Shown here: one piece after another, positions 1 through 64,000 of the stretch
How the letters are laid out: each line of letters begins with the position of its first letter
Numbering within the stretch: the stretch's first letter is position 1
DNA from: Escherichia coli
Lineage (GTDB): Bacteria; Pseudomonadota; Gammaproteobacteria; Enterobacterales; Enterobacteriaceae
Strand: one strand, 5' to 3'
Assembly (NCBI RefSeq): GCF_024700885.2
Contig: NZ_CP117016.1
DNA length: 64,000 bases
Position numbers and translations under genes: made by a program
Notes under the pieces: generated by a model
What the model was told of the DNA's origin: nothing
Databases searched by the model: none
What the model saw: only the letters and a program-made list of their open reading frames with translations

Positions 1-214
1 CTTCGTGCAGTTCCATCTCTCCGGTGGCGAGCATCACAGCAAAATCTGGCGTATAGAACGTGTTGTCAGCTAACCGCAGCTTGATACCCTCGAATCGATA
101 CCAGGCGATTTCCCCTGCACGTTTACGCTGCTCAAGGTGCTGGCAATACGCAGATTCTGTTTTGTTCATCTGGCCTGTTTTGAGTCGACCAAGAGCCTGC
201 ATCTGTTTTCTCAT
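1..214 (-). CDS. Phage protein, 5' part only (runs off window); DUF1064-like PD-(D/E)XK-type fold suspected
   Basis: Reverse-strand ORF starting ATG at 212-214 with GAGGT SD 7 nt upstream; translation MRKQMQALGRLKTGQMNKTESAYCQHLEQRKRAGEIAWYRFEGIKLRLADNTFYTPDF...; sits directly downstream of P-like gene in same orientation. Confidence 0.45.
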   Translation of the reverse strand, partial: MRKQMQALGRLKTGQMNKTESAYCQHLEQRKRAGEIAWYRFEGIKLRLADNTFYTPDFAVMLATGEMELHE

Positions 215-279
215 GATTTACCTCTGAGGTAATTAAAAACCACATAAGACACGAAATCAATAGAGTTTAGAATATTTTA

Positions 280-294
280 TTACCTGATGGGTAA
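280..294. promoter_or_regulatory. Operator-like palindrome TTACCTGATGGGTAA
   Basis: Perfect TTACC-N5-GGTAA dyad in intergenic space between P-like gene and downstream ORF; same motif recurs in the immunity region. Confidence 0.35.
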
Positions 295-331
295 TTATTT
301 GAGCGTAAAAAAATGCGCTATCGCGCTGGTA

Positions 332-1132
332 TTACTTGATAAATCCTGCCGCCTTTCCCCGCCTGTATTCCTCCATCAGCCACTGCGCCGGTGTTATTCC
401 CCCAAGGGTGGCGGCGTTAGGCATGCATCCGAAACTTCGCCCTGGTGGATGGTAAACGTCTCTCCCTGTGTCCGGAGGTGTACTCATGGGCTCTGGCTTT
501 GCCTGTATGCTGATCACCGGATCGGGTATCTGCTGTCCGGAAGCCACCTTTTTCGCCCAATCATCGAGCAGCCTGCGCGCGTGTTTCTCAACCTCAATCT
601 CGCTAAGCTGGCGCTGATACATTGCACGGCGGGTATCACATACGACCCAGTACATAACCGGATGTCGCCACGGGAATCTTTCGGGACCACCAGGATATAA
701 ACTTTTTTCCTTGCTGTACCGGTGAAACTCCGCCATCACATCGTCAATGGTGACGCCAAGAACCATCTTGCTGTCTTTACACCACTTGATGAATTGCCCA
801 GGCGACGGCCAGAACGGAGATTCACTGGCGCGGGCGTGGCGCATACCAGCAGAAACCTGTTCACGGGTTCGGATCCCCCCTTCGGCAAACGCAGCAATCC
901 ACTGCTGTTTTGCAGCTACTTCCTGCCCTGGCGTCTTCAGGTTGGTTACCACTGCCGCCGGAAACAGTTGTTTCAGCTGTTTGAAAAGGGCATCAACAAG
1001 CCTCTCTGCTGACATGTTAACCACATTGTCATTGTTGACGTACTGATGCTCATAACCTGACATGCGAGAAAGGGCTTCTCCGTCACGGTTTTGTATCGCG
1101 GTAAAAACGTTGTTCACAAGAAATCCTCCCAT
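332..1132 (-). CDS. Lambda P-like replication protein (helicase loader)
   Basis: 266 aa ORF; segment PFWPSPGQFIKWCKD and FPAAV region parallel lambda P (PFLPSPGQFVAWCRE) as remembered; overlaps 3' end of O-like gene by 19 nt. Confidence 0.8.
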   Translation of the reverse strand: MGGFLVNNVFTAIQNRDGEALSRMSGYEHQYVNNDNVVNMSAERLVDALFKQLKQLFPAAVVTNLKTPGQEVAAKQQWIAAFAEGGIRTREQVSAGMRHARASESPFWPSPGQFIKWCKDSKMVLGVTIDDVMAEFHRYSKEKSLYPGGPERFPWRHPVMYWVVCDTRRAMYQRQLSEIEVEKHARRLLDDWAKKVASGQQIPDPVISIQAKPEPMSTPPDTGRDVYHPPGRSFGCMPNAATLGGITPAQWLMEEYRRGKAAGFIK

Positions 1133-1929
1133 GCTTCAGGGCTGTTCCAGTGCGGAACGTTGTTATCAGGTAATGTTGATTGCTTCTGTCTGCTAATCTG
1201 CAGCCGCCTTGCCAGCTTCTGCTCCCACTGTGCCTGATGGTATGCCTTACCCTCAGCCATCCAGTAAATTCTGAACTCTGCAAGTTCCTGTGCCGTTGGC
1301 AGACTGTCCAGGTAGATCCCCTGCAATGAGCTTTTCCGAAGAAAGTCATCTGATGGCTGCCATTGTTCATGCATGACAAATTTTCCTAATTGCCCTGGTC
1401 CACCAGGAGGAACAAAGTTATTCATCACGGCGTTGTTTGCTCCGGGGTCATGAGGCACAGAATCCCCGCTTTTTGTCCTGCTCTCCCTCTCTTGGTTAAA
1501 TGACTGGTTATATGACTGGTTCTGGATCCCGTTTTTGGGATCATTCAACATCCCGTTTTTGGGATCATTCAACATCCCGTTTTTGGGTATATTCCCGTTT
1601 TCGGGAACATTACCGTTTTCGGGTTCATTACGTCCTTCTAGGTTGCCTTTAATGTTCCCTTTTTTGGTTATATTAAGAGAGAAAACCCGCACTCTTTTCG
1701 TCGCTCCCTTTCTCTCTCCGGTATCTGAAATAAGCCCCATTTTCATGAGCGATATAAGCCCGGCCTGCACGGTTTTTTTATTCAGGCAAGTGTCTTTAAC
1801 GAGGCGTTCTATGCTGGGGTAGCAGAGGTTATATTCATCGGCTCTGTCAGCCATCGAGAGCAGTATGAGCTTTAATGACGAGCTACCTGGATCTGTCTCC
1901 CAGGCCCAATCTGTTGCATGTCTGCTCAT
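1114..1929 (-). CDS. Lambda O-like replication initiator with internal iterons
   Basis: 271 aa ORF with GGAGA SD; N-terminal HTH-like region; central repetitive linker (NGNVPENGNIPKNGMLNDPKNGMLNDPKNG) encoded by tandem DNA repeats; immediately upstream of P-like gene. Confidence 0.7.
   Translation of the reverse strand: MSRHATDWAWETDPGSSSLKLILLSMADRADEYNLCYPSIERLVKDTCLNKKTVQAGLISLMKMGLISDTGERKGATKRVRVFSLNITKKGNIKGNLEGRNEPENGNVPENGNIPKNGMLNDPKNGMLNDPKNGIQNQSYNQSFNQERESRTKSGDSVPHDPGANNAVMNNFVPPGGPGQLGKFVMHEQWQPSDDFLRKSSLQGIYLDSLPTAQELAEFRIYWMAEGKAYHQAQWEQKLARRLQISRQKQSTLPDNNVPHWNSPEAWEDFL
1526..1630. repeat. Iteron array (putative phage replication origin) inside O-like gene
   Basis: Two exact 24-bp tandem units ATCCCGTTTTTGGGATCATTCAAC (1526-1549, 1550-1573) followed by three degenerate units; core dyad CCCGTTTT(T/C)GGG occurs 5 times at 24/24/18/18 bp spacing; TGACTGGTT x2 at 1501-1522. 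Confidence 0.6.
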
Positions 1930-1944
1930 GATTAATCTCCGCTA

Positions 1945-2145
1945 TCAGCTTGAATGTTGTGGGGAGGAATTAATCATGATCTGCTTAATCTCAGCCCTGA
2001 TGCGACGGTTTGATTCCATGGTGCACTCAACACAGTGTCCGTTGTAAACCCAGCGTTCACTGTCATGTCCGTGCTTACATGGTTTTCCGGTGTAGTAGCG
2101 TTTAAGTCCGCGCTTTGCGGCATCAATACGTGTAATGATTTCCAT
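1945..2145 (-). CDS. Small zinc-ribbon-like phage protein (occupies cII position); start uncertain (ORF open to 2214)
   Basis: ORF with CxxH...CxxC pattern (YTGKPCKHGH...GHCVEC); located between Cro-like gene and O-like gene. Confidence 0.4.
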   Translation of the reverse strand: MEIITRIDAAKRGLKRYYTGKPCKHGHDSERWVYNGHCVECTMESNRRIRAEIKQIMINSSPQHSS

Positions 2146-2249
2146 GGTAAGCCCTGTTATTAGTATTGGGATTACGGTCATTTTGTGCTGACACAAAAAA
2201 AAGATCAACCACATTTGGTTTTTTATTACCCTTAAGGTGCGAATAGATA

Positions 2250-2274
2250 TGAAAAGACCGCCGGATGGCGGTCT
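2250..2274 (-). terminator. Intrinsic terminator downstream of Cro-like gene (tR1-like position)
   Basis: Reverse strand hairpin AGACCGCC-atcc-GGCGGTCT followed by TTTTC. Confidence 0.5.
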
Positions 2275-2295
2275 ACAGAGGGTTGTGGCTGGATA

Positions 2296-2526
2296 TCATG
2301 AGTAGAAGAAGTATGCCAATTCTGCTTTTGAGCGCAGCCATTGTCTTGTTTTACAGGCTTTAAAAAGCCCATTCATCAATACCTTACCTGGCATTTTGCG
2401 CTTACCTGTTAAGTGAGTCTGGATATAGTGACTCGTCGTTCCGGCTTCCTGTGCGAAGGCTTCACGCTCATCCGGAGTAAGTGCAAGCCAGTGCTTTTTG
2501 AAATCGAAATGTCCGTTATCGCTCAT
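2296..2526 (-). CDS. Cro/DicC-like small DNA-binding protein (putative)
   Basis: 76 aa ORF divergent from repressor gene across operator-containing intergenic region; weak SD. Confidence 0.5.
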   Translation of the reverse strand: MSDNGHFDFKKHWLALTPDEREAFAQEAGTTSHYIQTHLTGKRKMPGKVLMNGLFKACKTRQWLRSKAELAYFFYS

Positions 2527-2562
2527 AGCTATTGCCTGATATTTATTTCAGATAATAAATAT

Positions 2563-2625
2563 TCACCCATAAGGTAACAAAAATCAAGGATAGTTACCCA
2601 TGAGGTGCATTTACCTGTTGGGTAA
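2563..2625. promoter_or_regulatory. OR-like operator cluster (three TTACC-N5-GGTAA-type dyads) in divergent repressor/cro intergenic region
   Basis: TCACCCATAAGGTAA (2563-2577), TTACCCATGAGGTGC (2594-2608), TTACCTGTTGGGTAA (2611-2625). Confidence 0.55.
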
Positions 2626-2680
2626 TATTGCTTTAAATTGAATCATCTTCTGATTCATATATGAGGCGATTTTCCAGAAA

Positions 2681-3265
2681 ATGAAAAGTATCCAAGACGT
2701 CCGCAGGCAAAATCTCAACGACTTGATCGACCGTGAATTCAATGGTGTTCAGACGCGGATGGCTGAAAAACTTGGAACTCAGGCAAATCTGGTAAACCGC
2801 TGGGCTCTTGGCAAGAAGGTTATCGGCGACCAGGTTGCGCGAAAAATTGAAGCTGCCGCCAATAAACCACGTAACTGGCTTGATATCGATCGCTCGCTTT
2901 CTCAGGAGGGTTTTCAGCCTGTCGGACCAAGCGACATTGGTCAGCTGGCGGCTCACAACCTGGAACGCTGGATGAGCGAAAGCCGCGACCTTTCAACACA
3001 GGGAAAACTTCACCGCGCATCCGGCGTCGCCCAAGTGACAATCAGCCGCCTGTTAAACAATGAGGTCAGCGTTTCCATTTCCACCCTGGAGAATGTTGCA
3101 TCTGCATTCGGACGTCACGGATATGAACTACTGATTCACCCGCACGACCCTGCAACTATCAACTATGACCGCTCGCGCTACGCATTGTTACCTGAAACCG
3201 AGAAAGCAAAGATCGAAAGTTACATTGAATTTGTCATCAACCAGAACGAAAAAAACAAACAATAA
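2681..3265 (+). CDS. Prophage repressor-like protein with two HTH (XRE-type) domains; no S24 peptidase domain evident
   Basis: 194 aa ORF; two segments with HTH-like pattern (MAEKLGTQANLVNRWALGKK... and ASGVAQVTISRLLNNEVSVSISTLENVASAFG); divergent from Cro-like gene; followed by terminator. Confidence 0.6.
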   Translation: MKSIQDVRRQNLNDLIDREFNGVQTRMAEKLGTQANLVNRWALGKKVIGDQVARKIEAAANKPRNWLDIDRSLSQEGFQPVGPSDIGQLAAHNLERWMSESRDLSTQGKLHRASGVAQVTISRLLNNEVSVSISTLENVASAFGRHGYELLIHPHDPATINYDRSRYALLPETEKAKIESYIEFVINQNEKNKQ

Positions 3266-3285
3266 AATCATATTTTTCAGTAAGT

Positions 3286-3312
3286 AAGCCGCCAAATGGC
3301 GGCTTTTTTATT
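3286..3312 (+). terminator. Intrinsic terminator after repressor gene
   Basis: AAGCCGCC-aaat-GGCGGCTTTTTTATT. Confidence 0.6.
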
Positions 3313-3313
3313 G

Positions 3314-3390
3314 TCTATTTAATTACCTTGCAGGTAATTTTTTCAACTCATACCTATTGACATCAAACCAAATACGCATAATCATTACCT
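3314..3390 (+). promoter_or_regulatory. OL-like operator pair flanking candidate early promoter
   Basis: Perfect dyads TTACCTTGCAGGTAA (3314-3328) and TTACCTCAACGGTAA (3376-3390) bracket TTGACA (3348-3353) and a CATAAT-like -10; directly upstream of rightward early operon. Confidence 0.5.
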
Positions 3391-3418
3391 CAACGGTAAC
3401 AAGCTGAGGTAACAAGTT

Positions 3419-3571
3419 ATGCAGTGGAAAATCATCAACGGTTGGTACTGCGTTACTGCATGCGGATTCATGAGCTGGAAGTTCCGCACCTTACAGGAAG
3501 GCATTAAGTGGGCTTTCGTCAGCAAAGAAGCTCGCGATGTGGCCAACGATAACGAGATATGGGAGGGCTGA
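3419..3571 (+). CDS. Small hypothetical protein (50 aa), first ORF of early rightward operon
   Basis: ATG preceded by GAGGTAA SD; MQWKIINGWYCVTACGFMSWKFRTLQEGIKWAFVSKEARDVANDNEIWEG; not in ORF track (below length cut-off). Confidence 0.35.
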   Translation: MQWKIINGWYCVTACGFMSWKFRTLQEGIKWAFVSKEARDVANDNEIWEG

Positions 3572-3573
3572 TA

Positions 3574-3873
3574 ATGAACGTTAATCAGCAGCAAAATCTT
3601 CAAAAAATCATGCTGGCATTCGACAAGGACTACCGCCTGTCAGAACAGCTATATGACCGACAAGTTGAACTGATCGAAAGCATCCGGCTTCATCAACTAG
3701 CCTCAACTTTCGACGCTGTAACAGGTAAAGGCGTTCGCCAGGAAGTACTGGAGGCCGCTAAAGACAGTCCAGAGTTCGAAGAACTGATGGATTCCTACCG
3801 GCGCGAGGCAATGGCAATTATCGCCCGCTGGGATCTGGCTGATCAGCTTGATGGGCAGAGGGACGCGGCATGA
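3574..3873 (+). CDS. Hypothetical phage protein (99 aa)
   Basis: ATG at 3574 with GGAGGG SD 8 nt upstream (track start 3559 lacks SD); stop overlaps next gene start (ATGA). Confidence 0.55.
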   Translation: MNVNQQQNLQKIMLAFDKDYRLSEQLYDRQVELIESIRLHQLASTFDAVTGKGVRQEVLEAAKDSPEFEELMDSYRREAMAIIARWDLADQLDGQRDAA

Positions 3874-4691
3874 AGCCGGGAATTTATTTCGACATCAGCA
3901 ACGAAGACTACCACGCCGGGGACGGCGTGAGTAAGTCGCAACTGGACATGGTTGCCAAGAATCCGGCGCTTCTTAAATGGGTTCAGGCAGCACCAGAAGA
4001 CGAAGAGAAAAAGTCTGCACTGGATATGGGAACCGCATTGCACTGTCTGCTTCTGGAGCCTGGAGAATTCAACAAACGCTTCATTGTTTCACCGAAATTC
4101 GATCGTCGGACGAAACAAGGTAAAGCTGACGAAGAAGCATTTCTTCGTGATGTAGCGGATATGGGGATTACGGTACTTGATGCCGAGCAGTGGCGGAAAC
4201 TGGAGCTGATGCGTGATAGCGCAATGGCTCACCCGGCGGCACGCTGGATGCTGGAAGCACCTGGTTACTGCGAAGCATCAATGTACTGGAATGATGAAGA
4301 GACTGGTGAGTTGTGCCGCATTCGTCCAGACAAATGGCTGAACGAGCACAACGTGATCGTCGACGTGAAAAAGGTTGCAGATATGGACCGTTTTGCACGC
4401 CACATCGAGGAATTCCGCTACCACGTGCAGGACGCAATGTACCGCGAAGGAGCGATGAGGGTTACTGGTCAGTCGCATGGTTTTTTCTTTCTTGCCGTGA
4501 GCGAAAGCATTGATTGTGGTCGGTATCCGGTACGCGTGTTCGAGCTGGATGCGCCGGATGTCGATGCCGGGCACGCTCTGTTCCGCCGGGATCTGAATAC
4601 CTATCACGAATGCCGCATCAATGATGAATGGGGCGGCGTGGAAATTATTAAACGCCCTGACTGGGCACGTAAACAGGATATGTACGTATGA
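3870..4691 (+). CDS. PD-(D/E)XK-family phage exonuclease-like protein
   Basis: 273 aa; D...IVDVKK-type nuclease motif; translationally coupled to flanking genes. Confidence 0.6.
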   Translation: MKPGIYFDISNEDYHAGDGVSKSQLDMVAKNPALLKWVQAAPEDEEKKSALDMGTALHCLLLEPGEFNKRFIVSPKFDRRTKQGKADEEAFLRDVADMGITVLDAEQWRKLELMRDSAMAHPAARWMLEAPGYCEASMYWNDEETGELCRIRPDKWLNEHNVIVDVKKVADMDRFARHIEEFRYHVQDAMYREGAMRVTGQSHGFFFLAVSESIDCGRYPVRVFELDAPDVDAGHALFRRDLNTYHECRINDEWGGVEIIKRPDWARKQDMYV

Positions 4692-5569
4692 GCAATGATA
4701 TCGCAATCACATCACAACCAGGCGCAACTGTAGGTACTGCTGCGGCAATCTTCAGCCCGGAGGGCATGAATCAACTGGTGCGTTTCGCGGAGTTGATGTC
4801 ACAAAGCAAAGCGACTGTACCGAAACATCTTGAAGGCAAACCTGCCGATTGTCTGGCGGTGACCATGCAGGCGGCACAGTGGGGAATGAACCCTTTCGCC
4901 GTGGCGCAGAAAACGCATGTGGTAAACGGAACGTTAGGCTACGAAGCACAGTTGGTAAACGCGGTCGTATCCTCTTCCAGCCTGCTAGCGACACGCCTGA
5001 ATTATCGCTGGAGCGGTGACTGGTCGAATGTTAACGGCAAAACAGATAAATCACCGAATCTGACGGTAACTGTGTCAGCAGTTCTTAAAGGAGAAGCAGA
5101 ACCCCGTGAGCTTACCATCAGTATGGCGCAAGCCGGAGTGCGTAACTCTCCATTGTGGGAACAGGATCCGCGCCAGCAGCTTGCCTATCTTTGCACGAAA
5201 CGATGGGCTCGCCTGCACGCTCCTGATGTACTTCTCGGTGTTTACACCCCTGACGAATTACAGGAAACGGCACCGCGCGTTGAGCGAGACATTACTCCGC
5301 AAACGACTACTGCTGCGGGAATGAACAGTCTGATCAACGCTAAACCAGTGAAAAAGCCTGATGAGCAAACGCGTAAAGCGGATAGCCGTGATCCAGAAGA
5401 AATGCTGATGGCCTTTACCAGCGCAGCGATGAATTACAGCACTGTCTCCGAACTGGATAAGGCTTACAAATACATTGCACAAAAACTTTCAGATGATGAC
5501 GAACTGCTGGCAAAAGCCACCGACGTTTACAGCGTTCGTCGGGAAGAATTAAACGAAACATCTATGTAA
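4688..5569 (+). CDS. Putative single-strand annealing recombination protein (RecT/Bet-like); family assignment tentative
   Basis: 293 aa ORF start-stop overlapping the exonuclease gene (ATGA), the typical exo/SSAP arrangement. Confidence 0.4.
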   Translation: MSNDIAITSQPGATVGTAAAIFSPEGMNQLVRFAELMSQSKATVPKHLEGKPADCLAVTMQAAQWGMNPFAVAQKTHVVNGTLGYEAQLVNAVVSSSSLLATRLNYRWSGDWSNVNGKTDKSPNLTVTVSAVLKGEAEPRELTISMAQAGVRNSPLWEQDPRQQLAYLCTKRWARLHAPDVLLGVYTPDELQETAPRVERDITPQTTTAAGMNSLINAKPVKKPDEQTRKADSRDPEEMLMAFTSAAMNYSTVSELDKAYKYIAQKLSDDDELLAKATDVYSVRREELNETSM

Positions 5570-5618
5570 CCACCACCGCGGCGCCACGCGCGCCGCACTG
5601 CAACCAAGAGAGGTATTT

Positions 5619-5867
5619 ATGAAAGGTGCATTAGGTAAGAAGGAACTCCTGGCGGTGGTGCCACTGTCATGGAGCACTATCGACCGTATGGAGCGCGCAG
5701 GGGAATTTCCTAAACGCTGGTATATCACCGATAAACGCTGCGCATGGAACCGTGATGAAGTTGAGCGTTGGCTTGATGAACGTCAGGCAGCAAGCCCGGC
5801 AGAGTTCCAGGGTAAAAAACCTCCTGTTCAGCAACGTGTATATCGTCCTGTGAGCAACGCGGCATGA
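5619..5867 (+). CDS. AlpA-family phage transcriptional regulator / excisionase-like protein
   Basis: 82 aa; pattern LSWSTIDRMERAGEFPKRWYI...WNRDEVERWL typical of AlpA-type HTH; AGAGAGG SD. Confidence 0.7.
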   Translation: MKGALGKKELLAVVPLSWSTIDRMERAGEFPKRWYITDKRCAWNRDEVERWLDERQAASPAEFQGKKPPVQQRVYRPVSNAA

Positions 5868-5976
5868 GTGTGCTGCTAAGGCACTGGAGCAAATGGTCAG
5901 GATGGTACTTATTCCTGGCCTCTGTTTCAGCATGGCTTTATCTGCTGGCATTAATTTTCAGAGAGGGTTGGATTAA

Positions 5977-6276
5977 GTGAGAAAGTTAAGCCGACTTGAA
6001 AAATATCACATGAACAAGGTTTCAATGCGCAGCCCTTCAAAGGTTGTTGCCGTTACTCCTGCGGCGATAGAGATCGAAAAACGCGCGATTGAAAGAGAGA
6101 AAAAAGGGCAGTTCCGCATTGCCGCCCACCTTTGGCTTCAGTGTATGGATGTTGCTTCTGGTGATGTTGAACGTGCAAGGATCGCGGTTCGCAGGGACCA
6201 ATGTATCACAAAAGGTAACGGCCTTCGCCGTGGCGACTATAGCGGCATAGGATGTTGTGGGGTGGTTTATGACTAA
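5977..6276 (+). CDS. PerC-like small regulator (putative); GTG start
   Basis: 99 aa; RIAAHLWLQCMDV...DVERARIAVRRDQCI resembles PerC-family pattern; GAGGGT SD before GTG 5977. Confidence 0.4.
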   Translation: MRKLSRLEKYHMNKVSMRSPSKVVAVTPAAIEIEKRAIEREKKGQFRIAAHLWLQCMDVASGDVERARIAVRRDQCITKGNGLRRGDYSGIGCCGVVYD

Positions 6277-6919
6277 GAAATACACACTAATCTATGCAGA
6301 TCCACCCTGGGCATACCGGGACAAAGCCACAGATGGTAATCGCGGTGCCGGTTTTAAATATCCGGTTATGAGTGTGCTGGATATCTGCCGCCTTCCTGTG
6401 TGGGATTTGGCCGGTGAAAACTGTCTGTTGGCCATGTGGTGGGTGCCAACACAACCACTCGAAGCACTAAAAGTTGTTGAAGCCTGGGGATTCCGTCTGA
6501 TGACCATGAAGGGCTTCACGTGGATAAAATGTGGTAGTCGACAACCAGATAAACTGGTTATGGGGATGGGACACATGACTCGCGCCAACAGTGAAGATTG
6601 CCTGTTTGCGGTAAAGGGAAAACTACCTCCGCGCATTAATGCAGGTATCGTTCAGTCATTTACCGCACCGCGGCTTGAGCATTCAAGAAAACCAGATGTC
6701 GTTCGTGAAAAACTTGTGCAATTGTTAGGCGATGTTTCTCGCATTGAACTGTTCGCCCGCCAGTCGTCTCATGGCTTCGATGTTTGGGGTAATCAGTGCG
6801 AAGACCCGGCAGTGCAACTACACCCAGGATACGCGTTGGATATTGCCGGATTAACAAATGCATTCAGCAATGCTCCGCTGTCACCAACAGACAACCAGGG
6901 GCGGGAGCGTGCAGCATGA
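6269..6919 (+). CDS. MT-A70 family DNA N6-adenine methyltransferase
   Basis: DPPW catalytic motif (LIYADPPWAY); ATG 6269 preferred over GTG 6257; stop overlaps next ORF. Confidence 0.75.
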   Translation: MTKKYTLIYADPPWAYRDKATDGNRGAGFKYPVMSVLDICRLPVWDLAGENCLLAMWWVPTQPLEALKVVEAWGFRLMTMKGFTWIKCGSRQPDKLVMGMGHMTRANSEDCLFAVKGKLPPRINAGIVQSFTAPRLEHSRKPDVVREKLVQLLGDVSRIELFARQSSHGFDVWGNQCEDPAVQLHPGYALDIAGLTNAFSNAPLSPTDNQGRERAA

Positions 6920-7110
6920 ACAGGGCATCACCAGCAGATTTAAGGAAATGCCTTGAAACTGCAAACATGCTTGCACACAGCGGGATCAGGTTTGTTCCAA
7001 TTCCCGCTGTCACTGATGCTGAATTTGCAACACTGTCAGCAATATTCACAGATAAAATTGAATCACTGGCAGCAGAAGCCGAGATGGAAGAAAATCAGCA
7101 GAACTATTAA
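6916..7110 (+). CDS. Small hypothetical phage protein (64 aa)
   Basis: ATG overlapping MTase stop (ATGA); MNRASPADLRKCLETANMLAHSGIRFVPIP...; convergent with integrase. Confidence 0.4.
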   Translation: MNRASPADLRKCLETANMLAHSGIRFVPIPAVTDAEFATLSAIFTDKIESLAAEAEMEENQQNY

Positions 7111-7113
7111 ACG

Positions 7114-8364
7114 TTATTCCCCCGCCATCCACTTCTCAAACTTCGACGGGGAGAACGGAATCAGATCCGTATGCTCCCCGTTAATCCAGGAATCAATCAT
7201 ATCGGCCCACTGCTGCAACATGTAGGCGCGCTGTCTGGCGTATTCCGCTTTGTTATATACGGCGCGCACACCTTTCTGCTCATGTGCCAGAGCCTTTTCA
7301 ATCCAGTCTGAAGGATAACCAGCCTCATGCAACAACGTACTGGCTGTACGGCGCATATCGTGTACGGTGAAGTCCTGAATATGCTCACCATCTTCATTTA
7401 TTATTTTCACCGTTCTGTCGATCAGAGAGTTCAGCGCGGCATTAGATAATGGCTTCCGGAAATTGTAACGACCAGGAACCAGATATTCACTTCCACCAGC
7501 GCACATCTGCAACCCGACCAATATATCCTGAACCTGTTTAGGCAGGTAAATAACATGCGCCCGGCTTCCCTTCATGCGGTCTGAAGGAATTGTCCATGTC
7601 CATTTTTTAAAATCTATTTCATCCCACGTTGCATTGGTGAATTCGCCCTTACGAACCATAGTGATAAGCACCAGTTTTAAAGCCATTTTCATAGTGCCCA
7701 TAGCACCAATGGCATCCAACGTGCGGAAGAACAGGCCAATTTCTTCTGGTGTCAGTGTTCGCTCTCGTGGTTTAAATATGGCGATAGACGAAGGTTTAAT
7801 GTCAGCCGCAGGATTAAACAAACCATGACCACGGTCATTGGCGTGACGGTATACGCTGCTGATGATCTCCCTGGCCTGTACTGCTGTTGCCCGACCACCG
7901 CGTTCGACAATCCGGTCACACAAATCACGAACCATCGATGTGGTAATTTCAGCCATCATTTTGTTGCCAAGAACCGGAAGTATGTCACGGTCGATCACCG
8001 CCTGCTTCATTGCGCGGGTACTGTCAGCCAGGATGACGTGTTTCATATAACTGTCGGTATGTACCGCAAACGTCTCGGCACCACGAATTTTTTTGATACC
8101 GTCACGTTTAGCCGCAGCCGGCGACTGGCCTGCTTTAAGCAGCTTCTTTGCAGCAATCAGTTCTTCTCGCGCTTCTGCCAGGCTGATACCGTCACGCCCA
8201 TACTGCCCGATTACCAGTGTTTCGCGGCGACCGTTGATACGGTAGTCATAGCGAAACGAGACCGTGCCTGACGTAAGCACAGCTACATACAGCCCGTCAC
8301 GATCGGAGACCTTGTACAGTTTGTCCTGCGGCTTGAGGTTTTTTAATTTTGTATCGGTAAGCAC
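7114..8364 (-). CDS. int: Tyrosine site-specific integrase (P4-type)
   Basis: 416 aa; N-terminal MLTDTKLKNLKP typical of P4-like integrases; R..H..R..Y catalytic region near C-terminus (HDMRRTASTLL, AHEQKGVRAVYNKAEY). Confidence 0.9.
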   Translation of the reverse strand: MLTDTKLKNLKPQDKLYKVSDRDGLYVAVLTSGTVSFRYDYRINGRRETLVIGQYGRDGISLAEAREELIAAKKLLKAGQSPAAAKRDGIKKIRGAETFAVHTDSYMKHVILADSTRAMKQAVIDRDILPVLGNKMMAEITTSMVRDLCDRIVERGGRATAVQAREIISSVYRHANDRGHGLFNPAADIKPSSIAIFKPRERTLTPEEIGLFFRTLDAIGAMGTMKMALKLVLITMVRKGEFTNATWDEIDFKKWTWTIPSDRMKGSRAHVIYLPKQVQDILVGLQMCAGGSEYLVPGRYNFRKPLSNAALNSLIDRTVKIINEDGEHIQDFTVHDMRRTASTLLHEAGYPSDWIEKALAHEQKGVRAVYNKAEYARQRAYMLQQWADMIDSWINGEHTDLIPFSPSKFEKWMAGE

Positions 8365-8392
8365 AATTCACCCGTATAGAAACCATTTTCAT

Positions 8393-8428
8393 GACGGTAT
8401 GAGAGTATACCTTTAAGGTAATACCGTC
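8393..8428. promoter_or_regulatory. Nested palindrome upstream of integrase start (candidate int operator or att-arm site)
   Basis: GACGGTAT...ATACCGTC outer inverted repeat enclosing TACCTTTAAGGTA, a near-copy of the TTACC-N5-GGTAA motif. Confidence 0.35.
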
Positions 8429-8480
8429 ACCTGTACCGCCGAAAAATATGGTGTAGAGTGAATAGAAATGAATACATAAA

Positions 8481-8510
8481 AACAAAAACCCCCTGCAAAA
8501 ACAGAGGGTT
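8481..8510 (-). terminator. Intrinsic terminator downstream of guaA
   Basis: Reverse strand CCCUCUG-UUUUU-CAGGGGG hairpin followed by UUUUUGUU. Confidence 0.55.
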
Positions 8511-8556
8511 GAGTTGGCATCTGAATAGGAATGATTTGCTATGAGTTAGCTGTTAA

Positions 8557-10134
8557 TCATTCCCACTCAATGGTAGCTGGCGGCTTGCCGCTGATGTCAT
8601 ACACCACGCGGGAAATACCGTTCACTTCATTGATAATGCGGTTGGAAACGCGACCGAGGAAATCGTACGGCAGATGCGCCCAGTGTGCGGTCATAAAGTC
8701 GATGGTTTCGACAGCACGCAGAGAAACAACCCAGTCATACTTACGACCATCGCCCATTACACCAACGGAACGTACCGGCAGGAAGACGGTGAACGCCTGG
8801 CTGACTTTGTCGTACAGGTCCGCTTTACGCAGTTCTTCAATAAAGATGGCGTCAGCACGGCGCAGCAGGTCGCAGTACTCTTTCTTCACTTCGCCCAGTA
8901 CACGAACGCCGAGGCCTGGTCCCGGGAACGGGTGACGGTACAGCATGTCGTACGGCAGGCCCAGCTCCAGACCAATCTTACGCACTTCGTCTTTGAACAG
9001 CTCTTTCAGCGGTTCAACCAGCCCCATCTTCATCTCTTTCGGCAGGCCGCCCACGTTGTGGTGAGATTTGATGACGTGTGCTTTACCGGTTGCAGACGCC
9101 GCAGATTCGATAACGTCAGGGTAGATAGTACCCTGCGCCAGCCACTTCACGTCTTCCAGTTTCAGCGCTTCTTCATCGAATACTTCAACGAAAACGCGCC
9201 CGATGATTTTACGTTTTGCTTCCGGATCGTTTTCGCCGGCCAACGCTGACAGGAAGCGATCTTCTGCCGGAACGTGAACAATGTTCAGACCAAAGTGATC
9301 GCCAAACATATCCAGAACCTGCTCTGCTTCGTTGAGACGCAGCAGGCCGTTGTCGACGAATACGCAAGTCAGGTTTTTACCGATAGCGCGGTGCAGCAGC
9401 ATTGCGGTTACGGAGGAATCCACACCACCAGAGAGGCCGAGGATGACTTTATCGTCGCCTACCTGCTCGCGGATGCGAGCTACAGCATCGTCGATAATTT
9501 TCGCTGGCGTCCACAGGGCTTCACACTGGCAGATATCTCGCACAAAGCGCTCCAGCATGCGCATACCCTGGCGGGTGTGAGTCACTTCCGGGTGGAACTG
9601 TACGCCATAGAAGCGTTTTTCTTCGTTAGCCATAATGGCAAACGGGCAGCTTTCGGTGCTGGCTACGGTGACGAAGTCGGACGGGATAGCGGTAACTTTA
9701 TCGCCGTGGCTCATCCAGACATCGAGCAGAGGTTTACCGTCTGCGGTCAGAGCATCTTCAATACCGCGAACCAGTGCGCTGTCGTTTACGACTTCAACCT
9801 GCGCGTAGCCAAATTCACGTTCGTTAGAGGCTTCAACGTGACCGCCCAACTGCATTGCCATGGTCTGCATGCCATAGCAAACGCCGAATACCGGTACGCC
9901 TGCTTCAAAAACATACTGCGGCGCACGCGGGCTGTTTTCTTCGGTGGTGCTTTCCGGGCCGCCGGAAAGAATAATGCCGCTTGGGTTGAAGTCACGAATT
10001 TGTGCTTCTGTCACATCCCACGCCCACAGTTCGCAGTAAACGCCCAGCTCACGCACGCGGCGCGCAACCAGTTGAGTATACTGGGAACCGAAGTCCAGAA
10101 TGAGGATGCGATGCTTATGAATGTTTTCCGTCAT
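8557..10134 (-). CDS. guaA: GMP synthase (glutamine-hydrolysing)
   Basis: 525 aa; C-terminus ...PPATIEWE; GATase and ATP-PPase motifs (SGGVDSS). Confidence 0.97.
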
Positions 10135-10202
10135 TGACGCTTATTCCGAGGCAAGTGAAACAGATAATATAAATCGCCCGACATGAAGTCGGGCGAAGAG
10201 AA

Positions 10203-11669
10203 TCAGGAGCCCAGACGGTAGTTCGGGGACTCTTTAGTAATGGTCACGTCGTGAACGTGGCTTTCCTGAATGCCCGCACCGCTGATACGTACAAACTCCG
10301 CTTTAGTACGCAGTTCGTCGATAGTACCACAGCCGGTCAGGCCCATACAGGAGCGCAGGCCGCCCATCTGCTGGTGAATGATCTCTTTCAGGCGACCTTT
10401 ATAAGCTACGCGACCTTCGATACCTTCCGGCACCAGTTTGTCGGCAGCGTTATCGCTCTGGAAATAACGGTCAGAAGAACCTTTGGACATCGCGCCCAGG
10501 GAACCCATACCACGGTAAGATTTGTAAGAACGGCCCTGGTAGAGTTCAATTTCTCCCGGAGATTCTTCAGTACCTGCCAGCATGGAACCCACCATTACCG
10601 CGCTTGCGCCAGCGGCGATAGCTTTGGCGATATCGCCTGAGAAACGGATACCACCGTCAGCGATAACCGGAATACCGGTGCCTTCCAGGGCTTCTACTGC
10701 ATCAGCAACGGCGGTGATCTGCGGAACACCTACGCCAGTCACGATACGAGTCGTACAGATAGAGCCAGGGCCGATACCGACTTTAACCGCGCTGCAACCA
10801 GCTTCTGCCAGAGCGCGTGCCCCCGCAGCTGTTGCCACGTTGCCGCCGATGATTTGCAGATCCGGATATTTAGCACGAGTTTCACGGATACGCTGCAGAA
10901 CGCCTTCAGAGTGACCGTGAGAGGAGTCGATCAGCAGAACGTCAACGCCTGCGGCAACCAGCGCATCAACACGTTCTTCGTTACCCGCACCTGCGCCAAC
11001 CGCTGCACCAACACGCAGACGACCTTGTTCGTCTTTACAGGCGTTCGGTTTACGTTCTGCTTTCTGGAAATCTTTCACGGTGATCATGCCGATCAGGTGG
11101 AATTCGTCATCAACCACCAGCGCCTTTTCAACGCGTTTTTCGTGCATTTTTGCCAGCACCACTTCACGGGCTTCGCCTTCACGCACGGTGACCAGACGCT
11201 CTTTCGGCGTCATGTAAACGCTAACCGGTTGATTCAGATCGGTCACAAAACGCACGTCACGACCGGTGATGATGCCGACCAGTTCGTTTTCTTCGGTAAC
11301 GACCGGGTAACCCGCAAAGCCGTTACGTTCAGTCAGTTCTTTCACTTCGCGCAGCGTCGTGGTTGGCAAAACAGTCTGCGGGTCAGTTACCACGCCAGAT
11401 TCGTGTTTTTTCACACGGCGAACTTCTTCTGCCTGGCGTTCAATGGACATGTTTTTGTGGATAAAGCCGATACCGCCTTCCTGAGCCAGAGCAATAGCCA
11501 GGCGCGCTTCCGTTACGGTATCCATTGCTGCGGAAAGCATAGGGATATTCAGACGAATAGTTTTCGTCAGCTGGGTGCTGAGGTCAGCAGTATTCGGCAG
11601 AACGGTAGAATGAGCAGGAACGAGGAGAACGTCGTCAAACGTCAGAGCTTCTTTAGCGATACGTAGCAT
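10203..11669 (-). CDS. guaB: IMP dehydrogenase
   Basis: Start set to [16 protein letters not shown] (track ORF extends 23 codons upstream); CBS and IMPDH catalytic motifs. Confidence 0.96.
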
Positions 11670-11721
11670 GGGCAATATCTCGACCAGAGTGGTTAATAAA
11701 TATTGCCGCGGCATTATACAG

Positions 11722-11738
11722 AGCGTAACCGATTGCAT
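11722..11738. promoter_or_regulatory. PurR-box-like dyad in guaB promoter region
   Basis: AGCGTAACCGATTGCAT resembles the PurR operator consensus from memory; in guaB/xseA divergent intergenic region. Confidence 0.3.
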
Positions 11739-11800
11739 CTACCCCTTTTTGCAAAAAATGCTTGCTATCCCCGGAGGGCGGGTTACTATCGACTGAATAA

Positions 11801-13413
<1,613 letters not shown>

Positions 13414-13482
13414 ATGAATTCCTCCGGTAGCCATTCCCTCTACATTTATAGAGGGAATGGCAGATAAAATACTTACGGATAA

Positions 13483-14955
13483 TTATTTATTTTTCTTGAT
13501 ATGCTTCATCAGGCGCTTACGCTTGCGCATCTGGGTTGGCGTCAGGGTATTACGCTTGTTCGCATACGGGTTTTCCCCTTCTTTGAACTGAATACGAATC
13601 GGCGATCCCATTACGTCCAGCGATTTGCGGAAGTAGTTCATCAGGTAACGCTTGTAGGAATCAGGCAGGTCTTTCACCTGGTTACCGTGAATCACCACAA
13701 TCGGCGGGTTATAACCACCGGCGTGGGCATATTTCAGCTTCACACGACGACCGCGTACCAGCGGCGGTTGGTGATCTTCAACAGCCATCGTCATGATGCG
13801 CGTCAGCATAGAGGTCCCCACACGACGGGTGGAGCTGTCATACGCTTCACGTACTGATTCAAACAGGTTACCAACACCACTGCCGTGCAAGGCTGAGATA
13901 AAATGCACACGAGCAAAATCGATAAAGCCCAGACGGAAGTCCAGCGTTTCTTTCACCTGCTCTTTCACTTCCTGGCTCAGGCCATCCCACTTATTCACCA
14001 CAATGACAAGTGAGCGCCCACTATTGAGAATAAAGCCCAGCAGGGAGAGATCCTGATCGGAAATACCTTCGCGCGCATCAATCACCAACATCACCACGTT
14101 GGCATCTTCAATGGCCTGCAACGTTTTGATTACCGAGAATTTCTCTACAGCATCGGTGATTTTGCCGCGTTTACGTACGCCTGCGGTGTCAATGAGCACA
14201 TACTCACGTCCATCGCGCTCCATTGGAATGTAGATACTGTCACGCGTCGTGCCAGGCATGTCGTAAACAACAACGCGCTCTTCACCAAGAATACGGTTAG
14301 TGAGTGTAGACTTACCTACGTTCGGACGACCCACAATCGCCAGTTTGATCGGCAGACTTTGCGGGTCGAAGTCATCTTCCTCTTCTTCTTCGCCGTTTTC
14401 TTCTGCTTCAAATTGCGCCCAGTATTCAGCATCTTCGTCGACTTCTTCTTGCGGTGCGAGATCTTCCATCCACGGCAGCAGCACGTGCTCCAGCAGACTT
14501 AATACGCCACGACCGTGAGACGCGGCGATCGGGTAGATTTCCCCTAAACCAAGCGAGTAGAAATCAACCACTGCCTGATCGGGATCCAGACCGTCAGTTT
14601 TGTTTGCCACCAGGAAGGTCGGTTTTTCACGGGAGCGCAGATGTTTAGCAATCGCTTCATCCGCCGGCATCAGGCCCGCGCGCGCATCCACCATAAACAG
14701 TACGACGTCCGCTTCTTCAATCGCCAGCAGCGACTGTTCCGCCATGCGGGTTTCTACACCGTCTTCTGTGCCATCAATCCCGCCGGTATCAATGCAGATA
14801 AACTCACGGCCTTCAATTTCTGCACGACCGTACTTACGGTCACGAGTCAGACCCGGGAAATCCGCAACCAGCGCATCTCGGGTGCGAGTTAGACGGTTAA
14901 ATAACGTGGATTTTCCTACGTTAGGGCGCCCGACAAGCGCGACCACAGGTACCAT
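13483..14955 (-). CDS. der: Ribosome-associated GTPase Der (EngA)
   Basis: Start set to [17 protein letters not shown]; two G domains (GRPNVGKS twice). Confidence 0.95.
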
Positions 14956-15072
14956 GTTTAAAGCCTCATTTTTATAAATCATCAGACAACGCACGCTATA
15001 TTCGTGTCGTTGTTAAAAACAGGAAAACGGCCCCTGTCCAGGAGCCGTTTTCAAAGTGAACGACAGAGACGA

Positions 15073-16251
15073 TTAACGTGTAATAGAGTACACGGTTCCG
15101 TCTTTTGCCTGGATCAGCAGTTTGCCGTCAGCGGCAACCGGTTCAGTCTGGAAACCGGAACTATCAACTTTTTGCTGGGCAACGAAACGACCATCTTCGA
15201 CGTTAATCCAGTGCAGATAACCTTCACTGTCACCTACCACCAGGTTGCCATTATACAGCACCGGAGAAGTCAGCAGGCGATGCAACAGATCGCTTTGTGT
15301 CCACAGCGTAACGCCGCCATCAATGGTCAACGCCATCACCCGGTCATTTTGATCGACCAGATAGATGCGATTGCCGTCGACGATGAAATCATTCACCGAA
15401 CCCAGTTCGCGTTTCCACATAATCTGACCACTGCGCAGATCAAGCGCCGTCAGGTTACCATTATAGGCCAGCGCGAAAACAACGCCGTTAACAACGACGG
15501 GAGTCGTGTCAACATCGCTCAGACGGTCAATTTCGGTAGAACCGGTCGCCTGGGAAATACGCTGCTGCCAAATCATCTGGCCCTGTTCCATCAGCACTGC
15601 GCTGACGCGACCATTATCGCCACCCACGACAGCCGCACCAAAAGCCGTTGCCGGCGCAGACTCGCCACGCAAAGAGAGCGAAGGCATATCGAGGTTAACT
15701 GTCCATTTGACAGCGCCGTCAGCTTCGTTCAGCGCTTGTAACTGACCGTTACTGGTGTGGATTAACACCAGACCGTCGCTGACCACCGGGCGAGAAAGAG
15801 CTTCACCCGCGACTTTAGTTTGCCATGCCACAGTACCATCGCTGGTATTCAGCGCGTAAACCTGCGCCTTTTCACTGCCAATGTAGACATGCCCGCCAGA
15901 CACGGTCACGCCGCCAGAAAGTAATGCAGGCTCTTTAGAGAACCAGCCATCTTTCTCGGCCAGGCTGACAGACCAGATTTCTTTGCCATCATCCGCATTC
16001 AGCGCTTTTACTAAACCAGCGCGGTCCGCTGCATAGACAACGTTGTCCGCCAGTGCCGGATGAAGATTGGAATAGAAGTTGCCAATGCCGCTACCAACGG
16101 AAGTACTCCACGCCGTGGTCGGCGTAAACTGGTTTTCAACGGTCGGCAATGGGGACATCTTTACCACATCTTCTTCGCTGTTAAACAGCGAACAGCCGCT
16201 TAAAAGGGTAACGGAAAGCAGTCCTGGCAGCAGTAATTTACGCAATTGCAT
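15073..16251 (-). CDS. bamB: Outer membrane protein assembly factor BamB
   Basis: 392 aa lipoprotein (LLSGCS lipobox), beta-propeller repeats. Confidence 0.95.
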   Translation of the reverse strand: MQLRKLLLPGLLSVTLLSGCSLFNSEEDVVKMSPLPTVENQFTPTTAWSTSVGSGIGNFYSNLHPALADNVVYAADRAGLVKALNADDGKEIWSVSLAEKDGWFSKEPALLSGGVTVSGGHVYIGSEKAQVYALNTSDGTVAWQTKVAGEALSRPVVSDGLVLIHTSNGQLQALNEADGAVKWTVNLDMPSLSLRGESAPATAFGAAVVGGDNGRVSAVLMEQGQMIWQQRISQATGSTEIDRLSDVDTTPVVVNGVVFALAYNGNLTALDLRSGQIMWKRELGSVNDFIVDGNRIYLVDQNDRVMALTIDGGVTLWTQSDLLHRLLTSPVLYNGNLVVGDSEGYLHWINVEDGRFVAQQKVDSSGFQTEPVAADGKLLIQAKDGTVYSITR

Positions 16252-16261
16252 CGGGTCCCTC

Positions 16262-16882
16262 TCAGATGGACAAATTATTAATTTTCATCTGCATCATTTC
16301 GCTCAGTGCCGGGGTAACATCGCTTTTCACGCCTGCTTCCCATGCACTACGCGCACCTTGCTTATCACCTTTGCTCAGCAATGCTTCACCACGCAGGTCG
16401 GCAACAATGGCAGCCCACCCTTCACCTTTGATGGTATCAAGGGTTTTCAGCGCGGCATCAGCCTGCTTGAGCTGAACCTGAACGCGAGCAAGACGCAGAT
16501 TTATCACGGCTTTGAGATTTTCATCGCTCGTGTCTGCCAGCCCCTGTTGTAACTGGGCGGCAGCTTTCTCTAGTTCATTTTTGTCAACAAATTGCTGCGC
16601 AAGTTCCAAAGAAGCCAGCGCACCATAAGTATTTTTATTTTCAGCAGCAAATTTTTCCGCCGCCGGGATGCTATCCGGTTTGCCTTCGCTCACTGCGGTA
16701 ACCGCATTTTGATAGGCAAGAGAAGCGGAGCGTGCAGAATCAACCTGATGGCTGTTCCAGTAGCGCCAGCCAATTAGTGCGCCAACGCCCAAAATCACCC
16801 CAACAGCCAGTGCTTTGCCATTTTCAGCAAAAAAGCGTTTAACCGCTTCTACCTGGTCGTTTTCGTTCTCGTAAATTTCCAC
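16262..16882 (-). CDS. yfgM: Membrane-anchored TPR protein YfgM
   Basis: 206 aa; gene order between hisS and bamB. Confidence 0.9.
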   Translation of the reverse strand: MEIYENENDQVEAVKRFFAENGKALAVGVILGVGALIGWRYWNSHQVDSARSASLAYQNAVTAVSEGKPDSIPAAEKFAAENKNTYGALASLELAQQFVDKNELEKAAAQLQQGLADTSDENLKAVINLRLARVQVQLKQADAALKTLDTIKGEGWAAIVADLRGEALLSKGDKQGARSAWEAGVKSDVTPALSEMMQMKINNLSI

Positions 16883-16899
16883 GCTGTCCTTCTCCTTCC

Positions 16900-18174
16900 T
16901 TAACCCAGTAACGTGCGCAAATGCGCGGCTACGCTATCCTGCGCAACTGCTGTTTGCTCACCAGAGCGCAAATCCTTCACTACTGCTGTGCCGTTAGCCA
17001 CTTCAGACTCACCCAGCACCACAGCAACGCGGGCACCCCATTTATCAGCACGGGCAAACTGTTTCTTAAAGTTGCCGCCGCCGTGGTTGGTCATCAATTT
17101 CACGCCCGGTAATTCATCACGCAGACGCTCAGCTAATGCCATAGCCGCAGATTGTGTATCAGCACCTGAAGCCACCAGGTATATATCGACAACAGGATCG
17201 GCTTTAAATTCCGGATTAACGGCCTGTACTAACAATACAAGACGTTCGAGGCCCATCGCAAAACCGACAGCCGGTGTTGCACGACCGCCCAGTTGTTCCA
17301 CCAGACCGTCATAACGACCGCCTGCACACACGGTGCCCTGGGAGCCGAGACTGTTAGTCACCCACTCGAAAACGGTACGGTTATAGTAATCCAGACCACG
17401 CACCAGACGCTGGTTTACGGTGTAAGCGATCCCCGCGCTCTCCAGCAGTTTGCACAGACCGGCAAAATGCTCACGAGATTCCTCGTCCAGATAATCGCCT
17501 AATGCCGGAGCGTCGTTGAGAAGCGCCTGCACTTCCGGATTTTTTGAATCCAGCACGCGCAGCGGGTTAGTGTACATGCGGCGTTTGCAGTCTTCGTCCA
17601 GCTTTTCTTTATGCTGCTCAAGGAATGCCACCAGCGCATCGCGGTAATTGGCTCGTGCTTCCAGCGAACCGATAGAGTTCAGCTCAAGAGTTACGTGCTC
17701 GGAGATACCCAGCGCGCGCCACCAGCGGGCGGTGAGCATAATCAGTTCAGCGTCGATATCCGGACCTTGCAGACCGAAAACTTCGCAGCCCAACTGATGG
17801 AACTGACGATAACGCCCTTTCTGCGGACGCTCGTGACGGAACATCGGCCCGATATACCACAGACGCTGTTCCTGATTGTACAGAAGACCATGCTCGATGC
17901 CGGCGCGTACACAGCCCGCCGTCCCTTCAGGGCGCAGAGTCAGGCTGTCGCCATTGCGATCCTCAAAGGTGTACATCTCTTTTTCAACCACGTCGGTGAC
18001 TTCACCAATCGCACGTTTGAATAGCGGGGTCTGCTCTACAATCGGCAAGCGGATTTCACTGTAACCGTAGCTGCCGAGCACGTTTTTCAGTGTGCCTTCA
18101 ATGCGCTGCCAGATGGCCGTTTCGCCAGGCAGGTAATCGTTCATGCCGCGAATGGCTTGAATGTTTTTTGCCAC
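16900..18174 (-). CDS. hisS: Histidine--tRNA ligase
   Basis: 424 aa class II aaRS. Confidence 0.97.
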
Positions 18175-18284
18175 GTTTATTCTCTTTCTGAATATAAAAA
18201 TGAACCCTCAACGCTTCCCTCAATGTTTCGGGAGCCATGCGGGTTCAATCATACACGGGAAGCGAGGCGCTTCCCATCACGTTA

Positions 18285-19403
18285 TTATTTTTCAACCTGC
18301 TGAACGTCAATTCGACGCGCTTCGTCCAGCTGACTGGCTTTCGCACGAATGCGCGCTTCCAGCTGGTCGATCATATCGTTGTTGTCCAGACGGTCTTTGC
18401 GCACGCCATCTTCATAGAGGCCGCTTTTCTTGTTACCGCCGGTGACGCCGAGTGTAGAAACCAGCGCCTCACCTGGGCCATTCACCACACAGCCGATAAT
18501 CGAAACGTCCATCGGAGTGATGATATCTTCCAGGCGTTGCTCCAGCGCGTTAACCGTACCGATAACATCAAACTCCTGACGCGAACAGGTTGGACAGGCG
18601 ATGAAGTTGATCCCGCGCGAACGGATACGCAGCGATTTCAAAATATCGAAACCGACTTTGATCTCTTCGACCGGATCAGCCGCCAGCGATACGCGCAGCG
18701 TGTCGCCGATGCCTTCAGACAGCAGCAGACCTAAACCAATGGAGGATTTAACCGCCCCGCTGCGCGCACCACCCGCTTCGGTGATCCCCAGATGCAGCGG
18801 CTGATCGATCTGTTTTGCCAGCAAACGATAAGACTCAACAGCGAGGAATACGTCTGACGCTTTCACGCTGACTTTGAACTGATCGAAGTTCAGGCGATCG
18901 AGATGATCAACATGACGCATGGCGGATTCCAGCAACGCCTGCGGCGTCGGTTCGCCATACTTTTCTTGCAGATCTTTTTCCAGCGATCCGGCGTTAACGC
19001 CAATACGGATCGGAATGTTTTTATCGCGCGCACAGTCAACCACCATGCGAATACGCTCTTCATTACCGATATTGCCAGGGTTAATACGCAGACAATCGAC
19101 GCCGTATTCCGCTACTTTCAGCGCAATGCGATAGTCGAAATGGATGTCAGCCACCAGCGGCACGTTAACCTGCTGTTTGATGAGTTTGAACGCTTCTGCC
19201 GCGTCCATCGTCGGTACTGAGACACGAACGATATCAGCGCCAACGCGTTCCAGCGCCTTGATTTGATTGACCGTTGCTTCGACATCTGTCGTGCGCGTAT
19301 TGGTCATGGACTGTACGGCGATGGGAGCACCATCGCCAATCGGCACATTCCCAACGTAAATACGTGTTGATTTTCTACGTTGAATTGGAGCCTGGTTATG
19401 CAT
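18285..19403 (-). CDS. ispG: 4-hydroxy-3-methylbut-2-enyl diphosphate synthase
   Basis: 372 aa. Confidence 0.96.
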
Positions 19404-19429
19404 GAAAAATCTCCCGCGTTACCCGTCTG

Positions 19430-20443
19430 TTACTGCGCCGGTGATTGTTCGGCATTGAGGGTCAGACGCGCAACCTGGTTAGTTCTGATAAAACGACTCA
19501 GATCGACAGGTTTCCCTTGATACTGGATCTGTACTGCGGCTGGCGCACCAATTTTCAGTTTGTACGGTGCCTGGCCGGTTAAGTTCAAATTACCGTCTTT
19601 ACGTTGCATACCGCTAAACAATTTTTTACCGGTAGCATCAGTGACCTCCAGCCAGCAATCGGCAGTAAAGTTCATCACCAGCGCATTCGGATCAGCCGCC
19701 GGCGTAGTCACGCCTGCCTGATCGGTTGGCAACGGCGCAGCGCCATCTGGCGTTGTTGTTGCCGTTGGTGCCGGGGTCGCGGCGGTATCCACATTTGCCT
19801 GCGAAGGCGAAACAACCGCATTCTGTTGCGGATCAACAGCTGGTGCTGGCGCAGTTACGGCAGGTGTTTGCGTGTTGGTTGCGGTAGTATCCACAGACGC
19901 TGGCGGCGTGGACGTTGTAGCCGGGTCTGTAGTTGTCGACGTATTTAACGGAACACTCTGCCCCTGCTCACTATTACTGCTTAGTTCCGCCGAAGATTGA
20001 TCGGCCATAGTGGTGATCTCTTCCTGCTGAGCCTTGTGGTCTTGCCACCACCAGGCACCGCTCAGGCCAATGACAACAAACAACACCAGCCAGGTGAAGG
20101 TCATCAGCCAGCCGTCGCGTTTTTTGCGGCGTTTACCGAGGGAAAAACTCTGCATCGGCGCAACTTTTGCAGCCCGTAGTGGAGCCTGCTTTTCCAGCCC
20201 TGGCAGCAGTTCTTCTTCTGGAATATGTACCAGACGCGCATAAGAGCGGATATATCCGCGCAGGAATGTTGAAGCAAGATCGGCGGGGGCCTTATCTTCT
20301 TCAATGTCGCGTACCGTGGAAACCTTCAGGCAAAGTCGCTCGGCAACGGCCTGCTGACTAAGTCCTAGTTGTTCGCGAGCATTACGCAGGCGAGCGCCGG
20401 TAGTAAGTGCTTCATTTTGGTCGTGCGTGGCTTCAGTATTCAT
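19430..20443 (-). CDS. rodZ: Cytoskeleton protein RodZ
   Basis: 337 aa; N-terminal HTH, TM segment, Pro/Thr/Ala-rich linker. Confidence 0.9.
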
Positions 20444-20679
20444 TCGCTGCAGGTACGTTTAAATGAGAATTGAGATGCCGGTGAACCATCATGCTCACCC
20501 ACACCGCGAAACATCCGTTAAGTTAACCGTTATCATACAGTATAAGACCGTCTGTGTGCTCGTGACAAAGCCCACATTCACTAAGGCTAACTTACTGTTG
20601 CATCGTTACATACTGCCTTAAAGTCAGCAAAAACGCACCGTTAATATTGACCAGACAATTGCAACTTAATACTTCATTC

Positions 20680-20718
20680 ATAAAAGATTACGCCACGGTA
20701 CATAAAGTAACCGTGGCG
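20680..20718 (-). terminator. Intrinsic terminator downstream of rlmN
   Basis: CGCCACGGT / ACCGTGGCG stem followed by U-rich tract on reverse strand. Confidence 0.45.
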
Positions 20719-20727
20719 TAATGGCTA

Positions 20728-21882
20728 TCAGACCGCTTTAATGTCGATGGCTTCACCCTGCATCCGTTTACGCAGAGTACGTTTCGTACGGTCGATAACA
20801 TCGCCCGCCAACTGTCCACAGGCAGCATCGATATCATCACCACGAGTTTTACGCACAATAGTGGTGAAACCGTAGCTCATCAGCACTTTTGAGAAACGGT
20901 CGATACGGCTGTTCGAACTGCGTCCATACGGCGCGCCAGGGAACGGGTTCCACGGGATCAGGTTGATCTTACACGGCGTATCTTTCAGTAGCTCCGCCAG
21001 TTGGTGCGCGTGTTCAGTGCCGTCGTTAACGTGGTCAAGCATCACGTATTCAATAGTGACTCGGCCCTGATTGGCGTTGGATTTCTCCAGATAACGGCGC
21101 ACCGCAGCAAGGAACGTTTCGATATTGTACTTTTTGTTGATCGGCACAATTTCGTCACGAATTTCATCGTTCGGCGCGTGCAGGGAAATTGCCAGTGCAA
21201 CGTCGATCATATCGCCCAGTTTATCCAGCGCCGGAACTACACCGGAAGTGGAAAGCGTCACGCGACGTTTAGACAGACCAAAGCCAAAGTCATCCAACAT
21301 GATTTCCATCGCCGGAACGACGTTGTTCAGGTTGAGCAGCGGCTCGCCCATGCCCATCATCACTACGTTAGTGATTGGGCGCTGACCGGTGACTTTTGCT
21401 GCGCCGACAATTTTCGCCGCACGCCACACCTGGCCGATAATTTCCGATACCCGCAGGTTGCGGTTAAAGCCCTGCTGGGCGGTGGAACAGAATTTACACT
21501 CCAGCGCACACCCTACCTGCGAAGAGACGCAGAGCGTGGCACGGTCGTCTTCCGGGATATACACCGTTTCAACGCGCTGATCGCCAACGGCGATCGCCCA
21601 TTTAATGGTGCCGTCAGATGAACGCTGTTCTTCAACCACTTCCGGTGCACGGATTTCCGCCACCTCTTTCAGTTTGCCGCGCAACACTTTATTGATGTCG
21701 GTCATCTCATCAAAGTTGTCGCAGCAATAGTGATACATCCACTTCATCACCTGATCGGCGCGGAAGGGTTTTTCACCTAAATCTTTAAAAAACTCCCGCA
21801 TCTGCTGACGGTTGAGATCCAGCAGGTTGATTTTTCCATCTTTCGTGGTGACGTTTTCAGGTGTGACTAATTGTTCAGACAT
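20728..21882 (-). CDS. rlmN: 23S rRNA/tRNA m2A methyltransferase RlmN (radical SAM)
   Basis: 384 aa; CxxxCxxC radical SAM motif (CALECKFC). Confidence 0.95.
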
Positions 21883-22031
21883 ATGCTATTCCGGCCTCGT
21901 TATTACACGTTATGGCCCCTGGAGGGTTGAAAAAAGAAACGCCCCGGTGAGCGGCTGCTCGTCCGGGGGCGCTGCATTGTACAAATTCTGGCGCATGGAT
22001 GCCACGTTTGCACGCGGCATTTACGAAATTA

Positions 22032-22463
22032 TTAACGGGTGCGCGGGCACACTTCGCCTTCGCCGAAGAAATAAGCGATTTCGCGAGCGGCAGATTCGAC
22101 GGAATCAGAACCGTGGGTACCGTTTTCGGTCAGGCTGTCAGCGTAATCAGCGCGCAGAGTACCGGCCAGTGCATTTGCCGGATTGGTCGCGCCCAGCAGA
22201 TCGCGGTGACGCTGAACGGCGTTTTCACCTTCCAGCACGGAAACCACGATCGGGCCAGAGGTCATGAATTCAACCAGACCATCAAAGAACGGTTTTCCAT
22301 CGTGTTCAGCATAAAAGCCACGAGCCTGTTCAACGGTCAGGTGCAGCATTTTGGTGCCGACAATTTTGAACCCTGCAGCTTCAAAGCGCGCAAAGATATT
22401 ACCAATGACGTTTTTTGCTACCGCGTTCGGTTTGATGATGGAAAAAGTACGTTCAATAGCCAT
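22032..22463 (-). CDS. ndk: Nucleoside diphosphate kinase
   Basis: 143 aa; NIIHGSD-type active site region ([12 protein letters not shown]). Confidence 0.97.
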
Positions 22464-22611
22464 TTTTACCTCTGTAAATTGTTCTGTTGTTGTCTGTACC
22501 AGCGTACGAGATGGCGCGGATTATAATGAGCAACAGGGCCGTTGACTATTGATGAAGGTAACATTTTTTTAAAATAAACCTAGTTTAAGCAACAATCAGG
22601 GACAAAACAGA

Positions 22612-24924
22612 CTATTGCATGACAAATTTCACTGTCGCGATTTGCCCCACCTCATCCATCACCAGCAATTGATAATCGCCTTTATCCATCAAATGCAGGG
22701 TCACGTTGCGCCCGCGTTCAGTTAACGGTTCGCCATTCAGAAACCACCAGCGTTCACCTGCCCCTCCACTTGATTGCAACGGCAAAGTCGCTTCCGCTGC
22801 GCCCGGTAAACGTTTAATAATCGCGCCATCGCGAACACCTGTCAGCTGCAGTGGGAGTTGTGCATCGTGACCGTATGGCGGGCAAATTGTCGAGGCCGGT
22901 GGTAAGCGCACAGCGCGGCGTTCTGATGCGGGCAACCAGGGTTCCAGCGGTAGCGGCCAGACATTTATCATTTCTTGTCGCGCTTGCGGGCAATCAGCGG
23001 CAACACGTTTGCCATTTTCATCCAGCCAGATGGGGAAACGAATGCCATTAATGCCTTCCTGCTCCGGCAGTAATAGAGTTGGCGGCTGGCTCCCGTCCAG
23101 CAGCCAGGTTGCCAGGCGGCGGCGACAGTTACCGTCACCTTCCGGCAAAGACTGTCCGCCCGGCCAGCAGATAACACCACGACTTACAGAGTCAGGACGT
23201 GGGTCTTCCGGCAGATTCGCACTGCGCGACAGTAAGATATTATTAACCTGATTCAACAATGGTACGGCGCTGGCAAAGCCAAACTGACCAACAACGGGCG
23301 TGCCGTCCGGTCTGCCAGTCCAGATCCCAATAACATAGCGAGCGTTAACCCCAATCGCCCAGGCGTCACGATAGCCATAGCTGGTGCCCGTTTTCCATGC
23401 CAGTGGGGCGACGCGCGGCAAGGCACTATCCGGCAAGGGTTGCGCTTCATCAGCCATAATCCGGCGGATGATCCACGCAGCCCCCGACGACATTAAAGGC
23501 CGTTCAAGCAGCGGATCGTCAGGCTGTAAGCGCAATTTACCTGCCTTGCCGTGGCGAGCAAACGCGGTATACGCTGCCGCCATATCTTCCAGTTTTGCAC
23601 CAGCGCCGCCGAGAATGAGCGAAAGATTCGGTGCAGCACCGTTGGGCAAATATAGCGGCAATCCAACATTGCGTAACTTTGCCGCAAACCGTTTCGGTCC
23701 ATAGGCTTCCAGCACCTGCACAGCAGGTAAGTTCAGCGAGCGCACCAGCGCCTCACTCATGCTGATCGGGCCATGAAAACCGCTGTCAAAGTTGCCAGGT
23801 CGGTAATCACCGGTGCGCCGGGGTACGTCTTGCAACAGCGATGCCGGGTGGATCAAGCCTTCATCCAGCGCCAGACCATAAACAAACGGTTTGAGCACCG
23901 ATCCTGGCGATCGGATCGCATTGACCATATCAACATGACCAAAGCGTGAATCATCGTTGAGATCAACCGATCCCACCCAGCCGCGAACACGCATATCGGT
24001 ATGATCAACAACGATCATCGCCAGTGAGCTGCGCGGTGGTAATCGTCCTTTCCAGTTTTGCGCCAGTTCTTCCAGACGTCGTTGAAGACCGGCATCCAGC
24101 GTCGTAACGATTTTGTCGCTTTTGCTTTTACCGAGCATCATGCGCGAAAACAGCGGTGCCAGTTGCGGCATTTGTCGGGGTGCCAGCCAGATGGGTTCTT
24201 CCCTTGACTCTTTTACCTGCTCACGGGACCACACACCTTGCACGGCCATCCGTTCGAGCACTTTATTACGCGCGGCTTCGGCACGCTCCGGCCAACGATC
24301 CGGGCGTAGTCGGCTGGGTGCTTGCGGCAAAACCGCCAGCATTGCCGCCTCGGAATAGCTTAAATTCGCAGGCGACTTTCCGAGATAAGCCCAACTTGCC
24401 GCACCGATCCCCTGCAACGTACCGCCAAACGGAGCGCGGTTAAGATACAAGGTCAGAATTTCACGCTTAGGCAGATGCCATTCCAGTTGCAACGCGCGCC
24501 AGAGCTGGCGAATTTTGCCGCCAAATGTTTTGGGGTGAGGATCAAGCAGACGAGCAACCTGCATAGTGAGCGTGCTGCCACCGGAAATAACCCGTCCCGA
24601 AGTGAGATCTTGCCATGCTGCGCGCGCCACCGAGAATGGATTCACCCCCGGATGCTTCCAGAACCAGCGATCTTCATAATTGATCAGCGCTTCAAGGTAA
24701 CGTGGAGAAACATCTTCGATTGTTACCGGATAACGCCAGATGCCGTCAGCATCGGCGAAGCGCCAGAGCGGCGTCCCATCCTGAGCCACAACCACTCGTG
24801 CGGGATTGACTTCATGCAGCGGTAGAGGCCAGAGTTTATCTGCTCCCCACGCTGCAAGAAAAAGGAGAAAGGGCGCGGCTGCCAGCGTTATCCAGCAGCC
24901 GCGTTTGGTTAACAGGCGAGGCAT
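22612..24924 (-). CDS. pbpC: Penicillin-binding protein 1C
   Basis: 770 aa; start directly abuts yfhM stop. Confidence 0.95.
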   Translation of the reverse strand: MPRLLTKRGCWITLAAAPFLLFLAAWGADKLWPLPLHEVNPARVVVAQDGTPLWRFADADGIWRYPVTIEDVSPRYLEALINYEDRWFWKHPGVNPFSVARAAWQDLTSGRVISGGSTLTMQVARLLDPHPKTFGGKIRQLWRALQLEWHLPKREILTLYLNRAPFGGTLQGIGAASWAYLGKSPANLSYSEAAMLAVLPQAPSRLRPDRWPERAEAARNKVLERMAVQGVWSREQVKESREEPIWLAPRQMPQLAPLFSRMMLGKSKSDKIVTTLDAGLQRRLEELAQNWKGRLPPRSSLAMIVVDHTDMRVRGWVGSVDLNDDSRFGHVDMVNAIRSPGSVLKPFVYGLALDEGLIHPASLLQDVPRRTGDYRPGNFDSGFHGPISMSEALVRSLNLPAVQVLEAYGPKRFAAKLRNVGLPLYLPNGAAPNLSLILGGAGAKLEDMAAAYTAFARHGKAGKLRLQPDDPLLERPLMSSGAAWIIRRIMADEAQPLPDSALPRVAPLAWKTGTSYGYRDAWAIGVNARYVIGIWTGRPDGTPVVGQFGFASAVPLLNQVNNILLSRSANLPEDPRPDSVSRGVICWPGGQSLPEGDGNCRRRLATWLLDGSQPPTLLLPEQEGINGIRFPIWLDENGKRVAADCPQARQEMINVWPLPLEPWLPASERRAVRLPPASTICPPYGHDAQLPLQLTGVRDGAIIKRLPGAAEATLPLQSSGGAGERWWFLNGEPLTERGRNVTLHLMDKGDYQLLVMDEVGQIATVKFVMQ

Positions 24925-27900
24925 TTACGGTCTGACAATCAGCAAATCTTCAGCCGCGCCGGTCGCCCGCCATTGGGGAACATACATTGATTCCACCATC
25001 GGTTGCGGTACCTGATACGTTCCCGGCGTCACCGCCCGCGCCAGATACACCAGCGTTACCGGTTGGTATTCATCAACGGCAACCGCCGCCACAAAGCGAT
25101 CGTCACGGAACTCAATGTGCTTAATGCTCGCCTGCTGCATCTGGTTCAGTAAGTTTTGCACTTCGCCACCACTTTGCTCCAGGCTGGCGCTACCGTTCGC
25201 CAGATTCTGGTTTTCCAGTTCCAGACCCGCAGGCAGCAGATCCACGACTAACGCATCCGGCACGCTGTTACTGGCTTTAACCTGCAACCAGACCAGCACC
25301 AGATCGCCGCTACGTAACGAGTCCAGCGATTTGCTCTTACCATCAGTACCAAGAATATGACGCTCGATTTGCAGCACATTGTTCGCCGGTAAAGGTGCGG
25401 ATTGCGGATAACCGTTGGCATCCACACGCAGCCATAACGGCTGATCGCCACTGTTGGTCACCTGCAAGGTGGCAAGTTGATCGCTATTCAGATTGCTGTT
25501 TTGCGCTTTCTCGCCTGTCAGCGGCTCAGCTGAGAAAGAGGTTTGCGCCTGCCATTTACCCGGTAAATCCTGGATCGTACGGGCAGCCATGAACAACGCG
25601 TTGCTTTCCTGCGTCGATAGCCAGCGTTCACCAAACGCCTGCTGCGAAAGCGTGTTCAGCAAAGTGTTTTGCTCATCGGGTAGCAGTTTATTTTCTTCCA
25701 GCAAGGAGAGCATTAACGCGTTGTCGCGCAGTGGGCTACCGTAATCACCCAGCCATTTCCGCTCATCATTACGCGGCGTTTTCAGCGCCAGCGCAATCGC
25801 TTCTTCACTACGCGTCGCATCCCCCATGGTTTTCAGCGCAACGCCAAGTTGCAGCAGCGGTAATCCAGACGCAGCATCTGCACGATGCTCCCAGATTTCA
25901 CGCAGCGCACCCAGTGGTGCTTTTTGCTGACGGGCCAGCACCAGCGCAGCGTAAGACTGTACGGCGAATTTACTGGCTTTGAGATTATCCGCGTACGGGA
26001 TCGACATCATGCCCGGATCTTGTAAATAGCGCAGCAGACGCTCATTTCCCCGGTTAATGACGTCTGTCGGCACGCTGTAACCCTGCTCACCTGCGCGGAC
26101 CAGGAAATCCATCACGTAAGCCGTCAGCCAGTACTCTTCGTCACCGTTTTTATCCCACAGCGCAAAGCCGCCGTTATCACGTTGCATTTGCAGCAAACGG
26201 GAAATGCCGATATCGACCGATGCACGGCGCTTCTCATCACTGTCGCCTTTGATGCCCAACGCCTGCAGTTGGGCTGCGTTGGTATAAAGTGACGGGAACA
26301 GGCCGCTGGCGGTTTGCTCAAGACAGCCGTACGGATACGCTTTTAACTCTTTGATATAACGTGCGATGTTCAGCGGTGGTTTGCCGCTCAACAACAATTG
26401 CCCTTCCAGTGTAACAGGCGAGAAGTTTTGCAATCCATCCGCCGGAATCGCCCATGTCTCACCAGGCTGCAACGCCGTACCGTAATTAACCGTTTGTGCC
26501 GGGAACGCCGGACGGACGCCGATTTTCCACTGCTTATGCTGATCGGCAACGGTTTCACCCGGTAACGCTAACCCGCTAATGGTGGCCTGAATTTCTCCAT
26601 CGCCATAACCCGGCAATGCTCGCACCGGGATAAACAGCGTAGTACGCACACCTGGCGCTAATTCAACGGCTGCGGGTGAAACGCTGACCAGTTCAAGCAA
26701 ACCACTGGCGGTCAGGGCAACGTTCAGTTTTTGCGGTTTATCGGTAAGATTAGTGATATCCAGCGTCAGACGCGAGGTATCGCCACTCGCCATAAAGCGC
26801 GGCATGTTCAGTTCAGCAATCACCGGTGCGGCAACTATCACTTTGCTTTCGTTGCTACCGAAGTCATCTGCCGTCCAGGCTTGCGCCATGACGCGTAGTT
26901 CACCGTTAAAATCGCCAATCGGCAGTGTAACCGAGCCTTCGCCCTGTTCGTTGAGCGTTACCGGCAGCGCCTGCTGCGCGACAATATTGACGTGATTGAC
27001 CGGCGGTTTACCACCACGTTTCAGCTCATCACCATCGCCACCAAAACGCAGAGCTGCCAGACGCCCCTGACCTTCAATGACCTGACCGTAAATATCGTAA
27101 ATGTCTGCACCATAGCGTTTCTGACCAAAGAACGCCTGCCACGGATCGGGGGTAACGTAATCAGTAATATTCAGCACACCGCTATCAACGGCAGACACCA
27201 GCACATTCACCTGTTTTGGCATCTCACCATTTTTATTGCTGGCTTTAATTTTCACGGTTAATGGCTGATTGGGGCGCATTTTGGTGGGGGTTTCCAGCGC
27301 CAGATCGAGACGACGGTTTTCATCGCCAAGCGGCAGATGCAACACCCCAACTGCGCGTTTTGGCGTCGCAGAGCGAGATTTATCGCCAGGACGTACCACC
27401 AGCGTACTTAAATACAAATCATGACGATTCCAGGTTTTATCGACCGGAATCGTCAGATCCAGCCCTTGAGCCGGAACATCAATCTCTTGCCACCACAGCG
27501 GCCCTTCACTGGACTCGACCATCGCATAACCTTTACCCGCCGTTGGCGCGGCGATATGCAACTTAATGGTGTCGCCAGGGCGATAACTGGCTTTATCCAG
27601 TTTCAGCGTGACACGGTCCGGACGCACTGCGCCGCTCCCGTCGCTGTTGTCCTGCCAGCTATAGCCAGCCCAGAAACGCACACTACTGACCGCTTCATTC
27701 GGCGCTTTGACTTCCAGACGATAAGCGCCCCACTCTACCGGGAAACTGACCTTGCCGGTTTCGTCCGCTTTCAGATCCAGAGTTTGTTCATTTTCAATCA
27801 GATCTTTTTGATCAAACTGTGATTGCCAGCCTTCATCTTCTGACCAGTTCCAGTAGTAATCGCGGCGTTCGCGAATCAGGCGCACCTGCAAGCCCGACAC

Positions 27901-29883
27901 GGCTTTTTTCACGCCTTGCGCATCGCTATAAACGATGTCAAAAGCGGCGTTACTGCCTTCATCAACAATGGGCTGTTTCACCGTGCTGTCAGTGCGATAA
28001 TCGTAAACCGATTTCGAGGCGAACTGCGGACGGATCCCCGGCAATGCATCGGCAGGCCAGATAGCCTGCTCAGCGCGGCGCGTCACCGGGCGACCGCCCG
28101 ATTCCAACAAACTACCCTGGAAAATAACCTGTAATGGGGAATGCGTTTCCTTCCACTGGCTTTCTGTAGAAACTTCGCCACGCCCTTTATCATCCAGCGT
28201 CAACTGAACTTCATCCAGCGTGCGGGAAAGATTTTCGGCAGCTATATCGCCGAATTCGAAACCAGGTAAGGCTGACACAGCTTCACGCAGTGGGCGCAGG
28301 AAAAGTTGCCCTTGCAAAGTATTACCATTAGCAGGCGCACCATACAGGTAGTACCCCACCACGGAAAATCTCACTTCATCTTTCGGCGTTAGCGGGGTTT
28401 TCTCACCAGTCAGATTCAGCGCCATGCGCTCTGGCATAAAATCTTCGACGTGGAAATCCCACATCCGGTACTGGTTATCGCCCGTGTTAGCGCGAATATG
28501 CCACATACCGGTTGCCGCATTGCTATCGAGTGGCCAGGTAAAGTGGTAGAGGCCATTCTCCGGCTGACTAACGACGCTCCTGAGTACCTGCCCGTCGGGT
28601 TTAATCACGTCTAACTTGATGGGTTGATCGGGCAATGCTTTACCATCTGCATCACGCAATAAACCATTGAGGATAACTGTTTCACCAGGGCGATAAAGAT
28701 CGCGCGGGCCAAACATGAAAAACTGTTTGCTATAGCCTGGCGCGCCAGCAATGATAAATTCTGCTAAGTCCAGCGCCGGAAGTTTTAAATCGAGTAGCGT
28801 TGTCTGACCGTCTTTACGCGCCAGCAGTAATGCCGCGTTTTTATCATTTTCCAGCTGCACATGCCCCTGAGCATCACTGGTTGCCTGAGTCAGAGTCTGC
28901 CCTTTCTCATTTAATAAAGAGACTTCTATTCCTTGCTGGGCCGCGCCGTTTTCCAGACTTTGGGTAAAGATATCCAGACGATTGTGATAACGGTGAGCTG
29001 AAACGCCGATATCACTTAACGTAAACAGCGTCGCGGGATTACTGTAATCGTAACGTCCAGCCTGATTCATCACAGCCAGGTACACGCCTGCCTGCTGAAG
29101 CGGTTTGATATCGCCCAACGGCAGCAATAATTTTTCACGGGTGTTACGCGCAGGATTGAGATCAAACCGTCCGGTGTAGACCAGATCCGCCATCTGCAGC
29201 AGTTTGTCAGACTGCCAGTTCGCCAGCGAATTGCGGTATTCCCATTGGCTAATGAATGCTGGCAGAGATTCTGGCTTAACACGGAAGAAGTTAACATCGA
29301 CATTATTAACATTGAGCGCCATTACCGGCAGCCCTTCAATAACTTTACCAGGTAACAACGAGCCACGGCTGGCAAAACCGACGCTGGGTTGGATATCGCG
29401 GGTAGTTATAGTTTTTTCGTAATCTTTACTGAAGGTTGCGTTGTTGAGTGCTTTGACCTCCTTGCCAATAGTGACGATCAAATCACGTTTCGGTTCGAGG
29501 TGGCGTAAACGCAACTCTTTAAGATTATCTGACAGCTCCCAGGCACCATCCACTTTGCCGCTTTTCTTATCGACGACATGGATAACGCGTGAGAAATCCT
29601 GATCCGGGTCGAGAGGGATGGAGAACGTCAGCACCAGCGTGGCTGCGCCATCAAGTTGAACTTCAGAGAGATCCAGCAATGTCAGCGCCTTACCGGCACT
29701 CTGTTGTGCCAGTTTTTGTCGCTCCGGCACGGAGAGTTTTGCTGAACTCGCGTTTTCTGAAGAGACCGCTTTAGTAACTTCAGAAGGCGCATCTTTTTTC
29801 ACCGCTGTTGGCGCGTTATCGTTGTTGTCGCACCCTGCCAGCGCCAGCATTAGCATGCAGGCGGCTACGCGTAACTTTTTCAT
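24925..29883 (-). CDS. yfhM: Alpha-2-macroglobulin family lipoprotein YfhM
   Basis: 1652 aa; signal peptide with LAGC lipobox. Confidence 0.95.
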   Translation of the reverse strand: MKKLRVAACMLMLALAGCDNNDNAPTAVKKDAPSEVTKAVSSENASSAKLSVPERQKLAQQSAGKALTLLDLSEVQLDGAATLVLTFSIPLDPDQDFSRVIHVVDKKSGKVDGAWELSDNLKELRLRHLEPKRDLIVTIGKEVKALNNATFSKDYEKTITTRDIQPSVGFASRGSLLPGKVIEGLPVMALNVNNVDVNFFRVKPESLPAFISQWEYRNSLANWQSDKLLQMADLVYTGRFDLNPARNTREKLLLPLGDIKPLQQAGVYLAVMNQAGRYDYSNPATLFTLSDIGVSAHRYHNRLDIFTQSLENGAAQQGIEVSLLNEKGQTLTQATSDAQGHVQLENDKNAALLLARKDGQTTLLDLKLPALDLAEFIIAGAPGYSKQFFMFGPRDLYRPGETVILNGLLRDADGKALPDQPIKLDVIKPDGQVLRSVVSQPENGLYHFTWPLDSNAATGMWHIRANTGDNQYRMWDFHVEDFMPERMALNLTGEKTPLTPKDEVRFSVVGYYLYGAPANGNTLQGQLFLRPLREAVSALPGFEFGDIAAENLSRTLDEVQLTLDDKGRGEVSTESQWKETHSPLQVIFQGSLLESGGRPVTRRAEQAIWPADALPGIRPQFASKSVYDYRTDSTVKQPIVDEGSNAAFDIVYSDAQGVKKAVSGLQVRLIRERRDYYWNWSEDEGWQSQFDQKDLIENEQTLDLKADETGKVSFPVEWGAYRLEVKAPNEAVSSVRFWAGYSWQDNSDGSGAVRPDRVTLKLDKASYRPGDTIKLHIAAPTAGKGYAMVESSEGPLWWQEIDVPAQGLDLTIPVDKTWNRHDLYLSTLVVRPGDKSRSATPKRAVGVLHLPLGDENRRLDLALETPTKMRPNQPLTVKIKASNKNGEMPKQVNVLVSAVDSGVLNITDYVTPDPWQAFFGQKRYGADIYDIYGQVIEGQGRLAALRFGGDGDELKRGGKPPVNHVNIVAQQALPVTLNEQGEGSVTLPIGDFNGELRVMAQAWTADDFGSNESKVIVAAPVIAELNMPRFMASGDTSRLTLDITNLTDKPQKLNVALTASGLLELVSVSPAAVELAPGVRTTLFIPVRALPGYGDGEIQATISGLALPGETVADQHKQWKIGVRPAFPAQTVNYGTALQPGETWAIPADGLQNFSPVTLEGQLLLSGKPPLNIARYIKELKAYPYGCLEQTASGLFPSLYTNAAQLQALGIKGDSDEKRRASVDIGISRLLQMQRDNGGFALWDKNGDEEYWLTAYVMDFLVRAGEQGYSVPTDVINRGNERLLRYLQDPGMMSIPYADNLKASKFAVQSYAALVLARQQKAPLGALREIWEHRADAASGLPLLQLGVALKTMGDATRSEEAIALALKTPRNDERKWLGDYGSPLRDNALMLSLLEENKLLPDEQNTLLNTLSQQAFGERWLSTQESNALFMAARTIQDLPGKWQAQTSFSAEPLTGEKAQNSNLNSDQLATLQVTNSGDQPLWLRVDANGYPQSAPLPANNVLQIERHILGTDGKSKSLDSLRSGDLVLVWLQVKASNSVPDALVVDLLPAGLELENQNLANGSASLEQSGGEVQNLLNQMQQASIKHIEFRDDRFVAAVAVDEYQPVTLVYLARAVTPGTYQVPQPMVESMYVPQWRATGAAEDLLIVRP

Positions 29884-30089
29884 TTTTCATCCCTGCCACA
29901 ATGGCCCGTTAGCAACGTCGAATAATTATTATGCGTGAGAATTTACGTTATGTAATTCAGTATCACGCCCATACAATCCGAATTTTAGTGAGAATTGTGG
30001 CTCAGACAGCCAAATCAGCCTCTTTTGCTTGTCGCTTTTCACTAAACATCCGACAATTTAGCCTAACCCCGGCAAAAATGGAGATGCCT

Positions 30090-30935
30090 ATGTCCACGAC
30101 ATGGTTTGTAGGAGCCGACTGGCTCGCCGAACATATTGATGACCCGGAAATTCAGATTATCGATGCCCGCATGGCGTCGCCTGGACAGGAAGATCGTAAC
30201 GTTGCTCAGGAGTATCTGAATGGACATATTCCCGGCGCAGTGTTTTTTGATATAGAAGCGCTTTCTGATCACACTTCCCCGCTTCCGCACATGCTGCCGC
30301 GCCCGGAAACGTTCGCCGTGGCGATGCGTGAATTAGGCGTTAACCAGGACAAGCACCTGATTGTCTATGACGAAGGTAATCTTTTCTCAGCCCCACGAGC
30401 ATGGTGGATGCTGCGCACCTTTGGTGTAGAGAAAGTGTCGATTCTGGGTGGTGGACTTGCAGGCTGGCAGCGCGATGATCTGCTGTTAGAAGAAGGTGCA
30501 GTAGAGCTGCCGGAAGGAGAGTTTAACGCCACGTTTAATCCTGAAGCCGTGGTGAAAGTCACCGATGTGTTATTGGCAAGCCATGAAAATACGGCGCAAA
30601 TTATTGATGCCCGCCCGGCTGCACGTTTTAACGCAGAAGTTGATGAACCTCGCCCAGGTTTACGTCGCGGACATATTCCCGGTGCATTGAACGTTCCGTG
30701 GACGGAACTGGTGCGCGAAGGCGAACTAAAAACGACCGATGAACTGGATGCTATATTTTTTGGTCGCGGCGTCAGCTATGACAAACCGATTATCGTCAGC
30801 TGCGGCTCTGGTGTAACGGCAGCCGTGGTTTTGTTGGCACTCGCGACGCTGGATGTGCCAAACGTGAAAATGTACGACGGCGCATGGAGTGAATGGGGCG
30901 CACGGGCAGATTTACCGGTTGAGCCAGTGAAATAA
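30090..30935 (+). CDS. sseA: 3-mercaptopyruvate sulfurtransferase
   Basis: Start set to MSTTWFVGADWL (track ORF begins 53 codons upstream); tandem rhodanese domains. Confidence 0.93.
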   Translation: MSTTWFVGADWLAEHIDDPEIQIIDARMASPGQEDRNVAQEYLNGHIPGAVFFDIEALSDHTSPLPHMLPRPETFAVAMRELGVNQDKHLIVYDEGNLFSAPRAWWMLRTFGVEKVSILGGGLAGWQRDDLLLEEGAVELPEGEFNATFNPEAVVKVTDVLLASHENTAQIIDARPAARFNAEVDEPRPGLRRGHIPGALNVPWTELVREGELKTTDELDAIFFGRGVSYDKPIIVSCGSGVTAAVVLLALATLDVPNVKMYDGAWSEWGARADLPVEPVK

Positions 30936-30951
30936 GCTTTTTACAGGCAAT

Positions 30952-30982
30952 AAAAAACCGCCGAATTTGGCGGTTTTTTATT
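30952..30982 (+). terminator. Intrinsic terminator after sseA
   Basis: AAAAAACCGCC-gaattt-GGCGGTTTTTTATT. Confidence 0.6.
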
Positions 30983-30985
30983 GTG

Positions 30986-31690
30986 CACAGAAAACCCCCA
31001 GCTAGGCTGGGGGTTCCGGAAAGCTTTCAGCTTTGAGCCAGTTATTAAAACCCCTTTTGATTTGTTAAAACACCTTGCGGTCTGGCAACTGCAAGTGTCA
31101 AACAAGAAATCAAAAGGGGGTCCCAATGGGGGACGAAAAGAGCTTAGCGTACACCCGCTGGAACTGTAAATATCACATAGTTTTTGCGCCGAAATACCGA
31201 AGACTGGCGTTTTACGGAGAGAAGCGTAGGGCGATAGGCAGTATTTTGAGAAAGCTGTGTGAGTGGAAAAGCGTACGGATTCTGGAAGCAGAGTGCTGCG
31301 CAGATCATATCCATATGCTTGTGGAAATCCCACCCAAAATGAGCGTATCCGGCGTTATGGGATATCTGAAAGGGAAAAGCAGTCTGATGCTTTACGAGCA
31401 GTTTGGGGATTTGAAATTCAAATACAGAAACAGGGAGTTCTGGTGCCGAGGGTACTATGTCGATACGGTGGGTAAGAACACGGCGAAGATACAGGACTAC
31501 ATAAAGCACCAGCTTGAAGAGGATAAAATGGGGGAGCAGTTATCGATTCCATATCCGGGCAGCCCGTTTACGGGCCGTAAGTAACGAAGTTGAATGCAAA
31601 TGTCAGATCGTATGCGCCTGTTAGGGCGCGGCTGGTAACAGAGCCTTACAGGCGCATTTGAAAAACCTCCGGCTATGCCGGAGGATATTT
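30986..31690 (+). mobile_element. IS200-like insertion sequence (IS200/IS605 family); ends approximate
   Basis: Y1 transposase gene plus upstream hairpins: CCCCCAGCTAGGCTGGGGG (left-end terminator-like) and CCCCTTTTGATTT...AAATCAAAAGGGG pairing that would sequester the tnpA SD. Confidence 0.6.
31126..31584 (+). CDS. tnpA: IS200 transposase TnpA (HUH/Y1)
   Basis: 152 aa from MGDEKSLAYTRWNCKYHIVFAPKYRR; HUH motif (HIHML) and catalytic Tyr region (GYYVDTVG). Confidence 0.9.
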   Translation: MGDEKSLAYTRWNCKYHIVFAPKYRRLAFYGEKRRAIGSILRKLCEWKSVRILEAECCADHIHMLVEIPPKMSVSGVMGYLKGKSSLMLYEQFGDLKFKYRNREFWCRGYYVDTVGKNTAKIQDYIKHQLEEDKMGEQLSIPYPGSPFTGRK

Positions 31691-31692
31691 AT

Positions 31693-31960
31693 TTGCTGGT
31701 CTGGTTCGCGGCCTTTCCAGCAGGTTGTATTACTGCAAGTGTATCTCGTCTACTCAATACTCGCTTTATGCATCAACGATGTCAAGTAGATAAAAAAGGA
31801 TAGATTTTGAATTCATTTGGCTTATCAGTCCGAATTCAGACAAATATAAACAAATCCCGCTTAATATTAAAATATACTAACTGGTAAAAGATATTACTTA
31901 AACGTGTAATTTCACTTTCTTTAAACAACAAAAAACCGCCAAAATCAGGCGGTTTTTTGT
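31693..31960 (+). ncRNA. Candidate sRNA-like element, copy 1 (RyfA-family position between sseA and sseB)
   Basis: Starts with conserved block TTGCTGGTCTGGTTCGCGGCCTTTCCAGCAGGTT shared with copy 2; ends at intrinsic terminator 31931-31960; no convincing ORF. Confidence 0.3.
31931..31960 (+). terminator. Intrinsic terminator
   Basis: AAAAACCGCC-aaaatca-GGCGGTTTTTTG. Confidence 0.55.
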
Positions 31961-32408
31961 TGCTGGTTTGGTTCGCGGCCTTTCCAGCAGGTTCACTTGT
32001 GTTGCATGAACAACGCAGGTGCCTCACAGCAAAAGAATACTCGCTGTTAAGAAATTTTGTGTCAAGTAAAAAACGAGTAATTATTTTTCGGTTAGCGTAT
32101 TATCGACACCGGCCCTTTCCGCCGTCTCGCAAACGGGCGCTGGCTTTAGGAAAGGATGTTCCTTGGCCGTAAATGCAAGTGTATCTCGTCGCTTGCTATC
32201 GCGGCAATATCGCCAGTGGTGATGTCGTGATGCGGTCTTCGCATGGACCGCACAATGAAGATACGGTGCTTTTGTATCGTACTTATTGTTTCTGGTGCGC
32301 TGTTAACCGAGGTAAATAATAACCGGAGTCTCTCCGGCAACAATTTATTGGTGGTTAACAACCTTCAGAACAGCAGGTAAACCCGAATGCCGCCCTTTGG
32401 GGCGGCAT
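31961..32408 (+). ncRNA. Candidate sRNA-like element, copy 2
   Basis: Repeat of the conserved 5' block plus shared AATACTCGCT and TGCAAGTGTATCTCGTC segments; ends at hairpin 32387-32408. Confidence 0.25.
32387..32408. terminator. Hairpin between copy-2 element and sseB 3' end (possible bidirectional terminator)
   Basis: ATGCCGCCC-tttg-GGGCGGCAT with T-rich flank. Confidence 0.45.
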
Positions 32409-32411
32409 ATT

Positions 32412-33188
32412 TTAGATTATCCGGTTCTGTTTAAAGTCACGCAAAAAACCACCCCAGCGACGTTCATAGAATGGCACAATATGTTCGGTAATAAAGTGGC
32501 TAATTCCTTTTTCCCCTTTTTTCACCTGACAAATATCGATGGGTTCATCGCCAGGTAATGTATCGGTCGCTACACTTCCCGCCGCCTGAATAATTTCTTC
32601 GATATCACCATCGGCTTCAATGCCAATAAGTAAATTAGGCTGTGCCTCTTCGTTCTCTTTAATTGAACAAATAAAAGCACGCTTCACCGGCTTAATAGTT
32701 TTAAATAAGGTGGTGAGTGAATCAATCATTTGTGCTGGTGGCTCTGCGACTTCCGATAATATCAGCGATTCACCGCCCTCCAGTACTTCCTGGCTGCTCA
32801 GCGGATTTCCTTCTTCACCAATCAACAAACTGATTTCACGCGGCATAAATTCTTTACCGGTTGGCAGTTTGGCATTAAGGAAGAGCGTTTCGCCAAGGGT
32901 CATCTCAAACAATGTGCGAACGGGCATTACGACAAATGCCTGTTCGTCTTCAACCGCCTGTTGAAGTGCTTCTAACGAGGTGAAAAAAGGAATGACGCTG
33001 GTGCCGTCTTCTTTTTCCCAGTGCTGTAAATCAAGCGCGCTATCTTCAACCACAGCCTCGCCCTGCGCCGCCGTACCAGGCACCCAGACGATGGATTCCA
33101 GTAGAGTACGGAAAAAGGCCGGGCGGTGCGCCGGTTCGGTTGCTGCTTTTTCCAGCAGGTCTTCAAGTTCATTTTTTGTTTCGGACAT
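32412..33188 (-). CDS. sseB: Protein SseB
   Basis: Start set to MSETKNELEDLL (track ORF 3 codons longer). Confidence 0.9.
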   Translation of the reverse strand: MSETKNELEDLLEKAATEPAHRPAFFRTLLESIVWVPGTAAQGEAVVEDSALDLQHWEKEDGTSVIPFFTSLEALQQAVEDEQAFVVMPVRTLFEMTLGETLFLNAKLPTGKEFMPREISLLIGEEGNPLSSQEVLEGGESLILSEVAEPPAQMIDSLTTLFKTIKPVKRAFICSIKENEEAQPNLLIGIEADGDIEEIIQAAGSVATDTLPGDEPIDICQVKKGEKGISHFITEHIVPFYERRWGGFLRDFKQNRII

Positions 33189-33224
33189 AAGAACCACAAT
33201 TCATTCAACGTTCGGGGCACAAGT

Positions 33225-33324
33225 GCCTGATGCGCCATACTTATCAGGCCTACAAGGGATTCACAATTTGTTGAATTTGCAATACTTTGTAGGCCGGATA
33301 TGGCGTTTACGCCGCATCCGGCAT
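33225..33324. repeat. REP/BIME palindromic repeat cluster
   Basis: GCCTGATGCG...TTATCAGGCCTACA and TGTAGGCCGGATA...GCGTTTACGCCGCATCCGGCA units. Confidence 0.6.
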
Positions 33325-33330
33325 ATTAGT

Positions 33331-34614
33331 TTACGCCGTTAACAGATTAGCAATCGTGCGCACACCAAGTCCCGTAGCACCCGCAGACCACTGTTCAACC
33401 GGCGCTTTACGGTAAGTCGCCGAGCAGTCGATATGCAGCCAGCCTTGCTGATAGTTCTCAACAAAGTGCGACAGGAAGCCCGCCGCCGTGCTCGCGCCTG
33501 CCGGGTACGCCGCGCTTCCGGTATTGTTCAGTTCGGCAAAGTTAGACGGCAGCTGGCTGCGGTGGAACTCCGCCAGCGGCAGACGCCAGAACGGTTCATT
33601 CTCCTGCGCGGCACTCGCCAGCAAGCGACCGGCAAGCGCATCGTCAAAACTGAACAGCGCGTGATAATCATTACCCAGCGCAGTTTTCGCCGCCCCGGTG
33701 AGGGTCGCCGCATCAATGATCAGTTCCGGTTTCTGCGCACTGGCATCAATCAGGCCATCGGCCAGCACCAGACGCCCTTCCGCATCAGTGTTCATCACTT
33801 CAACTTTTTTACCGTTGCGATAGGTAATAATATCGCCCAGTTTGAACGCGTTGCCGCTGATCAGGTTATCCGCACAGCAGAGGAACAGCTTCACGCGCTT
33901 GTTCAGTCCGCGCGTAATGGCAAACGCCAGCGCCCCGGTAACCGTTGCCGCGCCGCCCATGTCCGACTTCATCGAGTCCATAAATGCGGTCTGTTTGATA
34001 CTGTAGCCGCCGGAATCAAAGGTGATGCCTTTACCAACCAGGCACGCGTACACTGGCGCTTCTTTATCGCCAGTCGGGTTGTAATCCAGCGCCAGCAATA
34101 CCGGAGAACGTTCTGAACCGCGCCCGACCGTGTGCAGCCCCATATAACCTTGCTCACGCAGATCTTCGCCTTTGGTGATCCGATAAGTCACACGATCGCC
34201 CGCGACGTTGCTGATCAGATCAACAGCACGCTGTGCCAGTTGCGATGGCCCCAGCTCTTCCGCCGGTGCGTTAATGGTGTCACGCACCCAGTCGATGATC
34301 ATCAGGCGGTTATCCAGTTCCTGGCGCTGGGCATCGTCCAGATCCGGCCACTCCACTTTACGTGTGCCTTTCGGGGCTTTGTAACCTTGCCAGAATGCCC
34401 AGCAGCGATCCGCATCCCAGTCTTCACCGCTTAACTGAACATGCTTGATGCCCAGACCGTCAATCTTGCGCGCCGCACGCTGGATCAGCCCCAGATCGTC
34501 TGTCCCGTTCAAATGCAGGGTAATGCCATCATTATTAATGCTGTAAGTCGCTTTTTCTCCCCAGCGCGCGTCGGCAGGTTGGGTAGAGAGGGTAATCTTC
34601 ATCGCTTCTGTCAT
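33331..34614 (-). CDS. pepB: Peptidase B (M17 aminopeptidase)
   Basis: Start set to [22 protein letters not shown] (427 aa); NTDAEGRL motif. Confidence 0.95.
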
Positions 34615-34858
34615 TTTAGTTATCCTTCTTTGTAAAAGGGCCGCCAGTTGGCAGCCCCAGGATTTTTCCGCTAAATGATTCGCGTTGCAGGACAAAACGC
34701 ATTGCGTTTTGAACAGCGCTTGCGCTGGCCCCGGAGGGGTGAGGCCAAAAGGCCGAATCACGCGGCAAGTGAGTGAAGCCCCAGGAGCATAGATAACTAT
34801 GTGACTGGGGTGAACGAGCGCAGCCAACGCATCTGCGGCGTGAAGCATGACGCGGAAA

Positions 34859-35059
34859 TTATTCGGCTTCGTCCAGCCAGACTAACAAAATCGCTTCGAG
34901 GATTTTCTCGTTGGATGCCTGCGGGTCGTCGTCGAAATCTTCCAGATCGCAAATCCACTGATGCATATCGGTGAATCGAACCGTTTTCGGATCAAGATCG
35001 GGATACGCATCGTACAGTGCTTCGCCAATTTCGCGGCTATCGGTCCACTTAAGTCCCAT
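34859..35059 (-). CDS. iscX: Fe-S assembly protein IscX
   Basis: 66 aa. Confidence 0.9.
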
Positions 35060-35070
35060 ACTAACCTCTG

Positions 35071-35406
35071 TTAATGCTCACGCGCATGGTTGATAGTGTA
35101 ACGCGGGATTTCGACCACTAAATCTTCGTCGGTAACGCGCGCCTGGCAGCTTAAACGGCTTTCCGGCTCCAGTCCCCAGGCTTTGTCCAGCATGTCGTCT
35201 TCCTGCTCTGAGCTTTCCGGCAGCGAGTCAAAACCTTCGCGAACGATGCAGTGGCAGGTGGTGCAAGCACAGGATTTTTCACAGGCGTGTTCAATCTCGA
35301 TACCGTTACGCAGCGCAACGTCGAGAATGGTTTCACCACTATTCGCTTCCAGAACAGCGCCATCAGGGCAGAGATCCTGATGAGGCAAAATAACAATCTT
35401 TGGCAT
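35071..35406 (-). CDS. fdx: [2Fe-2S] ferredoxin
   Basis: 111 aa, Cys ligands. Confidence 0.95.
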
Positions 35407-35407
35407 A

Positions 35408-37258
35408 TTAAACCTCGTCCACGGAATGGCCTTTCAGCGCACGACGAACCGACTGGTCCATGCGGCGAGCGGCGAAATCCTGGGTTTGTTTGTCTACGTT
35501 TTTAATCGCTTGTTCGATAGCGTCAACATCATCGCCCTGCGCCACTTCACTCAGGTGAGCGGCAGCATCGTCAATGACCTGACGCTCTGCGGTGCTTAAC
35601 AGCGCGGCATCAGCAGCCAGCGCGCCGTGCAGACTTTCCAGCACACGCGCCGCTTCTACTTTTTGTTCTGCCAACATACGGGCTTTTACGTCCTGCTCGG
35701 CATAGCTCATTGAGTCTTTGATCATCGAAGCGATTTCGCTATCGGTCAGACCGTAAGACGGTTTGACCTGAATAGACGCCTCAACGCCGGTGGATTTCTC
35801 CATCGCCGTCACGCTCAAAAGACCGTCGGCATCGACCTGGAACGTTACGCGAATATGCGCGCCGCCAGCCGGTAGCGCCGGGATACCACGCAGTGCAAAA
35901 CGCGCCAGCGAGCGGCAGTCCTGCACCAGTTCACGTTCACCCTGCATCACATGGATAGACATTGCCGTCTGACCATCTTTAAAGGTGGTGAAATCCTGGG
36001 CGCGGGCCACCGGAATCGTGGTATTACGCGGGATCACTTTCTCCACCAGGCCGCCCATGGTCTCGAGGCCCAGCGACAGCGGGATCACATCCAGCAACAG
36101 CATTTCGCTGTCCGGCTTGTTACCCACCAGAATATCCGCCTGAATCGCCGCGCCAATAGCGACGACTTTATCCGGGTCGATAGAAGTCAGCGGTGGACGA
36201 CCGAAAAATTCGCCTACTCGTTCACGCACCAGCGGCACGCGAGTAGAACCGCCAACCATCACCACTTCCAGCACATCATCAGCTTCTACGCCAGCGTCTT
36301 TCAGCGCACGACGACAAGCCAGTAAGGTTCGTTTTACCAGTGGCGCGATCAGTTCGTTGAATTGTTCACGGCTGATTTCGCCCTGCCAGCCCGCAACGTT
36401 AACGGTCACGGAGTCCGCATCGCTCAGCGCGATTTTGGCCGCAATGGCGGCATCCAGCAGTTCACGCTGAACGCGGTTATCGCTACGATCAGGAATGCCC
36501 GCCTGCTCGCGAATGTAATCCGCCAGCAGATGGTCGAAATCATCGCCGCCGAGCGCGGAATCACCGCCGGTCGCCAGCACTTCAAACACGCCGCGACTTA
36601 AGCGCAGAATGGAAATATCAAACGTCCCGCCGCCGAGGTCATAAACAGCGATCACGCCTTCCTGACCGGAATCCAGCCCGTAGGCGATAGCCGCAGCGGT
36701 CGGTTCGTTAAGTAAGCGCAGAACATGCAACCCCGCCAGACGCGCCGCGTCTTTGGTGCCCTGACGCTGGGCATCGTCAAAGTACGCCGGAACGGTGATA
36801 ACGACACCATCCAGCTCGCCTGCCAGGGCTTCAGTTGCCCGCGCCGCCAGTGCTTTGAGGATGTCCGCAGAAACGCGCACCGGGTTCAGCAGCCCCGCCG
36901 CCGTTTCAATCATCGGCAGGCCGTTTTCGCTGGCCTGGAATTGATAAGGCAGATGCGGATAGCGTTGCTGGATATCAGCCAGCGAGCGCCCCATCAGGCG
37001 TTTAACAGAACTAATGGTGTTGGTGGTGTCAAGCGCTGCGTTAGTACGCGCGTCATAACCCACCGAATGCCCTTGCTGTTGATAGTGAACAACAGACGGC
37101 AGCAGGTGACGGCCTTCATGGTCGGCTAACGTTTCGGCCTGACCGCTGCGCACTGTCGCCACCAGCGAGTTGGTTGTGCCCAGGTCAATACCGGCCGCCA
37201 GACGACGCTGATGCGGCGCAGCACTCAAACCAGGTTCACTAATTTGTAATAAGGCCAT
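35408..37258 (-). CDS. hscA: Hsp70-type chaperone HscA
   Basis: Start set to [10 protein letters not shown] (616 aa). Confidence 0.95.
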
Positions 37259-37274
37259 GTTTAGCTTCCAGAAA

Positions 37275-37790
37275 TTAAAAATCGAGCAGTTTTTCTTCGA
37301 GTTGTTCGGCACTGCTTCGCAGTTTATCGAGAAAACGCAGCTTACGCACGGTATCCGCCGCCGCGTCCCACGTCTCGTTGTCTAACTGTTCAACCATCAA
37401 CTGATGGCGGGTATCAAACATCTTTTTCACACGTTTGATAAAGCTTTCCAGCCGCGCTTCATCTTTCGCCTGTTCGATCTCGTCCAGTTCTTCGCGCAGC
37501 TCCAGCTGTTCCATCAGGAACGCGGTGTCGCGCACAGTATGCTGCTCGCTGGCGAGATCAAAACCGTGCAAAGAAAGCAAATATTCCGCGCGCATTAACG
37601 GATGACGCAGCGTTTGCCAGGCCTGGTTAATGGTTGCAGATTGCTGTACGGCGGCGAGTTGTTCCGCCTGGCTTCCGCTGGCGAATTTATCAGGATGATA
37701 CTGACGTTGTAGATCCTGAAAACGCAGGCTCAGCGCCTGGGTATCGAGTTGATAACGGGCAGGCAAGCCAAAGAGGGTGAAGTAATCCAT
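37275..37790 (-). CDS. hscB: J-type co-chaperone HscB
   Basis: 171 aa; HPD motif. Confidence 0.95.
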
Positions 37791-37885
37791 AACATTCTCA
37801 GGGCTGCGATCCGCCGCGATAACGGCGAATCAGGTAAAACAAACCCCACGCGCAGGCGACCACGGTGGGGTTATCGGTATGCGCA

Positions 37886-38209
37886 TCAAACGTGGAAGCT
37901 TTCGCCGCAACCACACTCATCTTTAACGTTCGGGTTGGTGAATTTAAACCCTTCGTTCAGGCCTTCTTTTACGAAGTCCAGCTGCGTACCGTCCAGAAAT
38001 TGCAGGCTTTTGCCATCGACCACGACTTTCACGCCTTTGTCTTCAAACACGATGTCTTCCGGCGTCGGTTCGTCAACAAATTCCAGTACATAAGCCATAC
38101 CTGAACATCCGGAGGTTCTCACGCCCAGACGCAGGCCAAACCCTTTGCCACGGTTAGCCAGAAAGGTATTTACTCGCGCTGCTGCACTGTCGCTCAGTGT
38201 AATCGACAT
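37886..38209 (-). CDS. iscA: Fe-S cluster assembly protein IscA
   Basis: Start set to [13 protein letters not shown] (107 aa). Confidence 0.95.
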
Positions 38210-38225
38210 AACCAAACCTCAACTC

Positions 38226-38612
38226 TTATTTTGCTTCACGTTTGCTTTTATAGTCCGCAATGGCGGCTTTGATCGCGTCTTCTGCCAGAATAGAACAGTG
38301 AATTTTCACCGGAGGCAGTTCAAGTTCTTCAGCAATATCGGTGTTTTTGATCGCCTGCGCTTCGTCGAGAGACTTCCCTTTCACCCATTCGGTGACCAGG
38401 GAGCTGGAAGCGATAGCAGAACCGCAGCCGTAAGTTTTAAAACGCGCGTCTTCAATGATACCTTCATCGTTGACTTTAATCTGCAACTTCATCACGTCGC
38501 CACAGGCCGGTGCACCCACCATGCCGCTGCCGACGTTCTCGTCGTTGTTGTCAAAGGAACCCACGTTACGCGGATTCTCGTAATGGTCGATAACTTTTTC
38601 GCTGTAAGCCAT
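38226..38612 (-). CDS. iscU: Fe-S cluster scaffold IscU
   Basis: 128 aa. Confidence 0.97.
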   Translation of the reverse strand: MAYSEKVIDHYENPRNVGSFDNNDENVGSGMVGAPACGDVMKLQIKVNDEGIIEDARFKTYGCGSAIASSSLVTEWVKGKSLDEAQAIKNTDIAEELELPPVKIHCSILAEDAIKAAIADYKSKREAK

Positions 38613-38639
38613 TATAAATTCTCCTGATTCCGATACCGA

Positions 38640-39854
38640 TTAATGATGAGCCCATTCGATGCTGTTCAGATCCACGCCCTGCTTGTACATTTCCCACAGC
38701 GGAGAAAGGTCACGCAGACGACCGATGGATTTACGAACTAACTCGATGGTGTAGTCGATCTCTTCTTCAGTAGTAAAACGACCTAAAGAGAAACGGATAG
38801 AGCTATGTGCCAGCTCGTCGTTCAGCCCCAGCGCGCGCAGCACGTAGGACGGTTCGAGGCTTGCTGACGTACAGGCGGAACCGGAAGAAACCGCGAGGTC
38901 TTTCAGCGCCATAATCAGCGACTCACCTTCAACGTAGTTGAAGCTGACGTTAAGAATGTTCGGCGCACCGTGTTCGAGGTCACCGTTCAGGTAAACTTCT
39001 TCGATATCTTTGATGCCGTTCCACAGACGGTTACGCAGGCCGCGCAGACGTTCCATCTCGGTCGCCATCTCTTCTTTTGCGATGCGATAGGCTTCGCCCA
39101 TACCGACGATCTGGTGGACAGGCAGGGTGCCGGAACGCATACCGCGCTCGTGACCGCCGCCGTGCATTTGCGCTTCGATGCGTACGCGCGGTTTACGACG
39201 TACATATAGCGCACCGATACCTTTCGGGCCATAGATTTTGTGACCGGAGAAAGACATCAGGTCAACTTTCAACTGGCTCAGGTCGATAGGCAGTTTGCCC
39301 ACGCTCTGGGTTGCATCAACGTGATAGATAATGCCTCGAGCACGGCACATTTCGCCGATAGCCGCGATATCCTGCACCACGCCGATTTCGTTATTTACGT
39401 GCATTATGGAAACGAGGATGGTGTCGTCACGCATCGCTGCTTCCAGTTCTTTCAGGTCGATAATGCCATTACGCTGCGGTGCCAGATAGGTGACTTCGAA
39501 ACCTTCGCGCTCCAGCTGACGGCAGGTATCCAGTACCGCTTTGTGTTCGGTTTTGCTGGTGATGATGTGCTTGCCTTTTTTCTGATAAAAGTTGGCTGCA
39601 CCTTTGATCGCCAGGTTGTCAGATTCGGTTGCACCAGAGGTAAAGACGATTTCACGCGGGTCAGCGCCGACCAGATCTGCAATCTGATTACGGGCGATAT
39701 CAACCGCTTCTTCAGCCTGCCAGCCGAAACGGTGAGAACGGGAGGCCGGGTTACCAAAGGTTCCGTCCATCGTCATAAACTGCATCATTTTCTCGGCAAC
39801 ACGCGGGTCCACCGGCGTGGTTGCGGAGTAGTCGAGATAAATCGGTAATTTCAT
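38640..39854 (-). CDS. iscS: Cysteine desulfurase IscS
   Basis: Start set to [16 protein letters not shown] (404 aa); SSGSACTS active-site region. Confidence 0.97.
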
Positions 39855-39965
39855 TGCTCTATAAACTCCGTACATCACTCAATGCAAGGAACCAGGCTAC
39901 CGGCTGGATGTACGACCGTGTTTACGGAGTGTTAAACACTCCGGCCTGATTCTGAATACTTTTTA

Positions 39966-40454
39966 TTAAGCGCGTAACTTAACGTCGATCGCGTCTTGTG
40001 TGCGGGTGCGTGGCGCGTCGTGAGTATGCTGACGACCAGACACATCCAGCACTTCCTGGTTATTAACCAGTTCGCCTAAAGTAATGTTGTTGAGAAAACC
40101 GGTGAGACGGTCGCTCAAATCACGCCACAGCGCGTGGGTCAGGCATTTATCGCCGCCCTGGCAGCCGCCTTTACCCTGACAACGGGTGGCATCTACAGAT
40201 TCGTCAACGGCGCTAATCACTTCGCCAACGGCGATGCTGCTGGCATCTTTGCCTAACAGATAACCACCGCCTGGTCCACGTACGCTGGAAACCAGACCAT
40301 TTTTACGCAGACGGGAAAACAGTTGTTCCAGATAAGAAAGGGAAATTCCCTGACGTTCGGAAATATCAGCCAACGGTACCGGGCCCGCTTCAGAGTTGAG
40401 CGCAACGTCAAGCATTGCGGTCACGGCATAGCGCCCTTTAGATGTCAGTCTCAT
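39966..40454 (-). CDS. iscR: Fe-S cluster regulator IscR (Rrf2 family)
   Basis: 162 aa. Confidence 0.95.
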
Positions 40455-40563
40455 GTCTTACTTCACCTCAAACTCGCCCCTGCCCGGGGTTTTTTATTGT
40501 AAAAGTGGGGGTATTGCATAGCAGGGTCAAGTCTGACATTCCCGAGTAAATTGGTCAACTATT

Positions 40564-40587
40564 TACTTGACTGATTTAGTCGGGTAT
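40564..40587. promoter_or_regulatory. IscR type-1 binding site-like sequence in iscR promoter
   Basis: Reverse complement ATACCCGACTAAATCAGTCAAGTA fits the remembered type-1 consensus ATASYYGACTRwwwYAGTCRRSTAT. Confidence 0.45.
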
Positions 40588-40630
40588 TTAACCTTCAGTG
40601 CCATTTTTTTATCGTGGCGTTTGTACCTGT

Positions 40631-40716
40631 TGTCGGATGCGGTGTGAACACCTTATCCGACCTACGGTTCTGTACATTGTAGGCCTGATAAGACGCATTA
40701 AGCGTCGCATCAGGCA
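40631..40716. repeat. REP palindromic repeats
   Basis: GTCGGATGCGGTGTGAACACCTTATCCGACCTAC... and TGTAGGCCTGATAAGACGC...GCGTCGCATCAGGC. Confidence 0.5.
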
Positions 40717-40723
40717 ACCACTG

Positions 40724-41464
40724 TTATTCGGCCTTATTACCTTTATTCTGCTGCTCTATAGAAGCCAGAATCCCGCGCAGGATATTCAATTCCTGGCTTT
40801 CCGGGCGCGCACGGGTAAACAGACGGCGCAATTTATTCATCACCTGCCCCGGATGGTTTTCACGAATAAAACCGGTTGCCAGCAGCGTTTGTTCCAGATG
40901 ACCATAAAAACGCTCCAGATCATCGACCAGCGGATACGGCGTCTCTTCATGCTCGACTTGTTCGCCATTTTCCTGAGTTGCCAGCCAGGCCATGCGCACT
41001 TCATAGGCAATAACCTGAACCGCCATCGCCAGGTTCAGCGAACTGTATTCCGGGTTCGCAGCAATCGCGACATGATAATGGCATTTCTGCAACTCTTCAT
41101 TGGTCAAGCCAACACGCTCACGACCAAAAACCAGCGCCACCGGGGTATTTGCCGCTTCAGCGACGCTTTTCAGACCGCATTCGCGCGGGTCGAGCATCGG
41201 CCACGGCAGCGTGCGGGAGCGTGCGCTGGTGCCCACCACCAGGCTACAACCGGCTAACGCTTCGTCGAGCGTATCGACGATGTGAGCATTACCAATCACA
41301 TCGCTGGCCCCTGCTGCCAGGGCAATCGCCTGGGAGTCAGGTTTCACCAGTGGATTAACCAGCCACAGATTGGTTAATCCCATTGTTTTCATGGCACGGG
41401 CAACAGAACCCATATTGCCGGTGTGTGACGTCTCCACCAGCACAATTCGAATATTTTGCAGCAT
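40724..41464 (-). CDS. trmJ: tRNA (cytidine/uridine-2'-O)-methyltransferase TrmJ
   Basis: 246 aa SpoU-class MTase. Confidence 0.93.
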
Positions 41465-41582
41465 TGTCTTTCTTCGTCTAAAGATTATTCGCGCATCTTA
41501 TCATAAAACGAAGACAGATGCCGATCTCGCTGCTATACTCTGCGCCGTTTTCCCGTTCTTTAACATCCAGTGAGAGAGACCG

Positions 41583-42386
41583 ATGCATCCGATGCTGAAC
41601 ATCGCCGTGCGCGCAGCGCGCAAGGCGGGTAATTTAATTGCCAAAAACTATGAAACCCCGGACGCTGTAGAAGCGAGCCAGAAAGGCAGTAACGACTTCG
41701 TGACCAACGTAGATAAAGCTGCCGAAGCGGTGATTATCGACACGATTCGTAAATCTTACCCACAGCACACCATCATCACCGAAGAAAGCGGTGAACTTGA
41801 AGGTACTGATCAGGATGTTCAATGGGTTATCGATCCACTGGATGGCACTACCAACTTTATCAAACGTCTGCCGCACTTCGCGGTATCTATCGCCGTTCGT
41901 ATCAAAGGCCGCACTGAAGTTGCTGTGGTTTACGATCCTATGCGTAACGAACTGTTCACCGCCACTCGCGGTCAGGGCGCACAGCTGAACGGCTACCGTC
42001 TGCGCGGCAGCACCGCTCGCGATCTCGACGGTACTATTCTGGCGACCGGCTTCCCGTTCAAAGCAAAACAGTACGCCACCACCTACATCAACATCGTCGG
42101 CAAACTGTTCAACGAATGCGCTGACTTCCGTCGTACCGGTTCTGCGGCGCTGGATCTGGCTTACGTTGCTGCGGGTCGCGTTGACGGTTTCTTTGAAATC
42201 GGTCTGCGTCCGTGGGATTTCGCCGCAGGCGAGCTGCTGGTTCGTGAAGCGGGCGGCATCGTCAGCGACTTCACCGGTGGTCATAACTACATGCTGACCG
42301 GTAACATCGTTGCTGGTAACCCGCGCGTTGTTAAAGCCATGCTGGCGAATATGCGTGACGAGTTAAGCGACGCCCTGAAGCGTTAA
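41583..42386 (+). CDS. suhB: Inositol monophosphatase family protein SuhB
   Basis: 267 aa; WVIDPLDGT motif. Confidence 0.95.
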   Translation: MHPMLNIAVRAARKAGNLIAKNYETPDAVEASQKGSNDFVTNVDKAAEAVIIDTIRKSYPQHTIITEESGELEGTDQDVQWVIDPLDGTTNFIKRLPHFAVSIAVRIKGRTEVAVVYDPMRNELFTATRGQGAQLNGYRLRGSTARDLDGTILATGFPFKAKQYATTYINIVGKLFNECADFRRTGSAALDLAYVAAGRVDGFFEIGLRPWDFAAGELLVREAGGIVSDFTGGHNYMLTGNIVAGNPRVVKAMLANMRDELSDALKR

Positions 42387-42530
42387 TGACTCTGGCGGGT
42401 GATGTCACTCACCCGCCCTCGCCTTTCAGGCGCTATTCCGAAATACTTCCTCACCGCTTTACTTTCTTTCGCCACTCTCCCACCATCTTTCCCCGATTAA
42501 TGGATGATAAAGAAGTCGCAAGGAAAGGTT

Positions 42531-43385
42531 ATGGCGCTGCCAGTGAACAAACGCGTTCTCAAAATTCTGTTTATTCTCTTTGTTGTTGCCTTCTGCATTT
42601 ATTTAATACCGCGCATCGCCATCAATTTCTTCTATTATCCTGACGACAAAATTTACGGTCCCGAACCCTGGTCGGCGGAATCCGTCGAATTTACGGCTAA
42701 GGACGGTACTCATCTGCAAGGCTGGTTTATCCCTTCTTCGACGGGCCCTGCTGATAACGCCATTGCTACCATTATTCATGCTCACGGCAATGCCGGAAAT
42801 ATGTCCGCCCACTGGCCGCTGGTCAGTTGGTTACCCGAACGTAATTTCAATGTTTTTATGTTTGATTATCGTGGATTCGGTAAATCAAAAGGAAAACCTT
42901 CTCAGGCAGGGTTATTAGACGATACGCAAAGCGCCATCAATGTGGTGCGCCATCGCAGTGATGTAAACCCACAACGGCTGGTGCTGTTCGGGCAGAGTAT
43001 TGGCGGGGCGAATATTCTTGATGTTATTGGTCAGGGTGATCGTGAAGGCATACGTGCGGTGATCCTCGACTCCACATTTGCCTCTTATGCGACCATCGCC
43101 AACCAGATGATTCCCGGCAGTGGCTACTTACTTGATGAGAGTTACAGCGGCGAAAATTACATCGCCAGCGTCAGCCCGATCCCGCTTTTACTCATTCACG
43201 GTAAAGCTGATCACGTTATCCCATGGCAGCACAGCGAAAAGTTGTATAGCCTGGCAAAAGAGCCAAAACGGTTGATCCTAATCCCGGATGGCGAACACAT
43301 TGATGCTTTTTCTGATCGTCACGGCGATGTTTATCGCGAACAGATGGTGGATTTTATCCTTAGCGCGTTGAATCCGCAGAACTAA
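42531..43385 (+). CDS. yfhR: Alpha/beta hydrolase YfhR
   Basis: Start set to MALPVNKR with AAGGAAAGG SD; GQSIGG nucleophile elbow. Confidence 0.85.
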   Translation: MALPVNKRVLKILFILFVVAFCIYLIPRIAINFFYYPDDKIYGPEPWSAESVEFTAKDGTHLQGWFIPSSTGPADNAIATIIHAHGNAGNMSAHWPLVSWLPERNFNVFMFDYRGFGKSKGKPSQAGLLDDTQSAINVVRHRSDVNPQRLVLFGQSIGGANILDVIGQGDREGIRAVILDSTFASYATIANQMIPGSGYLLDESYSGENYIASVSPIPLLLIHGKADHVIPWQHSEKLYSLAKEPKRLILIPDGEHIDAFSDRHGDVYREQMVDFILSALNPQN

Positions 43386-43575
43386 CCCATGATCGCTAGC
43401 ACGATAATCATTCACAAAACCACCTTAAGACATGCTAATCCACTGGTCAGAACAGTTTAAGATGAGAAAAATTCTGTGACGCTTGCCAACATTTCTGATG
43501 ATTAGCATTCCCTTCGCCATTTCCCTGAGCAAACTTTAGCTATTCTTATCAATTATGCTTATGGGAGATCTACAG

Positions 43576-44856
43576 ATGATGCCTACGCTTGCTCCACCAT
43601 CTGTCCTTTCGGCTCCCCAGCGCCGCTGCCAGATCTTGCTGACACTCTTTCAGCCGGGGTTGACCGCCACCACGGCAACTTTCAGCGAGCTTAATGGTGT
43701 GGATGATGATATTGCCAGTCTTGATATCAGCGAAACAGGACGTGAGATCCTGCGCTATCATCAACTCACACTGACTACTGGTTATGACGGTAGCTACCGG
43801 GTTGAAGGTACAGTGCTTAACCAACGTTTGTGTTTATTTCACTGGCTACGACGTGGTTTCCGTCTGTGTCCGTCATTTATTACCAGCCATTTCACCCCCG
43901 CCCTGAAGAGTGAACTGAAGCGGCGCGGAATTGCGCGTAACTTTTACGACGATACCAATCTACAAGCGTTAGTGAATCTCTGCTCCCGACGGCTGCAAAA
44001 ACGCTTTGAAACGCGCGATATTCATTTCCTGTGTCTGTATCTGCAATATTGTTTGCTGCAACACCACGCTGGAATTACGCCTCAGTTTAATCCGCTCCAA
44101 CGTCGCTGGGCGGAATCCTGCCTTGAATTTCAGGTAGCGCAGGAAATTGGACGCCACTGGCAGCGTCGGGCGCTCCAGCCTGTACCGCCTGATGAGCCAC
44201 TGTTTATGGCATTACTTTTTTCCATGTTGCGGGTTCCCGATCCACTGCGGGATGCGCATCAGCGGGACAGACAACTGCGTCAGTCTATCAAACGTCTGGT
44301 AAACCATTTTCGTGAGCTGGGAAATGTTCGTTTTTATGATGAACAGGGGTTATGCGATCAGCTTTATACCCACCTCGCCCAGGCGTTAAATCGCAGTTTG
44401 TTTGCCATCGGTATTGATAACACCCTGCCGGAAGAGTTCGCCCGCCTGTATCCACGCCTGGTGCGCACCACCCGCGCGGCGCTGGCCGGATTTGAAAGTG
44501 AATACGGCGTCCATCTTTCTGATGAGGAAAGCGGTCTGGTCGCGGTGATTTTCGGTGCCTGGCTAATGCAGGAAAACGACCTGCATGAGAAACAGATTAT
44601 TCTACTGACCGGGAATGATAGCGAGCGAGAAGCGCAGATTGAGCAGCAGCTACGCGAACTAACGTTACTGCCGCTCAACATTAAACATATGTCGGTAAAG
44701 GTATTTTTGCAGACAGGCGCTCCGCGTGGCGCGGCACTGATTATTGCTCCTTATACCATGCCGTTACCGCTCTTTTCACCACCGCTGATCTATACGGACC
44801 TGACACTGACAACACATCAACAGGAGCAGATCCGCAAAATGCTCGAATCAGCATGA
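43576..44856 (+). CDS. csiE: Stationary-phase inducible protein CsiE
   Basis: Start set to MMPTLAPPSV; PRD-like domains. Confidence 0.88.
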   Translation: MMPTLAPPSVLSAPQRRCQILLTLFQPGLTATTATFSELNGVDDDIASLDISETGREILRYHQLTLTTGYDGSYRVEGTVLNQRLCLFHWLRRGFRLCPSFITSHFTPALKSELKRRGIARNFYDDTNLQALVNLCSRRLQKRFETRDIHFLCLYLQYCLLQHHAGITPQFNPLQRRWAESCLEFQVAQEIGRHWQRRALQPVPPDEPLFMALLFSMLRVPDPLRDAHQRDRQLRQSIKRLVNHFRELGNVRFYDEQGLCDQLYTHLAQALNRSLFAIGIDNTLPEEFARLYPRLVRTTRAALAGFESEYGVHLSDEESGLVAVIFGAWLMQENDLHEKQIILLTGNDSEREAQIEQQLRELTLLPLNIKHMSVKVFLQTGAPRGAALIIAPYTMPLPLFSPPLIYTDLTLTTHQQEQIRKMLESA

Positions 44857-45987
44857 GGGAACAACTTTCGGGCGCAAAAACATTGCCGGAAGCGCCACCA
44901 GCGCCATCACCCAGAACACGCCGTGGCCCAGATATTGATACAGGAAACCGGCGAAAACGGTCATGATCGCAATACTGCCGCCCATCGCGACGGCAGAGTA
45001 AACCGCCTGTAAACGGATGACTTCGCTACCCTGGCGAGCGGCAATATAGCGCATGGCGGCCAGGTGGCAGACCGTGAAGGTGCCGCAATGCAGAATTTGC
45101 ACCACTATCAACCACGGCAACGCCGTAGTTGCTCCCATAATGCCCCAGCGCACTACGCCGCAAATCGCCGAGATCAACAGCATATCGCGTGCACTACAAC
45201 GGCGGAAAAGTTTATTACTCAGCGCAAAGATAATGACTTCCGCCACCACGCCCAGCGACCACAAATAGCCCACCGCCGAGGCCGAGTAGCCAGCAGCCTG
45301 CCAGTAAATGGCGCTAAAACCGTAATAGGCCGCATGCGCCCCCTGCAATAAACAAACGCAGGCCAGAAAGCGCCAGTTCTGGCGAACCAGCGCCAACCAC
45401 GCAGACCAACCGGTGCTCTCCTGCTGGCGGCTTGCCCCTTGTGGCTGAATCGTCGGACGGATGAGAAAGCCGAGCAGCATGGATGCCACGCCCAACGTCA
45501 ACAGCGCGAGGATCACCCGATAATCAAACATAGTGACCAGTTTACCCGTCAACGCCGAGCCAATGACAAACGCCACCGAGCCCCACAATCGCACTTTGCC
45601 GTAATCAAGCGGGAACTGCTTTTGCCACGTATTCGCCAGTGCATCGGTCAACGGTACCAGCGGTGAGAAAAAGAGGTTAAAGCCAATCATCACCAGCATC
45701 AGCCACGCTACGTGCGCCCCCGCCCAGAAGGCGACAGCAAAGAGAAGTGTCAGCAGTGCCAGCACGCGCAAGGCGGAAATCAGGCGAGAAGGATCGCTGA
45801 CGCGGGGCGCGATGAGCAAACTCCCGAGAAAACGGGCAACCAGACCTGCCCCCAATAACAGGCCGATGGTTTCTGGCGTTAAACCAATCCCTTTAAGCCA
45901 GACGCTCCAGAAAGGTAGAAAAATGCCGTAACTAAAAAAGTATGTGAAATAGCCGAGCGCCAACCAGCGCGTGGATTGCAAAACCAT
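44848..45987 (-). CDS. hcaT: MFS transporter HcaT
   Basis: 379 aa multi-TM protein. Confidence 0.9.
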   Translation of the reverse strand: MVLQSTRWLALGYFTYFFSYGIFLPFWSVWLKGIGLTPETIGLLLGAGLVARFLGSLLIAPRVSDPSRLISALRVLALLTLLFAVAFWAGAHVAWLMLVMIGFNLFFSPLVPLTDALANTWQKQFPLDYGKVRLWGSVAFVIGSALTGKLVTMFDYRVILALLTLGVASMLLGFLIRPTIQPQGASRQQESTGWSAWLALVRQNWRFLACVCLLQGAHAAYYGFSAIYWQAAGYSASAVGYLWSLGVVAEVIIFALSNKLFRRCSARDMLLISAICGVVRWGIMGATTALPWLIVVQILHCGTFTVCHLAAMRYIAARQGSEVIRLQAVYSAVAMGGSIAIMTVFAGFLYQYLGHGVFWVMALVALPAMFLRPKVVPSC

Positions 45988-46146
45988 GAGTCCCTCCCGT
46001 CAGGAGGCGTTAGTCTGGAGTTAATCGAATGTTGGTGCAAGTTGAAAAATAAGAATATTCGAGCCTGCTTCCCGATGTCTGTAACGCCAGTTCACAAGCA
46101 CTCAAAAACTGCGATCCGTGACGCATGTTGCAAAGATAATGCGTAA

Positions 46147-47037
46147 TTATGCCGTTACGCTTGCCAAACGTTCCTGCACAATGGCGATGAAATCGCGTAA
46201 TGCCGGCTTCATCTCCCCTTTCTTCCACGCCATCAGTAAAGCAATGGAAGGCACATTTCCGGCAATGGGTCGAAATACCACCTGGCCGGTATTAAAATTA
46301 TTCATATAACCGGGTATCAAAGTGACGCCCAGCCCCATCCCCACCAGATTCATGGTCACCAGAATATTCGTTGCCACCTGGACGATATTTGGCTGGCTGT
46401 TTTCTTGCGCAAACCACGCTTTAACGATCGGCGCAAGCGAACCGGAATACGCCGGATCGGTACTGACGAAATTCACGCCATCCAGTTGCGCGGCGGTGAT
46501 CTCTTTTTCATGTGCTAAAGGGTGATCAACCGGTAACACCACCACTAATGGTTCGTCAAAAAGCTCCAGATAATCAATCTCCGGGCTATAAACAGGATGG
46601 CGCATTAAGCCGACGTCGAGTTCACCACGGCGAATTTTTTCTTCCTGTTCCGTGGTGATTAAACTCACCAGCTCAATTAAGGTGTCTGGCTGTCTGAGAC
46701 GAAACATCGGTAATACTTTTGGCAGTAAATTCACTTCCGCCGATGGCACAAAGCCAATGGTTAATTGTCTGTCTTCCTGAACAATTTTCCGCGCCCGTAA
46801 TTTGGCATTTTCCGCTTGTTCGAGGATTGCCAGCGCGTCCTGGAGAAAACATTCTCCCGCCGCCGTCAACGCGACTTTGCGCTTATCCCTCACCAGCAAC
46901 GGAACACCGACACAGTTTTCAAGATCGCGGATCTGGCTGCTTAACGAAGGCTGTGAGGTATGCAGTTTTTCCGCCGCACGGGTAAAGTTCAGTGCCTGCG
47001 CCACTGCGACGAAATAGCGTAAATGTCGTAGTTCCAT
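46147..47037 (-). CDS. hcaR: LysR-type regulator HcaR
   Basis: Start set to MELRHLRYFVAV (296 aa); divergent from hcaE. Confidence 0.9.
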   Translation of the reverse strand: MELRHLRYFVAVAQALNFTRAAEKLHTSQPSLSSQIRDLENCVGVPLLVRDKRKVALTAAGECFLQDALAILEQAENAKLRARKIVQEDRQLTIGFVPSAEVNLLPKVLPMFRLRQPDTLIELVSLITTEQEEKIRRGELDVGLMRHPVYSPEIDYLELFDEPLVVVLPVDHPLAHEKEITAAQLDGVNFVSTDPAYSGSLAPIVKAWFAQENSQPNIVQVATNILVTMNLVGMGLGVTLIPGYMNNFNTGQVVFRPIAGNVPSIALLMAWKKGEMKPALRDFIAIVQERLASVTA

Positions 47038-47136
47038 CACCTTCCCCTTGTTATCGAAAAAACGTCTCAGCTGGTAGAAATTAACTATTTCACATATTAG
47101 CAACCAACCAGCAACATCCTTATGGCACAAAAATAG

Positions 47137-49048
<1,912 letters not shown>

Positions 49049-49049
<1 letters not shown>

Positions 49050-49369
49050 TGAATCGAATTTATGCGTGTCCCGTTGCGGATGTGCCGGAGGGTGAGGCTC
49101 TCCGGATCGATACCTCGCCCGTCATCGCCCTGTTCAACGTAGGCGGCGAGTTTTATGCCATTAACGATCGTTGCAGCCATGGTAATGCGTCGATGTCAGA
49201 AGGGTATCTGGAAGATGACGCCACGGTGGAGTGCCCGCTGCACGCCGCCAGTTTTTGCCTGAAAACGGGGAAAGCGTTATGCCTGCCCGCCACCGATCCG
49301 CTCACCACTTATCCAGTACACGTTGAAGGTGGTGACATCTTCATCGACTTACCGGAGGCGCAGCCATGA
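49049..49369 (+). CDS. hcaC: Dioxygenase ferredoxin (Rieske) subunit
   Basis: 106 aa; CSHG...CPLH. Confidence 0.93.
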
Positions 49370-50178
49370 GCGATCTGCATAACGAGTCCATCTTTATTAC
49401 CGGCGGCGGATCGGGGTTAGGCCTGGCGCTGGTCGAGCGATTTATCGAAGAAGGCGCGCAGGTTGCCACGCTGGAACTGTCGGCGGCAAAAGTCGCCAGT
49501 CTGCGTCAGCGATTTGGCGAACATATTCTGGCGGTGGAAGGCAACGTGACCTGTTATGCCGATTATCAACGCGCGATCGATCAGATCCTGACTCGTTCCG
49601 GCAAGCTGGATTGTTTTATCGGCAATGCGGGCATCTGGGATCACAATGCCTCACTGGTTAATACTCCCGCAGAGACGCTCGAAACCGGCTTCCACGAGCT
49701 GTTTAATGTCAACGTACTCGGTTACCTGCTGGGCGCAAAAGCCTGCGCTCCGGCGTTAATCGCCAGTGAAGGCAGCATGATTTTCACACTGTCAAACGCC
49801 GCCTGGTATCCCGGCGGCGGTGGCCCGCTGTACACCGCCAGTAAACATGCCGCAACCGGACTTATTCGCCAACTGGCTTATGAACTGGCACCGAAAGTGC
49901 GGGTGAATGGCGTCGGCCCGTGTGGTATGGCTAGCGACCTGCGCGGCCCACAGGCGCTCGGGCAAAGTGAAACCTCGATAATGCAGTCTCTGACGCCGGA
50001 GAAAATTGCCGCCATATTACCGCTGCAATTTTTCCCGCAACCGGCGGATTTTACGGGTCCGTATGTGATGTTGGCATCGCGGCGCAATAATCGCGCATTA
50101 AGCGGTGTGATGATCAACGCTGATGCGGGTTTAGCGATTCGCGGCATTCGCCACGTAGCGGCTGGGCTGGATCTTTAA
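49366..50178 (+). CDS. hcaB: cis-dihydrodiol dehydrogenase (SDR)
   Basis: 270 aa; [11 protein letters not shown]-binding motif. Confidence 0.93.
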
Positions 50179-51390
<1,212 letters not shown>

Positions 51391-51486
51391 CCAGGATAAT
51401 TAGCGAATATCTCAACGCCTGGGGCGTGGCGAGGTACCAGAGTGTGTATTACGTTTAAATCACATTATCTTGCAAAGGGATTGGTT

Positions 51487-51909
51487 ATGAACTCACTACG
51501 TTATTTTGATTTTGGTGCTGCACGCCCCGTTTTGTTATTAATTGCCCGTATCGCCGTGGTCTTAATTTTCATTATTTTTGGTTTTCCCAAAATGATGGGT
51601 TTTGACGGTACGGTCCAATATATGGCCTCGCTGGGCGCGCCAATGCCGATGCTGGCAGCGATTATTGCGGTAGTTATGGAAGTGCCCGCCGCGATATTAA
51701 TCGTGCTTGGCTTTTTCACCCGTCCGCTGGCGGTGCTGTTTATTTTCTACACGCTGGGTACGGCGGTAATTGGTCACCATTACTGGGATATGACCGGCGA
51801 TGCGGTTGGGCCATATATGATTAATTTCTGGAAGAATGTCAGTATCGCTGGCGCATTCCTGCTGTTGGCAATTACCGGGCCGGGGGCAATTTCTCTCGAT
51901 CGGCGTTAG
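51487..51909 (+). CDS. yphA: DoxX-family inner membrane protein YphA
   Basis: Start set to [14 protein letters not shown] (140 aa). Confidence 0.85.
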
Positions 51910-51931
51910 GAAAGATGCCGGATGCGGCGTG

Positions 51932-52687
<756 letters not shown>

Positions 52688-52791
52688 ATCAGCATACTTG
52701 TCCTTAGCCTTCTGCAGTGACAGCTGGTAGTACAGCGTGCTTCTGGCCAGCCCTGCAGCCTTTAACAGGTCAGGCTGGCAGTGTCCGCACC

Positions 52792-53313
52792 TCAGGCTCC
52801 GGATGACTTTCGTTTTTTCTCCAGCTCCTGGCGCTTTTTTTCCAGGAGATGCTCCTGCATGGCTTTCAGATATGCATTTTCTGCGCGAAGATAACGCAGC
52901 TCATTCTTCATCTCTTCCGGCGTCATGTTTGCCTCGTTTTCATGGGTATCATCAGAACGGGTCATGCTTTTCTCCTTCCTGCGCCTGATAAAGGCCTCAT
53001 TACCAGATTTGCGGTAGCCTTTTATCCAGTTTTTAACCGTGTTGTGGCTGGGAATGTTAAACCGGGCAGCTACCCGGGGTAGAGACTCAGAATGCCCGAG
53101 AGCATAAAGAACCACGCAAAGTTTATCTTCAGGAGAATAGCTACGCTTGTGTCTGCAATCCAGTGCCCGAGGACCGTGAAGAAGAAAAAGATTAATCCAG
53201 TGTGAGAGGCTGGTGTGAGAAAGTTGAAAGAGTTTTGCCGTAGAAATGATGCCTGCATGACCAGCCAGGTAATGATTTACAGCGGCAAGTTTTACTTCAA
53301 ATGAATGTTTCAT
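52792..53313 (-). CDS. IS3-family transposase OrfA (HTH), InsJ-like
   Basis: 173 aa from MKHSFEVKLAAVNHYLAGHAG; leucine-zipper-like C-terminus. Confidence 0.9.
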   Translation of the reverse strand: MKHSFEVKLAAVNHYLAGHAGIISTAKLFQLSHTSLSHWINLFLLHGPRALDCRHKRSYSPEDKLCVVLYALGHSESLPRVAARFNIPSHNTVKNWIKGYRKSGNEAFIRRRKEKSMTRSDDTHENEANMTPEEMKNELRYLRAENAYLKAMQEHLLEKKRQELEKKRKSSGA

Positions 53314-53392
53314 AAACTGCACCTTCAGATGTCAGATTATGTCCAACATTTGGGGTGCAGTTCAGTGAACGCCTTATCCGGCATTTTATAAA

Positions 53393-54265
53393 TTACAGTA
53401 ACGCAACCCGCAACGACATCTCTGAAGTTGTTGATTCCCCTGGTGCAAGCGCAATGAGATCCCCCCCTTCCGGGCGATGATGGTCATCCGGCGCATGGCT
53501 CATCGGTTCCAGACAGAAGAAATCAAACGCATATCCTTTATCAAACGCCGGGTCGGAAACAAAGATGAAATAACATGGTGCAGGTGGCGTCGTTTCCATG
53601 ATGATGGCATAACCCTCCTGCGGCTGCTCGATGCGGGCCTGACCATTCCATCCGGCAAAGCCATTGTTCACCCACTGGTGCGGCAACGGCGCGAGCTGGT
53701 TGAAATCCAGCTCCTGCGGTAGCTGCTCGCAAAACTCACCCGCCAGCCACTGCTCCCGCTCCAGCCAATAACCGCTCGCCTGCGCCTGAATCCGCGTTTG
53801 TGGTGACAACGGAAAATAAGGATGCAAGCCGGTACCAAATGGCAGCGTCTCTGCCCCTTGATTGGTGACAGAGAGCGTCACCGTCAGCGTATCTGCCGTT
53901 AAATGAAACGCCTGACTTACCCGATAGTGATAAACACCGCTGCGATGTTCATACACCAGACACAAGCTATCTTCGCTGCGCGAGACACATTGCCACTGCC
54001 CCAGCCAGCCGTCGCCGTGCAGATAGTGCGCATCCCACTCAACATTCGGTTGCAGTTGATACTCACGCCCCTGCCAGACAAAACGATTGCCGCTCACCCG
54101 GTTTGCAAACGGCACCAGCGGAAAACAAGAGGCATCGGTTGCCACACCGCTTTTTTTACCGGGACGTAAGAGCGGCGTCGCGTCACGCCAGAAGCCCTCG
54201 ATGACGCCGCCCCGGTCAGAAACGTCCAGCTTTAGCGGCCCGTGAGATAAGGTATAGATGGTCAT
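53393..54265 (-). CDS. yphB: Aldose 1-epimerase family protein YphB
   Basis: 290 aa. Confidence 0.9.
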   Translation of the reverse strand: MTIYTLSHGPLKLDVSDRGGVIEGFWRDATPLLRPGKKSGVATDASCFPLVPFANRVSGNRFVWQGREYQLQPNVEWDAHYLHGDGWLGQWQCVSRSEDSLCLVYEHRSGVYHYRVSQAFHLTADTLTVTLSVTNQGAETLPFGTGLHPYFPLSPQTRIQAQASGYWLEREQWLAGEFCEQLPQELDFNQLAPLPHQWVNNGFAGWNGQARIEQPQEGYAIIMETTPPAPCYFIFVSDPAFDKGYAFDFFCLEPMSHAPDDHHRPEGGDLIALAPGESTTSEMSLRVALL

Positions 54266-54276
54266 CCGCTGACTCC

Positions 54277-55338
54277 TTAATCCGGGAAGTTAATCACAAC
54301 TTTCCCGCATTTACCGCTCGCCATCAGCGCATAGGCATCTCCTGCCTGTTCCAGTGAGAAGCGATGGGTAATGGCATTACGCGGCCACAGTTTCCAGTCC
54401 GTTAAATCGTGGGCGCATTTTTCCATATGGAATAGACTGGTCACCCAGGAGCCAATAATCCGCCGTTGATGATGCATCAGATCAGCGCTAACCTCGAACT
54501 CCACTTTTCCGGTTTCCCCGATGTAAACCACCCGTCCCCAGTCATCAGTGGATTGCAACGCCAGTAAGCGACCTGCGGCATTACCGGAACAATCGAGCGC
54601 AACATCCGCGCCACCGTGGGTGAGTTCGGCGATAATCTGCGGCAGACCTTCGGTGGTTGCTAAATAGCCGTGATCCATCACCCCTAACTGTTTCGCCATC
54701 GCCAGACGTTCCGGCAGCATATCAACGCCGATGATCCTTTTTGCACCGCGACCTTTCGCCAGCATCATCGCCATCATGCCGACCGGCCCCAGACCGACCA
54801 CCAGCACGTTATCACTGCCGGAAACTTCGCCGCGCAAAATCCCTTCATACGCTGTACCAACGCCGCAACTGATAAACGCACCATCTTCATAGCTCAGCGC
54901 GTCCGGGAGCAGGATCAGATCTTTTTCTTCCGCCAGCAGGTATTCAGCATGGCCGCCGTCACGCTGCCAGCCGTAAGCCGCTTTTCCTTCGCCAGTACAA
55001 GAGATAGGAAAACCACGACGGCAGTTCGGGCAAAAACCACAGCCAGAAATATGATACACCAGCACGCGGTCGCCCTCTTTAAAATGGCGGCAGCCTTGCC
55101 CCATCGCCACAATTTGCCCGCACGGTTCATGACCGTTGATAAATCCCTGGTATAACGGTTTATCGGGTGCCGCCGCCGTAGCGCGGTGCTGGTGGTAGAT
55201 ATAGTGGACATCGCTTCCGCAAATTCCGGAGGATTTCATTTTGATCAGTACCTGGTTAATACCCGGCGTCGGCACCGCAACTTCCCGCAGATCGACGGTC
55301 GAATTTCCTGGTAAATAAGCTGCCAGCATCGTTTTCAT
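54277..55338 (-). CDS. yphC: Zn-dependent alcohol dehydrogenase family protein YphC
   Basis: Start set to MKTMLAAYLPGN (353 aa); GHE...CG zinc motifs. Confidence 0.88.
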   Translation of the reverse strand: MKTMLAAYLPGNSTVDLREVAVPTPGINQVLIKMKSSGICGSDVHYIYHQHRATAAAPDKPLYQGFINGHEPCGQIVAMGQGCRHFKEGDRVLVYHISGCGFCPNCRRGFPISCTGEGKAAYGWQRDGGHAEYLLAEEKDLILLPDALSYEDGAFISCGVGTAYEGILRGEVSGSDNVLVVGLGPVGMMAMMLAKGRGAKRIIGVDMLPERLAMAKQLGVMDHGYLATTEGLPQIIAELTHGGADVALDCSGNAAGRLLALQSTDDWGRVVYIGETGKVEFEVSADLMHHQRRIIGSWVTSLFHMEKCAHDLTDWKLWPRNAITHRFSLEQAGDAYALMASGKCGKVVINFPD

Positions 55339-55403
55339 AAATCCCTCATTAACAATACGATTAATTTTCATCCCTGCCGCACCCGCGCCAGGGGCGTTAA
55401 GGT

Positions 55404-56402
55404 TTAGCGTTTCGCTTTACTGCTACGCTGGGTCAGCAAGATATTCGCCAGCACCGCCACCACGATGATGACGCCGCGCACCACCTGCTGGAAAAAGGAG
55501 TTAATCCCTAGCAGCACCAGACCGTTACCGATTAGCGTAATCACCAACACACCAAGCAATGTACCAAACAGGGAACCGCGACCGCCGGAAAGTGCCGTAC
55601 CACCGACCACGACCGCGGCGATGACGTCAAACTCCAGACCGTTTGCGGCACCTGCGTTACCGGAACCGAGGCGCGCCGCCAACAAAATGCCGGTCACCGC
55701 CGCTAATAATCCCGAAAGGGTAAAGATAAGAATGCGCACCCGACGAACGTTAATACCGCACAACTGTGCTGCAGTGGCATTACCGCCAACAGCAAAAACC
55801 GAGCGCCCGAAGGCGGTTTTGCGGCTGATGAACACAAACAGCGCAAACAACACCATCATGATCAGCGCGGATACCGGCACACCGAGAAATTGTCCCCCCA
55901 GCCAGTCCAGCACTTCGTTTTCGTCAATCGGCACTGGCAAGGCGTTCGTCATAAACAGCCCCATTCCGCGCAGGGCGCTCCATAAACCCAGCGTGGCAAC
56001 AAAACTTGGCACGTTAAACACGCCGCGCAGCACCCCGGCGAGCGTTCCCATCAGCGCGCCTAACAGCAACACCAGCAGACAAGCTATCGCCAGCGGAACT
56101 TCAAATTGCAGCAAAAATGCCAGGCACACCGAGACAAAAGCCACCATCGGCCCAACGCTGACATCAATTTCTCCGGAGATAATAATCAGCGTCATCGCCC
56201 AGGCGGCAATCCCAATGGTGGCGGCATCGCGCAGCACGTTCATCTGGTTATTCAATGAGATAAAACCCGGCGCGTTCAGAGAGAAGACCAGATAAAGAAT
56301 GGCGATCACCACCAGCAAACCGATCTCATTAATATGGCGACTGACAAATTGTTTGAGCGAGACGCTCTTGCCCTGCGGCAATGGTAATGACGAAGCAGAC
56401 AT
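55404..56402 (-). CDS. yphD: ABC transporter permease YphD
   Basis: 332 aa multi-TM. Confidence 0.9.
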   Translation of the reverse strand: MSASSLPLPQGKSVSLKQFVSRHINEIGLLVVIAILYLVFSLNAPGFISLNNQMNVLRDAATIGIAAWAMTLIIISGEIDVSVGPMVAFVSVCLAFLLQFEVPLAIACLLVLLLGALMGTLAGVLRGVFNVPSFVATLGLWSALRGMGLFMTNALPVPIDENEVLDWLGGQFLGVPVSALIMMVLFALFVFISRKTAFGRSVFAVGGNATAAQLCGINVRRVRILIFTLSGLLAAVTGILLAARLGSGNAGAANGLEFDVIAAVVVGGTALSGGRGSLFGTLLGVLVITLIGNGLVLLGINSFFQQVVRGVIIVVAVLANILLTQRSSKAKR

Positions 56403-56426
56403 CTTCAGGTTCCTCGGTAAAATTCA

Positions 56427-57938
56427 TCAGTGCACAGACAGAATGGCGGACATCAGCTCATCCACATTGACCGGCGAGTGAAACTCCTGCGAGAACGTAC
56501 CGTGCTGTAATAACAGGATGCGGTCACACACCAGCGGCAACTCCTCCACTTCACTGGAGATAAACACCACGCTTTTTCCTTCGGCAGCCAGCTCGCGGAC
56601 AATACGGTAAATCTGCTGTTTGGCTTCGATATCGACGCCACGCGTTGGCTCGTCGAGCAACAAAATCTGGCTGGCGGCATAGACCCAACGACCGATCACC
56701 ACTTTTTGCTGATTGCCGCCAGAAAGCGTGCCGATGGGCGTTTCGCTACTGGCAGCCTTGACCGTCATCCGCTGCATCACCTCTTCGGTCAGGCGGCGGA
56801 TGGTGGACCATTGCAGCACACCGTTGGCGCTGATTTTTTGCCGATTGGTCAGCACTGTATTTTCGTCAACGCCCAGCCAGGGAATGATCCCCGCTTCTTT
56901 GCGGTTTTCTGGCGTATAGCCAATGCCGCGTTTCAGCATGTCGCCGTAATCGGGGCGCGTGATTTTCTCGCCGTTGATAACAATTTCGCCCTGTTCATAC
57001 GTCTCCAGCCCAACTATGGCTTTCAACAATTCACTGCGCCCTGCCCCCAGCAGGCCAGCAATGCCGAGTACTTCGCCACGACGGAGCGTAAAGCTGATAT
57101 CCTCCAGCTTGGGCTTATGGCGTAACGCACGGACTTCCAGCACGGCCTGATCGACAATTTCCTGAGGGGAAACCGGCGCAATATCAACGTGATCGCGCCC
57201 GAGCATTAGCGACACAATATGATGCGTGGAGGTGTTTTCGAGCATCACATCGCCCGCCACCTGACCATCGCGCATAACGGTGGCACAGGAGGCAATGCGG
57301 CGAATTTCTTCCATCCGGTGGCTGACATAAATCACCGCCACGCCCAGTGCCGACATCTTTTTAACCGCGCTGATCACCAGTTCAACTTCCGCACTGGCAA
57401 GCGAACTGGTAGGTTCATCAAGAATGACCACGCGCGGCTCGCCTTTCATCACCCGCGCAATTTCCACCAGCTGCTTTTGCGCCGGGCTTAGTGTTGAAAC
57501 AAGTTGTTCAGGACTAACGTCAACGCCCAGCGCCAGTAAGCAACGTTGGGCATCCTGCGCCATTTGCGGGTAATCAATCATGCCGTTGCGGCGGGGCCAC
57601 TGACCGAGGCAGAGGTTTTCCGCCACAGTCAGTCCCTCCACCAGACTTAACTCCTGATAAACCGCACGAACCCCCAGTTCAGCGGCACGGCGAGTCAACG
57701 TAGCTTCGTCACCTTCCAGTCGCGTCTCGCCAATCCAGATATCACCGCTATCCGGACGTTCACTGCCGGTAAGCATTCGAATGAGGGTCGATTTGCCCGC
57801 GCCGTTTTTGCCTAACAGCGCACGAACTTCGCCTTTATTGAGCGTGAAGTTAACGTTATCCAACGCAACGACGCCGGGATAACGCTTATTTCCTGCCACC
57901 ACTTTTGCTACCGGGACTGCCTCTGTTGCCGTGAACAT
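56427..57938 (-). CDS. yphE: ABC transporter ATP-binding protein YphE (two ATPase domains)
   Basis: 503 aa; Walker A GKNGAGKST and LSGGNQQK signature. Confidence 0.92.
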   Translation of the reverse strand: MFTATEAVPVAKVVAGNKRYPGVVALDNVNFTLNKGEVRALLGKNGAGKSTLIRMLTGSERPDSGDIWIGETRLEGDEATLTRRAAELGVRAVYQELSLVEGLTVAENLCLGQWPRRNGMIDYPQMAQDAQRCLLALGVDVSPEQLVSTLSPAQKQLVEIARVMKGEPRVVILDEPTSSLASAEVELVISAVKKMSALGVAVIYVSHRMEEIRRIASCATVMRDGQVAGDVMLENTSTHHIVSLMLGRDHVDIAPVSPQEIVDQAVLEVRALRHKPKLEDISFTLRRGEVLGIAGLLGAGRSELLKAIVGLETYEQGEIVINGEKITRPDYGDMLKRGIGYTPENRKEAGIIPWLGVDENTVLTNRQKISANGVLQWSTIRRLTEEVMQRMTVKAASSETPIGTLSGGNQQKVVIGRWVYAASQILLLDEPTRGVDIEAKQQIYRIVRELAAEGKSVVFISSEVEELPLVCDRILLLQHGTFSQEFHSPVNVDELMSAILSVH

Positions 57939-57960
57939 AGGGACCTCTGCGAATCAGCGA

Positions 57961-58944
57961 TTAGGGCAGACCATCAACGTGCGTTGCCAGCCACTGTTTA
58001 CCGTCTTCCGTTTTGGTATAGAGATCGATAGGCACCTGAATCACTTTTTCACCGTCGGCTTGTTTATTGATAACCTTCAATGTTTGCGCGAAAACAGCAT
58101 TGCCCATTTTCTTACCGGAAATATCCACTACCGCTTTCAGCACCTGGTTGTTTTCCAGCTCCTGAGCAATTTCAGTGGTCATATCCGAACCGAAAACGGC
58201 AATTTTTCCTGCCTGATTTTGATTACGTACCGCTTTTACCGCGCCGAGTGTCGCACCGCCCGATTCGCCCATAATGGCGTTGAGATCCGGCGTGGAGATA
58301 ATTAGTTTTTCACCAACGGAAATCGCTTTATCTAAAACAGTCCCTTCCTGATTAGCGACAATTTGCGCGCCGGGAACGCGGGCTTTTAATACTTCTTCAA
58401 ACCCTTTACGTCGTTGCACACAAACTTCAAAGGCTTCGCAATTGATGACGGCAATTTTCGGCTGGTCAATTTTGTTGGCAATAAAATAATCGGCGGCAGC
58501 GTTACCCAATTTTTTACCAAATTCTAGCGGATCGCCGACCAGATACGCCGAGACATATTTATCGACACCCTTTTGATTAATACAGGTGTTGTAGCAAATC
58601 ACCGGAATACCCGCTTCACTGGCGCGACGAACGGTACGGCTACTGCCATTTTCAGACACTGCCGATAAAATAATGGCATCGACATTACGCGCCACGAGGG
58701 TATCAACAAAGGTACTTTCTTTCGAAATATCACCCTGGGCGTTAGTTTCAATTAACTGTACCTGTACTGAAGAATCTTTTGCCGCATCCTGAACGCCCTG
58801 ACGCACGCCAGCGTAATATCCCTGAGTATCAAGGTATATTGCGCCAATGGTCATTTCTTTTTCCGCAGCCCTGGCAAATAAAGCGCTACCTAATAGCGTA
58901 GCCATTAATAATAGATTACGGGTTGTTCTCATTTTTTTAGGCAT
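57961..58944 (-). CDS. yphF: Periplasmic sugar-binding protein YphF
   Basis: 327 aa with signal peptide. Confidence 0.9.
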   Translation of the reverse strand: MPKKMRTTRNLLLMATLLGSALFARAAEKEMTIGAIYLDTQGYYAGVRQGVQDAAKDSSVQVQLIETNAQGDISKESTFVDTLVARNVDAIILSAVSENGSSRTVRRASEAGIPVICYNTCINQKGVDKYVSAYLVGDPLEFGKKLGNAAADYFIANKIDQPKIAVINCEAFEVCVQRRKGFEEVLKARVPGAQIVANQEGTVLDKAISVGEKLIISTPDLNAIMGESGGATLGAVKAVRNQNQAGKIAVFGSDMTTEIAQELENNQVLKAVVDISGKKMGNAVFAQTLKVINKQADGEKVIQVPIDLYTKTEDGKQWLATHVDGLP

Positions 58945-59040
58945 AGAGCCTCCTGTAGGGTTTTTATTAACAACGGCTTATTCTAATTATTTTGTGATGA
59001 GCGGCAGCGCGTGCCGCTCAAATATTACAGTTAATAGGGT

Positions 59041-62000
59041 TTAGTGAACGTAGTTAAAAATAAAAGGCATCACAGTGGTGAATAATGCCGCTTTCGGCCA
59101 GGCCGGATTAATCGCCGTCAATTCAGCGCGAGCAGACTCATATTGCGCAACCTCCCCGAGTCCCGCGGACGCCAGCATCGCCACCATCAGGCATTTTTCT
59201 TTATGCTGCTGTTGTAAATCGCCATACAGCGACAACAGGTCAGGTTGTGAAACAGCAAAGAAATCCGCCTCAATACTGGTTTTCGCCATCTCTTGCGCCC
59301 ACTGTTTCATTTCACTAAACAGTTGCTGTGCAGTTTGCTGTTCACCCAGCAGTCGCAGCGCCATTCCTTGCCAGAAGAGATAATCAACCGGCTGATCATT
59401 GTAATAACTGTGAATGTTAATGGTGCGATCGCCAGTCGCCGCCAGACGTAAACAACGCATCGCTTCAGTTTGATCGCCCTGCGCGTTGGCGCATATCGCC
59501 TGCCAGAACCAGATGTCGTTATCAGTTTGCCCCGGTAAACGGCCTTCGCTTAAATTCTCCGGATAATGCAGCGCGGCATGAAGCAGTTCGCTGGCCTGCT
59601 GCGGCTCTCTGGCATCAAGATGCTGCCAGGCGCGTAATAACTGGTTGAGGATAAACTGACTGGTGATCTTCCCTTCCCCGCCTTCCCACGGGTGGAATTT
59701 GCGCGTGGCGAGAATGTCCGCCGCTTTGTCTGCGTGACCCGTGAGATGCCACAAATTGAGCAGTTCTGCGGTCATGTCGTCGCGTTTCAGCGCAATTTCC
59801 AGATTATTTTCCAGACGCGCCAGTCGTTTCTCCGGTGTGGCTCCACTTAACTTATCAAGCAAATCCCGTTCGAAAAGCAGACGTGCATCCTGCGGCGCAA
59901 GCTGATAAGCATTATCAAGATAACGCGCGGCCAGCTCATAATCGTGCTGCTTATTCCACGCATGGATCGCCAACCCGCGCCAGCCGTCGGCAAACTCCGG
60001 CGACATCTCTACGCAACGCTGCCATAAGGCAATGGCTTTGCCGTAGCTACGCTTGTTGTAGTAGAAGCAGGCCAGTAAATGCCGGGCAAACCAGCACTCT
60101 TCAATACTCTCCAGCGCCGCCACTTCTTCCAGCGTATTCGGGAAACGGACAAACTGTGGGAAGACATCAATGGCTTTTGTGACCAGTTCGCCGCGTTCGG
60201 CTTTCGGCATCAAGCTGGCTTGCAAGTAAAGCGGCAGCGTGCGCTGGCAGTCCAGTGCGTTCAGCATCTCTGACGCCAGGGTGGGCATTCCCCAGTTAAT
60301 CAGTTGCCCGGCGGTCATCAGGGCGTTAACGTCGCGTCCCTGACACAGACCGCGCCACTGCGCGAGGGCTGATTCGCTACGACCATCGAACCAGTTCAGC
60401 CACCACAGAGTGGCGTTCAGCGGATAATCACGCAGCAGTTTCTCGCGCTGCAAACGCGCGTTGTCCTGACGACCACTTAACACCAGCAGCAGGTTATGCA
60501 GGCAAAGCACTTCCTGGTTGGTTGGGCAGGCGCGAAGACTTTGTTGGCAAAAATCCAGACCAGCATCGAAGTGACCATTACGCGCCGCCAGGCGTGCCAG
60601 ACCATAATAGCCACCCGCTTTGCTGTTCCCGCTCCAGACCGCACGCCAGAAATCCTCTTCGGCTTGTTGATATTGTCCCTGACGTTCGTAAGCACTGGCG
60701 CGAATCAAACTGGCCTGTCCACACTGCGGGTTTTTGTTCAGCGCATGTGCGCGTTTCAGCGCCTGACTGGCATACACCACCGCTTGCGGGAAATCTGCGC
60801 GGTTATATTCCAGCATCGCCAGCGCCAGCGCCAGGTTACAGCGATAATCCAGCGGGTCCAGCGCCACACCGCGCAGGTAGTAATCGAACGGTGAACGACT
60901 GGCGTGATGATATTGCTCCAGATGCTGACCGATAAACCAGGCTTCATCTGTACTTGCAATGTCTTGTGCTGCCAGTGGCGCTTTGGCGACGTCCGGCAAC
61001 GGCAACTCCTGCGGCTGATGTTCCTGATAACTCAGTACAATATTGCCGTCGGCATCGGAGAGTTCAATGGTCAGTCTGTCAGGATTGATACCGTGCAACA
61101 CGCCCTGGATGGCGGTCGCTGGTGTCAGGGCCACGGCATCATCGAGTAACGCGTTGCATTTGCCGATTTCGCGGATCGCCAGACGGTATCCTTTCAACGG
61201 AGAGATGGCATACAGCCCCCACTCAATCCCCCGCTCACTACGCTGGAGTTTTATCACCGCATCGCGGGAGGCATTTTGCACCATGCCCAGAGAATGATAA
61301 GGCAGGAAATACTGCTCGAAACGCTTCTCTTCGTACGCATCAAGCCAGGTAAAATCAGGCTGGTTATCGGCAAAAATACCGGTCATCAGTTCGATATACG
61401 GGCCGTTATTGTCGGTCAGACTCTTATCCCACGCCTGGCCAAATTCACTGTGTCCCCAACTCCACTGTTTTTTACCTGGCGCAATATGGTGGTTGGCAAC
61501 GTGCAGCAAACCGCCATCTTCATCGTGACACCACGCGCCAACAAAATCGTACTGTGATTTTTCAGCCATATATGAGGTTGGAACGGGCACATTTTTATAG
61601 CGAGAAATGTCCACTCCGGCGGAGTAGTCCACTTTGTAGTAAGTGCCGGTGGCGATGGGGAAAGCGGAGACGGCCCGTTTGCCGTGATCAAACACCGCCG
61701 TTACATCCGGCGGGAAGACGCTCTGATGCCCTTCACCCCCTTTCACTGCCGGGTTGGCCCACCACAAGAAATGACGCGGCGTGGCGTTGCCGTTATAGAC
61801 GCGGCTGGCGATTTCCAGCGCCGCCCGGTCAGAACGCAAGGTGAAACCAGTCATCACCTGTAAACCGTGCATCGGCTCCGTTTCGCCGACCCACACGGTT
61901 TGTGCGCCGTCTTCATGGGCTTCGAGGGTGAAATCAACGGGCATAAAGGTGGTCGGGCGATGGTGTTGCGGCCAGTTAAACTCAATCCCGCCGGAGATCC

Positions 62001-62328
62001 ACGGCCCCAGCAGCCCCACCAGCGCCGGTTTAATGACTTCATTATGATAGACAAAATCGCGCTGTTTCACTTTATCCCACGCGCGATGCACCCGACCACC
62101 CAGCTCCGGCAGGATCATCACTTTGATGTAGTCGTTTTCCAGCCACACCGCCTGCCAGGATTTCAGGGTTTTCTGCTCGCTCAGCGTATCGGTCACGCCG
62201 TAGGGATAAACCGCGCCGGACGATCCCTGATAAACGCGATTTTCCAGGAACATAGGATGTATATCCTGCGGCCCGGTTTCATAGGTCGGGATCTCAACGC
62301 GCTCTTGCCACACTTTTACTGGAGTCAT
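59041..62328 (-). CDS. yphG: Large TPR-containing protein YphG
   Basis: Start set to MTPVKVWQ with GAGGG SD (track ORF extends 31 codons upstream). Confidence 0.85.
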   Translation of the reverse strand: MTPVKVWQERVEIPTYETGPQDIHPMFLENRVYQGSSGAVYPYGVTDTLSEQKTLKSWQAVWLENDYIKVMILPELGGRVHRAWDKVKQRDFVYHNEVIKPALVGLLGPWISGGIEFNWPQHHRPTTFMPVDFTLEAHEDGAQTVWVGETEPMHGLQVMTGFTLRSDRAALEIASRVYNGNATPRHFLWWANPAVKGGEGHQSVFPPDVTAVFDHGKRAVSAFPIATGTYYKVDYSAGVDISRYKNVPVPTSYMAEKSQYDFVGAWCHDEDGGLLHVANHHIAPGKKQWSWGHSEFGQAWDKSLTDNNGPYIELMTGIFADNQPDFTWLDAYEEKRFEQYFLPYHSLGMVQNASRDAVIKLQRSERGIEWGLYAISPLKGYRLAIREIGKCNALLDDAVALTPATAIQGVLHGINPDRLTIELSDADGNIVLSYQEHQPQELPLPDVAKAPLAAQDIASTDEAWFIGQHLEQYHHASRSPFDYYLRGVALDPLDYRCNLALALAMLEYNRADFPQAVVYASQALKRAHALNKNPQCGQASLIRASAYERQGQYQQAEEDFWRAVWSGNSKAGGYYGLARLAARNGHFDAGLDFCQQSLRACPTNQEVLCLHNLLLVLSGRQDNARLQREKLLRDYPLNATLWWLNWFDGRSESALAQWRGLCQGRDVNALMTAGQLINWGMPTLASEMLNALDCQRTLPLYLQASLMPKAERGELVTKAIDVFPQFVRFPNTLEEVAALESIEECWFARHLLACFYYNKRSYGKAIALWQRCVEMSPEFADGWRGLAIHAWNKQHDYELAARYLDNAYQLAPQDARLLFERDLLDKLSGATPEKRLARLENNLEIALKRDDMTAELLNLWHLTGHADKAADILATRKFHPWEGGEGKITSQFILNQLLRAWQHLDAREPQQASELLHAALHYPENLSEGRLPGQTDNDIWFWQAICANAQGDQTEAMRCLRLAATGDRTINIHSYYNDQPVDYLFWQGMALRLLGEQQTAQQLFSEMKQWAQEMAKTSIEADFFAVSQPDLLSLYGDLQQQHKEKCLMVAMLASAGLGEVAQYESARAELTAINPAWPKAALFTTVMPFIFNYVH

Positions 62329-62445
62329 GGTGCCCTCAATATTAACAAGACATACTGAATTAAAAGATTTGTGGCAGTGTATTGAACAATCTGGCAATGT
62401 TTTCGCGGAATAATCACGCAATTAACTAAACAAGGTTTAGTGAAG

Positions 62446-63639
62446 ATGAGAGCCTGCATTAACAATCAACAGATTCGCCACCATAACAAATGCGTGATTC
62501 TGGAACTGCTGTACCGGCAAAAGCGCGCCAATAAATCAACCCTGGCCCGGCTGGCGCAAATTTCGATTCCGGCGGTCAGTAATATTTTGCAGGAACTGGA
62601 AAGCGAAAAACGGGTGGTGAATATCGACGATGAAAGCCATACGCGCGGGCATAGTAGCGGTACATGGCTGATTGCGCCGGAAGGTGACTGGACGCTGTGC
62701 CTGAACGTGACGCCCACCAGTATTGAGTGTCAGGTTGCTAATGCTTGTTTAAGTCCGAAAGGTGAATTTGAGTATTTACAGATTGATGCACCGACGCCGC
62801 AGGCGCTGCTGTCCGAAATCGAAAAATGCTGGCATCGCCACCGTAAATTGTGGCCGGACCGTACCATCAACCTGGCGCTGGCAATCCACGGTCAGGTTGA
62901 TCCGGTGACTGGCGTGTCGCAAACCATGCCGCAAGCGCCGTGGACAACGCCGGTTGAGGTAAAGTATCTGCTGGAAGAGAAGCTCGGCATTCGGGTGATG
63001 GTCGATAATGACTGCGTGATGCTGGCGCTGGCGGAGAAATGGCAAAATAATTCGCAGGAACGGGATTTCTGCGTGATCAACGTTGATTACGGCATTGGCT
63101 CGTCGTTCGTGATTAACGAGCAAATTTATCGCGGCAGTTTGTATGGTAGCGGACAGATTGGTCACACCATCGTTAATCCGGATGGCGTCGTCTGCGACTG
63201 CGGGCGTTACGGCTGCCTGGAAACCGTCGCCTCGTTAAGCGCATTAAAAAAACAGGCGCGGGTATGGCTAAAATCACAACCGGTTAATACTCAGCTTGAT
63301 CCTGAAAAACTGACTACCGCGCAGTTAATCGCTGCCTGGCAGAGTGGAGAACCGTGGATCACCAGTTGGGTTGATCGCTCTGCCAACGCCATTGGTTTGA
63401 GTCTGTATAACTTCCTCAACATCCTCAATATTAATCAGATTTGGTTGTACGGTCGCAGTTGTGCCTTTGGTGAGCACTGGCTTAATACCATTATTCGCCA
63501 GACGGGATTTAACCCGTTCGACCGCGACGAAGGACCGAGCGTGAAAGCGACAAAAATTGGCTTTGGGCAATTAAGCCGCGCACAACAGGTGCTGGGGATT
63601 GGCTATTTGTATGTTGAGGCGCAGTTACGGCAGATTTGA
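62446..63639 (+). CDS. yphH: ROK-family transcriptional regulator YphH
   Basis: ATG 62446 preferred over GTG 62440; N-terminal HTH, ROK motifs. Confidence 0.88.
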   Translation: MRACINNQQIRHHNKCVILELLYRQKRANKSTLARLAQISIPAVSNILQELESEKRVVNIDDESHTRGHSSGTWLIAPEGDWTLCLNVTPTSIECQVANACLSPKGEFEYLQIDAPTPQALLSEIEKCWHRHRKLWPDRTINLALAIHGQVDPVTGVSQTMPQAPWTTPVEVKYLLEEKLGIRVMVDNDCVMLALAEKWQNNSQERDFCVINVDYGIGSSFVINEQIYRGSLYGSGQIGHTIVNPDGVVCDCGRYGCLETVASLSALKKQARVWLKSQPVNTQLDPEKLTTAQLIAAWQSGEPWITSWVDRSANAIGLSLYNFLNILNINQIWLYGRSCAFGEHWLNTIIRQTGFNPFDRDEGPSVKATKIGFGQLSRAQQVLGIGYLYVEAQLRQI

Positions 63640-63699
63640 TGGCGCAATAACGTAGAAAGGCTTCCCGAAGGAAGCCTTGATGATCACAAACCTAAGATT

Positions 63700-63800
63700 G
63701 CCTGATGCACTACGTTTATCAGGCCTACACGGATATTGCAATATATTGAATTTGCAAAGTTTTGTAGGCCGGATAAGGCGTTCACGCCGCTTCCGGCATG
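63700..63800. repeat. REP/BIME palindromic repeat cluster
   Basis: GCCTGATGCACTACGTTTATCAGGCCTACA...TGTAGGCCGGATAAGGCGTTCACGCCGCTTCCGGCA. Confidence 0.55.
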
Positions 63801-63836
63801 AACAACGAGCACATTGTCAGCAAATCACCGTTTCGC

Positions 63837-64000
63837 TTATGCGTAAACCGGGTAACGTGCGCAGATGTCGAGAACTTTACCTTTGATGCGCTCAATAACC
63901 GCTTCATCATTGATGCTGTCCAGCACGTCACACATCCAGCCAGCCAGTTCTTTCGCTTCGGCTTCTTTAAAGCCACGACGGGTAATCGCCGGAGTACCCA
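63837..64000 (-). CDS. glyA: Serine hydroxymethyltransferase, 3' end only (runs off window)
   Basis: Reverse strand translation ends ...[11 protein letters not shown]; track ORF 63782..63976 is a different frame and judged spurious. Confidence 0.9.

Follow-up and report, generated by a model that had tools for sequence, protein, structure and literature searches.

A probable iteron-type replication origin inside the initiator gene of a phiV10-type Escherichia coli prophage

A cluster of short repeats within a phage-type replication gene of Escherichia coli most probably represents the initiator-binding iterons of the vegetative origin of phiV10-type phages, placed inside the initiator's own gene; this assignment is made by analogy with bacteriophage lambda and from comparison of homologous loci. 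The analysis was performed on a single stretch of 64,000 nucleotides of E. coli DNA (referred to below as the window), and the coordinates of all features are collected in the table. The repeats are real, dyad-symmetric and confined to a single place in the phage genome. Throughout a large family of initiators the repeat core is conserved as DNA, whichever frame it is read in, where a winged-helix domain meets a disordered linker. The lambda-style arrangement is textbook, and no principle beyond that of ori-lambda is involved. The origin is unannotated in this phage group, and the initiator family differs from lambda O, combining a winged helix with a DnaT-like domain. The most useful by-product of the analysis is the family-wide, frame-independent conservation of CCCAAAAACGG together with the short-repeat block that follows it. 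A literature search (subscription journals mostly outside coverage) returned no experiment demonstrating binding, DNA unwinding or activity as an origin in this family, and no description of the origin or of the motif; the original genome papers of phiV10 and epsilon15 may contain an earlier mention.

Table. Features of the putative origin and neighbouring genes, in coordinates of the 64,000-nucleotide window
Feature	Position	Strand	Description or evidence
Lambda-P-like helicase loader gene	332..1117	-	phrog_109, E 1.9e-91; RefSeq 'replication protein P'
Initiator gene	1114..1929	-	271 aa; PHROG 1032; Pfam HTH_36 + DnaT
Possible degenerate outlying iteron	1463..1478	-	coding strand GACAAAAAGCGGGGAT; weak evidence
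Second short tandem repeat	1493..1521	-	12-bp unit x2.4; coding strand AACCAGTCATAT / AACCAGTCATTT; Tandem Repeats Finder
Iteron array (putative)	1526..1631	-	five ~16-bp imperfect dyads; coding strand (A/T)TCCC(A/G)AAAACGGGA(T/A)
Iteron cores	1529-1539, 1553-1563, 1577-1587, 1595-1605, 1613-1623	+	spacing 24/24/18/18 bp
Degenerate sixth iteron-like copy	1656..1674	-	TCCCTTTTTTGG; coding strand AACCAAAAAAGGGAA; 89% identity to reference copy
Terminator-like hairpin	2255-2274		upstream of initiator gene
cro-like gene	2296-2526	-	
Sigma-70-like promoter	2552..2580	-	between repressor and cro-like genes; consensus scan, 9/12 positions
Two-HTH repressor gene, divergent	2681-3265	+	

The pattern CCGTTTTYGGG was searched on both strands of the 64 kb and gave five exact matches, all within 1529-1623, and none outside the array; in dinucleotide-preserving shuffles it occurred 0.03 times on average, and five matches were reached in 0 of 100. 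Tandem Repeats Finder reported a compound tandem array at 1526-1631, composed of a 24-bp unit (x2.6, 100% identity, 1526-1587) and an 18-bp unit (x3.1, 83% identity, 1577-1631). The preliminary description of this DNA, made from the sequence alone, had proposed five regularly spaced copies with two exact 24-bp tandem units, and on this point the repeat finder and the exact pattern match agree. Its 12-mer CCCGTTTTYGGG is exact in four of the copies; the fifth (1612-1623) begins ACCG and falls outside that form. When the flanking bases are included, each copy forms an imperfect 16-bp dyad (ATCCCGTTTTTGGGAT, present twice, ATCCCGTTTTTGGGTA, TTCCCGTTTTCGGGAA or TTACCGTTTTCGGGTT) with the arms ATCCC/GGGAT or TTCCCG/CGGGAA. 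Since the host gene is on the minus strand, the core reads CCC(A/G)AAAACGG(G) in the coding orientation. Neither the 39-kb phiV10 genome nor a 48-kb region of E. coli MLI114 contains the CCGTTTTYGGG core outside the initiator gene. The degenerate sixth copy lies 45 bp beyond the fifth, and most of 80 alleles surveyed (see below) have a good copy, AACCAAAAACGGG, at its position. The possible outlying copy is 63 bp past the last iteron, where about 20 of the 80 alleles have GACAAAAAACGGG.

The array occupies nt 305-404 of the 816-nt initiator gene, and the iterons encode aa 102-135. The earlier statement that the repeats are embedded in coding sequence and specify an Asn/Gly/Pro-rich linker is borne out by the translation of the array, NEPENGNVPENGNIPKNGMLNDPKNGMLNDPKNG. 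The gene was assigned to phrog_1032 'replication initiation protein' in PHROGs (E = 1e-107), and Pfam placed HTH_36 at aa 18-67 and a DnaT DNA-binding domain at aa 184-252. The protein is accordingly divided into a winged-helix domain (aa 1-90), a disordered linker (aa 91-180) and a DnaT-like ssDNA-binding domain (aa 181-255), with the array between the winged helix and the DnaT-like domain. An AlphaFold2 model computed with 88 homologues had a pLDDT of 95-98 for aa 1-90, modelled as a winged helix, and below 50 for aa 91-180, and its C-terminal domain has the DnaT fold. Foldseek related the N-terminal domain to winged helices of the MarR/ArsR/BlaI type and the C-terminal domain to DnaT (TM-score 0.84-0.87, target-normalised); solved PDB DnaT ssDNA-binding domains were matched with E ~1e-20, and identity of aa 181-255 to E. 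coli DnaT (4OU6, 6AEQ, 9ZBT) is 50-55%. This likeness is limited to aa 180-265, which match DnaT residues 85-170, whereas the N-terminus of the initiator is an HTH_36 winged helix, so that the full-length architecture of DnaT (an N-terminal PriB-interacting and a C-terminal ssDNA-binding domain) is not that of the initiator. DnaT itself functions in PriA-dependent restart of replication and lacks a sequence-specific origin. The gene is better named a putative origin-binding initiator, the names 'primosomal protein' and 'DnaT' covering the C-terminal domain only.

The element that carries the gene is a phiV10-type (Uetakevirus) E. coli prophage. Isolated temperate phages of this type (Uetakevirus), namely phiV10, vB_EcoP_PAS61 and phiv142-3, match the region at 97-98.5% identity, and the region was found in 423 of 5,426 complete E. 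coli genomes (~8%). The last 4 nt of the initiator gene are shared with the gene for the P-like protein. Its product is 99.2% identical to phiV10 p44, the O-like protein is 96% identical to its phiV10 counterpart, and both are full length, in line with the earlier suggestion that the replication module is intact. phiV10 itself, an isolated, plaque-forming temperate phage, carries the array, plus one additional 12-bp unit in the second repeat. Upstream of the initiator gene there is a small ORF in addition to the terminator-like hairpin. Promoter-like sites detected by consensus scan were no more numerous than in shuffles; the site at 2552-2580 is presumed, from its position, to be a pR-type promoter whose transcript crosses the origin.

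To describe variation among alleles, we collected 80 loci from IMG/VR with an N-terminal domain 99-100% identical to that of the window, all of them near-identical E. coli loci. Their arrays have 4-9 cores, and the differences amount to complete 18- or 24-bp units, so that the frame is kept in every case. The architecture seen most often is 45/18/18/24/24, to which the window array conforms, and selected RefSeq alleles followed the same pattern. A different kind of change was seen in TL-2011b-type phages, in which the flanks are 96-97% identical and the stretch equivalent to window 863-2202 is replaced (the 5' part of P, the entire initiator gene and the small upstream ORF). The window-type repeats are absent from the TL-2011b-type initiator, whose N-terminal domain differs (phrog_2509); it contains GTAACGC-N5-GCGTTAC twice and a half site, followed by GATATATATAAAA. 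Such a pattern is what would be expected if replication cassettes were modular and each brought its own origin. The core co-occurs with the N-terminal domain throughout the family and is gone where the cassette is swapped.

A word-indexed protein search returned E. coli alleles alone, and single-protein queries with the Bcep176 and AP22 initiators returned close relatives only; the exhaustive search with the N-terminal domain (E ≤ 1e-3) gave 3,793 cluster representatives (50% identity). Ten homologues from five genera (phiV10-type, Edwardsiella GF-2, Vibrio Her, Acinetobacter AP22 and a relative, E. coli PPompW, and Burkholderia Bcep176 with three relatives), with N-terminal domains 43-57% identical to that of the window, were compared at the DNA level. 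The 7-mer YCCRAWW occurs 3-7 times in nt 250-480 of these genes and 0-1 times in the remainder of each. The preliminary description had expected related functional phages to carry such repeats, and they are present in phiV10, in other isolated phages and in the distant homologues of the five genera. Peptides were counted in 122 full-length proteins among the best 150 of the 3,793 representatives, sharing ≤50% identity. Within residues 85-185, P[KE]NG was found 188 times, [TSPA]QKR 65 times and PKT[GAVED] 40 times; the rest of the same 122 proteins contained 0, 2 and 0, respectively. Frames 0, 1 and 2 of CCCAAAAACGG give PKNG, TQKR and PKT, respectively, and the frames were checked on the DNA for the window (frame 0), GF-2 (nt 272) and PPompW (nt 293; both frame 1) and Her (nt 324; frame 2). 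The PKT class is the least clean of the three, because PKTG may also arise in frame 0 from a variant containing four A's.

These comparisons favour a DNA-level element over a peptide repeat, and they bear directly on the alternative that the repeats matter at the protein level only, as an Asn/Gly/Pro linker that expands and contracts by slippage and leaves the DNA motif as a by-product. The predicted disorder of the linker would suit this view, as would the in-frame variation in copy number among alleles and the family-wide recurrence of the PKNG and QNQS peptides. It is difficult to reconcile, however, with the Burkholderia phages, whose cores are spaced 17/17/17/22/22/22 bp apart and fall in frames 2, 1, 0, 2, 0, 1 and 2: with a period that is not a multiple of 3 and a core in three frames, there is no peptide repeat to be maintained. 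Nor would a by-product be expected to give three unrelated peptides that all encode CCCAAAAACGG and are enriched in the linker only. In GF-2, where Ile (ATT) replaces Asn (AAC), the core has become a perfect palindrome, CCCAAAATTGGG. The codons of the window array point the same way, Pro being CCC in 5 of 5 cases and Gly GGG in 4 of 5, each a minority codon in the prophage genes nearby; the four CCCN6GGG dyads observed were reached by 0 of 20,000 synonymous recodings, a test that overstates significance because the copies within a genome are recent duplicates. Moraxella phage Mcat8, finally, has a 21-bp array of ~10 copies at the same gene position, with a different motif and a wholly different peptide. 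We therefore regard an exclusively protein-level explanation as quite unlikely. The linker may have a protein-level role in addition, the PKNG...QNQS peptide being conserved too.

Two further readings accept the array as DNA and deny that it works as a set of initiator iterons. If the dyads were sites for another protein, or ssDNA or RNA hairpins, their function could lie with a host factor, a partition or regulatory protein, attenuation of the O-like mRNA, antisense termination or a primosome assembly site. The RNA fold of the region is indeed better than that of shuffles (z = -4.4), and two weak terminator-like hairpins are present on the + strand (1536-1555 and 1560-1579), but dyad repeats trivially give both; the ssDNA fold is not significant (z = -1.2), no Rfam family was found at the array, and a structured RNA or hairpin element was rejected on these grounds. 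Host-factor sites were rejected as well, since three GATC sites within 40 bp correspond to an ordinary density for the window, and DnaA boxes and IHF sites are absent in and beside the array. The motif moreover travels with the N-terminal domain whatever the C-terminal domain or host genus, and a function apart from initiator binding appears unlikely. The other reading, a non-functional origin remnant of a defective prophage, arises because the window starts inside the element (window 1 to ~8570 corresponds to phiV10 35363 back to 26720) and contains its int-to-P arm only, from which alone intactness is not judgeable. Against it, a 12.5-kb comparison with E. coli MLI114 gave 100% identity to the window, and in that strain a complete 39-kb prophage with all modules and no pseudogene flagged lies between guaA and yfgI; the O-like and P-like proteins are full length, as noted above, and the array has the commonest allele architecture. 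The prophage thus appears to be intact and a remnant is very unlikely, and initiator-binding iterons remain the preferred reading of the array.

A second conserved element accompanies the putative iterons. Directly downstream of them in the direction of transcription, and preceded by CAGAAC, is the 12-bp block, given as TGGTTAAATGAC. Counted from where the last iteron starts, CAGAAC (or CAGAAT or CGGAAC) stands at exactly +15 in 7 of the 10 loci, and in Bcep176 it is in a reading frame that differs from that of the other loci. Short repeats of 9-13 bp follow the CAGAAC-type element in GF-2 (12 bp x3.4), Her (GAACCAGTCAT(T)A x2.5), Bcep176 (GAACAGTAG x3.8), Mcat8 (CCTATTAATAAA x3.6) and PPompW; the window has AACCAGTCATAT x2.4, and phiV10 has three full copies of the same 12-bp unit. 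The block accompanies the type of N-terminal domain and not the type of C-terminal domain. Duplex stability was compared over 30-mers along each gene. By this measure the block ranks first for low stability in the GF-2, Bcep176 and Mcat8 genes, second in Her and third in the window (z = 2.0). The least stable 30-mer of the window gene is just upstream of the array (gene nt 253-282, z = 3.0) and includes the degenerate sixth copy. The AT fraction of the array flanks is ≤0.60 downstream and ≤0.68 upstream, compared with a 40-bp AT fraction of up to 0.75 in lambda. The short-repeat block is probably an unwinding element or a second recognition element.

In lambdoid phages the origin lies midway along gene O and is made up of iterons plus an AT-rich tract, with six iterons in Stx phages and four in lambda (PMC7466680). 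The proposed origin resembles ori-lambda in several respects. Both have dyad-symmetric iterons with an A-tract centre (ATCCCTCAAAACGAGGGA in lambda, GATCCCAAAAACGGGAT in the window) spaced ~18-24 bp apart, and both place them in mid-gene at the junction of the N-terminal domain and a flexible linker: the lambda iterons (ATCCCTCAAAACGAGGGA and variants) are at nt 349-433 of O, compared with nt 305-404 here, and the AT-rich least stable 30-mer of O starts at nt 446. In both, a gene for a P-like loader is next, transcription comes (presumably, in the window) from an immunity-region promoter, and the number of iterons varies among relatives (4-9 in phiV10-type alleles). The ori-lambda-like arrangement put forward in the preliminary description is supported to this extent, by analogy and comparison, through the initiator gene with its P-like loader and the similar position of the repeats within the gene. 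The two systems differ in that the window initiator matches Pfam HTH_36 and not Phage_rep_O, that its C-terminal domain is DnaT-like and not O-like, that its iterons have shorter arms (5 bp, around a 6-bp centre), and that the flank is a 12-bp repeat block of moderate AT content instead of the ~40-bp AT-rich tract of lambda.

Direct relationship between the two initiators was sought at several levels. BLASTP of the window initiator against lambda O was not significant (E = 0.07 over 17 residues), Phage_rep_O was not matched in Pfam, phrog_277 was not among the PHROGs matches of the initiator, and the PDB copy searched contained no solved lambda O structure. The window N-terminal domain and the N-terminal region of lambda O nevertheless both match the 'O-like' families phrog_678 and phrog_345 at overlapping profile positions, which suggests a remote homology, transitive via the shared profiles. 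A further connection is provided by the O-like protein of GF-2 (phrog_391). Its N-terminal domain is 57% identical to that of the window over aa 1-88, and its gene has 24-bp iterons (ATCCCAAAATTGGGAT x3) at the same position, then CAGAAT and the 12-bp short repeats, with a P gene downstream. It differs from the window in that its C-terminal half is of the lambda-O type (phrog_277, phrog_391) and not DnaT-like, and in its iteron centre AAAATT, which makes a perfect palindrome. With a window-type N-terminal domain and iterons joined to a lambda-O C-terminal domain and followed by P, GF-2 is a chimera that implies that the module substitutes for the origin-binding half of lambda O. A similar layout is found in iteron-type plasmid and phage origins of the 'replisome organizer' kind within rep genes, for instance those of SPP1 (gene 38, oriL) and of lactococcal phages (rep genes), in which winged-helix initiators bind direct repeats in or near their own gene. 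In origins of that type an easily melted region adjoins the repeats, and the protein families and repeat sequences differ from those of the window.

From these parallels a mechanism may be proposed. Dimers of the N-terminal winged helix would bind each 14-16 bp dyad (TCCC-RAAAAC-GGGA, centred on the A5 tract), and the bound dyads together would form a nucleoprotein array similar to the O-some. Flanking DNA of low stability would then melt, the candidates being the 12-bp block at 1493-1521 and the AT-rich stretch at ~1650-1677. The DnaT-like C-terminal domain would engage the single strand, the P-like protein, or both, and the P-like protein would bring the host DnaB. Transcription from the pR-like promoter, which would necessarily cross the origin, probably assists, as in lambda. 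Copy number would drift by slippage of 18 or 24 bp, staying in frame because the overlapping reading frame must be kept.

If this reading is correct, the likely replication start site is pinned for phiV10/Uetakevirus-type prophages, which are present in the ~8% of complete E. coli genomes given above; phiV10 serves as an O157 reporter phage. PKNG, TQKR and PKT in the linker would be shadows of DNA sites, a rule by which origins could be located in thousands of phages from the protein alone, and the copy number of 4-9 may serve as a typing marker for phiV10-type prophages. A broader and more tentative possibility, which we do not favour at present, is that CCCAAAAACGG and the CAGAAC/short-repeat block constitute a near-invariant origin signature of a very large initiator family, in which one cassette of winged helix and origin is joined to interchangeable helicase-recruiting C-terminal domains. 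Were the core the recognition site, an initiator from one phage could fire or titrate the origin of an unrelated one, and prophages residing in the same cell could show cross-activation, replicative interference or decoy-based exclusion; the DnaT-like variant would, in that case, also link origin recognition of the lambda type to the machinery of the PriA-restart primosome. The family concerned comprises the 3,793 clusters found with the N-terminal domain, in phages of Enterobacterales, Vibrio, Acinetobacter and Burkholderia, and its C-terminal domains are DnaT-like, lambda-O-like or of other types with a DnaB-type helicase gene next.

Some database records have a bearing on the activity of such elements. 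Two circular records of 41,027 bp, deposited as E. coli plasmids, are phiV10-like genomes with an initiator 98% identical to that of the window. Circular records and viable phages of this group are circumstantial signs of activity. An 8,461-bp circular record contains little beyond a related immunity/O-like/P module and is given little weight because it comes from a single-cell assembly; another plasmid record of this kind, of ~8.5 kb, is linear.

Immediately past the iterons, the window carries a second tandem repeat (12 bp, 2.4 copies, 1493-1521), the copy of which in phage phiV10 is one unit longer. Phages of other genera have equivalent 9-13 bp repeats after their arrays, with CAGAAC ahead of these repeats, at +15 relative to the last iteron. 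On the plus strand at 1536-1579, the halves of neighbouring iterons pair (GGGAT-N8-ATCCC) ahead of a T run, and two weak terminator-like hairpins are therefore found there, antisense to the initiator gene; in all likelihood they simply arise from the dyad symmetry.

Phage TL-2011b, otherwise near-identical to this prophage type, carries a different replication cassette with its own repeats in place of window 863-2202. Besides two palindromes (see table), this cassette contains one half site, after which comes a run rich in A and T, and its repeats probably represent an origin of a different type.

Coordinates of individual features in the window and in phage TL-2011b
Feature	Location	Strand	Description
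Palindromes (two)	L002 (phage TL-2011b) 2727-2745 and 2936-2954		19 bp, GTAACGC-N5-GCGTTAC
Candidate prophage repressor	window 2681-3265	+	two HTH domains
PD-(D/E)XK exonuclease gene	window 3870-4691	+	
RecT gene	window 4688-5569	+	

The candidate repressor lacks an S24 peptidase domain, and prophage induction therefore probably does not proceed through RecA-stimulated repressor self-cleavage. A Bro-N antirepressor-like protein is encoded elsewhere in the phiV10 genome. The exonuclease and RecT genes of the window are separate with a 4-nt overlap, whereas the phiV10 record is annotated with one fused RecE-RecT CDS; the nucleotide alignment of window and phiV10 has a gap at these genes (phiV10 30101-30383).

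NZ_CP148379.1, an 8,461-bp circular E. coli "plasmid", consists mostly of a Rac/PPompW-type module (repressor, cro-like gene, YdaT, DnaT-like initiator and the helicase loader gene P) and resembles a natural lambda-dv-like replicon; its source, however, is a single-cell assembly, and it may be artefactual. NZ_CP079771.1 and NZ_CP079768.1 (41,027 bp, circular) are complete phiV10-like phage genomes that were submitted as circular plasmids from two E. coli strains of duck origin, which suggests episomal or induced circular forms.

The prophage end adjoins guaA at about 8570 in the window, and ordinary E. coli chromosome follows from there on, with guaBA and xseA (per the MLI114 annotation) and Rfam matches to sroE, STnc490, IS128, ryfA and the iscRS element.

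Follow-up and report, generated by a model that had tools for sequence, protein, structure and literature searches.

When a terminator stands between the cro-like gene of a prophage and its replication genes, and no N-like antiterminator is apparent, how do the replication genes come to be transcribed? In phage lambda, tR1/nutR is situated between cro and cII, and this terminator is overcome by the N protein. The window, meaning the whole stretch of 64,000 nucleotides of DNA analysed here, comes from the chromosome of Escherichia coli MLI114 and carries a phiV10-like (Uetakevirus) prophage. A preliminary description of it had placed a strong reverse-strand hairpin with a T-tract between the Cro-like gene and the zinc-ribbon/O/P genes, in the tR1 position, had judged the first ORFs of the opposite early operon not to resemble an Arg-rich N protein and had proposed that read-through into the replication genes may use a different mechanism.

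The early region and the terminator after the cro-like gene

The prophage is approximately 39 kb in length and, going by its annotated neighbourhood, is inserted at the 3' end of guaA. Positions 1-8500 match the MLI114 chromosome at 100% identity. Elements of this kind are common: of 5,426 complete E. coli genomes, about 460 carried at least 80% of positions 1-8500 at 95-99% identity. The early region shares 96.7% identity with that of Escherichia phage phiV10. More distant relatives are Enterobacter phages Tyrion and BUCT554, Salmonella phages epsilon15, SPN1S, SPC32H and PAT1, and several Klebsiella phages, and most of these phiV10/epsilon15-type relatives are classified in the genus Uetakevirus. 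The comparisons below employ ten relatives from the host genera Escherichia, Enterobacter, Salmonella and Klebsiella. The prophage also has the following features:

7114-8364: P4-type integrase
8555-8571: att core, ATTGAGTGGGAATGATT

Phage ZX5 has been reported with the same att core (PMC9782041); terminators are not treated in that paper.

The early region on either side of the divergent repressor and cro-like genes is arranged as follows:

2681..3265 (+): repressor gene, SPC32H-type Rep with two HTH domains (PDB 5d50_A, E 4e-42 over the full length; Pfam HTH_3)
2563-2577, 2594-2608 and 2611-2625: cluster of three operators overlapping the pR-like promoter (operator pattern matches)
2552..2580 (-): putative pR-like promoter of the cro-like gene, TTGTTA-17-TATTAT (promoter scan, 9/12 matches)
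2296..2526 (-): cro-like gene encoding a 76-aa HTH protein, divergent from the repressor gene, with a TGA stop
2275..2295 (-): spacer from stop codon to hairpin, UAUCCAGCCACAACCCUCUGU, C-rich and G-poor by base composition
1945..2145 (-): 66-aa Cys/His-rich ("zinc-ribbon") ORF, with which the replication operon begins (phrog_1081, of unknown function)
1929..1114 (-): O-like gene with HTH_36 and DnaT domains (Pfam)
1526-1631: iterons within the O-like gene (tandem repeats)
1132..332 (-): gene of the lambda P family (Pfam)

The 76-aa protein is called Cro-like because of its position, divergent from the repressor gene, and its match to phrog_35 ("transcriptional repressor", E 5.6e-13). No match to it was found in Pfam, NCBIfam or the PDB sequences; homologues are p41 of phiV10 and gp39 of epsilon15. 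The zinc-ribbon ORF that follows has homologues in epsilon15 (gp40) and phiV10 (p42). Neither it nor the two small proteins encoded first in the pL operon gave a match in Pfam or NCBIfam.

The terminator itself consists of two elements:

2274..2255 (-): hairpin AGACCGCC-AUCC-GGCGGUCU (stem-loop scan, folding, variants and phiV10 annotation)
2254..2245 (-): U-tract, UUUCAUAUCU / TTTCATATCT, directly 3' of the stem

The hairpin is as strong as had been described: the stem is a perfect 8 bp with six G-C pairs, closed by a loop of 4 nt, and has a folding energy on its own of about -14.5 kcal/mol. In a context of 66 nt the energy is -15.6 kcal/mol (z = -2.9), and an equally stable fold was obtained in none of 200 shuffles. 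The T-tract is present as well, with five U in the first eight positions and a TransTerm-style tail score of -3.9, but it is a short one, as UUUCAUAUCU and the stem-terminal U together supply only four consecutive U. The position is likewise that of lambda tR1, between the cro-like and the replication genes. The hairpin begins 21 nt past the TGA of the cro-like gene, inside an intergenic gap of 150 nt, and the Cys/His-rich ORF lies about 110 nt downstream of it. When a 181-nt segment of the transcript was folded, the hairpin appeared in both the MFE and the centroid structure; thus no alternative, antiterminating fold competes with it. As judged from its sequence, the element after the cro-like gene is a genuine terminator of the Rho-independent type and of an ordinary kind, termination being predicted at the hairpin from these features together with the conservation and geometry described below.

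The terminator is not a new observation, since the phiV10 record (DQ126339.2) carries an identical sequence at positions 33078-33100, after PhiV10p41, and names it a "putative rho-independent terminator". All 23 nt (AGACCGCCATCCGGCGGTCTTTT) are the same there, as are the position and the orientation between the p41 and p42 homologues. Nothing of substance differs; downstream, SNPs are found in the operator, which reads GCACCTTAAGGGTAA here and GTACCTCAAAGGTAA in phiV10. The record also marks terminators behind two further genes, the repressor gene and gene P. The phiV10 terminator annotation is itself a prediction only. The prophage family is a well-sampled one, and the post-cro terminator was essentially already known.

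Putative repressor-gated cassettes and a candidate promoter for the replication genes

Rep is a full-length homologue of the SPC32H repressor, and the prophage also encodes a full-length homologue of the SPC32H antirepressor Ant (5d50_E, E 3.3e-47). Rep has been described to bind palindromic sites as a tetramer (PMC9638917). Exact matches to the palindrome TTACC-N5-GGTAA number five in the 64-kb window; every one is intergenic and within the first 3.4 kb, in the immunity and replication regions. Allowing at most one mismatch, phiV10 has 15 sites, and each of them falls either in intergenic DNA, which makes up 6.5% of the genome, or in the terS 5' end, which is doubtful. These sites precede terS, the portal gene, ant, the tail fibre, lysis genes, int, pL, pR/pRM and the DUF1064 gene, and one of them (one mismatch) is located directly after the post-cro terminator. 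In the epsilon15 record (AY150271.2), the same palindromes are entered as "repressor" protein_bind features ahead of many operons. The prophage belongs to the SPC32H/epsilon15 Rep-Ant immunity system, with which it shares both the full-length Rep and Ant homologues and the operator sequence. The epsilon15 record differs in having neither a repressor site nor a terminator in the gp39-gp40 gap, where the U-tract is absent.

Two cassettes of the prophage serve as a reference for the way in which such operators are combined with promoters:

3286..3399 (+): pL cassette, with the rep terminator at 3286-3305 and operators at 3323-3337 and 3385-3399
3357-3362 and 3380-3385 (+): pL promoter, TTGACA-17-AATCAT
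218..325 (-): P/DUF1064 cassette, ahead of the DUF1064 gene, with operators at 280-294 and 218-232 (exact operator matches)
260..255 and 237..232 (-): P/DUF1064 promoter, TTGATT-17-TTTAAT
325..314 and 312..306 (-): weak terminator after P, GCGCGAUAGCGC followed by U7 (a terminator is annotated here in phiV10)

At both pL and the post-P junction, two perfect operators situated 62-63 bp apart bracket a good sigma70 promoter, and this holds for ten of ten phages. From the first operator to the start of the -35 element there are 34-35 bp, and the -10 element runs into the second operator. A terminator stands ahead of each of the two cassettes.

The most conserved non-coding block among the ten relatives, which come from four host genera, is found just downstream of the post-cro hairpin. 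GGTAAT, GGTTGATC, a T-run and AAAAT are all part of it, and it can be read as an operator, nnACC-N5-GGTAA, followed by TTGATC-N15-17-CAAAAT:

2226..2240: operator-like palindrome TTACCCTTAAGGTGC (plus strand; operator pattern), the proposed upstream Rep operator O1
2203..2208 (-): candidate -35, TTGATC, with CCAAATGTGG directly before it at 2218..2209; invariant in ten relatives
2180..2185 (-): candidate -10, CAAAAT, its AAAAT core invariant in ten relatives

O1 deviates from TTACC-N5-GGTAA at two positions here and at one in phiV10. Its half-sites are fixed and its centre is variable, in nine of ten relatives (one or two mismatches) and in the IMG/VR variants. The candidate -10 leads directly into an operator half-site, TGACC at 2180..2176, and the replication-operon transcript is predicted to start near 2173 on the minus strand. 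The layout of terminator, O1, a distance of about 32-34 bp, -35, 17 nt, -10 and TACC matches that of pL and of the P/DUF1064 junction, and the post-cro gap, on this comparison of sequence layouts, is a weaker copy of the terminator/operator/promoter/operator cassette found in those two places.

The spacer between TTGATC and CAAAAT is 15-17 nt in length and is wholly divergent in sequence among the ten relatives. TTGATC-16/17-CAAAAT, or a register of it, was the best or joint-best sigma70-like match in the gap in all ten phages (7-8/12). The IMG/VR variants place a mosaic breakpoint exactly at GGTTGATC / TTGATC. Beyond it, the downstream genes belong to one of two unrelated modules, and in each the TTGATC and CAAAAT hexamers persist, separated by 16- or 17-nt spacers that are entirely different. 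Hexamers that are kept across a breakpoint with unrelated spacers are what would be expected if the -35/-10 pair is functional, and we regard this as the strongest single piece of evidence that the replication genes may have a promoter of their own.

On balance, we consider it probable that the terminator ends the transcript of the cro-like gene made from pR, that the replication genes possess their own, Rep-gated promoter and that no N-like factor is needed. The Rho-independent terminator would close a short, essentially monocistronic pR transcript that encodes the cro-like protein only. The zinc-ribbon, O and P genes would owe most of their transcription to a weak sigma70 promoter of their own (TTGATC-17-CAAAAT), 50-90 bp downstream of the hairpin, and the SPC32H-type Rep would gate this promoter through the operator at 2226-2240. 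The terminator would then insulate one repressor-gated cassette from the next, and inactivation of Rep by Ant would allow all cassettes to fire in parallel. Cassettes that have their own promoters and fire in parallel would require no N-like antiterminator. Some passive read-through is also to be expected, because the U-tract is short. Both promoter activity and Rep binding at the post-cro site are predictions. In the literature covered, which did not extend to the primary SPC32H and epsilon15 papers, this junction has no reported transcription start or RNA 3' end, and neither Rep footprinting nor expression of it is described.

The most serious competitor, which we consider unlikely, is a leaky terminator or attenuator. 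The replication genes would be expressed chiefly by passive read-through from pR, with the hairpin setting a ratio of high cro to low O/P, and the conserved block would be a looping or roadblock operator with no promoter. Partial read-through is made plausible by the short U-tract (four consecutive U, tail score -3.9). The candidate promoter is also weak, as it agrees with the consensus at only 8 of 12 positions, has a C at -12 and falls below the threshold of the promoter scan. The second operator, about 60 bp downstream, is degenerate: only a TGACC/TTACC half-site is present, and a near-full site is found in BUCT554 alone. The offset from O1 to the -35 is 32 bp here, shorter than the 34 bp found both at pL and at the P/DUF1064 promoter. 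Owing to the weak promoter, the mismatches in O1, the half-site and this offset, the block could be a looping operator, or a site for some other protein, and not a promoter. Against this reading stand the -35/-10 spacing, which is fixed across the mosaic breakpoint although both the spacers and the downstream genes are unrelated, the retention of the hexamers across four host genera, and a cassette geometry that copies that of pL and of the P/DUF1064 promoter.

A promoter belonging to the replication genes themselves, the reading we prefer, bears directly on the proposal of a different read-through mechanism. Since the 110 nt that follow the hairpin carry a conserved operator and a conserved -35/-10 pair, the replication genes most likely have their own promoter, and a special mechanism of read-through is probably unnecessary. 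A concept of this kind is in common with phage N15, in which the CB repressor gates a separate replication-gene promoter at repA. There, too, the replication genes have a repressor-controlled promoter of their own, independent of antiterminated read-through from pR, whereas the repressor and replication proteins of the two phages are unrelated.

As a by-product, a testable picture of the wiring of these prophages is obtained, in which promoter cassettes, insulated by terminators, would each be flanked by Rep operators (at two junctions the distance is 62 bp). Upstream regions with operators are found for the cro-like gene, the replication genes, the DUF1064/RuvC module, terS, the portal gene, the tail fibre, lysis genes and int. 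If true, this would amount to a parallel, repressor-gated programme instead of an antitermination cascade of the lambda style. If confirmed, it would aid the annotation of the common guaA-integrated prophages and would explain why searches for N and Q return nothing.

Several other motifs near the junction were considered and set aside. A plus-strand, pRE-like promoter (TCTACA-16-TATCAT, 2272-2299) was found on inspection to be unconserved in Tyrion and other relatives and is attributed to chance. The motif CCAWATRTGGTT is enriched in phiV10 (seven sites, about 1.3 expected, five of the seven intergenic). It was rejected as a second regulatory motif, as its seventh base is fully variable at the junction (C28, A7, G3, T1) and its distance to the candidate -10 elements is inconsistent. 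Readings of the conserved block as a DnaA box or an IHF site were also discarded, these being unconserved by eye.

Variation of the hairpin among natural variants and relatives

A scan of IMG/VR with the cro-like protein returned 80 loci, all of which encode a 100% identical protein, with 49 unique downstream sequences; such a set is informative on intergenic variation but unsuited to deep covariation analysis. Among the 39 unique variants that are in register (a collection of modest diversity), no stem pair is broken. Three stem positions vary, all of them in the 5' arm and all by C to U or A to G. These changes keep a G.U pair in the rightward transcript and would create A.C mismatches in RNA of the opposite strand, which points to selection on the RNA hairpin in the pR transcript. 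The loop is free to vary (AUCC, ACCC and ACUC), and one of the ten positions of the U-tract is variable in this set.

The same terminator was identified in Tyrion and BUCT554. In the Salmonella and Klebsiella relatives, a hairpin of 6-8 bp, GCCG(C/U)C...GGCGGC, is retained at the same place, and the sixth stem pair is exchanged from A-U to G-C between the clades. There the hairpin is followed by UCCUUCCU or UCCUGCCU and not by a U-tract, and the tail scores are -2.6 to -2.8. Since the U-tract is absent from these relatives, the conserved function of the hairpin may exceed intrinsic termination alone. A transcriptional stop after the cro-like gene seems to have been conserved throughout the group; its mechanism is predicted to be intrinsic in the E. 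coli/Enterobacter clade and is possibly Rho-assisted elsewhere.

The flanks of the hairpin also have a distinctive composition. Outside the stem, the segment after the stop codon has 33% C and 11% G here, and 33-47% C and 3-11% G in ten of ten relatives. The C-G skew of the flanks ranks in the top 1.6% of genome windows in phiV10 and in the top 0.3% in epsilon15, although a similar skew is common in coding-antisense windows. In lambda, tR1 is a Rho-dependent terminator with a rut/hairpin/rut layout, and its hairpin (boxB) is the binding site of N. The element described here resembles tR1 in two respects: no other terminator lies between it and the cro-type gene of the rightward early operon, with the replication genes following further downstream, and its hairpin stands between C-rich, G-poor RNA flanks. 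It differs in being a canonical intrinsic terminator with a candidate promoter behind it.

It is conceivable on these grounds, but distinctly improbable, that the hairpin forms part of a Rho-dependent terminator of the rut/hairpin/rut type, or a stabiliser of the mRNA 3' end, and that the U-tract is a secondary development in the E. coli/Enterobacter clade. The retention of the hairpin without a U-tract in Salmonella and Klebsiella phages, the exchange of the sixth pair and the composition of the flanks would all agree with this. In the clade of the window, on the other hand, the hairpin and its nearly invariant U-tract are those of a usual intrinsic terminator. Furthermore, the C-rich stretch outside the stem, at only about 45 nt, is short for a rut site, and many coding-antisense windows are equally skewed.

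Antitermination functions and the chance occurrence of terminators

The small early proteins were checked for RNA-binding motifs, and the earlier judgement on the first ORFs of the pL operon holds. These ORFs (3419-3571 and 3574-3873) belong to phrog_898 and phrog_856, both of unknown function, and lack an Arg-rich motif, with at most three to four R+K in any window of 18 aa. In the pR and pL transcripts no boxA (CGCUCUUA / GCUCUUUA) was found apart from one core match with a single mismatch inside the cro-like coding sequence, and no boxB-type hairpin with a GNRNA loop. An Rfam search of positions 1-9000 at a permissive threshold returned only sub-threshold matches, located on the rep terminator. 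No match to an HK022-type put RNA was obtained from Rfam in the same interval, although Rfam may hold no put model. The only stable structure in the folded segments of the transcript was the single terminator hairpin. The lambda N/nut module thus differs from the present locus, where boxA, a boxB with a GNRNA loop and N were all not found.

The search was extended to the small proteins of the entire prophage, including the part that lies outside the window, where an N or Q homologue might have been encoded. PHROG, Pfam, NCBIfam, PDB and fold screens assigned none of them to an N, Q or other antiterminator family, and no protein of the prophage matched a Q family in PHROG, Pfam or NCBIfam. The view that no N-like antiterminator is recognisable can therefore be widened to the whole prophage and to Q. 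In keeping with this, no antiterminator is annotated in the curated records of phiV10 and epsilon15.

One protein merited closer attention by its position. Encoded just upstream of terS is a 112-aa protein, Arg/Ala-rich and Cys-rich, which is a homologue of epsilon15 gp49. It belongs to phrog_536 ("transcriptional regulator") and has 724 homologues, all "hypothetical"; no Pfam domain and no PDB sequence match were identified. Its AlphaFold model is of low confidence (pLDDT 65) and returned only noise in a Foldseek comparison with the PDB. Although the gp49-like protein sits in the position of Q, a role as a Q analogue has no sequence, domain or fold support; given the low confidence of the model, a very distant kinship with Q is conceivable. 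Its gene is downstream of the terminators, which excludes the protein as an explanation of early read-through.

In our estimation it is very unlikely that pR transcripts are carried past this and later terminators by active, processive antitermination, whether through a cis-acting RNA or through a phage factor that has escaped recognition. Candidates would be the 66-aa zinc-ribbon protein, a PerC-like activator, the Arg-/Cys-rich gp49-like protein and a put-like RNA. Such a system would account for the presence of at least four same-strand terminators between the modules from pR to terS, and for the gp49/terS junction, at which a terminator and two operators occur with no recognisable -35. It might also give a role to several small conserved proteins of unknown function. 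Opposed to it are the lack of any N, Q, Nun, boxA or boxB-like element, the empty Rfam search, the lack of a fold that competes with the terminator, the location of the gp49-like gene downstream of the terminators, so that its product cannot act early, and the operator-bearing upstream region ahead of every module. A specific version of the same idea has equally long odds against it: the C-rich RNA, the GCCGCC...GGCGGC hairpin and the second C-rich RNA after the cro-like gene, a unit kept even by the relatives that have no U-tract, would be recognised by an antitermination or termination-control system of a kind so far overlooked, with the zinc-ribbon or gp49-like protein as its factor, and pR transcripts would pass the four or more same-strand terminators and reach the late genes without N or Q.

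That the hairpin is a functionless inverted repeat of chance origin is scarcely credible: weak terminator-like hits are indeed no commoner than in shuffled sequence, but chance would supply only about 0.05 hits of this quality per 9 kb, and the hairpin is correctly oriented, follows a stop codon by 21 nt and keeps its pairing in all variants and relatives. A generic terminator scan identified 11 terminators where 9.2 were expected from shuffles, with no overall enrichment. When at least eight pairs, at least six G-C pairs and at least five T in eight positions were demanded, on both strands, 0.047 high-quality terminators were expected per 9 kb and two were observed. These two are positioned directly after the stop codons of the divergent repressor and cro-like genes.

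Predicted Rep operators at promoters and at the integrase gene

Two perfect TTACC-N5-GGTAA palindromes, predicted operators of the SPC32H-type repressor Rep, were identified at each of two junctions in the phages compared (10/10), namely at pL, the leftward early promoter after rep, and following gene P. The start-to-start distance within each pair is 62-63 bp. In the ten phages, each pair encloses -35 and -10 elements, and the -10 directly adjoins the second operator. This spacing around a promoter fits a model in which one Rep tetramer would clamp each promoter.

Operator pairs and operator-like site in the window
3323-3399, operator pair at the pL junction (equivalent junction in relatives L002-L010)
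218-294, operator pair at the junction after gene P (equivalent junction in L002-L010)
8407-8421, operator-like site ATACCTTTAAGGTAA with one mismatch, upstream of the integrase gene

The ATACCTTTAAGGTAA site falls in the interval from int (8364) to the att core (8555-8571). Its position upstream of int, with a counterpart in phiV10 (26870), suggests that int could also be gated by Rep.

Intergenic region after the cro-like gene

Among the IMG/VR loci encoding an identical cro-like protein (L014-L093), a mosaic recombination breakpoint occurs exactly at GGTTGATC in the post-cro intergenic region (corresponding to window 2203-2210). Downstream of it lies either the Zn-ribbon/O/P set, as in the window, or a TL-2011b-type replication module starting with TTGAAGATAGTAACC.

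The post-cro hairpin is retained in Salmonella and Klebsiella relatives without a U-tract (L002, L005, L007-L010, intergenic region after gp39), where its flanks are very C-rich and G-poor (up to 47% C, 5% G). This arrangement is reminiscent of lambda tR1, with its order rut / hairpin / rut, and by this analogy suggests Rho-dependent termination after gp39 in these relatives.

WATRTGGTT motif and the gp49-like protein

The motif WATRTGGTT is present in seven copies in phiV10 versus approximately 1.3 expected. Five of the seven are intergenic; all of these point the way transcription runs, and a Rep operator lies upstream of each. Ahead of the portal, tail-fibre and lysis genes the spacing TGGTT-N7-TA(A/T)(T/A)A(A/G/T) is seen. 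WATRTGGTT may be a late-activator site. At the junction between the cro-like and Zn-ribbon genes the seventh base of the motif is not conserved.

WATRTGGTT sites, and off-window features at terS
phiV10 3310, 20923, 24741, 33137 and 35118, WATRTGGTT sites
Window 2207-2218 and 238-246, WATRTGGTT-motif positions
L001 16563-16901, minus strand, 112-aa homologue of epsilon15 gp49, directly upstream of terS
L001 16444-16562, gp49/terS junction: hairpin GCCGCC-AACUAU-GGCGGC, then UUUGUUUUG, then two operators

The gp49-like protein belongs to phrog_536 ('transcriptional regulator'). Its N-terminus is rich in Arg and Ala (AKSAAERKAAQRARQAAS), and it carries a conserved cluster of Cys residues, CGKCGG...CPCNGDSQC. 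Its 724 homologues are each labelled 'hypothetical', and Pfam, PDB and fold searches gave no match. A role as a late regulator is possible.

No recognisable -35 was found at the gp49/terS junction. The two operators there, 18 bp apart, fall within the annotated 5' end of terS, and terS of epsilon15 is 78 nt shorter; the terS start in phiV10 and RefSeq has thus probably been called ~26 codons too early.

Further prophage features

Iteron-like tandem repeats are located within the O-like replication gene (window 1526-1631), consisting of 2.6 copies of the 24-bp unit ATCCCGTTTTTGGGATCATTCAAC followed by 3.1 copies of an 18-bp unit. By comparison with lambda O, they are a likely origin of replication. 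Off-window (L094 4831-5416), the prophage encodes a small antirepressor of the SPC32H type (85 aa; 5d50_E, E 3e-47). The prophage lacks the Bro-domain 'anti-immunity' gene p23 of phiV10; instead, that neighbourhood holds an ORF of 98 aa and unknown function (phrog_3075). A tRNA-Arg gene is also annotated within the prophage, off-window (L001 13570-13646), between the terminase and portal modules, with the late genes on the other strand.

Follow-up and report, generated by a model that had tools for sequence, protein, structure and literature searches.

The rep gene and its prophage setting

At the centre of the locus is rep, an open reading frame that encodes a putative lysogeny repressor of 194 aa (Table 1). 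We analysed it within a 64-kb stretch of Escherichia coli DNA, here called the window; from position 1 to about 8570 the window matches the E. coli MLI114 chromosome (NZ_CP117013.1) at 100% identity. The RefSeq annotation of the source genome makes an identical CDS call at 2681-3265, labelled "helix-turn-helix domain-containing protein", and the product matches the PHROG 8/13326 transcriptional regulator families. The gene belongs to a phiV10-like (Uetakevirus) prophage that has inserted at the 3′ end of guaA. Only the integrase-proximal arm of this prophage, 8.4 kb long, falls within the window, the remainder of which is core chromosome, from guaA to glyA. A second copy of the att core, with one mismatch, lies at L002 40958-40974 and gives a prophage length of ~39 kb. 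Here and below, the prefix L002 denotes coordinates in the source-genome locus with the full prophage, L001 those in phiV10 and L003 those in SPC32H.

Table 1. Features of the rep locus and its prophage. Coordinates are window positions unless prefixed L002.
Feature	Coordinates	Strand	Basis or remark
rep, putative 194-aa lysogeny repressor of the phiV10-like (Uetakevirus) prophage	2681..3265	+	Intact ORF, ATG start
Rep aa 1-72, N-terminal HTH domain, putatively DNA-binding	2681..2896	+	Weak Pfam signals, helices, invariant residues, role in SPC32H Rep
Rep aa 89-153, second HTH_3-like domain, putative middle dimerisation domain (MDD)	2945..3139	+	HTH_3 match, 5D4Z alignment, Foldseek
Rep aa 154-194, C-terminal tail, putative tetramerisation/Ant-binding module (CAD/TetDloop)	3140..3262	+	Alignment to the C-terminus of 5D50_A/5D4Z
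Divergent 76-aa cro-like early gene	2296..2526	-	PHROG 35 transcriptional repressor, E = 4.9e-12
OR-like region, three palindromes between rep and the cro-like gene	2563..2625	.	TTACC-N5-GGTAA pattern
First OR-like palindrome	2563-2577		1 mismatch
Second OR-like palindrome	2594-2608		2 mismatches
Third OR-like palindrome	2611-2625		Exact
Intrinsic terminator 3′ of rep	3286..3313	+	8-bp GC-rich stem, then T run; annotated likewise in phiV10
PL-like promoter and two exact palindromes 62 bp apart	3323..3399	+	Palindromes at 3323-3337 and 3385-3399
Second 62-bp pair of exact palindromes	218..294	-	Palindromes at 218-232 and 280-294, downstream of the P-like gene
Single palindrome upstream of int	8407..8421	.	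1 mismatch; also upstream of int in phiV10 and SPC32H
Published 17-bp att core, ATTGAGTGGGAATGATT	8555-8571		3′ end of guaA, prophage boundary
ant homolog, 85 aa	L002 34159-34416	-	Match to 5D50_E, "Anti-repressor protein", E = 5e-47

In window orientation, the prophage arm carries genes for a P-like helicase loader and an O/DnaT-like initiator, both on the minus strand, followed by the cro-like gene (minus), rep (plus), its terminator, an early-left operon (plus) that includes recE/recT-like genes, and int (minus). This local order matches that of phiV10 and SPC32H. The 76-aa cro-like protein has no match in Pfam; its gene is syntenic with p41 of phiV10 and with SPC32H_042. Within the initiator ORF (1114-1929, minus strand) there are two identical 20-nt stem-forming units, TGGGATCATTCAACATCCCG, placed in tandem 24 nt apart (window 1536-1579). 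They encode repeated NG(M/I)LNDPKNG peptides in the O/DnaT-like protein and resemble origin iterons embedded in an initiator gene, as in lambda O. In the chromosomal part, the RefSeq annotation, converted to window positions, records an IS3-family IS1397 copy between yphB and yphA (about 51965-53313), an IS200/IS605 tnpA near sseA (about 31126-31584) and the small toxin gene timP (about 32255-32380).

Rep has relatives that are already described. It is 100% identical, with no difference in sequence, to p40 of phiV10, to ORF21 of vB_EcoP_ZX5 and to a dozen further E. coli phage repressors, and the GenBank record of phiV10 already annotates p40 with "two helix-turn-helix motifs". In the ZX5 paper, overexpression of ORF21 abolished free phage and lowered endolysin transcripts by 99.99% and holin transcripts by 99.97%; the same paper reports that the ZX5 lysogen is inducible by mitomycin C, and its text mentions neither LexA nor SPC32H. 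A phmmer search of the PDB aligned Rep aa 1-190 with SPC32H Rep (5D50_A, E = 4e-42) and aa 89-190 with 5D4Z, a fragment comprising SPC32H Rep 92-198 (E = 4e-20). By tblastn the two proteins are 41.8% identical over 98% of the protein. SPC32H Rep (PDB 5D4Z, 5D50; Kim & Ryu 2013 J Virol; Kim et al. 2016 PNAS) is thus a full-length homolog of the protein described here. The system is already known: the identical protein has been published, and the mechanism has been described from SPC32H.

In both systems the repressor has three modules and occupies the same genomic position. The operator half-sites are shared too, together with spacings of 17 bp and 62 bp, as is a small cognate ant gene whose LexA box is found at the equivalent place. 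The systems differ in the host, which is E. coli here, and in the attachment site, which is guaA. The repressor sequences have diverged mostly in the dimerisation domain and the linker (34% identity in the MDD, as against 46% in the CAD), and the operator spacers here are less A/T-rich than those of SPC32H.

Domain structure of Rep

The original prediction, made from the letters of the DNA, held that the 194-aa protein has two HTH-like segments, and it proposed a Pfam search and a structure prediction as checks. Both were run, and the two segments are borne out. Pfam placed HTH_3 clearly at aa 106-147 (E = 4.9e-5), where LacI and HTH_26 matches overlap it; at the N-terminus the signals were weaker, with an E-value of 0.0047 for YdaS_toxin (aa 21-61) and of 0.14 for HTH_3 (aa 24-67). 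A scan of NCBIfam returned sub-threshold matches only. An AlphaFold2 model built with 33 homologs (mean pLDDT 80) is all-helical, with one helical bundle at aa 4-59, a second at aa 85-151, a disordered linker between them (aa 74-83) and a long C-terminal helix; the C-terminal tail has lower confidence in this monomer model (pLDDT 57-80). When the model was compared with the PDB using Foldseek, 5D50 and 5D4Z ranked at the top (TM 0.76 to 5D4Z). The lower-ranked matches were XRE/HTH_3 proteins: NHTF, SinR, DdrO, Stl and the N-terminal domain of P22 C2.

To assign functions to the modules we drew on SPC32H Rep. Secondary literature on that protein describes an N-terminal DNA-binding domain (DBD), a middle dimerisation domain and a C-terminal domain, the CAD, since renamed TetDloop and likened to p53, which serves both Rep tetramerisation and Ant binding. 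Placed on this scheme, the stronger Pfam HTH_3 score falls on the second HTH of our protein, the presumed MDD, and not on the presumed DNA reader at the N-terminus. The N-terminal domain is the most conserved part of Rep, but the difference in per-domain conservation is slight (0.79 versus 0.72) and does not decide which HTH reads DNA; that assignment rests on the SPC32H literature. In the N-terminal domain the model places helices at aa 24-31 and aa 35-43, and the residues N36, R40 and W41, all within the putative recognition helix aa 35-43, are invariant among the 33 homologs. In the same alignment, Y162, L170 and F184 of the C-terminal tail are invariant.

From the alignment to SPC32H Rep we infer that the second HTH-like domain has an HTH fold put to use in dimerisation, and that it is not a second DNA reader. 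A recent internal duplication as the origin of the two domains is ruled out: BLASTP between the N-terminal and middle HTH domains returned no alignment and no detectable similarity. Rco/Rap of the Bacillus plasmid pLS20 offers a comparison. Rco likewise has an N-terminal HTH DBD and a C-terminal strand-helix tetramerisation module (a p53-like TetDloop), and its repression is relieved by an antirepressor; however, Rco has no counterpart of the HTH-like dimerisation domain in the middle, and a peptide controls its antirepressor.

Operator-like palindromes and the ant gene

Exact copies of the palindrome TTACC-N5-GGTAA occur five times in the 8.4-kb prophage arm and not once in the remaining 55 kb of the window. 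Across the full locus (L002), 11 sites are found at up to one mismatch, versus 0.87 expected. Three palindromes occupy the interval between rep and the cro-like gene, where the first overlaps a promoter-like site for the cro-like gene (minus strand, 2580-2552). Just downstream of the rep terminator is the PL-like promoter, TTGACA-17-AATCAT, with its -35 element at 3357-3362 and its -10 element at 3380-3385, and the first of the two 62-bp pairs. The second pair brackets a promoter-like site upstream of a DUF1064 gene that lies past the window edge, and its promoter-proximal palindrome overlaps the Shine-Dalgarno sequence of that gene. Besides the site before int, one lone palindrome precedes the structural operon (L002 17258) and another lies just upstream of the ant promoter (L002 34493). 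The 5′ end of the small-terminase gene also contains a pair of operator-like palindromes at a spacing of 18 bp, both here (L002 14029-14061) and in phiV10 (L001 87-119).

The arrangement of these sites is conserved. Both pairs recur with a spacing of 62/63 bp in phiV10, SPC32H, Klebsiella BUCT711 and Enterobacter Tyrion, and in the interval between rep and the cro-like gene a 17-bp spacing recurs in SPC32H and BUCT711 and a 48-bp spacing in phiV10 and Tyrion. Half-sites and spacings are kept across hosts of four genera although Rep identity drops to 42-45% and the other DNA has diverged. From their position and conservation, the TTACC-N5-GGTAA palindromes are likely to be the operators of Rep. 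According to secondary literature on SPC32H, its Rep binds DNA as a tetramer in which the paired DBDs are contributed by different dimers, and the dimer binds DNA weakly. A separation of 62 bp, about six helical turns, would fit one Rep tetramer with two DBD pairs on the same face of the DNA.

The original prediction further proposed that induction may depend on an antirepressor or another signal rather than on direct SOS cleavage. The window holds no homolog of Ant or of Bro-N proteins, and a search for the LexA box CTGT-N8-ACAG found none in it, because the ant locus lies outside the window, as the source genome confirms. There, about 23.7-23.9 kb beyond window position 1, the same prophage carries a gene for an 85-aa homolog of SPC32H Ant (86.9% identity). 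The gene is flanked by the last structural gene and the tail-fibre gene, which is also the place of ant in SPC32H. Directly upstream, ~15 nt from the RBS, is a near-consensus LexA box, TACTGTATAAATATACAGTT, which by manual count agrees with the LexA consensus TACTGTATATATATACAGTA at 18 of 20 positions and overlaps a plausible -10 element of the putative ant promoter. Equivalent boxes are found at the corresponding place in phiV10 and SPC32H. The ant gene of SPC32H is itself said to be LexA-repressed, a point mutation in its LexA box reportedly giving the constitutively lytic SPC32N.

Rep and Ant travel together. Both are present in 35 of the 36 phage records that have a full-length Rep, and among 5426 complete E. 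coli genomes 538 carry the rep region and 528 the ant region. Ant itself belongs to no Pfam family, and its PHROG (450) is listed as 'unknown function'. Some 40 bp upstream of the LexA box, the ant promoter region (L002 34438-34507) also carries an exact palindrome of the Rep type, which reads TTACCTTTCAGGTAA on the ant strand; the same layout of LexA box and palindrome is seen in SPC32H (L003 about 2014) and in phiV10. This arrangement suggests that the ant promoter is under dual control by LexA and Rep, with a possible positive-feedback latch.

Homology to SPC32H Rep and the LexA-boxed ant gene in the same prophage thus support the proposal of induction through an antirepressor, with two corrections. 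First, judging by SPC32H Rep, the second HTH would serve dimerisation and not DNA reading, and a third module, for tetramerisation and Ant binding, would follow it. Second, the antirepressor gene is outside the 64-kb window, so that the window by itself cannot show the link. The SOS signal would still be used, indirectly, through LexA control of ant.

The slot next to ant is variable. In phiV10 it holds p23, a Bro-N gene (L001 19646-20230), and ZX5 likewise has a Bro-N gene, whereas here the place is taken by an unrelated 98-aa ORF of PHROG 3075 (unknown function) on the opposite strand (L002 33831-34127). We considered p23, for which the phiV10 annotation gives a Bro-N domain and a putative anti-immunity function, as an Ant homolog and rejected it: its similarity to 5D50_E is at chance level (E = 0.34), it is absent from the prophage here, and the Ant homolog of phiV10 is its neighbour, the 85-aa p24.

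These Bro-N genes, which phiV10 and ZX5 carry downstream of ant as 'anti-repressor' genes, raise the alternative that the main inducer is another antirepressor, either of the Bro-N/KilA type (ZX5 ORF4, phiV10 p23) or one supplied in trans from another prophage. The anti-repressor test in the ZX5 paper, the only such test in the E. coli subgroup, used the Bro-N protein ORF4 and not the small Ant; when ORF4 was overexpressed, the prophage titre fell 1000-fold and rep transcripts dropped by 75%. Trans-acting antirepressors also have a precedent in the Gifsy prophages, according to a review. However, tblastn found no Bro-N homolog in the source-genome prophage, which nonetheless keeps the small Ant and its LexA box. 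The small Ant is also the partner found alongside Rep in nearly all phage records and the one with which the homologous Rep was crystallised (PDB 5D50). With Bro-N missing from this prophage, it is the small Ant that stands as the conserved partner; an antirepressor of the Bro-N kind, or one acting in trans, may help in some relatives, but it cannot be the conserved mechanism, and we consider it unlikely to be the main inducer here.

Possible routes of Rep inactivation

The original prediction had also found no recognisable autocleavage domain in Rep, and here too the analysis agrees. Pfam detected no Peptidase_S24 domain (PF00717) in Rep even at E ≤ 10, and the 194 aa contain not one AG or CG dipeptide, which leaves the protein without an Ala-Gly or Cys-Gly cleavage site. 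The S24 Pfam domain is present in 0 of 86 database homologs of Rep. The S24 fold is absent from the Foldseek matches of the model to the PDB, and the C-terminal half of the model is all-helical, with no S24 domain and Ser-Lys dyad of the LexA/lambda CI class. The Pfam matches, the missing dipeptides and the count among homologs together make the description of Rep as a two-HTH protein without S24 correct.

Rep might nevertheless be inactivated by proteolysis, either because RecA stimulates cleavage at some non-canonical site or because a partner protease cuts it, as happens in ImmR/ImmA and DdrO/IrrE. XRE-type repressors cleaved by COG2856 metalloproteases do exist; DdrO-related HTH domains are among the weaker fold matches, and the disordered linker (aa 74-83) is a possible protease target. 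Against this stand the lack of any S24 domain, AG/CG site or S24 fold match and the content of the prophage: the annotation of its 39 kb lists no ImmA/IrrE-like or M78 gene, and the ORFs that flank rep belong to PHROGs 35, 898 and 856 only, with no COG2856 protease adjacent. SPC32H Rep, moreover, reportedly stays uncleaved during the SOS response. Proteolysis appears very improbable. An even less credible reading is that the ORF encodes some other HTH protein, for example an accessory regulator or an antitoxin of the HigA/VapI type. In its favour, the identical protein appears in the record of phage BP9 (PP488543.1) as 'plasmid maintenance system antidote protein VapI', and there is a weak TIGR02607 HigA match. 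The 18.7 bits of that match, however, fall far under the NCBIfam cut-off of 47.7 bits, no toxin ORF is adjacent, rep is placed like cI between divergent operator-rich promoters, and the identical ZX5 protein shut down lytic transcription. Rep also has a homolog, SPC32H Rep, whose role as a repressor is defined by genetics and structure.

We therefore return to the small Ant. Rep has full-length homology to SPC32H Rep, the same succession of DBD, dimerisation domain and tail, a small Ant gene in the same prophage and a LexA box at the ant promoter. With considerable confidence, we take it to be the master lysogeny repressor of a guaA-integrated Uetakevirus prophage, controlled by an antirepressor in the manner of SPC32H and left uncleaved in the SOS response. 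In such a lysogen the N-terminal HTH would read DNA, the second HTH-like domain would dimerise, and the short C-terminal strand-helix tail would join two dimers into a tetramer. This tetramer would bind TTACC-N5-GGTAA in the cluster between rep and the cro-like gene and in the 62-bp pairs at the early-left promoter and at the promoter downstream of the replication genes, and so would shut off lytic transcription. Upon DNA damage Rep would remain uncleaved; self-cleavage of LexA would instead derepress the small ant gene elsewhere in the prophage. An Ant tetramer would then bind the C-terminal modules of Rep, splitting the Rep tetramer into weakly binding dimers and freeing the operators.

The last step is modelled on SPC32H, where, as secondary sources describe it, Ant is a tetramer that takes up two Rep dimers and splits the Rep tetramer. 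A review states that antirepressor synthesis in the SPC32H and Gifsy systems is enabled by LexA self-cleavage. For the pair here the Rep-Ant interaction is expected by analogy; since Rep is 42% and Ant 87% identical to the SPC32H counterparts, the interface between them is assumed.

Like the lambda CI/LexA family, Rep appears to do the same job from the same place, between divergent early promoters, with multiple palindromic operators and a response to SOS. Unlike that family, it is without S24 domain, cleavage site or Ser-Lys module, and the SOS signal would reach it indirectly, via a LexA-controlled antirepressor. The repressors of Gifsy and Fels-2 and the CI/Tum pair of coliphage 186 follow the same logic, a non-cleavable repressor being inactivated by the small product of a LexA-repressed gene. 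The proteins themselves are reportedly unrelated, and Ant of the SPC32H type is said to form a distinct class.

Wider readings

Several wider readings concern the wiring of these prophages across genera, and taken jointly they are tentative and rather doubtful. Ant is conserved at ~87%, and the TTACC/GGTAA half-sites are kept among phages of E. coli, Salmonella, Klebsiella and Enterobacter, while Rep is conserved at only ~42%. A single Ant could therefore cross-induce Uetakevirus prophages that have otherwise diverged, and the specificity of immunity could be set by the 5-bp spacer, or by the geometry of the oligomer, instead of the half-site. With a Rep-type palindrome at the ant promoter, Ant could strip Rep from its own promoter, making Ant synthesis self-reinforcing and induction an irreversible latch. 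The strictly conserved 62-bp operator pairs, finally, could be the DNA signature of a 'trans' mode of tetramer binding.

Since the inactivation of the homolog has been solved structurally, the discovery content here is small and the value of these results lies chiefly in annotation. Ant is still a "hypothetical protein" in RefSeq and in most phage records, despite the known function of its SPC32H homolog. The Rep immunity region is carried by ~10% of complete E. coli genomes (the 538 of 5426 noted above). Because Rep has no S24 domain and yet would respond to SOS via ant, tools that infer SOS inducibility from an S24 repressor would misclassify such prophages as non-inducible.

Follow-up and report, generated by a model that had tools for sequence, protein, structure and literature searches.

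Two small open reading frames stand at the head of the early operon of an Escherichia coli prophage, and every database labels their products 'hypothetical'. Are these frames real genes, and what might their products do for the phage? A preliminary description of the 64,000-nucleotide stretch of DNA analyzed here (the window) took the two frames, which we call ORF1 and ORF2, for small early genes that could not be assigned to any family. It suggested from their position that they act on host processes, recombination control among them. Our analysis partly supports this interpretation.

Prophage setting and predicted early promoter

The window opens with ~8.5 kb of a phiV10/epsilon15-type prophage (genus Uetakevirus), its early/immunity arm, inserted at the 3' end of guaA. 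The 17-bp att core of this phage group has been published (PMC9782041). The core of phiV10, epsilon15 and ZX5, ATTGAGTGGGAATGATT, occurs exactly and in single copy at 8555-8571, at the guaA 3' end. This copy marks the prophage boundary, and the opposite prophage end is outside the window. Across 3280-3900, a region that includes both small ORFs, identity is 100% with E. coli MLI114 and 94-95% with phages phiV10, TL-2011b, ZX5 and others.

Minus-strand genes from coordinate 1 encode lambda-P-like, DnaT-like replication initiator, Zn-finger and Cro-like proteins. The plus-strand order is repressor, ORF1, ORF2, RecE-like exonuclease, RecT, AlpA/Xis-like, PerC-like, MT-A70 methylase and DUF1382, and a minus-strand integrase gene comes last in the prophage arm. 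The repressor (2681-3265, plus strand) is a 194-aa protein of the epsilon15/SPC32H Rep type with two HTH domains (Pfam HTH_3 and related families) and is the ortholog of phiV10 p40 and epsilon15 gp38. Downstream of ORF2 are genes for a RecE-like PD-(D/E)XK exonuclease (3870-4691, plus strand; Pfam DUF3799, E 3e-22; phrog_412, exonuclease VIII) and a RecT-family single-strand annealing protein (4688-5569, plus strand; Pfam RecT, E 1e-31). These are two overlapping genes here; phiV10 annotates one 586-aa fusion, p37 (L002 5591-7351).

Three other features of this arm were seen along the way. Iteron-like tandem repeats lie inside the DnaT-like initiator gene at 1493-1631 (24-bp x2.6 at 100% identity, 18-bp x3.1 and 12-bp x2.4) and are probably the phage replication origin. 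A hydrophobic 38-aa ORF (5864-5980) corresponds in position to p35, a small membrane protein of phiV10. Just 3' of it, still in the early operon, is a gene for a PerC-family transcriptional activator (5977-6276).

The spacer between the repressor gene and ORF1 contains several candidate regulatory elements. An intrinsic-terminator-like hairpin (3286-3305, plus strand; 8-bp stem with 6 G-C pairs, then a T run) would end the repressor transcript, and a terminator is annotated at the equivalent place in phiV10. An Rfam scan gave only sub-threshold hits, on this terminator. A PL-like sigma-70 promoter is plausible at 3357-3385 on the plus strand (TTGACA-17-AATCAT), with 10/12 consensus matches and consensus evidence only. 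Two operator-like palindromes accompany it, both exact matches to TTACC-N5-GGTAA: TTACCTTGCAGGTAA (3323-3337) lies 5' of the -35 hexamer, and TTACCTCAACGGTAA (3385-3399) abuts the -10 hexamer and the likely transcription start. The 64-kb window holds five exact copies of this palindrome, all five in prophage regulatory spacers, and the matching spacer of epsilon15 carries three repressor-binding sites in its RefSeq annotation. ORF1 and ORF2 had been described as the first genes transcribed from an OL/PL-like promoter. They are indeed the first two cistrons downstream of this predicted repressor-controlled promoter. When the repressor leaves its operators, the promoter would transcribe ORF1, ORF2, the RecE-like exonuclease gene and the RecT gene.

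The other exact palindromes are at 218-232, 280-294 and 2611-2625, and one-mismatch copies are at 2563-2577 and 8407-8421. Two exact copies fall in the spacer that separates the lambda-P-like and DUF1064 genes and suggest a third repressor-controlled region. One exact copy is in the divergent repressor/Cro-like promoter region, and one one-mismatch copy is just 5' of the integrase gene.

Two small early genes

Both frames hold up at the positions first proposed. ORF1 (plus strand, 50 aa) runs from ATG 3419 to TGA 3571, with GAGGT at 3407-3411, 7 nt 5' of the start. ORF2 (plus strand, 99 aa) runs from ATG 3574 to TGA 3873, with GGAGGG at 3561-3566, also 7 nt 5' of the start. An alternative in-frame ATG at 3559 would lengthen ORF2 to 104 aa. 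We take 3574 as the real start because the upstream ATG falls within the ORF2 Shine-Dalgarno sequence and because homologs begin MN(V/I). The ORF2 stop codon overlaps the ATG of the exonuclease gene (GCATGA, 3870-3873). RefSeq annotates both ORFs as CDSs in MLI114 (WP_001198620.1 and WP_001375986.1). They are orthologs of p39 and p38 of phiV10 and of gp37 and gp36 of epsilon15, and the phiV10 record notes p39 and p38 as similar to epsilon15 gp37 and gp36.

Each ORF matches a PHROG family over its full length: ORF1 matches phrog_898 (E 1.9e-38, residues 1-50/50) and ORF2 matches phrog_856 (E 6.5e-55, residues 1-99/99) and no other PHROG family. Both are established phage families that carry the PHROG label of unknown function. 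The statement that neither ORF is assignable to a family gives way to these matches and, for ORF2, to the remote likeness to lambda Gam discussed below; for ORF1 it otherwise stands. Homology to a characterized protein, which the preliminary description took to count against its reading, was found in part: it concerns ORF2 only and is a remote homology to lambda Gam on which several signals converge.

Sequence variation is that expected of coding sequence under constraint. None of the 67 distinct related sequences has an indel in ORF1 or ORF2, and the variable columns at codon positions 1/2/3 number 4/3/11 in ORF1 and 6/5/33 in ORF2. The spacer upstream varies much more, in 32% of its columns. 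In comparisons between genera, where synonymous sites are nearly saturated, ORF1 has a pN/pS of 0.39 and ORF2 one of 0.54; both ORFs are under purifying selection.

It is hardly credible that one or both ORFs are chance frames, or that the real gene is instead the antisense 72-aa ORF at 3385-3603. ORF1 is very short, and the annotators of the Enterobacter phage Tyrion called an opposite-strand CDS (gp39) across the ORF1 region. The antisense frame also has its third codon positions in common with ORF1, so codon-position statistics alone cannot tell the two readings apart. However, ORF1 is intact in 9/9 diverse loci from at least 5 genera, always starting at the same ATG and 47-50 aa long, while the antisense frame is broken by internal stops in Hafnia-type loci. 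Both ORFs have good Shine-Dalgarno sequences, fit the orientation of the operon and give the full-length PHROG matches noted above, and ORF2 is predicted as an acidic helical protein of roughly 99 residues with a model pLDDT of 93. On this sequence evidence, both small genes are confirmed as real and conserved. Tyrion itself has an ORF1 homolog that is 85% identical, present but unannotated (L181 2347-2490), and its opposite-strand gp39 call is probably a mis-annotation.

The ORF1 product is predicted to be a beta-beta-beta-alpha mini-protein with a long amphipathic helix at residues 25-46. Homologs of 47-54 aa occur in Escherichia, Salmonella, Klebsiella, Raoultella, Enterobacter, Kluyvera, Hafnia and Dickeya, and scans of Pfam, NCBIfam, PADLOC and PDB sequences with ORF1 gave no match. 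Hardly any variation is seen in the N-terminal 24 residues, MQWKIINGWYCVTACGLMSWKF (pN/pS 0.27). Synonymous sites in this part are saturated (pS 0.60), which places the constraint at the protein level. We considered an overlapping RNA or DNA element as the cause of this conservation and rejected it, since the synonymous divergence equals that elsewhere and the Rfam scan gave nothing beyond the sub-threshold terminator hits.

ORF1 is the first gene after the epsilon15-type two-HTH repressor in Dickeya, Hafnia, Klebsiella and EPEC E2348/69. It keeps its place behind the repressor even where ORF2 is replaced or a phrog_1376 gene intervenes, and it is absent at a lambdoid locus that carries an ORF2 homolog. 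Searching the phage collection with ORF1 and with ORF2 gave 36 records each, with an equal host-genus breakdown (Tyrion included); those matched by ORF2 are all phiV10/epsilon15-like phages. The phrog_1376 gene is an optional gene of 319-360 aa between ORF1 and the Gam-like gene in several relatives (L187 3648-4607 in EPEC E2348/69; L170 4119-5201; L172 3249-4229; L084 264-1244), and its position looks like a cargo or accessory slot.

From its gene order and conservation, ORF1 appears to be a strongly constrained mini-protein of the immunity/early-promoter module, genetically linked to the epsilon15-type repressor and its promoter. It would most likely bind a protein of the host or of the phage as soon as the operon is derepressed. 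To place it among host-directed peptides such as Kil or CIII, or within the repressor circuit, is guesswork. Kil inhibits FtsZ and CIII inhibits FtsH. These lambda PL peptides and KilR of Rac are likewise very small and early, are made from PL, and in lambdoids are encoded just 5' of a Gam-type gene. ORF1 is in the same place, just 5' of the Gam-like gene, where a kil gene is found in lambda, ArgO145, KO-TP1 and the lambdoid locus L083. The strong protein-level constraint on its N-terminal 24 residues and its long amphipathic helix would also suit a host-directed peptide made right after derepression. Yet ORF1 has no Pfam hit and no sequence or profile similarity to Kil, KilR or CIII was found (hhalign probability 0.08% and 0.19% against lambda Kil and KilR-type proteins), and its predicted beta-beta-beta-alpha fold sets it apart. 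It also travels with the epsilon15-type repressor and not with the Rec module, so a role in the immunity circuit is equally possible. We consider it unlikely that ORF1 is the functional counterpart of Kil or CIII.

Probable relation of ORF2 to lambda Gam

ORF2 (3574-3873) encodes an acidic protein with a pI of 4.6 and a net charge of -7. Members of its family have 97-102 aa and net charges of -4 to -9, which can be set beside GamS (98 aa, -10) and GamL (93-94 aa, -7 to -10). An ORF2 homolog is present in 558 of 5,426 complete E. coli genomes (~10%). Word-indexed searches returned close Enterobacterales relatives only, and an exhaustive profile search with the ORF2 alignment against 1.84 billion representatives found only 32 clusters, all of one family, with identity down to 29%. 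Searches of ORF2 against Pfam, NCBIfam, PADLOC and PDB sequences gave no match, and Pfam Gam (PF06064) gave no hit at E <= 10. Literature searches for the accessions, for Gam in Uetakevirus and for biochemistry or genetics of the ORF2 family found nothing, and an HHpred-assisted re-annotation of epsilon15 gave gp36 no assignment. The Gam likeness of phrog_856 was previously unrecognized.

Three weak sequence signals link the family to Gam. A family profile built from a diversified alignment and compared with 177,635 PDB sequences ranked Gam (5mbv, 2uuz) at the top, with an E-value of only 0.076 (0.1 in another comparison), aligning family residues 30-87 to Gam residues 32-90. A distant member (P0117) matched Pfam PF06064 with an E-value of 0.004 (residues 31-94 to profile positions 33-96/98); its score of 17.7 bits, the best in the family, stays below the PF06064 cut-off of 25 bits. 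Comparison of the family with a small Gam alignment by hhalign gave a probability of 72-78% and an E-value of 2-3e-5 over 55-56 columns (32-87 to 34-90), with common motifs G..., D-x-x-E-F-x-E and I-A. The three signals are colinear and in one register, and the similarity is restricted to the C-terminal two-thirds. A BLASTP match between ORF2 and lambda Gam was short and out of register, and we regard it as spurious. We also rejected the idea that ORF2 is the N-terminal part of long RecE proteins, as phrog_412 and phrog_607 were not hit.

The predicted model of ORF2 has the three-dimensional fold of GamS. The idea of Gam first came from gene position, and the modeled structure is therefore an independent confirmation, not a post-hoc pick. 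Foldseek against BFVD with ORF2 gave two good matches, both unnamed, and no named Gam. Taking fold and sequence together, ORF2 very likely has a Gam fold and is homologous to lambda Gam.

The N-terminal third is a separate matter. The structure of RecBCD with GamS shows one monomer plugging the RecB ssDNA channel with its N-terminal helix, and acidic side chains of GamS mimicking duplex phosphates (PMC5218532). GamL and Gam have only their N-terminal ~28 residues in common, with the motif MNAY..DR(I/L)E..W (hhalign probability 94%). ORF2 lacks this motif; its N-terminus reads MNVNQQQNLQKIMLAFDKDY. The ORF2 family and Gam have only their C-terminal ~55 residues in common, with ORF2 aligning from about residue 30. 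Conserved positions in the N-terminal third of the ORF2 family are L9, K11, M13, F16, D19/Y20, R29 and E32. Four residues, L9, M13, F16 and Y20, make the ORF2 N-terminal helix rich in hydrophobic and aromatic side chains, and we infer that this helix could have the same steric role as the GamS helix.

Gene context adds to the case for a Gam-like role. We collected 92 loci with an ORF2 homolog and enough downstream DNA. The next gene encodes a DUF3799/RecE-like exonuclease in 68/92 and a YqaJ/lambda-Exo-like exonuclease in 21/92, in both cases followed by RecT, and one locus (1/92) goes straight from the ORF2 homolog to RecT. There is zero gap between ORF2 and the exonuclease gene in 89/92. About a quarter of close relatives have a YqaJ-type instead of a DUF3799-type exonuclease behind a nearly identical ORF2. 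The presence of nearly identical ORF2 proteins before different nucleases argues for a host-directed role and not for a specific nuclease partner.

The slot before the exonuclease gene also has other occupants. In one Hafnia relative, whose Rep-ORF1 backbone is the same, it is filled by a phi80-type GamL (PF28165; phrog_1050, annotated as 'gam-like host nuclease inhibitor'). No second anti-RecBCD gene is annotated in phiV10. Hafnia and Dickeya relatives have proteins of 94 aa (L171 4150-4434) and 100 aa (L170 5213-5515) there. The first abuts the exonuclease gene and the second is ~160 nt upstream. Neither has a PHROG or Pfam match or clear similarity to ORF2, Gam or GamL, and they may be further types of Gam-slot protein.

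At a lambdoid prophage with an S24-type CI, a 37% identical ORF2 homolog stands in the order CI-...-KilR-ORF2 homolog-exo-RecT. The part from KilR to RecT mirrors lambda kil-gam-bet-exo. A better description of ORF2 than 'generic early gene' is first gene of the recombination module: its homologs accompany the exonuclease and RecT genes into phages whose repressors and upstream genes differ. The hint from position that such genes might act on host processes, recombination control included, was sound.

Overall, we judge that ORF2 is probably a divergent Gam homolog that acts as a RecBCD inhibitor. It would be the anti-RecBCD component of a three-gene Rec module, and we infer that it dimerizes, targets RecBCD and inhibits it. 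This reading draws on a real and conserved gene, a Gam fold, sub-threshold colinear similarity, Gam-like size and charge, and an obligate place before recombinase genes.

It is possible that ORF2 has the Gam fold and another job, either modulating RecBCD as P22 Abc2 does or using its own N-terminal helix to bind a different protein of DNA-end processing or defense (SbcCD, for example, or a DNA-binding defense effector). The N-terminal third of ORF2 is unrelated to the Gam/GamL motif, although the family conserves it. In addition, 8-9 co-oriented Chi are kept by the E. coli phages of this group. All Chi octamers are on one strand in phiV10 (8, spanning 6746-27791 of the complete genome, L183) and in HEMP4 (9), for an order-3 Markov expectation of ~3.4-4. 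A correlation is reported among lambdoids between many co-oriented Chi and lack of an anti-RecBCD gene (PMC12315714, Table 1), and a Rec-module phage with many co-oriented Chi is unusual by this rule. Given that correlation, the 8-9 Chi make sense if RecBCD-Chi function is not abolished. However, the Chi signal is moderate and partly due to oligonucleotide usage. Chi counts per strand are 4/0 in a Salmonella relative and 2/0 in a Klebsiella relative; the signal is weaker in both, and the excess is absent in the latter. The acidic D-x-x-EF-x-E region of ORF2 is conserved and aligns with Gam, and GamL replaces ORF2 in the same slot of a close backbone, that of the Hafnia relative; both points favor inhibition over another job.

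A different proposal, which we find very unlikely, makes ORF2 an accessory subunit of the phage recombinase, comparable to P22 Arf/Abc1 or the 'h' proteins of Burkholderia RecET. The overlap of the ORF2 stop with the exonuclease start and the constant adjacency to recombinase genes would fit this, and uncharacterized small proteins in Burkholderia RecET-like operons boost the efficiency of recombineering in the native host (PMC8313284). But ~95% identical ORF2 proteins precede two exonuclease families, and once RecT directly, which argues against a specific partner. The predicted fold also matches a host-nuclease inhibitor. A more tentative and rather doubtful extension of the Gam homology is that phrog_856 is a third sequence type of Gam-fold anti-nuclease, with the C-terminal acidic domain of Gam and a different N-terminal helix. 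Such a helix would engage RecBCD, or another end-processing or defense complex, in a distinct way. Chi-dependent functions of RecBCD might then be left usable, which could explain how a Rec module coexists with 8-9 co-oriented Chi in the E. coli phages of the group.

As a RecBCD inhibitor of Gam type, ORF2 would fill the missing third component of the RecET-type modules in these phages. Lambda Gam is the standard RecBCD inhibitor in recombineering and a known trigger or target of several defense systems. ORF2 is a testable candidate for better RecET recombineering. It is also a natural variant for mapping the parts of Gam needed in RecBCD binding, because Gam has its N-terminal helix in common with GamL and its C-terminal domain in common with the ORF2 family. 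What results is a corrected annotation and a hypothesis that is cheap to test; the system is not of a new kind.

Comparison with known anti-RecBCD proteins

Several small early phage proteins are aimed at RecBCD. P22 Abc2 and T7 gp5.9 are like ORF2 in being small and early, and Abc2 further in its length (~97 aa) and its location within a Rec module. Abc2 binds RecC and modulates RecBCD rather than blocking it, and gp5.9 is a different DNA mimic. Their folds and mechanisms are unrelated to ORF2, and no sequence or fold match between ORF2 and either protein was found. A 2025 survey of lambdoid Rec modules distinguishes four anti-RecBCD types, Gam, GamL, Abc2 and MuGam (PMC12315714), and the ORF2 family is not among these four. 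According to the same survey, Gam and GamL are unlike in sequence and have a common predicted fold (PMC12315714), and GamL is reported to block RecBCD (Rotman et al. 2012, as cited in PMC12315714).

GamL (PF28165; phrog_1050) resembles ORF2 as a small, acidic protein of 93-94 aa in the identical slot before the exonuclease and RecT genes, but the two have no detectable sequence relationship (hhalign probability 0.4%). ORF2 and lambda Gam (PF06064; PDB 2UUZ, 5MBV) are acidic proteins of 99 and 98 aa with weak colinear similarity over residues 30-90, including D-x-x-EF-x-E, and both are encoded directly 5' of an exonuclease/annealing-protein pair in a repressor-controlled leftward operon. They differ in that the identity is ~18-29%, in the C-terminal two-thirds only and below the Pfam threshold. 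ORF2 partners a RecE-like or YqaJ exonuclease and RecT, whereas lambda Gam partners Exo and Bet, and the phages that carry ORF2 are epsilon15-type podoviruses, unlike lambda. Judged from these alignments, ORF2 appears to keep the part of Gam that is absent from GamL, without the conserved motif of the N-terminal part that plugs RecB.

Follow-up and report, generated by a model that had tools for sequence, protein, structure and literature searches.

The window, by which we mean the whole stretch of 64,000 nucleotides that was analysed, is E. coli chromosome with a phiV10/ε15-type prophage adjoining guaA, and the prophage lies only partly inside it. We present the results for four consecutive genes of this prophage, all on the plus strand, together with their immediate surroundings. 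The first gene of the operon encodes a 50-aa protein (3419-3571) and stops 2 nt before the ATG of a gene for a 99-aa protein (3574-3873). It is followed by the gene for a 273-aa PD-(D/E)XK nuclease of the RecE type (3870-4691, ATG to TGA) and by the gene for a 293-aa annealing protein, hereafter annealase (4688-5569, ATG to TAA). The following gene of the operon (5619-5867, plus strand) encodes an AlpA-like excisionase/regulator (Pfam Phage_AlpA, 3.1e-5; phrog_66, 2e-16). A GC hairpin at 5578-5596, directly after the annealase stop, was considered as a terminator and rejected, as it has no T-run and a z-score of −1.6. The four opposite-strand ORFs scanned inside the nuclease and annealase genes (74-142 aa) matched no PHROG family, and no Rfam family was matched in positions 1-9000 of the window.

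The initial annotation had described the nuclease gene as overlapping both of its neighbours by ATGA, and the ORF coordinates agree. Positions 4688-4691 are common to the nuclease and annealase ORFs (…GTACGTATGAGC…), and the TGA of the 99-aa gene at 3871-3873 overlaps the nuclease ATG at 3870 in the same manner (…GCGGCATGAAGC…). A Shine-Dalgarno-like AGGA lies 10 nt upstream of the overlap at 4688-4691. Although the longest ORF of the 99-aa gene opens at 3559, translation probably starts at the ATG at 3574: in the longer ORF the phrog_856 match sets in at residue 6, a GGGAGGG Shine-Dalgarno sequence is located 6 nt upstream of 3574, and the RefSeq start is identical. We compared the arrangement with that of related phages. 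The 4-nt overlap of exonuclease and annealase genes is kept in Escherichia phage TL-2011b, Klebsiella phage BUCT711, Enterobacter phage Tyrion and Erwinia phage phiEt88, and the exonuclease-annealase order is found together with the overlap in five phage lineages. In SPN1S an HNH gene is inserted between the nuclease and annealase genes.

Upstream of the operon, a sigma-70 promoter-like site (TTGACA-17-AATCAT, 3357-3385, plus strand) came top of the promoter scan with 10/12. It is situated downstream of a terminator-like hairpin (3286-3305), which itself follows the gene of a 194-aa repressor (2681-3265). Two operator-like palindromes flank the site: TTACCTTGCAGGTAA (3323-3337) lies just upstream of the −35 hexamer and TTACCTCAACGGTAA (3385-3399) abuts the −10 hexamer. 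Both were found in a scan for TTACC-N5-GGTAA, which with at most one mismatch gave 12 matches in the window compared to 0.92 expected, and 12 matches were reached in none of 100 shuffles. Six of the matches (218, 280, 2563, 2611, 3323 and 3385) group in the regulatory regions of the prophage. The palindromes are candidate binding sites of the repressor. Promoter-like sites as such are not above chance in this region (5 observed, 5.8 expected from shuffled sequence), so that the assignment of 3357-3385 as a candidate PL-like early-left promoter of the operon rests on its position and on the flanking operators.

For the nuclease the earlier call as a PD-(D/E)XK enzyme proved correct, and the family could be narrowed down to the RecE C-terminal type. 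The protein matches Pfam PF12684 (DUF3799) with 80.1 bits (cut-off 26, E 2.7e-22), phrog_412 ‘exonuclease VIII’ with 1e-125 and, across residues 12-268, the RecE C-terminal domain of PDB 3H4R with a phmmer E-value of 5.3e-78. PF12684 was the sole family matched in the Pfam scan, and a match to the λ Exo/YqaJ family was absent. BLASTP aligns the protein to residues 595-862 of Rac RecE with 49% identity over 268 residues and zero gaps. Conserved in this alignment are H58, D154 (RPD), D165 and K167 (DVK), and Q187 and Y191 (QDAMY), which stand opposite H652, D748, D759, K761, Q781 and Y785 of RecE; the latter are reportedly, in the paper on 3H4R, the catalytic residues of that enzyme. Against the profile of full-length exodeoxyribonuclease VIII (NF007259) the protein reaches 313.4 bits, under the cut-off of 1269, and covers profile positions 606-873 out of 877. 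Judged by these alignments the nuclease is the catalytic C-terminal domain of RecE only, and the roughly 590 N-terminal residues are absent. A RecE construct starting at residue 588 can, together with RecT, substitute for λ redαβ (PMC3945230), so the N-terminal part is dispensable in Rac.

The second gene had been proposed to encode an annealing protein on the basis of its context and a loose pattern similarity. Profile searches and the predicted core fold now support this directly, and they place the protein in the RecT/Redβ family and not in an unrelated one. Pfam RecT (PF03837) is matched with 110.3 bits (cut-off 24, E 1.2e-31), compared to 188.9 bits for Rac RecT and 115.6 bits for λ Bet as controls. 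The match spans residues 35-197 of the protein (4790-5278, plus strand) and positions 2-188 of the 198 profile positions. The match to phrog_561 has an E-value of 1.7e-145. In the AlphaFold model the core is confident, and its best match among the solved structures listed is the N-terminal domain of λ Redβ (7UJL); the solved Listeria RecT structure was absent from the fold matches listed. An hhalign comparison with λ Bet gave an E-value of 4.3e-5 across Redβ residues 35-201, a stretch that includes W..P…ARL…G.Y..DE…ERDITP. Searching the PDB by sequence, with the single protein or with an 87-sequence profile, retrieved no solved annealase, only weak chance-level matches of the tail to Gp77 and UvsW.1 (E about 0.5). 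The core is followed by a linker of low confidence (about residues 198-235, pLDDT 49-76) and by three helices (236-247, 253-266 and 271-292, pLDDT about 97) that form a C-terminal bundle (residues 236-292; 5393-5563, plus strand). By analogy with Redβ this bundle is a candidate adaptor for binding a partner.

It is tempting to regard the pair as a plain orthologue of Rac RecE/RecT, in which case the annealase would be a narrow-sense RecT. Nuclease and annealase genes are arranged in the same order in Rac and overlap there too, by 8 nt. The nuclease domains of the two systems agree at 49% of positions and share the PD…DVK motif, and the databases call the second protein ‘RecT’. The chemistry expected from the sequences would also be the same, with 5'-3' resection followed by annealing that is independent of ATP. 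However, the annealase shows no detectable similarity to Rac RecT: pairwise BLASTP gave an E-value of 0.52 and hhalign of the 87-sequence profile a probability of 0.2%. The narrow RecT model TIGR00616 (IPR004590) was not matched up to an E-value of 10, whereas Rac RecT as the control scored 415.7 bits. The annealase is also nearer to Redβ, both by profile and by fold, and the nuclease of 273 aa, equivalent to RecE 595-862, comes without the long N-terminal part. The narrow RecT reading of the annealase is thus already contradicted, and plain orthology of the pair with Rac RecE/RecT is very improbable.

The annealase is equally missed by the narrow Bet model TIGR01913 (IPR010183; no match up to an E-value of 10, control λ Bet 169.5 bits). 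Across NCBIfam there were zero matches, which is evidence against both a narrow RecT and a narrow Bet. A subgroup of the RecT/Redβ superfamily named EHAP1-like was reportedly defined by Iyer et al. in 2002. It is described as specific to E. coli and Salmonella (PMC8093625). The sequence comparisons fit an assignment of our annealase to this third, EHAP1/enterohemolysin-1-like branch, somewhat nearer to Redβ and distinct from the Rac-type RecT. The placement is indirect and goes via labelled relatives: the counterpart in TL-2011b, located in DNA 96.3% identical to the window, carries the label ‘enterohemolysin 1’ in JQ011317, and relatives in Klebsiella prophages are labelled ‘enterohemolysin’ or ‘RecT family enterohemolysin’.

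Taken literally, these GenBank labels would make the second gene a toxin gene, enterohemolysin 1. Domain and fold are those of RecT/Redβ, though, and the RefSeq re-annotation of the TL-2011b gene reads RecT-like annealing protein. Furthermore, the title of Oscarsson et al. 2002, as it is cited in PMC4164713, says that ehly1 and ehly2 encode no enterohemolysins but bring about the release of ClyA. As far as this title goes, the literature refutes an enterohemolysin identity of the annealase, and we consider the chance that the gene encodes a toxin to be practically nil.

The comparison with λ Red shows how the parts are combined differently. In the λ protein, too, a small helical domain at the C-terminus follows the core, the λ gene pair has a 4-nt overlap of its own, and in both cases the genes belong to an early-left operon adjoining the immunity region. 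In contrast, the partner nuclease here is of the RecE type and not of the λ Exo type, bet precedes exo in λ, opposite to the order here, the annealase falls below the TIGR01913 threshold and the module contains no recognisable Gam. RecT of Gifsy-2, which is counted in the EHAP1-like branch as well, is 47% identical to our annealase across residues 2-204 and bears no similarity to it in the C-terminal tail. The partner in Gifsy-2 is a distantly related RecE-like protein of 961 aa with 27-31% identity to our nuclease in two fragments. When derepressed, the recET orthologues of Gifsy prophages suppress recombination defects (PMC3121763), which is genetic evidence for a role in recombination. The lineages have been reassorted, with a Rac-like nuclease next to a Gifsy-like annealase, which bears on the question of how partner specificity is encoded.

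The genes and their context are also shared with phiV10, where gp37 is named ‘RecET’. Its nuclease part is 97% identical and its annealase is unchanged over the last 107 residues (100% identity), whereas the annealase core is another, mosaic allele that carries an insertion of 20 residues and brings the overall identity down to 74%. In addition, about 20 nt ahead of the annealase start codon, phiV10 has one extra A (CGT-AAACAGG to CGCAAAACAGG). This removes the nuclease stop and results in a single fused ORF of 586 aa, which argues that the nuclease and annealase act together. O157 typing phages 9 and 10 also carry a nuclease-annealase fusion. We rejected a programmed frameshift as a route to such a fusion in the window, since the annealase frame is interrupted by a TAA at 4670-4672, 18 nt ahead of the ATG, with no slippery heptamer in the interval.

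The two genes might still be mere neighbours, with the nuclease used for degradation of host DNA or for anti-defence and the annealase acting by itself on single-stranded DNA at replication forks. In λ Red the annealases alone are enough for oligonucleotide recombination, and the insertion that splits the pair in SPN1S has apparently cost neither gene. Many phages moreover encode a RecE-like nuclease although no recombinase has been recognised in their genomes (PMC2896510). Against this, the 4-nt coupling is kept across genera, the two proteins are naturally fused in phiV10 and the typing phages, and the nuclease is closely related to a RecE domain that is sufficient for recombination with RecT. 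The PADLOC defence models gave zero matches against the four genes. Independent roles are therefore improbable, a slight chance at best.

Both genes form an ordinary recombination module of an E. coli prophage that had already been annotated as such. Identical proteins are labelled ‘RecT family recombinase’ and ‘PD-(D/E)XK nuclease-like protein’ in RefSeq, and DNA similar to the region is present in 565 of 5426 complete E. coli genomes. One could argue that the prophage is decaying and that the two genes are silent remnants without function. Only part of the prophage is found in the window, and the recombination genes of Rac are cryptic in K-12. Several observations speak against decay: both ORFs are intact with the catalytic residues kept, at least 1000 contigs carry the exact annealase sequence and 174 the exact nuclease sequence, and the annealase is 99-100% identical to its counterparts in sequenced phages (e.g. 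vB_EcoP_ZX5, phiv142-3 and HEMP4). Loss of function is hence hardly to be expected.

We conclude, with a probability of about 0.85, that the pair is the module for homologous recombination of a temperate phage of the phiV10/ε15 type integrated beside guaA and consists of a RecE-type exonuclease and a probably EHAP1-like annealase. Once the prophage repressor is inactivated, the PL-like promoter between the two operator-like palindromes would probably fire. The transcript would comprise the 50-aa and 99-aa genes, the nuclease, the annealase, the AlpA-like regulator, a PerC-like activator, an MT-A70 methylase and a DUF1382 gene. The ATGA overlaps are expected to couple translation of the 99-aa protein, the nuclease and the annealase, and the three proteins would thus be made together. 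At a double-strand end the nuclease would then digest the 5'-ended strand and leave a 3' single-stranded tail, which the annealase could coat and anneal to complementary single-stranded DNA without ATP. As in Redβ, the C-terminal bundle of the annealase probably serves for docking, with the nuclease, SSB or both as the partner. As the nuclease is Rac-like and the annealase Gifsy-like, a physical interaction of the two proteins is an assumption of this model. The literature searched yielded neither an experiment on this particular pair nor a recombineering test of an EHAP1-like annealase.

The finding matters little beyond the correct annotation, as this is a standard phage module carried by roughly a tenth of the complete E. 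coli genomes. The label ‘RecT’ nevertheless probably masks membership in a third, little-studied EHAP1-like branch, and both the compact native pair and the natural fusion of phiV10 might be tried out in recombineering.

The roles of the two small genes are less clear-cut. The 50-aa protein matches phrog_898 (1.9e-38) and carries the label ‘hypothetical’ both in RefSeq and in phiV10. The 99-aa protein matches phrog_856 (7.9e-55) and has no match in Pfam (E-values up to 1), NCBIfam or PADLOC. No more than 53 clusters were found for it, the named ones coming from Escherichia, Salmonella, Shigella, Citrobacter and Kluyvera. The AlphaFold model is all-helical with three helices and of low confidence (pLDDT 68); a Foldseek search with this model returned nothing significant and no Gam, and an hhalign comparison with RacC gave nothing. 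We did observe a weak, local hhalign match to residues 100-132 of λ Gam (33 columns, probability 10-12%, score about 22). Shuffled versions of the protein scored 11.0 ± 2.1 with a maximum of 19.9, and none of the 300 shuffles reached the real score. The resemblance to λ Gam suggested by this match is thus weak and confined to a short segment. A bolder reading would combine the 99-aa protein as a Gam-like RecBCD inhibitor or accessory protein, the C-terminal bundle as adaptor and a fully active phiV10 fusion into a three-part Red-like cassette of 2 kb, which we regard as doubtful. If it held, an exchangeable C-terminal bundle would enable a Redβ-like annealase to cooperate with a nuclease of the RecE type, and the nuclease-annealase fusion of phiV10 would be a natural recombinase in one polypeptide.

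The initial annotation interpreted the nuclease and annealase genes as a Red/RecET-like recombination module. At the level of sequence this interpretation is supported, and the pair appears to be a phage recombination module that is already known and annotated. Reading of the sequence also confirmed the described gene overlaps: the nuclease ORF (3870-4691, + strand, 273 aa) and the annealase ORF (4688-5569, + strand, 293 aa) have the ATGA at 4688-4691 in common, and the preceding small gene, orf99, ends at 3873, its last bases overlapping the nuclease start (3870) by an ATGA. The most likely start of orf99 is the ATG at 3574, yielding 99 aa, because GGGAGGG lies 6 nt upstream, the phrog_856 profile starts there and the RefSeq start is identical. 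Upstream of it, orf50 (3419-3571, 50 aa) has its stop 2 nt before this ATG, and Shine-Dalgarno-like elements were found ahead of all four starts (orf50, orf99, nuclease and annealase). Four opposite-strand ORFs (74-142 aa) were scanned and none matched a PHROG family; an Rfam search of positions 1-9000 found no family. A 7-bp all-G/C hairpin (5578-5596) separates the stop of the annealase from the AlpA-like gene; it has no T-run, and a z-score of -1.6 marks its folding energy as unremarkable.

The assignment of the first protein to the PD-(D/E)XK nucleases holds. PF12684 (PDDEXK-like DUF3799, 80 bits) was the sole family in the Pfam scan, and 'exonuclease VIII' of PHROGs matched with 1e-125. 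The PDB sequence search returned a single match, the E. coli RecE C-terminal domain 3H4R (E 5.3e-78), and against full-length RecE of the Rac prophage the nuclease aligned gaplessly with residues 595-862 at 49% identity. H58, D154, D165, K167, Q187 and Y191 align with RecE H652, D748, D759, K761, Q781 and Y785, the active-site residues of RecE. The score for the NCBIfam model of full-length ExoVIII (313 bits) is far under the cut-off of 1269, because roughly 590 N-terminal RecE residues are absent from the nuclease. These ∼590 residues are dispensable: De Paepe et al. put RecE from residue 588 together with RecT in place of λ redαβ and obtained Red-like recombination (PMC3945230). The 273-aa nuclease is thus the counterpart of the minimal functional RecE.

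The second gene had originally been called an annealing protein from context and loose pattern similarity, and three sources now support that call. Residues 35-197 match Pfam RecT (PF03837) with 110 bits (cut-off 24, E 1.2e-31), phrog_561 ('RecT-like ssDNA annealing protein') matches with 1.7e-145, and the exact sequence, present on at least 1000 contigs, bears the NCBI name recombinase RecT. As a name for the annealase, 'RecT' is imprecise. The BLASTP comparison with Rac RecT was not significant (E 0.52), and a profile of 87 sequences, each representing a 50%-identity cluster, gave no significant alignment with Rac RecT and aligned with λ Bet (35-201, E 4.3e-5). TIGR00616 (RecT subfamily) and TIGR01913 (Bet) both failed to match the annealase; as controls, the two models recovered Rac RecT (415.7 bits) and Bet (169.5 bits), respectively. 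These results therefore place the annealase in a third branch of the RecT/Redβ superfamily. Its AlphaFold model, computed from the 87-sequence alignment, is confident (mean pLDDT 89): a core of mixed α/β structure (residues about 17-191) is joined by a linker of low confidence (about 198-235) to a confident three-helix bundle (236-292). Indirect evidence points to the 'EHAP1-like' subgroup of Iyer et al. 2002 for the annealase; according to PMC8093625 this subgroup is specific to E. coli and Salmonella. The orthologue in phage TL-2011b (JQ011317, 1489-2370) is 'enterohemolysin 1' in the original GenBank record and relatives are annotated 'RecT family enterohemolysin'. Oscarsson et al. 2002 state in their title (cited in PMC4164713) that the enterohemolysin label is a misnomer, and the history of the label is given in PMC6784236. 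Several GenBank records of the family still carry this historical misannotation, which continues to propagate.

A tblastn search traced the annealase branch to 77 phage records, among them Gifsy-2, SPN3UB and mEp237; the hosts include Escherichia, Salmonella, Klebsiella, Enterobacter, Erwinia, Yersinia, Sodalis and Vibrio. The RecT of Gifsy-2 is 47% identical to the window annealase across residues 2-204; the C-terminal tails are wholly different. Gifsy-2 RecT is paired with a 961-aa RecE-like protein whose similarity to the window nuclease is only remote. There are therefore three distinct pairings: Rac-type nuclease with classical RecT in Rac, another RecE-like nuclease with an EHAP1-like annealase in Gifsy-2, and a Rac-type nuclease domain with an EHAP1-like annealase in the phage type of the window. 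[quoted passage not shown] In phage phiV10 the nuclease is 97% identical to that of the window; the annealases are 74% identical overall, with a 20-residue insertion in phiV10. We located a mosaic junction within the annealase gene (window 4688-5569, phiV10 4284-5225): residues 1-186 represent an allele that differs from phiV10 and does not have its 20-residue segment, whereas residues 187-293 are 100% identical. As tail and nuclease are nearly identical to phiV10 while the core allele differs, the tail may be a partner-specific adaptor, analogous to the Redβ C-terminal domain, a reading that the pattern fits but does not prove.

The 4-nt nuclease/annealase overlap also occurs in TL-2011b, Klebsiella phage BUCT711, Enterobacter phage Tyrion and Erwinia phage phiEt88. 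In λ the bet/exo overlap is likewise 4 nt, whereas recE and recT of Rac overlap by 8 nt. Two phages depart from the overlap in an informative way. In phiV10, gp37 (3465-5225) is a single nuclease-annealase ORF of 586 aa; comparison of the junction with window 4660-4691 attributes this to an A-run that is one A longer, some 20 nt ahead of the annealase ATG, so that the nuclease frame continues into that of the annealase. The exact fusion protein is found on three contigs only, its accessions come from phiV10 and O157 typing phages 9 and 10, and the remaining members of its cluster are separate 313-aa annealases. In the window a fusion by frameshifting is not expected, since a stop (TAA, 4670-4672) lies in the annealase frame ahead of its ATG. 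Salmonella phage SPN1S lacks the direct overlap of the other phages, as an HNH endonuclease gene (1581-1991), perhaps inserted as a homing endonuclease, separates the two genes.

The position of orf99 mirrors that of gam in λ. The protein matched nothing in Pfam, NCBIfam or PADLOC and belongs to phrog_856, a PHROG of unknown function; our search found only 53 clusters, the named ones from Escherichia, Salmonella, Shigella, Citrobacter and Kluyvera. Its AlphaFold model is all-helical with low confidence, and a fold search with this model was uninformative. With hhalign, residues 100-132 of λ Gam gave a short local alignment (probability 10-12%, score 22), whose score 300 Gam sequences with shuffled residues did not exceed (mean 11.0, sd 2.1, max 19.9); since shuffling destroys helical periodicity, the resemblance is a lead and no more.

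The local gene layout is lambdoid. The minus strand carries replication genes and a Cro-like gene, and a 194-aa double-HTH repressor (2681-3265, + strand) is followed by a terminator-like hairpin (3286-3305). The + strand operon then comprises orf50, orf99, nuclease, annealase, AlpA-like, PerC-like, MT-A70 methylase and DUF1382 genes and is convergent with the integrase. The top promoter-like site of the region (TTGACA-17-AATCAT, 3357-3385) lies after the hairpin, flanked by two perfect TTACC-N5-GGTAA palindromes, those starting at 3323 and 3385. This palindrome occurs 12 times in the window (at most one mismatch) compared to 0.92 expected, and half of the matches fall in prophage control regions (218-232, 280-294, 2563-2577, 2611-2625, 3323-3337 and 3385-3399). 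The pair at 218 and 280 lies close to the P-like helicase-loader gene, immediately beyond its 3' end. The site at 3357-3385 resembles a PL-type promoter under repressor control, which would agree with Gifsy recET being repressed in lysogens; we can only infer this, as the total count of promoter-like sites in the region is not above chance.

The prophage is of the phiV10 / ε15 / TL-2011b type (Uetakevirus and relatives), and phages 97.6-98.3% identical across the region include HEMP4, vB_EcoP_PAS61, phiv142-3 and vB_EcoP_ZX5. E. coli strain MLI114 has a chromosomal sequence 100% identical to the 2.5-kb region, and of 5426 complete E. coli genomes 565 contain similar DNA. Further down the operon (5977-7110) are the PerC-family activator, the MT-A70 DNA methyltransferase and the DUF1382 protein, whose family also includes λ orf63 (exo-xis region). 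The integrase (7114-8364, minus strand) adjoins guaA-guaB-xseA. In the host part of the window, 30001-32000 (GC 0.48, GC skew +0.10) and 44001-46000 (AT skew +0.17) are composition outliers.

Follow-up and report, generated by a model that had tools for sequence, protein, structure and literature searches.

A PerC-like gene and an MT-A70 methyltransferase gene in a phiV10-type prophage of Escherichia coli

Within a 64,000-nucleotide stretch of an Escherichia coli chromosome (the window), a short gene resembling the PerC activators of pathogenic E. coli directly precedes a gene for an MT-A70 family adenine methyltransferase. An earlier note, made from the sequence alone, had proposed that this prophage-borne pair could act on host gene expression or on epigenetic marking. 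The locus raises the question of whether the two genes form a unit directed at the host or are ordinary genes of the phage. Both were found to be ordinary backbone genes of a common prophage, whose names are correct and were already in place in phiV10 and in genomes annotated by PGAP. The best explanation places them last in the early-left operon of a phiV10/epsilon15-type (Uetakevirus) prophage that is inserted beside guaA, at its 3' end. It is judged probable, a grading that applies jointly to all of its parts.

Gene identities and prophage setting

The profile search proposed in the earlier note detected both domains. The PerC-like protein matched the Pfam PerC family PF06069 at 30.1 bits (gathering cut-off 22.6, E 6e-07), a match limited to residues 35–80 and to profile positions 5–50 of 90, whereas canonical PerC scores 143 bits on the same profile. 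The family phrog_868, named 'transcriptional activator', was matched over the full length of the protein (E 6.5e-62), and BLASTP alignment with canonical EPEC PerC (pMAR2) gave 40% identity over 60 aa (pairwise E 2e-10); with these matches the family assignment, originally offered as tentative, was confirmed. Full-length correspondence to PerC or Pch was absent by Pfam and BLASTP, the termini being unrelated. The N-terminus is conserved across 34 homologues and, together with PGAP, favours the 99-aa form with a GTG start over the 88-aa form of RefSeq phiV10 p34. Positions E41, G44, A49, W53, E65, R66, R73 and C76 are invariant in the homologue alignment. The AF2 model is entirely alpha-helical, its core of three helices spanning residues 28–80 (core pLDDT 81–88); the nearest folds found by Foldseek, MIT/TPR-like helical bundles, were weak (E > 0.2), and a PDB sequence search gave no match. 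The protein is small, predicted to be all-helical and without an HTH or DNA-binding motif. It is a member of a tight Uetakevirus-specific subfamily of 138 clusters and scores 23.6 on the ANR family model NCBIfam NF033650, under the cut-off of 32.

The methylase matched Pfam MT-A70 (PF05063) from end to end, at 76.8 bits against a cut-off of 23.9, with residues 9–180 covering profile positions 1–172 of 172. The reading frame listed from a GTG at 6257 to 6919 truly starts at the ATG at 6269, because all homologues begin M-x-x-K-Y-T-L-I-Y-A-D-P-P-W, and PGAP gives the same start. Catalytic motif IV, the DPPW recognised previously, is intact at residues 11–14 with the SAM-binding block C-terminal to it, as in the beta-class order, and a segment IELFAR...H...WGNQ at 159–176 is invariant in seven homologues and aligns with MTA1-type chains. 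In the PDB, sequence matches were to ciliate MTA1-type MT-A70 proteins (E 5e-13) and METTL3 (2e-05). Given the strong profile matches and the conservation of the genes, neither the perC-like nor the methylase reading frame is a product of chance. Over aa 1–187 the methylase is 83% identical to gp05 of the Stx2a phage PA28; past residue 187 its tail is unrelated to that of PA28 and resembles the tails of the Tyrion and BUCT554 enzymes. A variable loop at residues 86–98 exists in an E. coli/Stx-phage type and a Salmonella/Klebsiella type, of which the window enzyme has the former, and segment 116–138 also varies between subgroups. No restriction endonuclease linked to the methylase was found by Pfam, PGAP or PADLOC, the flanking genes encoding the PerC-like protein, DUF1382 and an integrase, in agreement with its earlier description as an orphan.

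The suggested prophage origin was likewise borne out. The 1.7-kb region shares 98% identity with phiV10 and other Uetakevirus phages and was found in 560 of 5,426 complete E. coli genomes, in which the PGAP names are identical; a phiV10-type prophage is thus carried by about one in ten E. coli genomes. The related phage ZX5 integrates at the guaA 3' end (PMC9782041). By sequence and profiles, alpA is followed in the window by a 38-aa membrane ORF, perC-like, MT-A70 and DUF1382 (Table 1). The 38-aa ORF overlaps its neighbours at both ends, its start with the alpA stop (ATGA) and its stop with the perC-like GTG (GTGA), and the DUF1382 start overlaps the methylase stop (ATGA). Because stop and start codons overlap at all junctions, coupled translation of these genes as a single block is probable, and would occur once the operon is switched on. 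The DUF1382 and integrase stops are just 3 nt apart, and PA28 gp04, a DUF1382 relative, likewise sits after an MT-A70 gene.

The promoter-like site corresponds in position to the repressor-operator region annotated upstream of gp37 in epsilon15, and is regarded as a lead only because consensus matches in total were not above shuffle expectation (background level). No Rfam RNA family was detected within 3000–8700, and the repeat search returned just short integrase-type motifs. The orf6 and orf10 genes of phiv142-3, for which serum and iron phenotypes have been reported, were considered as possible copies of the two genes and rejected, being a tail fibre gene and a gene for an unrelated hypothetical protein.

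Table 1. Features of the prophage end and the adjoining chromosome, in window coordinates
Feature	Position	Strand	Evidence or remark
Terminator-like hairpin	3286-3305		Directly before the promoter-like site
Promoter-like site, TTGACA-17-AATCAT	3357..3385	+	Consensus scan; candidate early-left promoter of the operon ending perC-like, MT-A70, DUF1382
AlpA-family small HTH protein, excisionase/regulator type, 82 aa	5619..5867	+	Pfam PF05930, 24.2 bits (cut-off 21); phrog_66; phiV10 p36 equivalent
Hydrophobic ORF, 38 aa	5864..5980	+	Translates without internal stops; equivalent to phiV10 p35 / epsilon15 gp32, annotated as membrane protein
PerC-family small protein, 99 aa, GTG start	5977..6276	+	Pfam PF06069; phrog_868; EPEC PerC alignment; AF2 model
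Orphan MT-A70 family (beta-class) N6-adenine methyltransferase, 216 aa, predicted	6269..6919	+	Pfam PF05063, PADLOC and PDB matches
DUF1382 small protein, 64 aa	6916..7110	+	Pfam PF07131, 105.7 bits; phrog_292; 49% identical to PA28 gp04
P4-type tyrosine integrase, convergent with the operon	7114..8364	-	Pfam Arm-DNA-bind_3, Phage_int_M, Phage_integrase
Host guaA (GMP synthase)	8557..10134	-	Marks the prophage/chromosome junction

The junction between the two genes

The perC-like stop (TAA, 6274–6276) and the methylase ATG overlap by 8 nt, the ATG lying within the last perC-like codons. This adjacency of regulator and methylase had been singled out as a notable pairing, a view that the layout in relatives did not sustain. 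An ancestral-type order of alpA, TM ORF, perC-like, DUF1317, methylase and int occurs in epsilon15, SPC32N, Tyrion, two Klebsiella phages and BUCT554. Among the relatives the perC-like gene is usually parted from the methylase gene by DUF1317 and sometimes by further genes, the intervening genes in sister phages being DUF1317, a DndB-family gene or a winged-helix gene. The perC-like 3' end, GGGGTGGT(T/G)TATGACTAA, holds the ATG of the next gene, be it DUF1317, DndB or the methylase. The phiV10 lineage appears to have lost the DUF1317 gene between two ATGAC start contexts, and the perC-like and methylase genes would touch only because of this loss. The junction is in this sense a lineage-specific compaction and is therefore not to be read as a functional pair.

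For diversity, the sample consisted of GenBank phages and of contigs on which divergent PerC-like proteins are encoded. A scan of IMG/VR by the methylase returned near-identical loci only (96–100%), so its 80 loci (direct junction in 75, DndB insertion in four, deletion in one) serve variant counts rather than diversity.

The methylase slot does not always hold an MT-A70 enzyme; in Kosakonia, in Erwinia dacicola and in metagenomic relatives a Dam-family enzyme (PF05869) occupies it. The identity of this enzyme to the Stx-phage nin-region methylase is 48.6%, and that to methylases with a Dam or DNA methyltransferase annotation in ~49-kb coliphages, which we take to be T1-like, and in Klebsiella phages is approximately 40%. 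The view that the Dam enzyme of phage T1 is an MT-A70 protein was dropped: no T1-like phage was present among the listed MT-A70 matches, and the methylases annotated Dam in the ~49-kb coliphages matched the PF05869 query instead.

Methylase substrate and function of the PerC-like protein

Tested homologues, together with the Dam-family enzyme that takes the place of this gene in sister phages, make a Dam-like GATC DNA methylase the most likely identity of the protein. The MT-A70 enzymes PhiBZS1_p32 of a Serratia phage and M.EfaBMDam of Tn1549 have proved GATC-specific (PMC7556043), and M.EcoGV is cited as a GATC-specific MT-A70 enzyme in PMC10810198 and PMC6602927; in these sources, the prokaryotic MT-A70 enzymes tested for DNA specificity are GATC methylases. 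The PA28/PA8-type enzyme, 83% identical to the window methylase, is described as highly similar to M.EcoGV (PMC10810198), by way of which the window methylase may be close to an enzyme of measured GATC specificity. The HK639/PhiBZS1 branch is more distant: the HK639 enzyme shares 45% identity with the window methylase and 75% with PhiBZS1_p32. Methylation of GATC would keep replicating phage DNA fully methylated. Because it duplicates the activity of host Dam, no new mark or motif is expected in a Dam+ host, and the epigenetic marking envisaged previously is not supported in the sense of a new mark. The ratio of observed to expected GATC sites (prophage 0.78, chromosome 0.77) was uninformative. 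M.EcoPA8orf6770P purified alone had neither GATC nor other DNA activity in vitro (PMC10810198), and since it is the closest characterised relative, with an 83% identical core, this counts against the GATC reading.

By sequence relationship, the PerC-like protein belongs with PerC and Pch and, more distantly, with the ANR proteins. The targets of these families are nucleoprotein complexes containing H-NS, or regulators to which they bind directly. Pch acts via displacement of H-NS (PMC4764244), and ANR proteins are described in the literature as binding H-NS and AraC-type regulators. The PerC-like protein would most likely relieve H-NS-type silencing or retune transcription for the phage; this is the weakest step of the explanation, an anti-H-NS role being extrapolated from homologues with which just ~45–60 aligned residues are shared.

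Control of a virulence regulon, the role first implied for the PerC-like protein, would make it a lysogenic-conversion regulator activating LEE/ler-type or other host virulence promoters like PerC and PchABC. Its membership of the Pfam PerC family and its 40% identity to EPEC PerC in the conserved core are consistent with this, and the LEE1 activators Pch are prophage-encoded (PMC4764244). However, the PerC profile is matched in its N-terminal half only, and the gene sits in the early-left operon rather than being a separately expressed moron. It is, moreover, a conserved backbone gene in epsilon15-like phages of Salmonella, Klebsiella, Enterobacter, Citrobacter, Kosakonia, Erwinia and Pluralibacter, hosts that to our knowledge are not known to carry LEE. 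Lysogeny by ZX5, whose region is 97.9% identical to that of the window, altered neither HeLa adherence nor virulence (PMC9782041). A virulence regulator of this kind is considered highly improbable, and LEE activation an unlikely native role. The methylase would lay a new m6A pattern on the host chromosome if its specificity were relaxed or other than GATC. Specificity could differ within the group because loop 86–98 differs between subgroups, as does segment 116–138, and some prophage beta-class enzymes are non-specific, M.EcoGII for one and, according to PMC7556043, the OS31 enzyme for another. The loops of the window enzyme are nevertheless of the Stx-phage type, a group whose enzymes are listed as GATC (M.EcoGV), the more distant PhiBZS1_p32 is likewise GATC-specific, and STEC methylomes with M.EcoGV homologues gave no extra attributable motif (PMC6602927), all of which makes a deviating specificity distinctly unlikely. 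That the enzyme provides the modification activity of a restriction-modification system or of another defence against phages is scarcely credible: it matches the PADLOC Type II model (MTase_II, 258 bits) and is accompanied by a DndB-family gene in some relatives, but the DndB-family gene is absent from the window, the operon holds no endonuclease or other defence gene, the neighbours being DUF1382 and the integrase, and the PerC-like, DUF1382 and AlpA proteins have no PADLOC match.

Alternatively, the methylase may be an RNA methyltransferase that binds an adjacently encoded small protein, either PerC-like or DUF1382, methylates 16S rRNA in the 30S subunit and raises spontaneous prophage induction. 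This reading is regarded as unlikely, and the narrower proposal of a partner-dependent 16S rRNA methyltransferase targeted by the translationally coupled PerC-like or DUF1382 protein, rather than a redundant Dam, as very unlikely; were it true, PerC-family proteins would be methyltransferase adaptors tuning spontaneous induction. The precedent is M.EcoPA8orf6770P, which binds the product of the immediately upstream gene, PNB-2, in a 1:1 ratio, prefers 16S rRNA and 30S subunits as a complex and raises spontaneous induction (PMC10810198). The window methylase shares its variable loops, as well as its 83% identity, with the PA28 copy; the perC-like gene, its stop overlapping the methylase start, lies upstream and overlapping just as PNB-2 does; DUF1382 is the neighbour of MT-A70 in the window, PA28 and L093; and MT-A70 enzymes, as the literature states in general terms, commonly need a partner. 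In contrast, no PNB-2 homologue is present anywhere in the window, PNB-2 and the PerC-like protein are without similarity, and the C-terminal STEC-type tail of ~27 residues, linked by the original authors to PNB-2 binding, differs in the window methylase. Covariation of the tail with the upstream gene, considered as a mark of the PerC-like protein being the dedicated partner, was rejected, as Tyrion and BUCT554 share the tail yet have a wHTH gene or DUF1317 directly upstream. Among the 80 close loci the DndB-family gene separates perC-like from the methylase in four and DUF1382 is missing downstream in 25; the methylase is found without perC-like at one locus, and perC-like persists where a Dam-family methylase replaces MT-A70. 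The published rRNA claim consists of SAM-consumption assays with the modified base unmapped, and AlphaFold, according to the original authors, failed on the PNB-2 complex (PMC10810198). As they stand, the two genes have little significance beyond being correctly annotated backbone genes of a common prophage.

Comparison with known systems

The closest system is phiV10, in which p34 (a PerC-family 'transcriptional activator'), p33 (DNA methyltransferase) and p32 (DUF1382) have the same order and overlaps as in the window. The DNA is 98.2% identical and the three proteins 98%, 97% and 98%, so that phiV10 differs in essentially nothing, apart from RefSeq p34 beginning at a downstream ATG. The Salmonella phage epsilon15, type species of the genus, has an orthologous early-left operon adjoining int, with a PerC-like gp31 79% identical to the window protein and a methylase 76% identical. 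In epsilon15 a truncated DUF1317 ORF and a spacer of 46 nt still part the perC-like gene from the methylase gene, and its methylase, at 192 aa, has another loop allele and is without the long C-terminal tail.

PerC of EPEC pMAR2 and the prophage-encoded Pch of EHEC share a core of ~60 residues with the PerC-like protein, and all are small helical proteins on mobile elements; the PerC-like protein differs in a 33-residue N-terminal extension and in its C-terminus. The ANR proteins (Aar, Rnr, Cnr) appear to have the same ~45-residue helical core, with a weak NCBIfam match, predicted three-helix structures and protein-protein contacts, but are shorter, and their genes are linked to AraC-type activator genes, of which none lies beside perC-like in the window.

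Among the methylases, PhiBZS1_p32 and M.EfaBMDam are more distant members of the same Pfam family with the same small single-domain build, and phage copies of GATC-specific MT-A70 genes adjoin an integrase gene (PMC7556043), as the window methylase lies near one. The eukaryotic MT-A70 proteins of the ciliate MTA1/MTA9 complex and METTL3-METTL14 are the best matches among solved structures and share the DPPW motif and the C-terminal ELFAR...WGNQ block; they are obligate heteromers with extra domains, whereas the window methylase is a bare catalytic domain. The Stx-phage enzymes M.EcoPA8orf6770P (gp5 of Stx2a phage PA8) and M.EcoGV (O104:H4), for which the 83% identity over aa 1–187 was measured on the PA28 copy, have the same variable loops, DUF1382 downstream and a position near int. 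They differ in belonging to lambdoid phages, in the C-terminal tail and in having PNB-2, unrelated to PerC, as the upstream gene. Their reported substrates conflict, with M.EcoGV acting on GATC DNA in vivo and the PNB-2 holoenzyme on 16S rRNA in vitro, and the literature on this phage MT-A70 clade is split between GATC DNA methylation and a partner-dependent 16S rRNA methylation that raises Stx-phage induction. Because the Uetakevirus copies are without PNB-2, differ in their tails and give way to a Dam-family methylase in sister phages, they form a natural comparison set that could help to settle this disagreement.

Identity and prophage setting of the two genes

The coordinates at which the earlier note had placed a PerC-like regulator beside an MT-A70 methyltransferase frame two real genes exactly, and its tentative PerC assignment was borne out by profile search, in which the 99-aa protein scored 30.1 bits against a Pfam PerC threshold of 22.6. 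Residues 35-80 alone align to that profile (positions 5-50 of 90); the protein matches phrog_868 over its full length and falls under the NCBIfam ANR cut-off (23.6 versus 32). It is 40% identical to the canonical PerC of EPEC (pMAR2) over 60 residues (E 2e-10), and 11 positions are invariant in an alignment of 34 homologues and PerC. AlphaFold predicts an all-helical protein whose helices span residues 28-43, 46-59 and 63-80 (pLDDT 81-88); a helix-turn-helix was not found in this model, and the nearest solved folds, MIT/TPR-like bundles, match weakly. At 90% identity the subfamily comprises just 138 clusters, its named members are all from Enterobacterales, and every perC-like locus examined was an early-left operon of Uetakevirus type. 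Natural fusions occur among related database proteins: P0089 joins the 38-aa hydrophobic ORF, itself kept in phiV10 (p35) and epsilon15 (gp32), to the PerC-like core; and of the variants P0119 and P0113, one has the N-terminal half of the PerC-like protein fused to a DUF1382 domain, implying deletion of the methylase, and another is PerC-DUF1317.

The methylase covers the whole MT-A70 profile (76.8 bits), with DPPW, the motif named in the earlier note, at residues 11-14 and an intact C-terminal ELFAR...WGNQ block. Its true start is the ATG at 6269, a mechanical ORF list having given GTG 6257. No nuclease is linked to it, in keeping with the earlier note, and the enzyme is therefore an orphan. 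It is 83% identical over residues 1-187 to the copy in the Stx2a phage PA28. Comparison with loci L003 and L084-L089 revealed a mosaic: at loops 86-98 and 116-138 the enzyme has the Stx2a-phage allele, and over its last 30 residues it agrees with the Enterobacter phages Tyrion and BUCT554. Copies from Salmonella and Klebsiella carry the alternative loop allele and end in short tails.

Both genes lie in the prophage right arm (positions 1 to about 8400), within a plus-strand run (3870-7110) joined by stop/start overlaps. Beyond the repressor gene lies a strong terminator-like hairpin and, after it, a promoter-like site, a layout matched by epsilon15, where repressor operators are annotated upstream of the first early-left gene; because the scan's total counts were at background level, this site is a lead only. 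The scan predicted no internal promoter or terminator ahead of the integrase, and no terminator between the stops of DUF1382 and the convergent integrase, which are separated by 3 nt (7108-7116), so that early-left transcription would run antisense into int. RNase III sites are annotated in the equivalent region of epsilon15. A ATACCGTCAC(G) motif is repeated in both orientations within the integrase gene and slightly past it, close to the guaA junction, and resembles the arm-type integrase binding sites annotated within epsilon15 int.

Features of the window and of related loci
Feature	Locus	Position	Strand	Remark
Terminator-like hairpin	window	3286-3305
Promoter-like site	window	3357-3385
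PD-(D/E)XK nuclease	window	3870-4691	+
RecT	window	4688-5569	+
AlpA-type protein	window	5619-5867	+
38-aa hydrophobic ORF (MSVLLRHWSKWSGWYLFLASVSAWLYLLALIFREGWIK)	window	5864-5980	+	bridges alpA and perC-like via ATGA and GTGA overlaps
PerC-like ORF	window	5977-6276	+
MT-A70 ORF	window	6269-6919	+
DUF1382	window	6916-7110	+
Integrase	window	7114-8364	-	convergent with plus-strand genes; ends prophage, directly adjoins guaA
ATACCGTCAC(G) repeats	window	7837-7852, 8096-8110, 8186-8200, 8384-8400, 8421-8435		both orientations
guaA (host)	window	8557-10134	-
DndB-family gene	L029	1898-3001
DndB-family gene	L085 (SPC32N)	1937-3004
Metallophos Ser/Thr phosphatase	L037	3648-4307		post-methylase slot
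Winged-helix-like proteins	L086 (Tyrion)	3463-3690, 4324-4530		either side of methylase
PF05869 methylase	L091 (Kosakonia)	5819-6373
PF05869 methylase	L094 (Erwinia dacicola)	4484-5035
PF05869 methylase	L096 (metagenomic)	3337-3729
PF05869 methylase	L097 (metagenomic)

Gene order around the methylase

In Stx2a phage PA8, the MT-A70 enzyme binds 1:1 to PNB-2, which is encoded by the next gene upstream (PMC10810198). This made the perC-like/methylase adjacency worth testing, as the perC-like gene sits where PNB-2 would be and overlaps the methylase gene by 8 nt. No relationship was found between PNB-2 and the PerC-like protein, and the 64-kb window holds no PNB-2 homologue. The regulator/methylase pair singled out by the earlier note did not hold up as a dedicated unit, as gene order varies among relatives. 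The usual Uetakevirus order is perC-like, DUF1317, methylase (epsilon15, Klebsiella phages, BUCT554), and in some phages DUF1317 is followed by an extra gene, which belongs to the DndB family in SPC32N, is of wHTH type in Tyrion and is an unknown gene of 203 aa in L099. The window-type methylase tail is shared by Tyrion and BUCT554, which nevertheless have another gene immediately upstream. Among 80 near-identical IMG/VR loci the direct junction is present in 75, a DndB-family gene is inserted in four, and one has lost perC-like but not the methylase.

The perC-like 3' end (GGGGTGGTTTATGACTAA) holds the ATG of whichever gene comes next, and the epsilon15 and BUCT554 methylases likewise begin ATGAC; the phiV10 arrangement thus appears to have arisen by deletion from one ATGAC context to the other. 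The slightly different direct junction of a Pluralibacter prophage (L098) suggests a second, independent loss. Adjacency arises from operon compaction, and comparative anatomy, as read from these sequences, argues against a dedicated pair.

The DndB-family gene (PF14072, DGQHR-type) lies exactly between perC-like and methylase in L029, overlapping both, and recurs in L044, L047, L066 and SPC32N, a minority of the relatives from E. coli and Salmonella; no further dnd genes were seen near these insertions. Downstream, DUF1382 is missing in 25 of the 80 close loci and lies upstream of the methylase in L093; in lambdoid Stx2a phages, too, it comes after MT-A70. The upstream winged-helix-like protein of Tyrion (75 aa) passes Pfam HTH_24 and may be an analogue of PNB-2.

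Methylase activity

Four loci retaining perC-like carry a PF05869 'Dam' family enzyme in the methylase slot; it shares 48.6% identity with the Stx-phage nin-region methylase and about 40% with annotated Dam/DNA methyltransferases of ~49-kb coliphages and Klebsiella phages. The Stx-phage Dam homologue M.EcoVT2Dam, taken to be of this type, targets GATC (PMC6602927). The swap suggests that one adenine methylase family has taken the place of another, non-orthologous one, which would make the slot's job Dam-like DNA methylation. Such a role fits what direct assays of prokaryotic MT-A70 enzymes have shown: PhiBZS1_p32 rendered the DNA of a Dam- host MboI-resistant and DpnI-sensitive, M.EfaBMDam of Tn1549 is GATC-specific (both PMC7556043), and plasmid-expressed M.EcoGV methylated GATC (PMC10810198, PMC6602927).

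The main rival, a partner-dependent RNA methyltransferase with the PerC-like protein or DUF1382 as adaptor, draws on the PA8 enzyme, which is inactive alone, had no DNA activity when purified, and with PNB-2 preferred 16S rRNA and 30S subunits; it also increases spontaneous induction (PMC10810198). On the evidence here this reading is disfavoured, and GATC DNA methylation is, by analogy, the most likely activity of the window methylase. A GATC-type methylase in Dam+ E. coli would yield no new motif.

The PerC-like protein and known phages

The hosts of phages carrying this subfamily are not known to have LEE, and LEE activation is therefore unlikely to be the native function of the PerC-like protein. 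Pch lifts silencing by H-NS/StpA/Hha (PMC4764244), and direct binding to H-NS and to AraC-type regulators is described for ANR proteins (PMC4983702, PMC10148876). By analogy, we propose, as the least supported step of the explanation, that the protein would act early in phage expression, changing H-NS-type nucleoprotein complexes through protein contacts. Phage ZX5, reported to integrate at the guaA 3' end, is 97.9% identical to the window in the perC-like/MT-A70 region; its lysogeny left growth, biofilm, HeLa adherence and virulence unchanged (PMC9782041), a result that speaks against any strong phenotype of conversion.

The 1.7 kb surrounding the pair occurs in 560 complete E. coli genomes out of 5,426, and PGAP names its genes 'PerC family transcriptional regulator', 'MT-A70 family methyltransferase' and 'DUF1382 family protein'. 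As annotation the finding is not new, and the pair is an ordinary, previously annotated piece of a widespread prophage: phiV10 and other Uetakevirus (epsilon15-like) podophages are 98% identical to the window over this 1.7 kb, and phiV10 p34, p33 and p32 carry the same annotations as the PerC-like, MT-A70 and DUF1382 genes described here.
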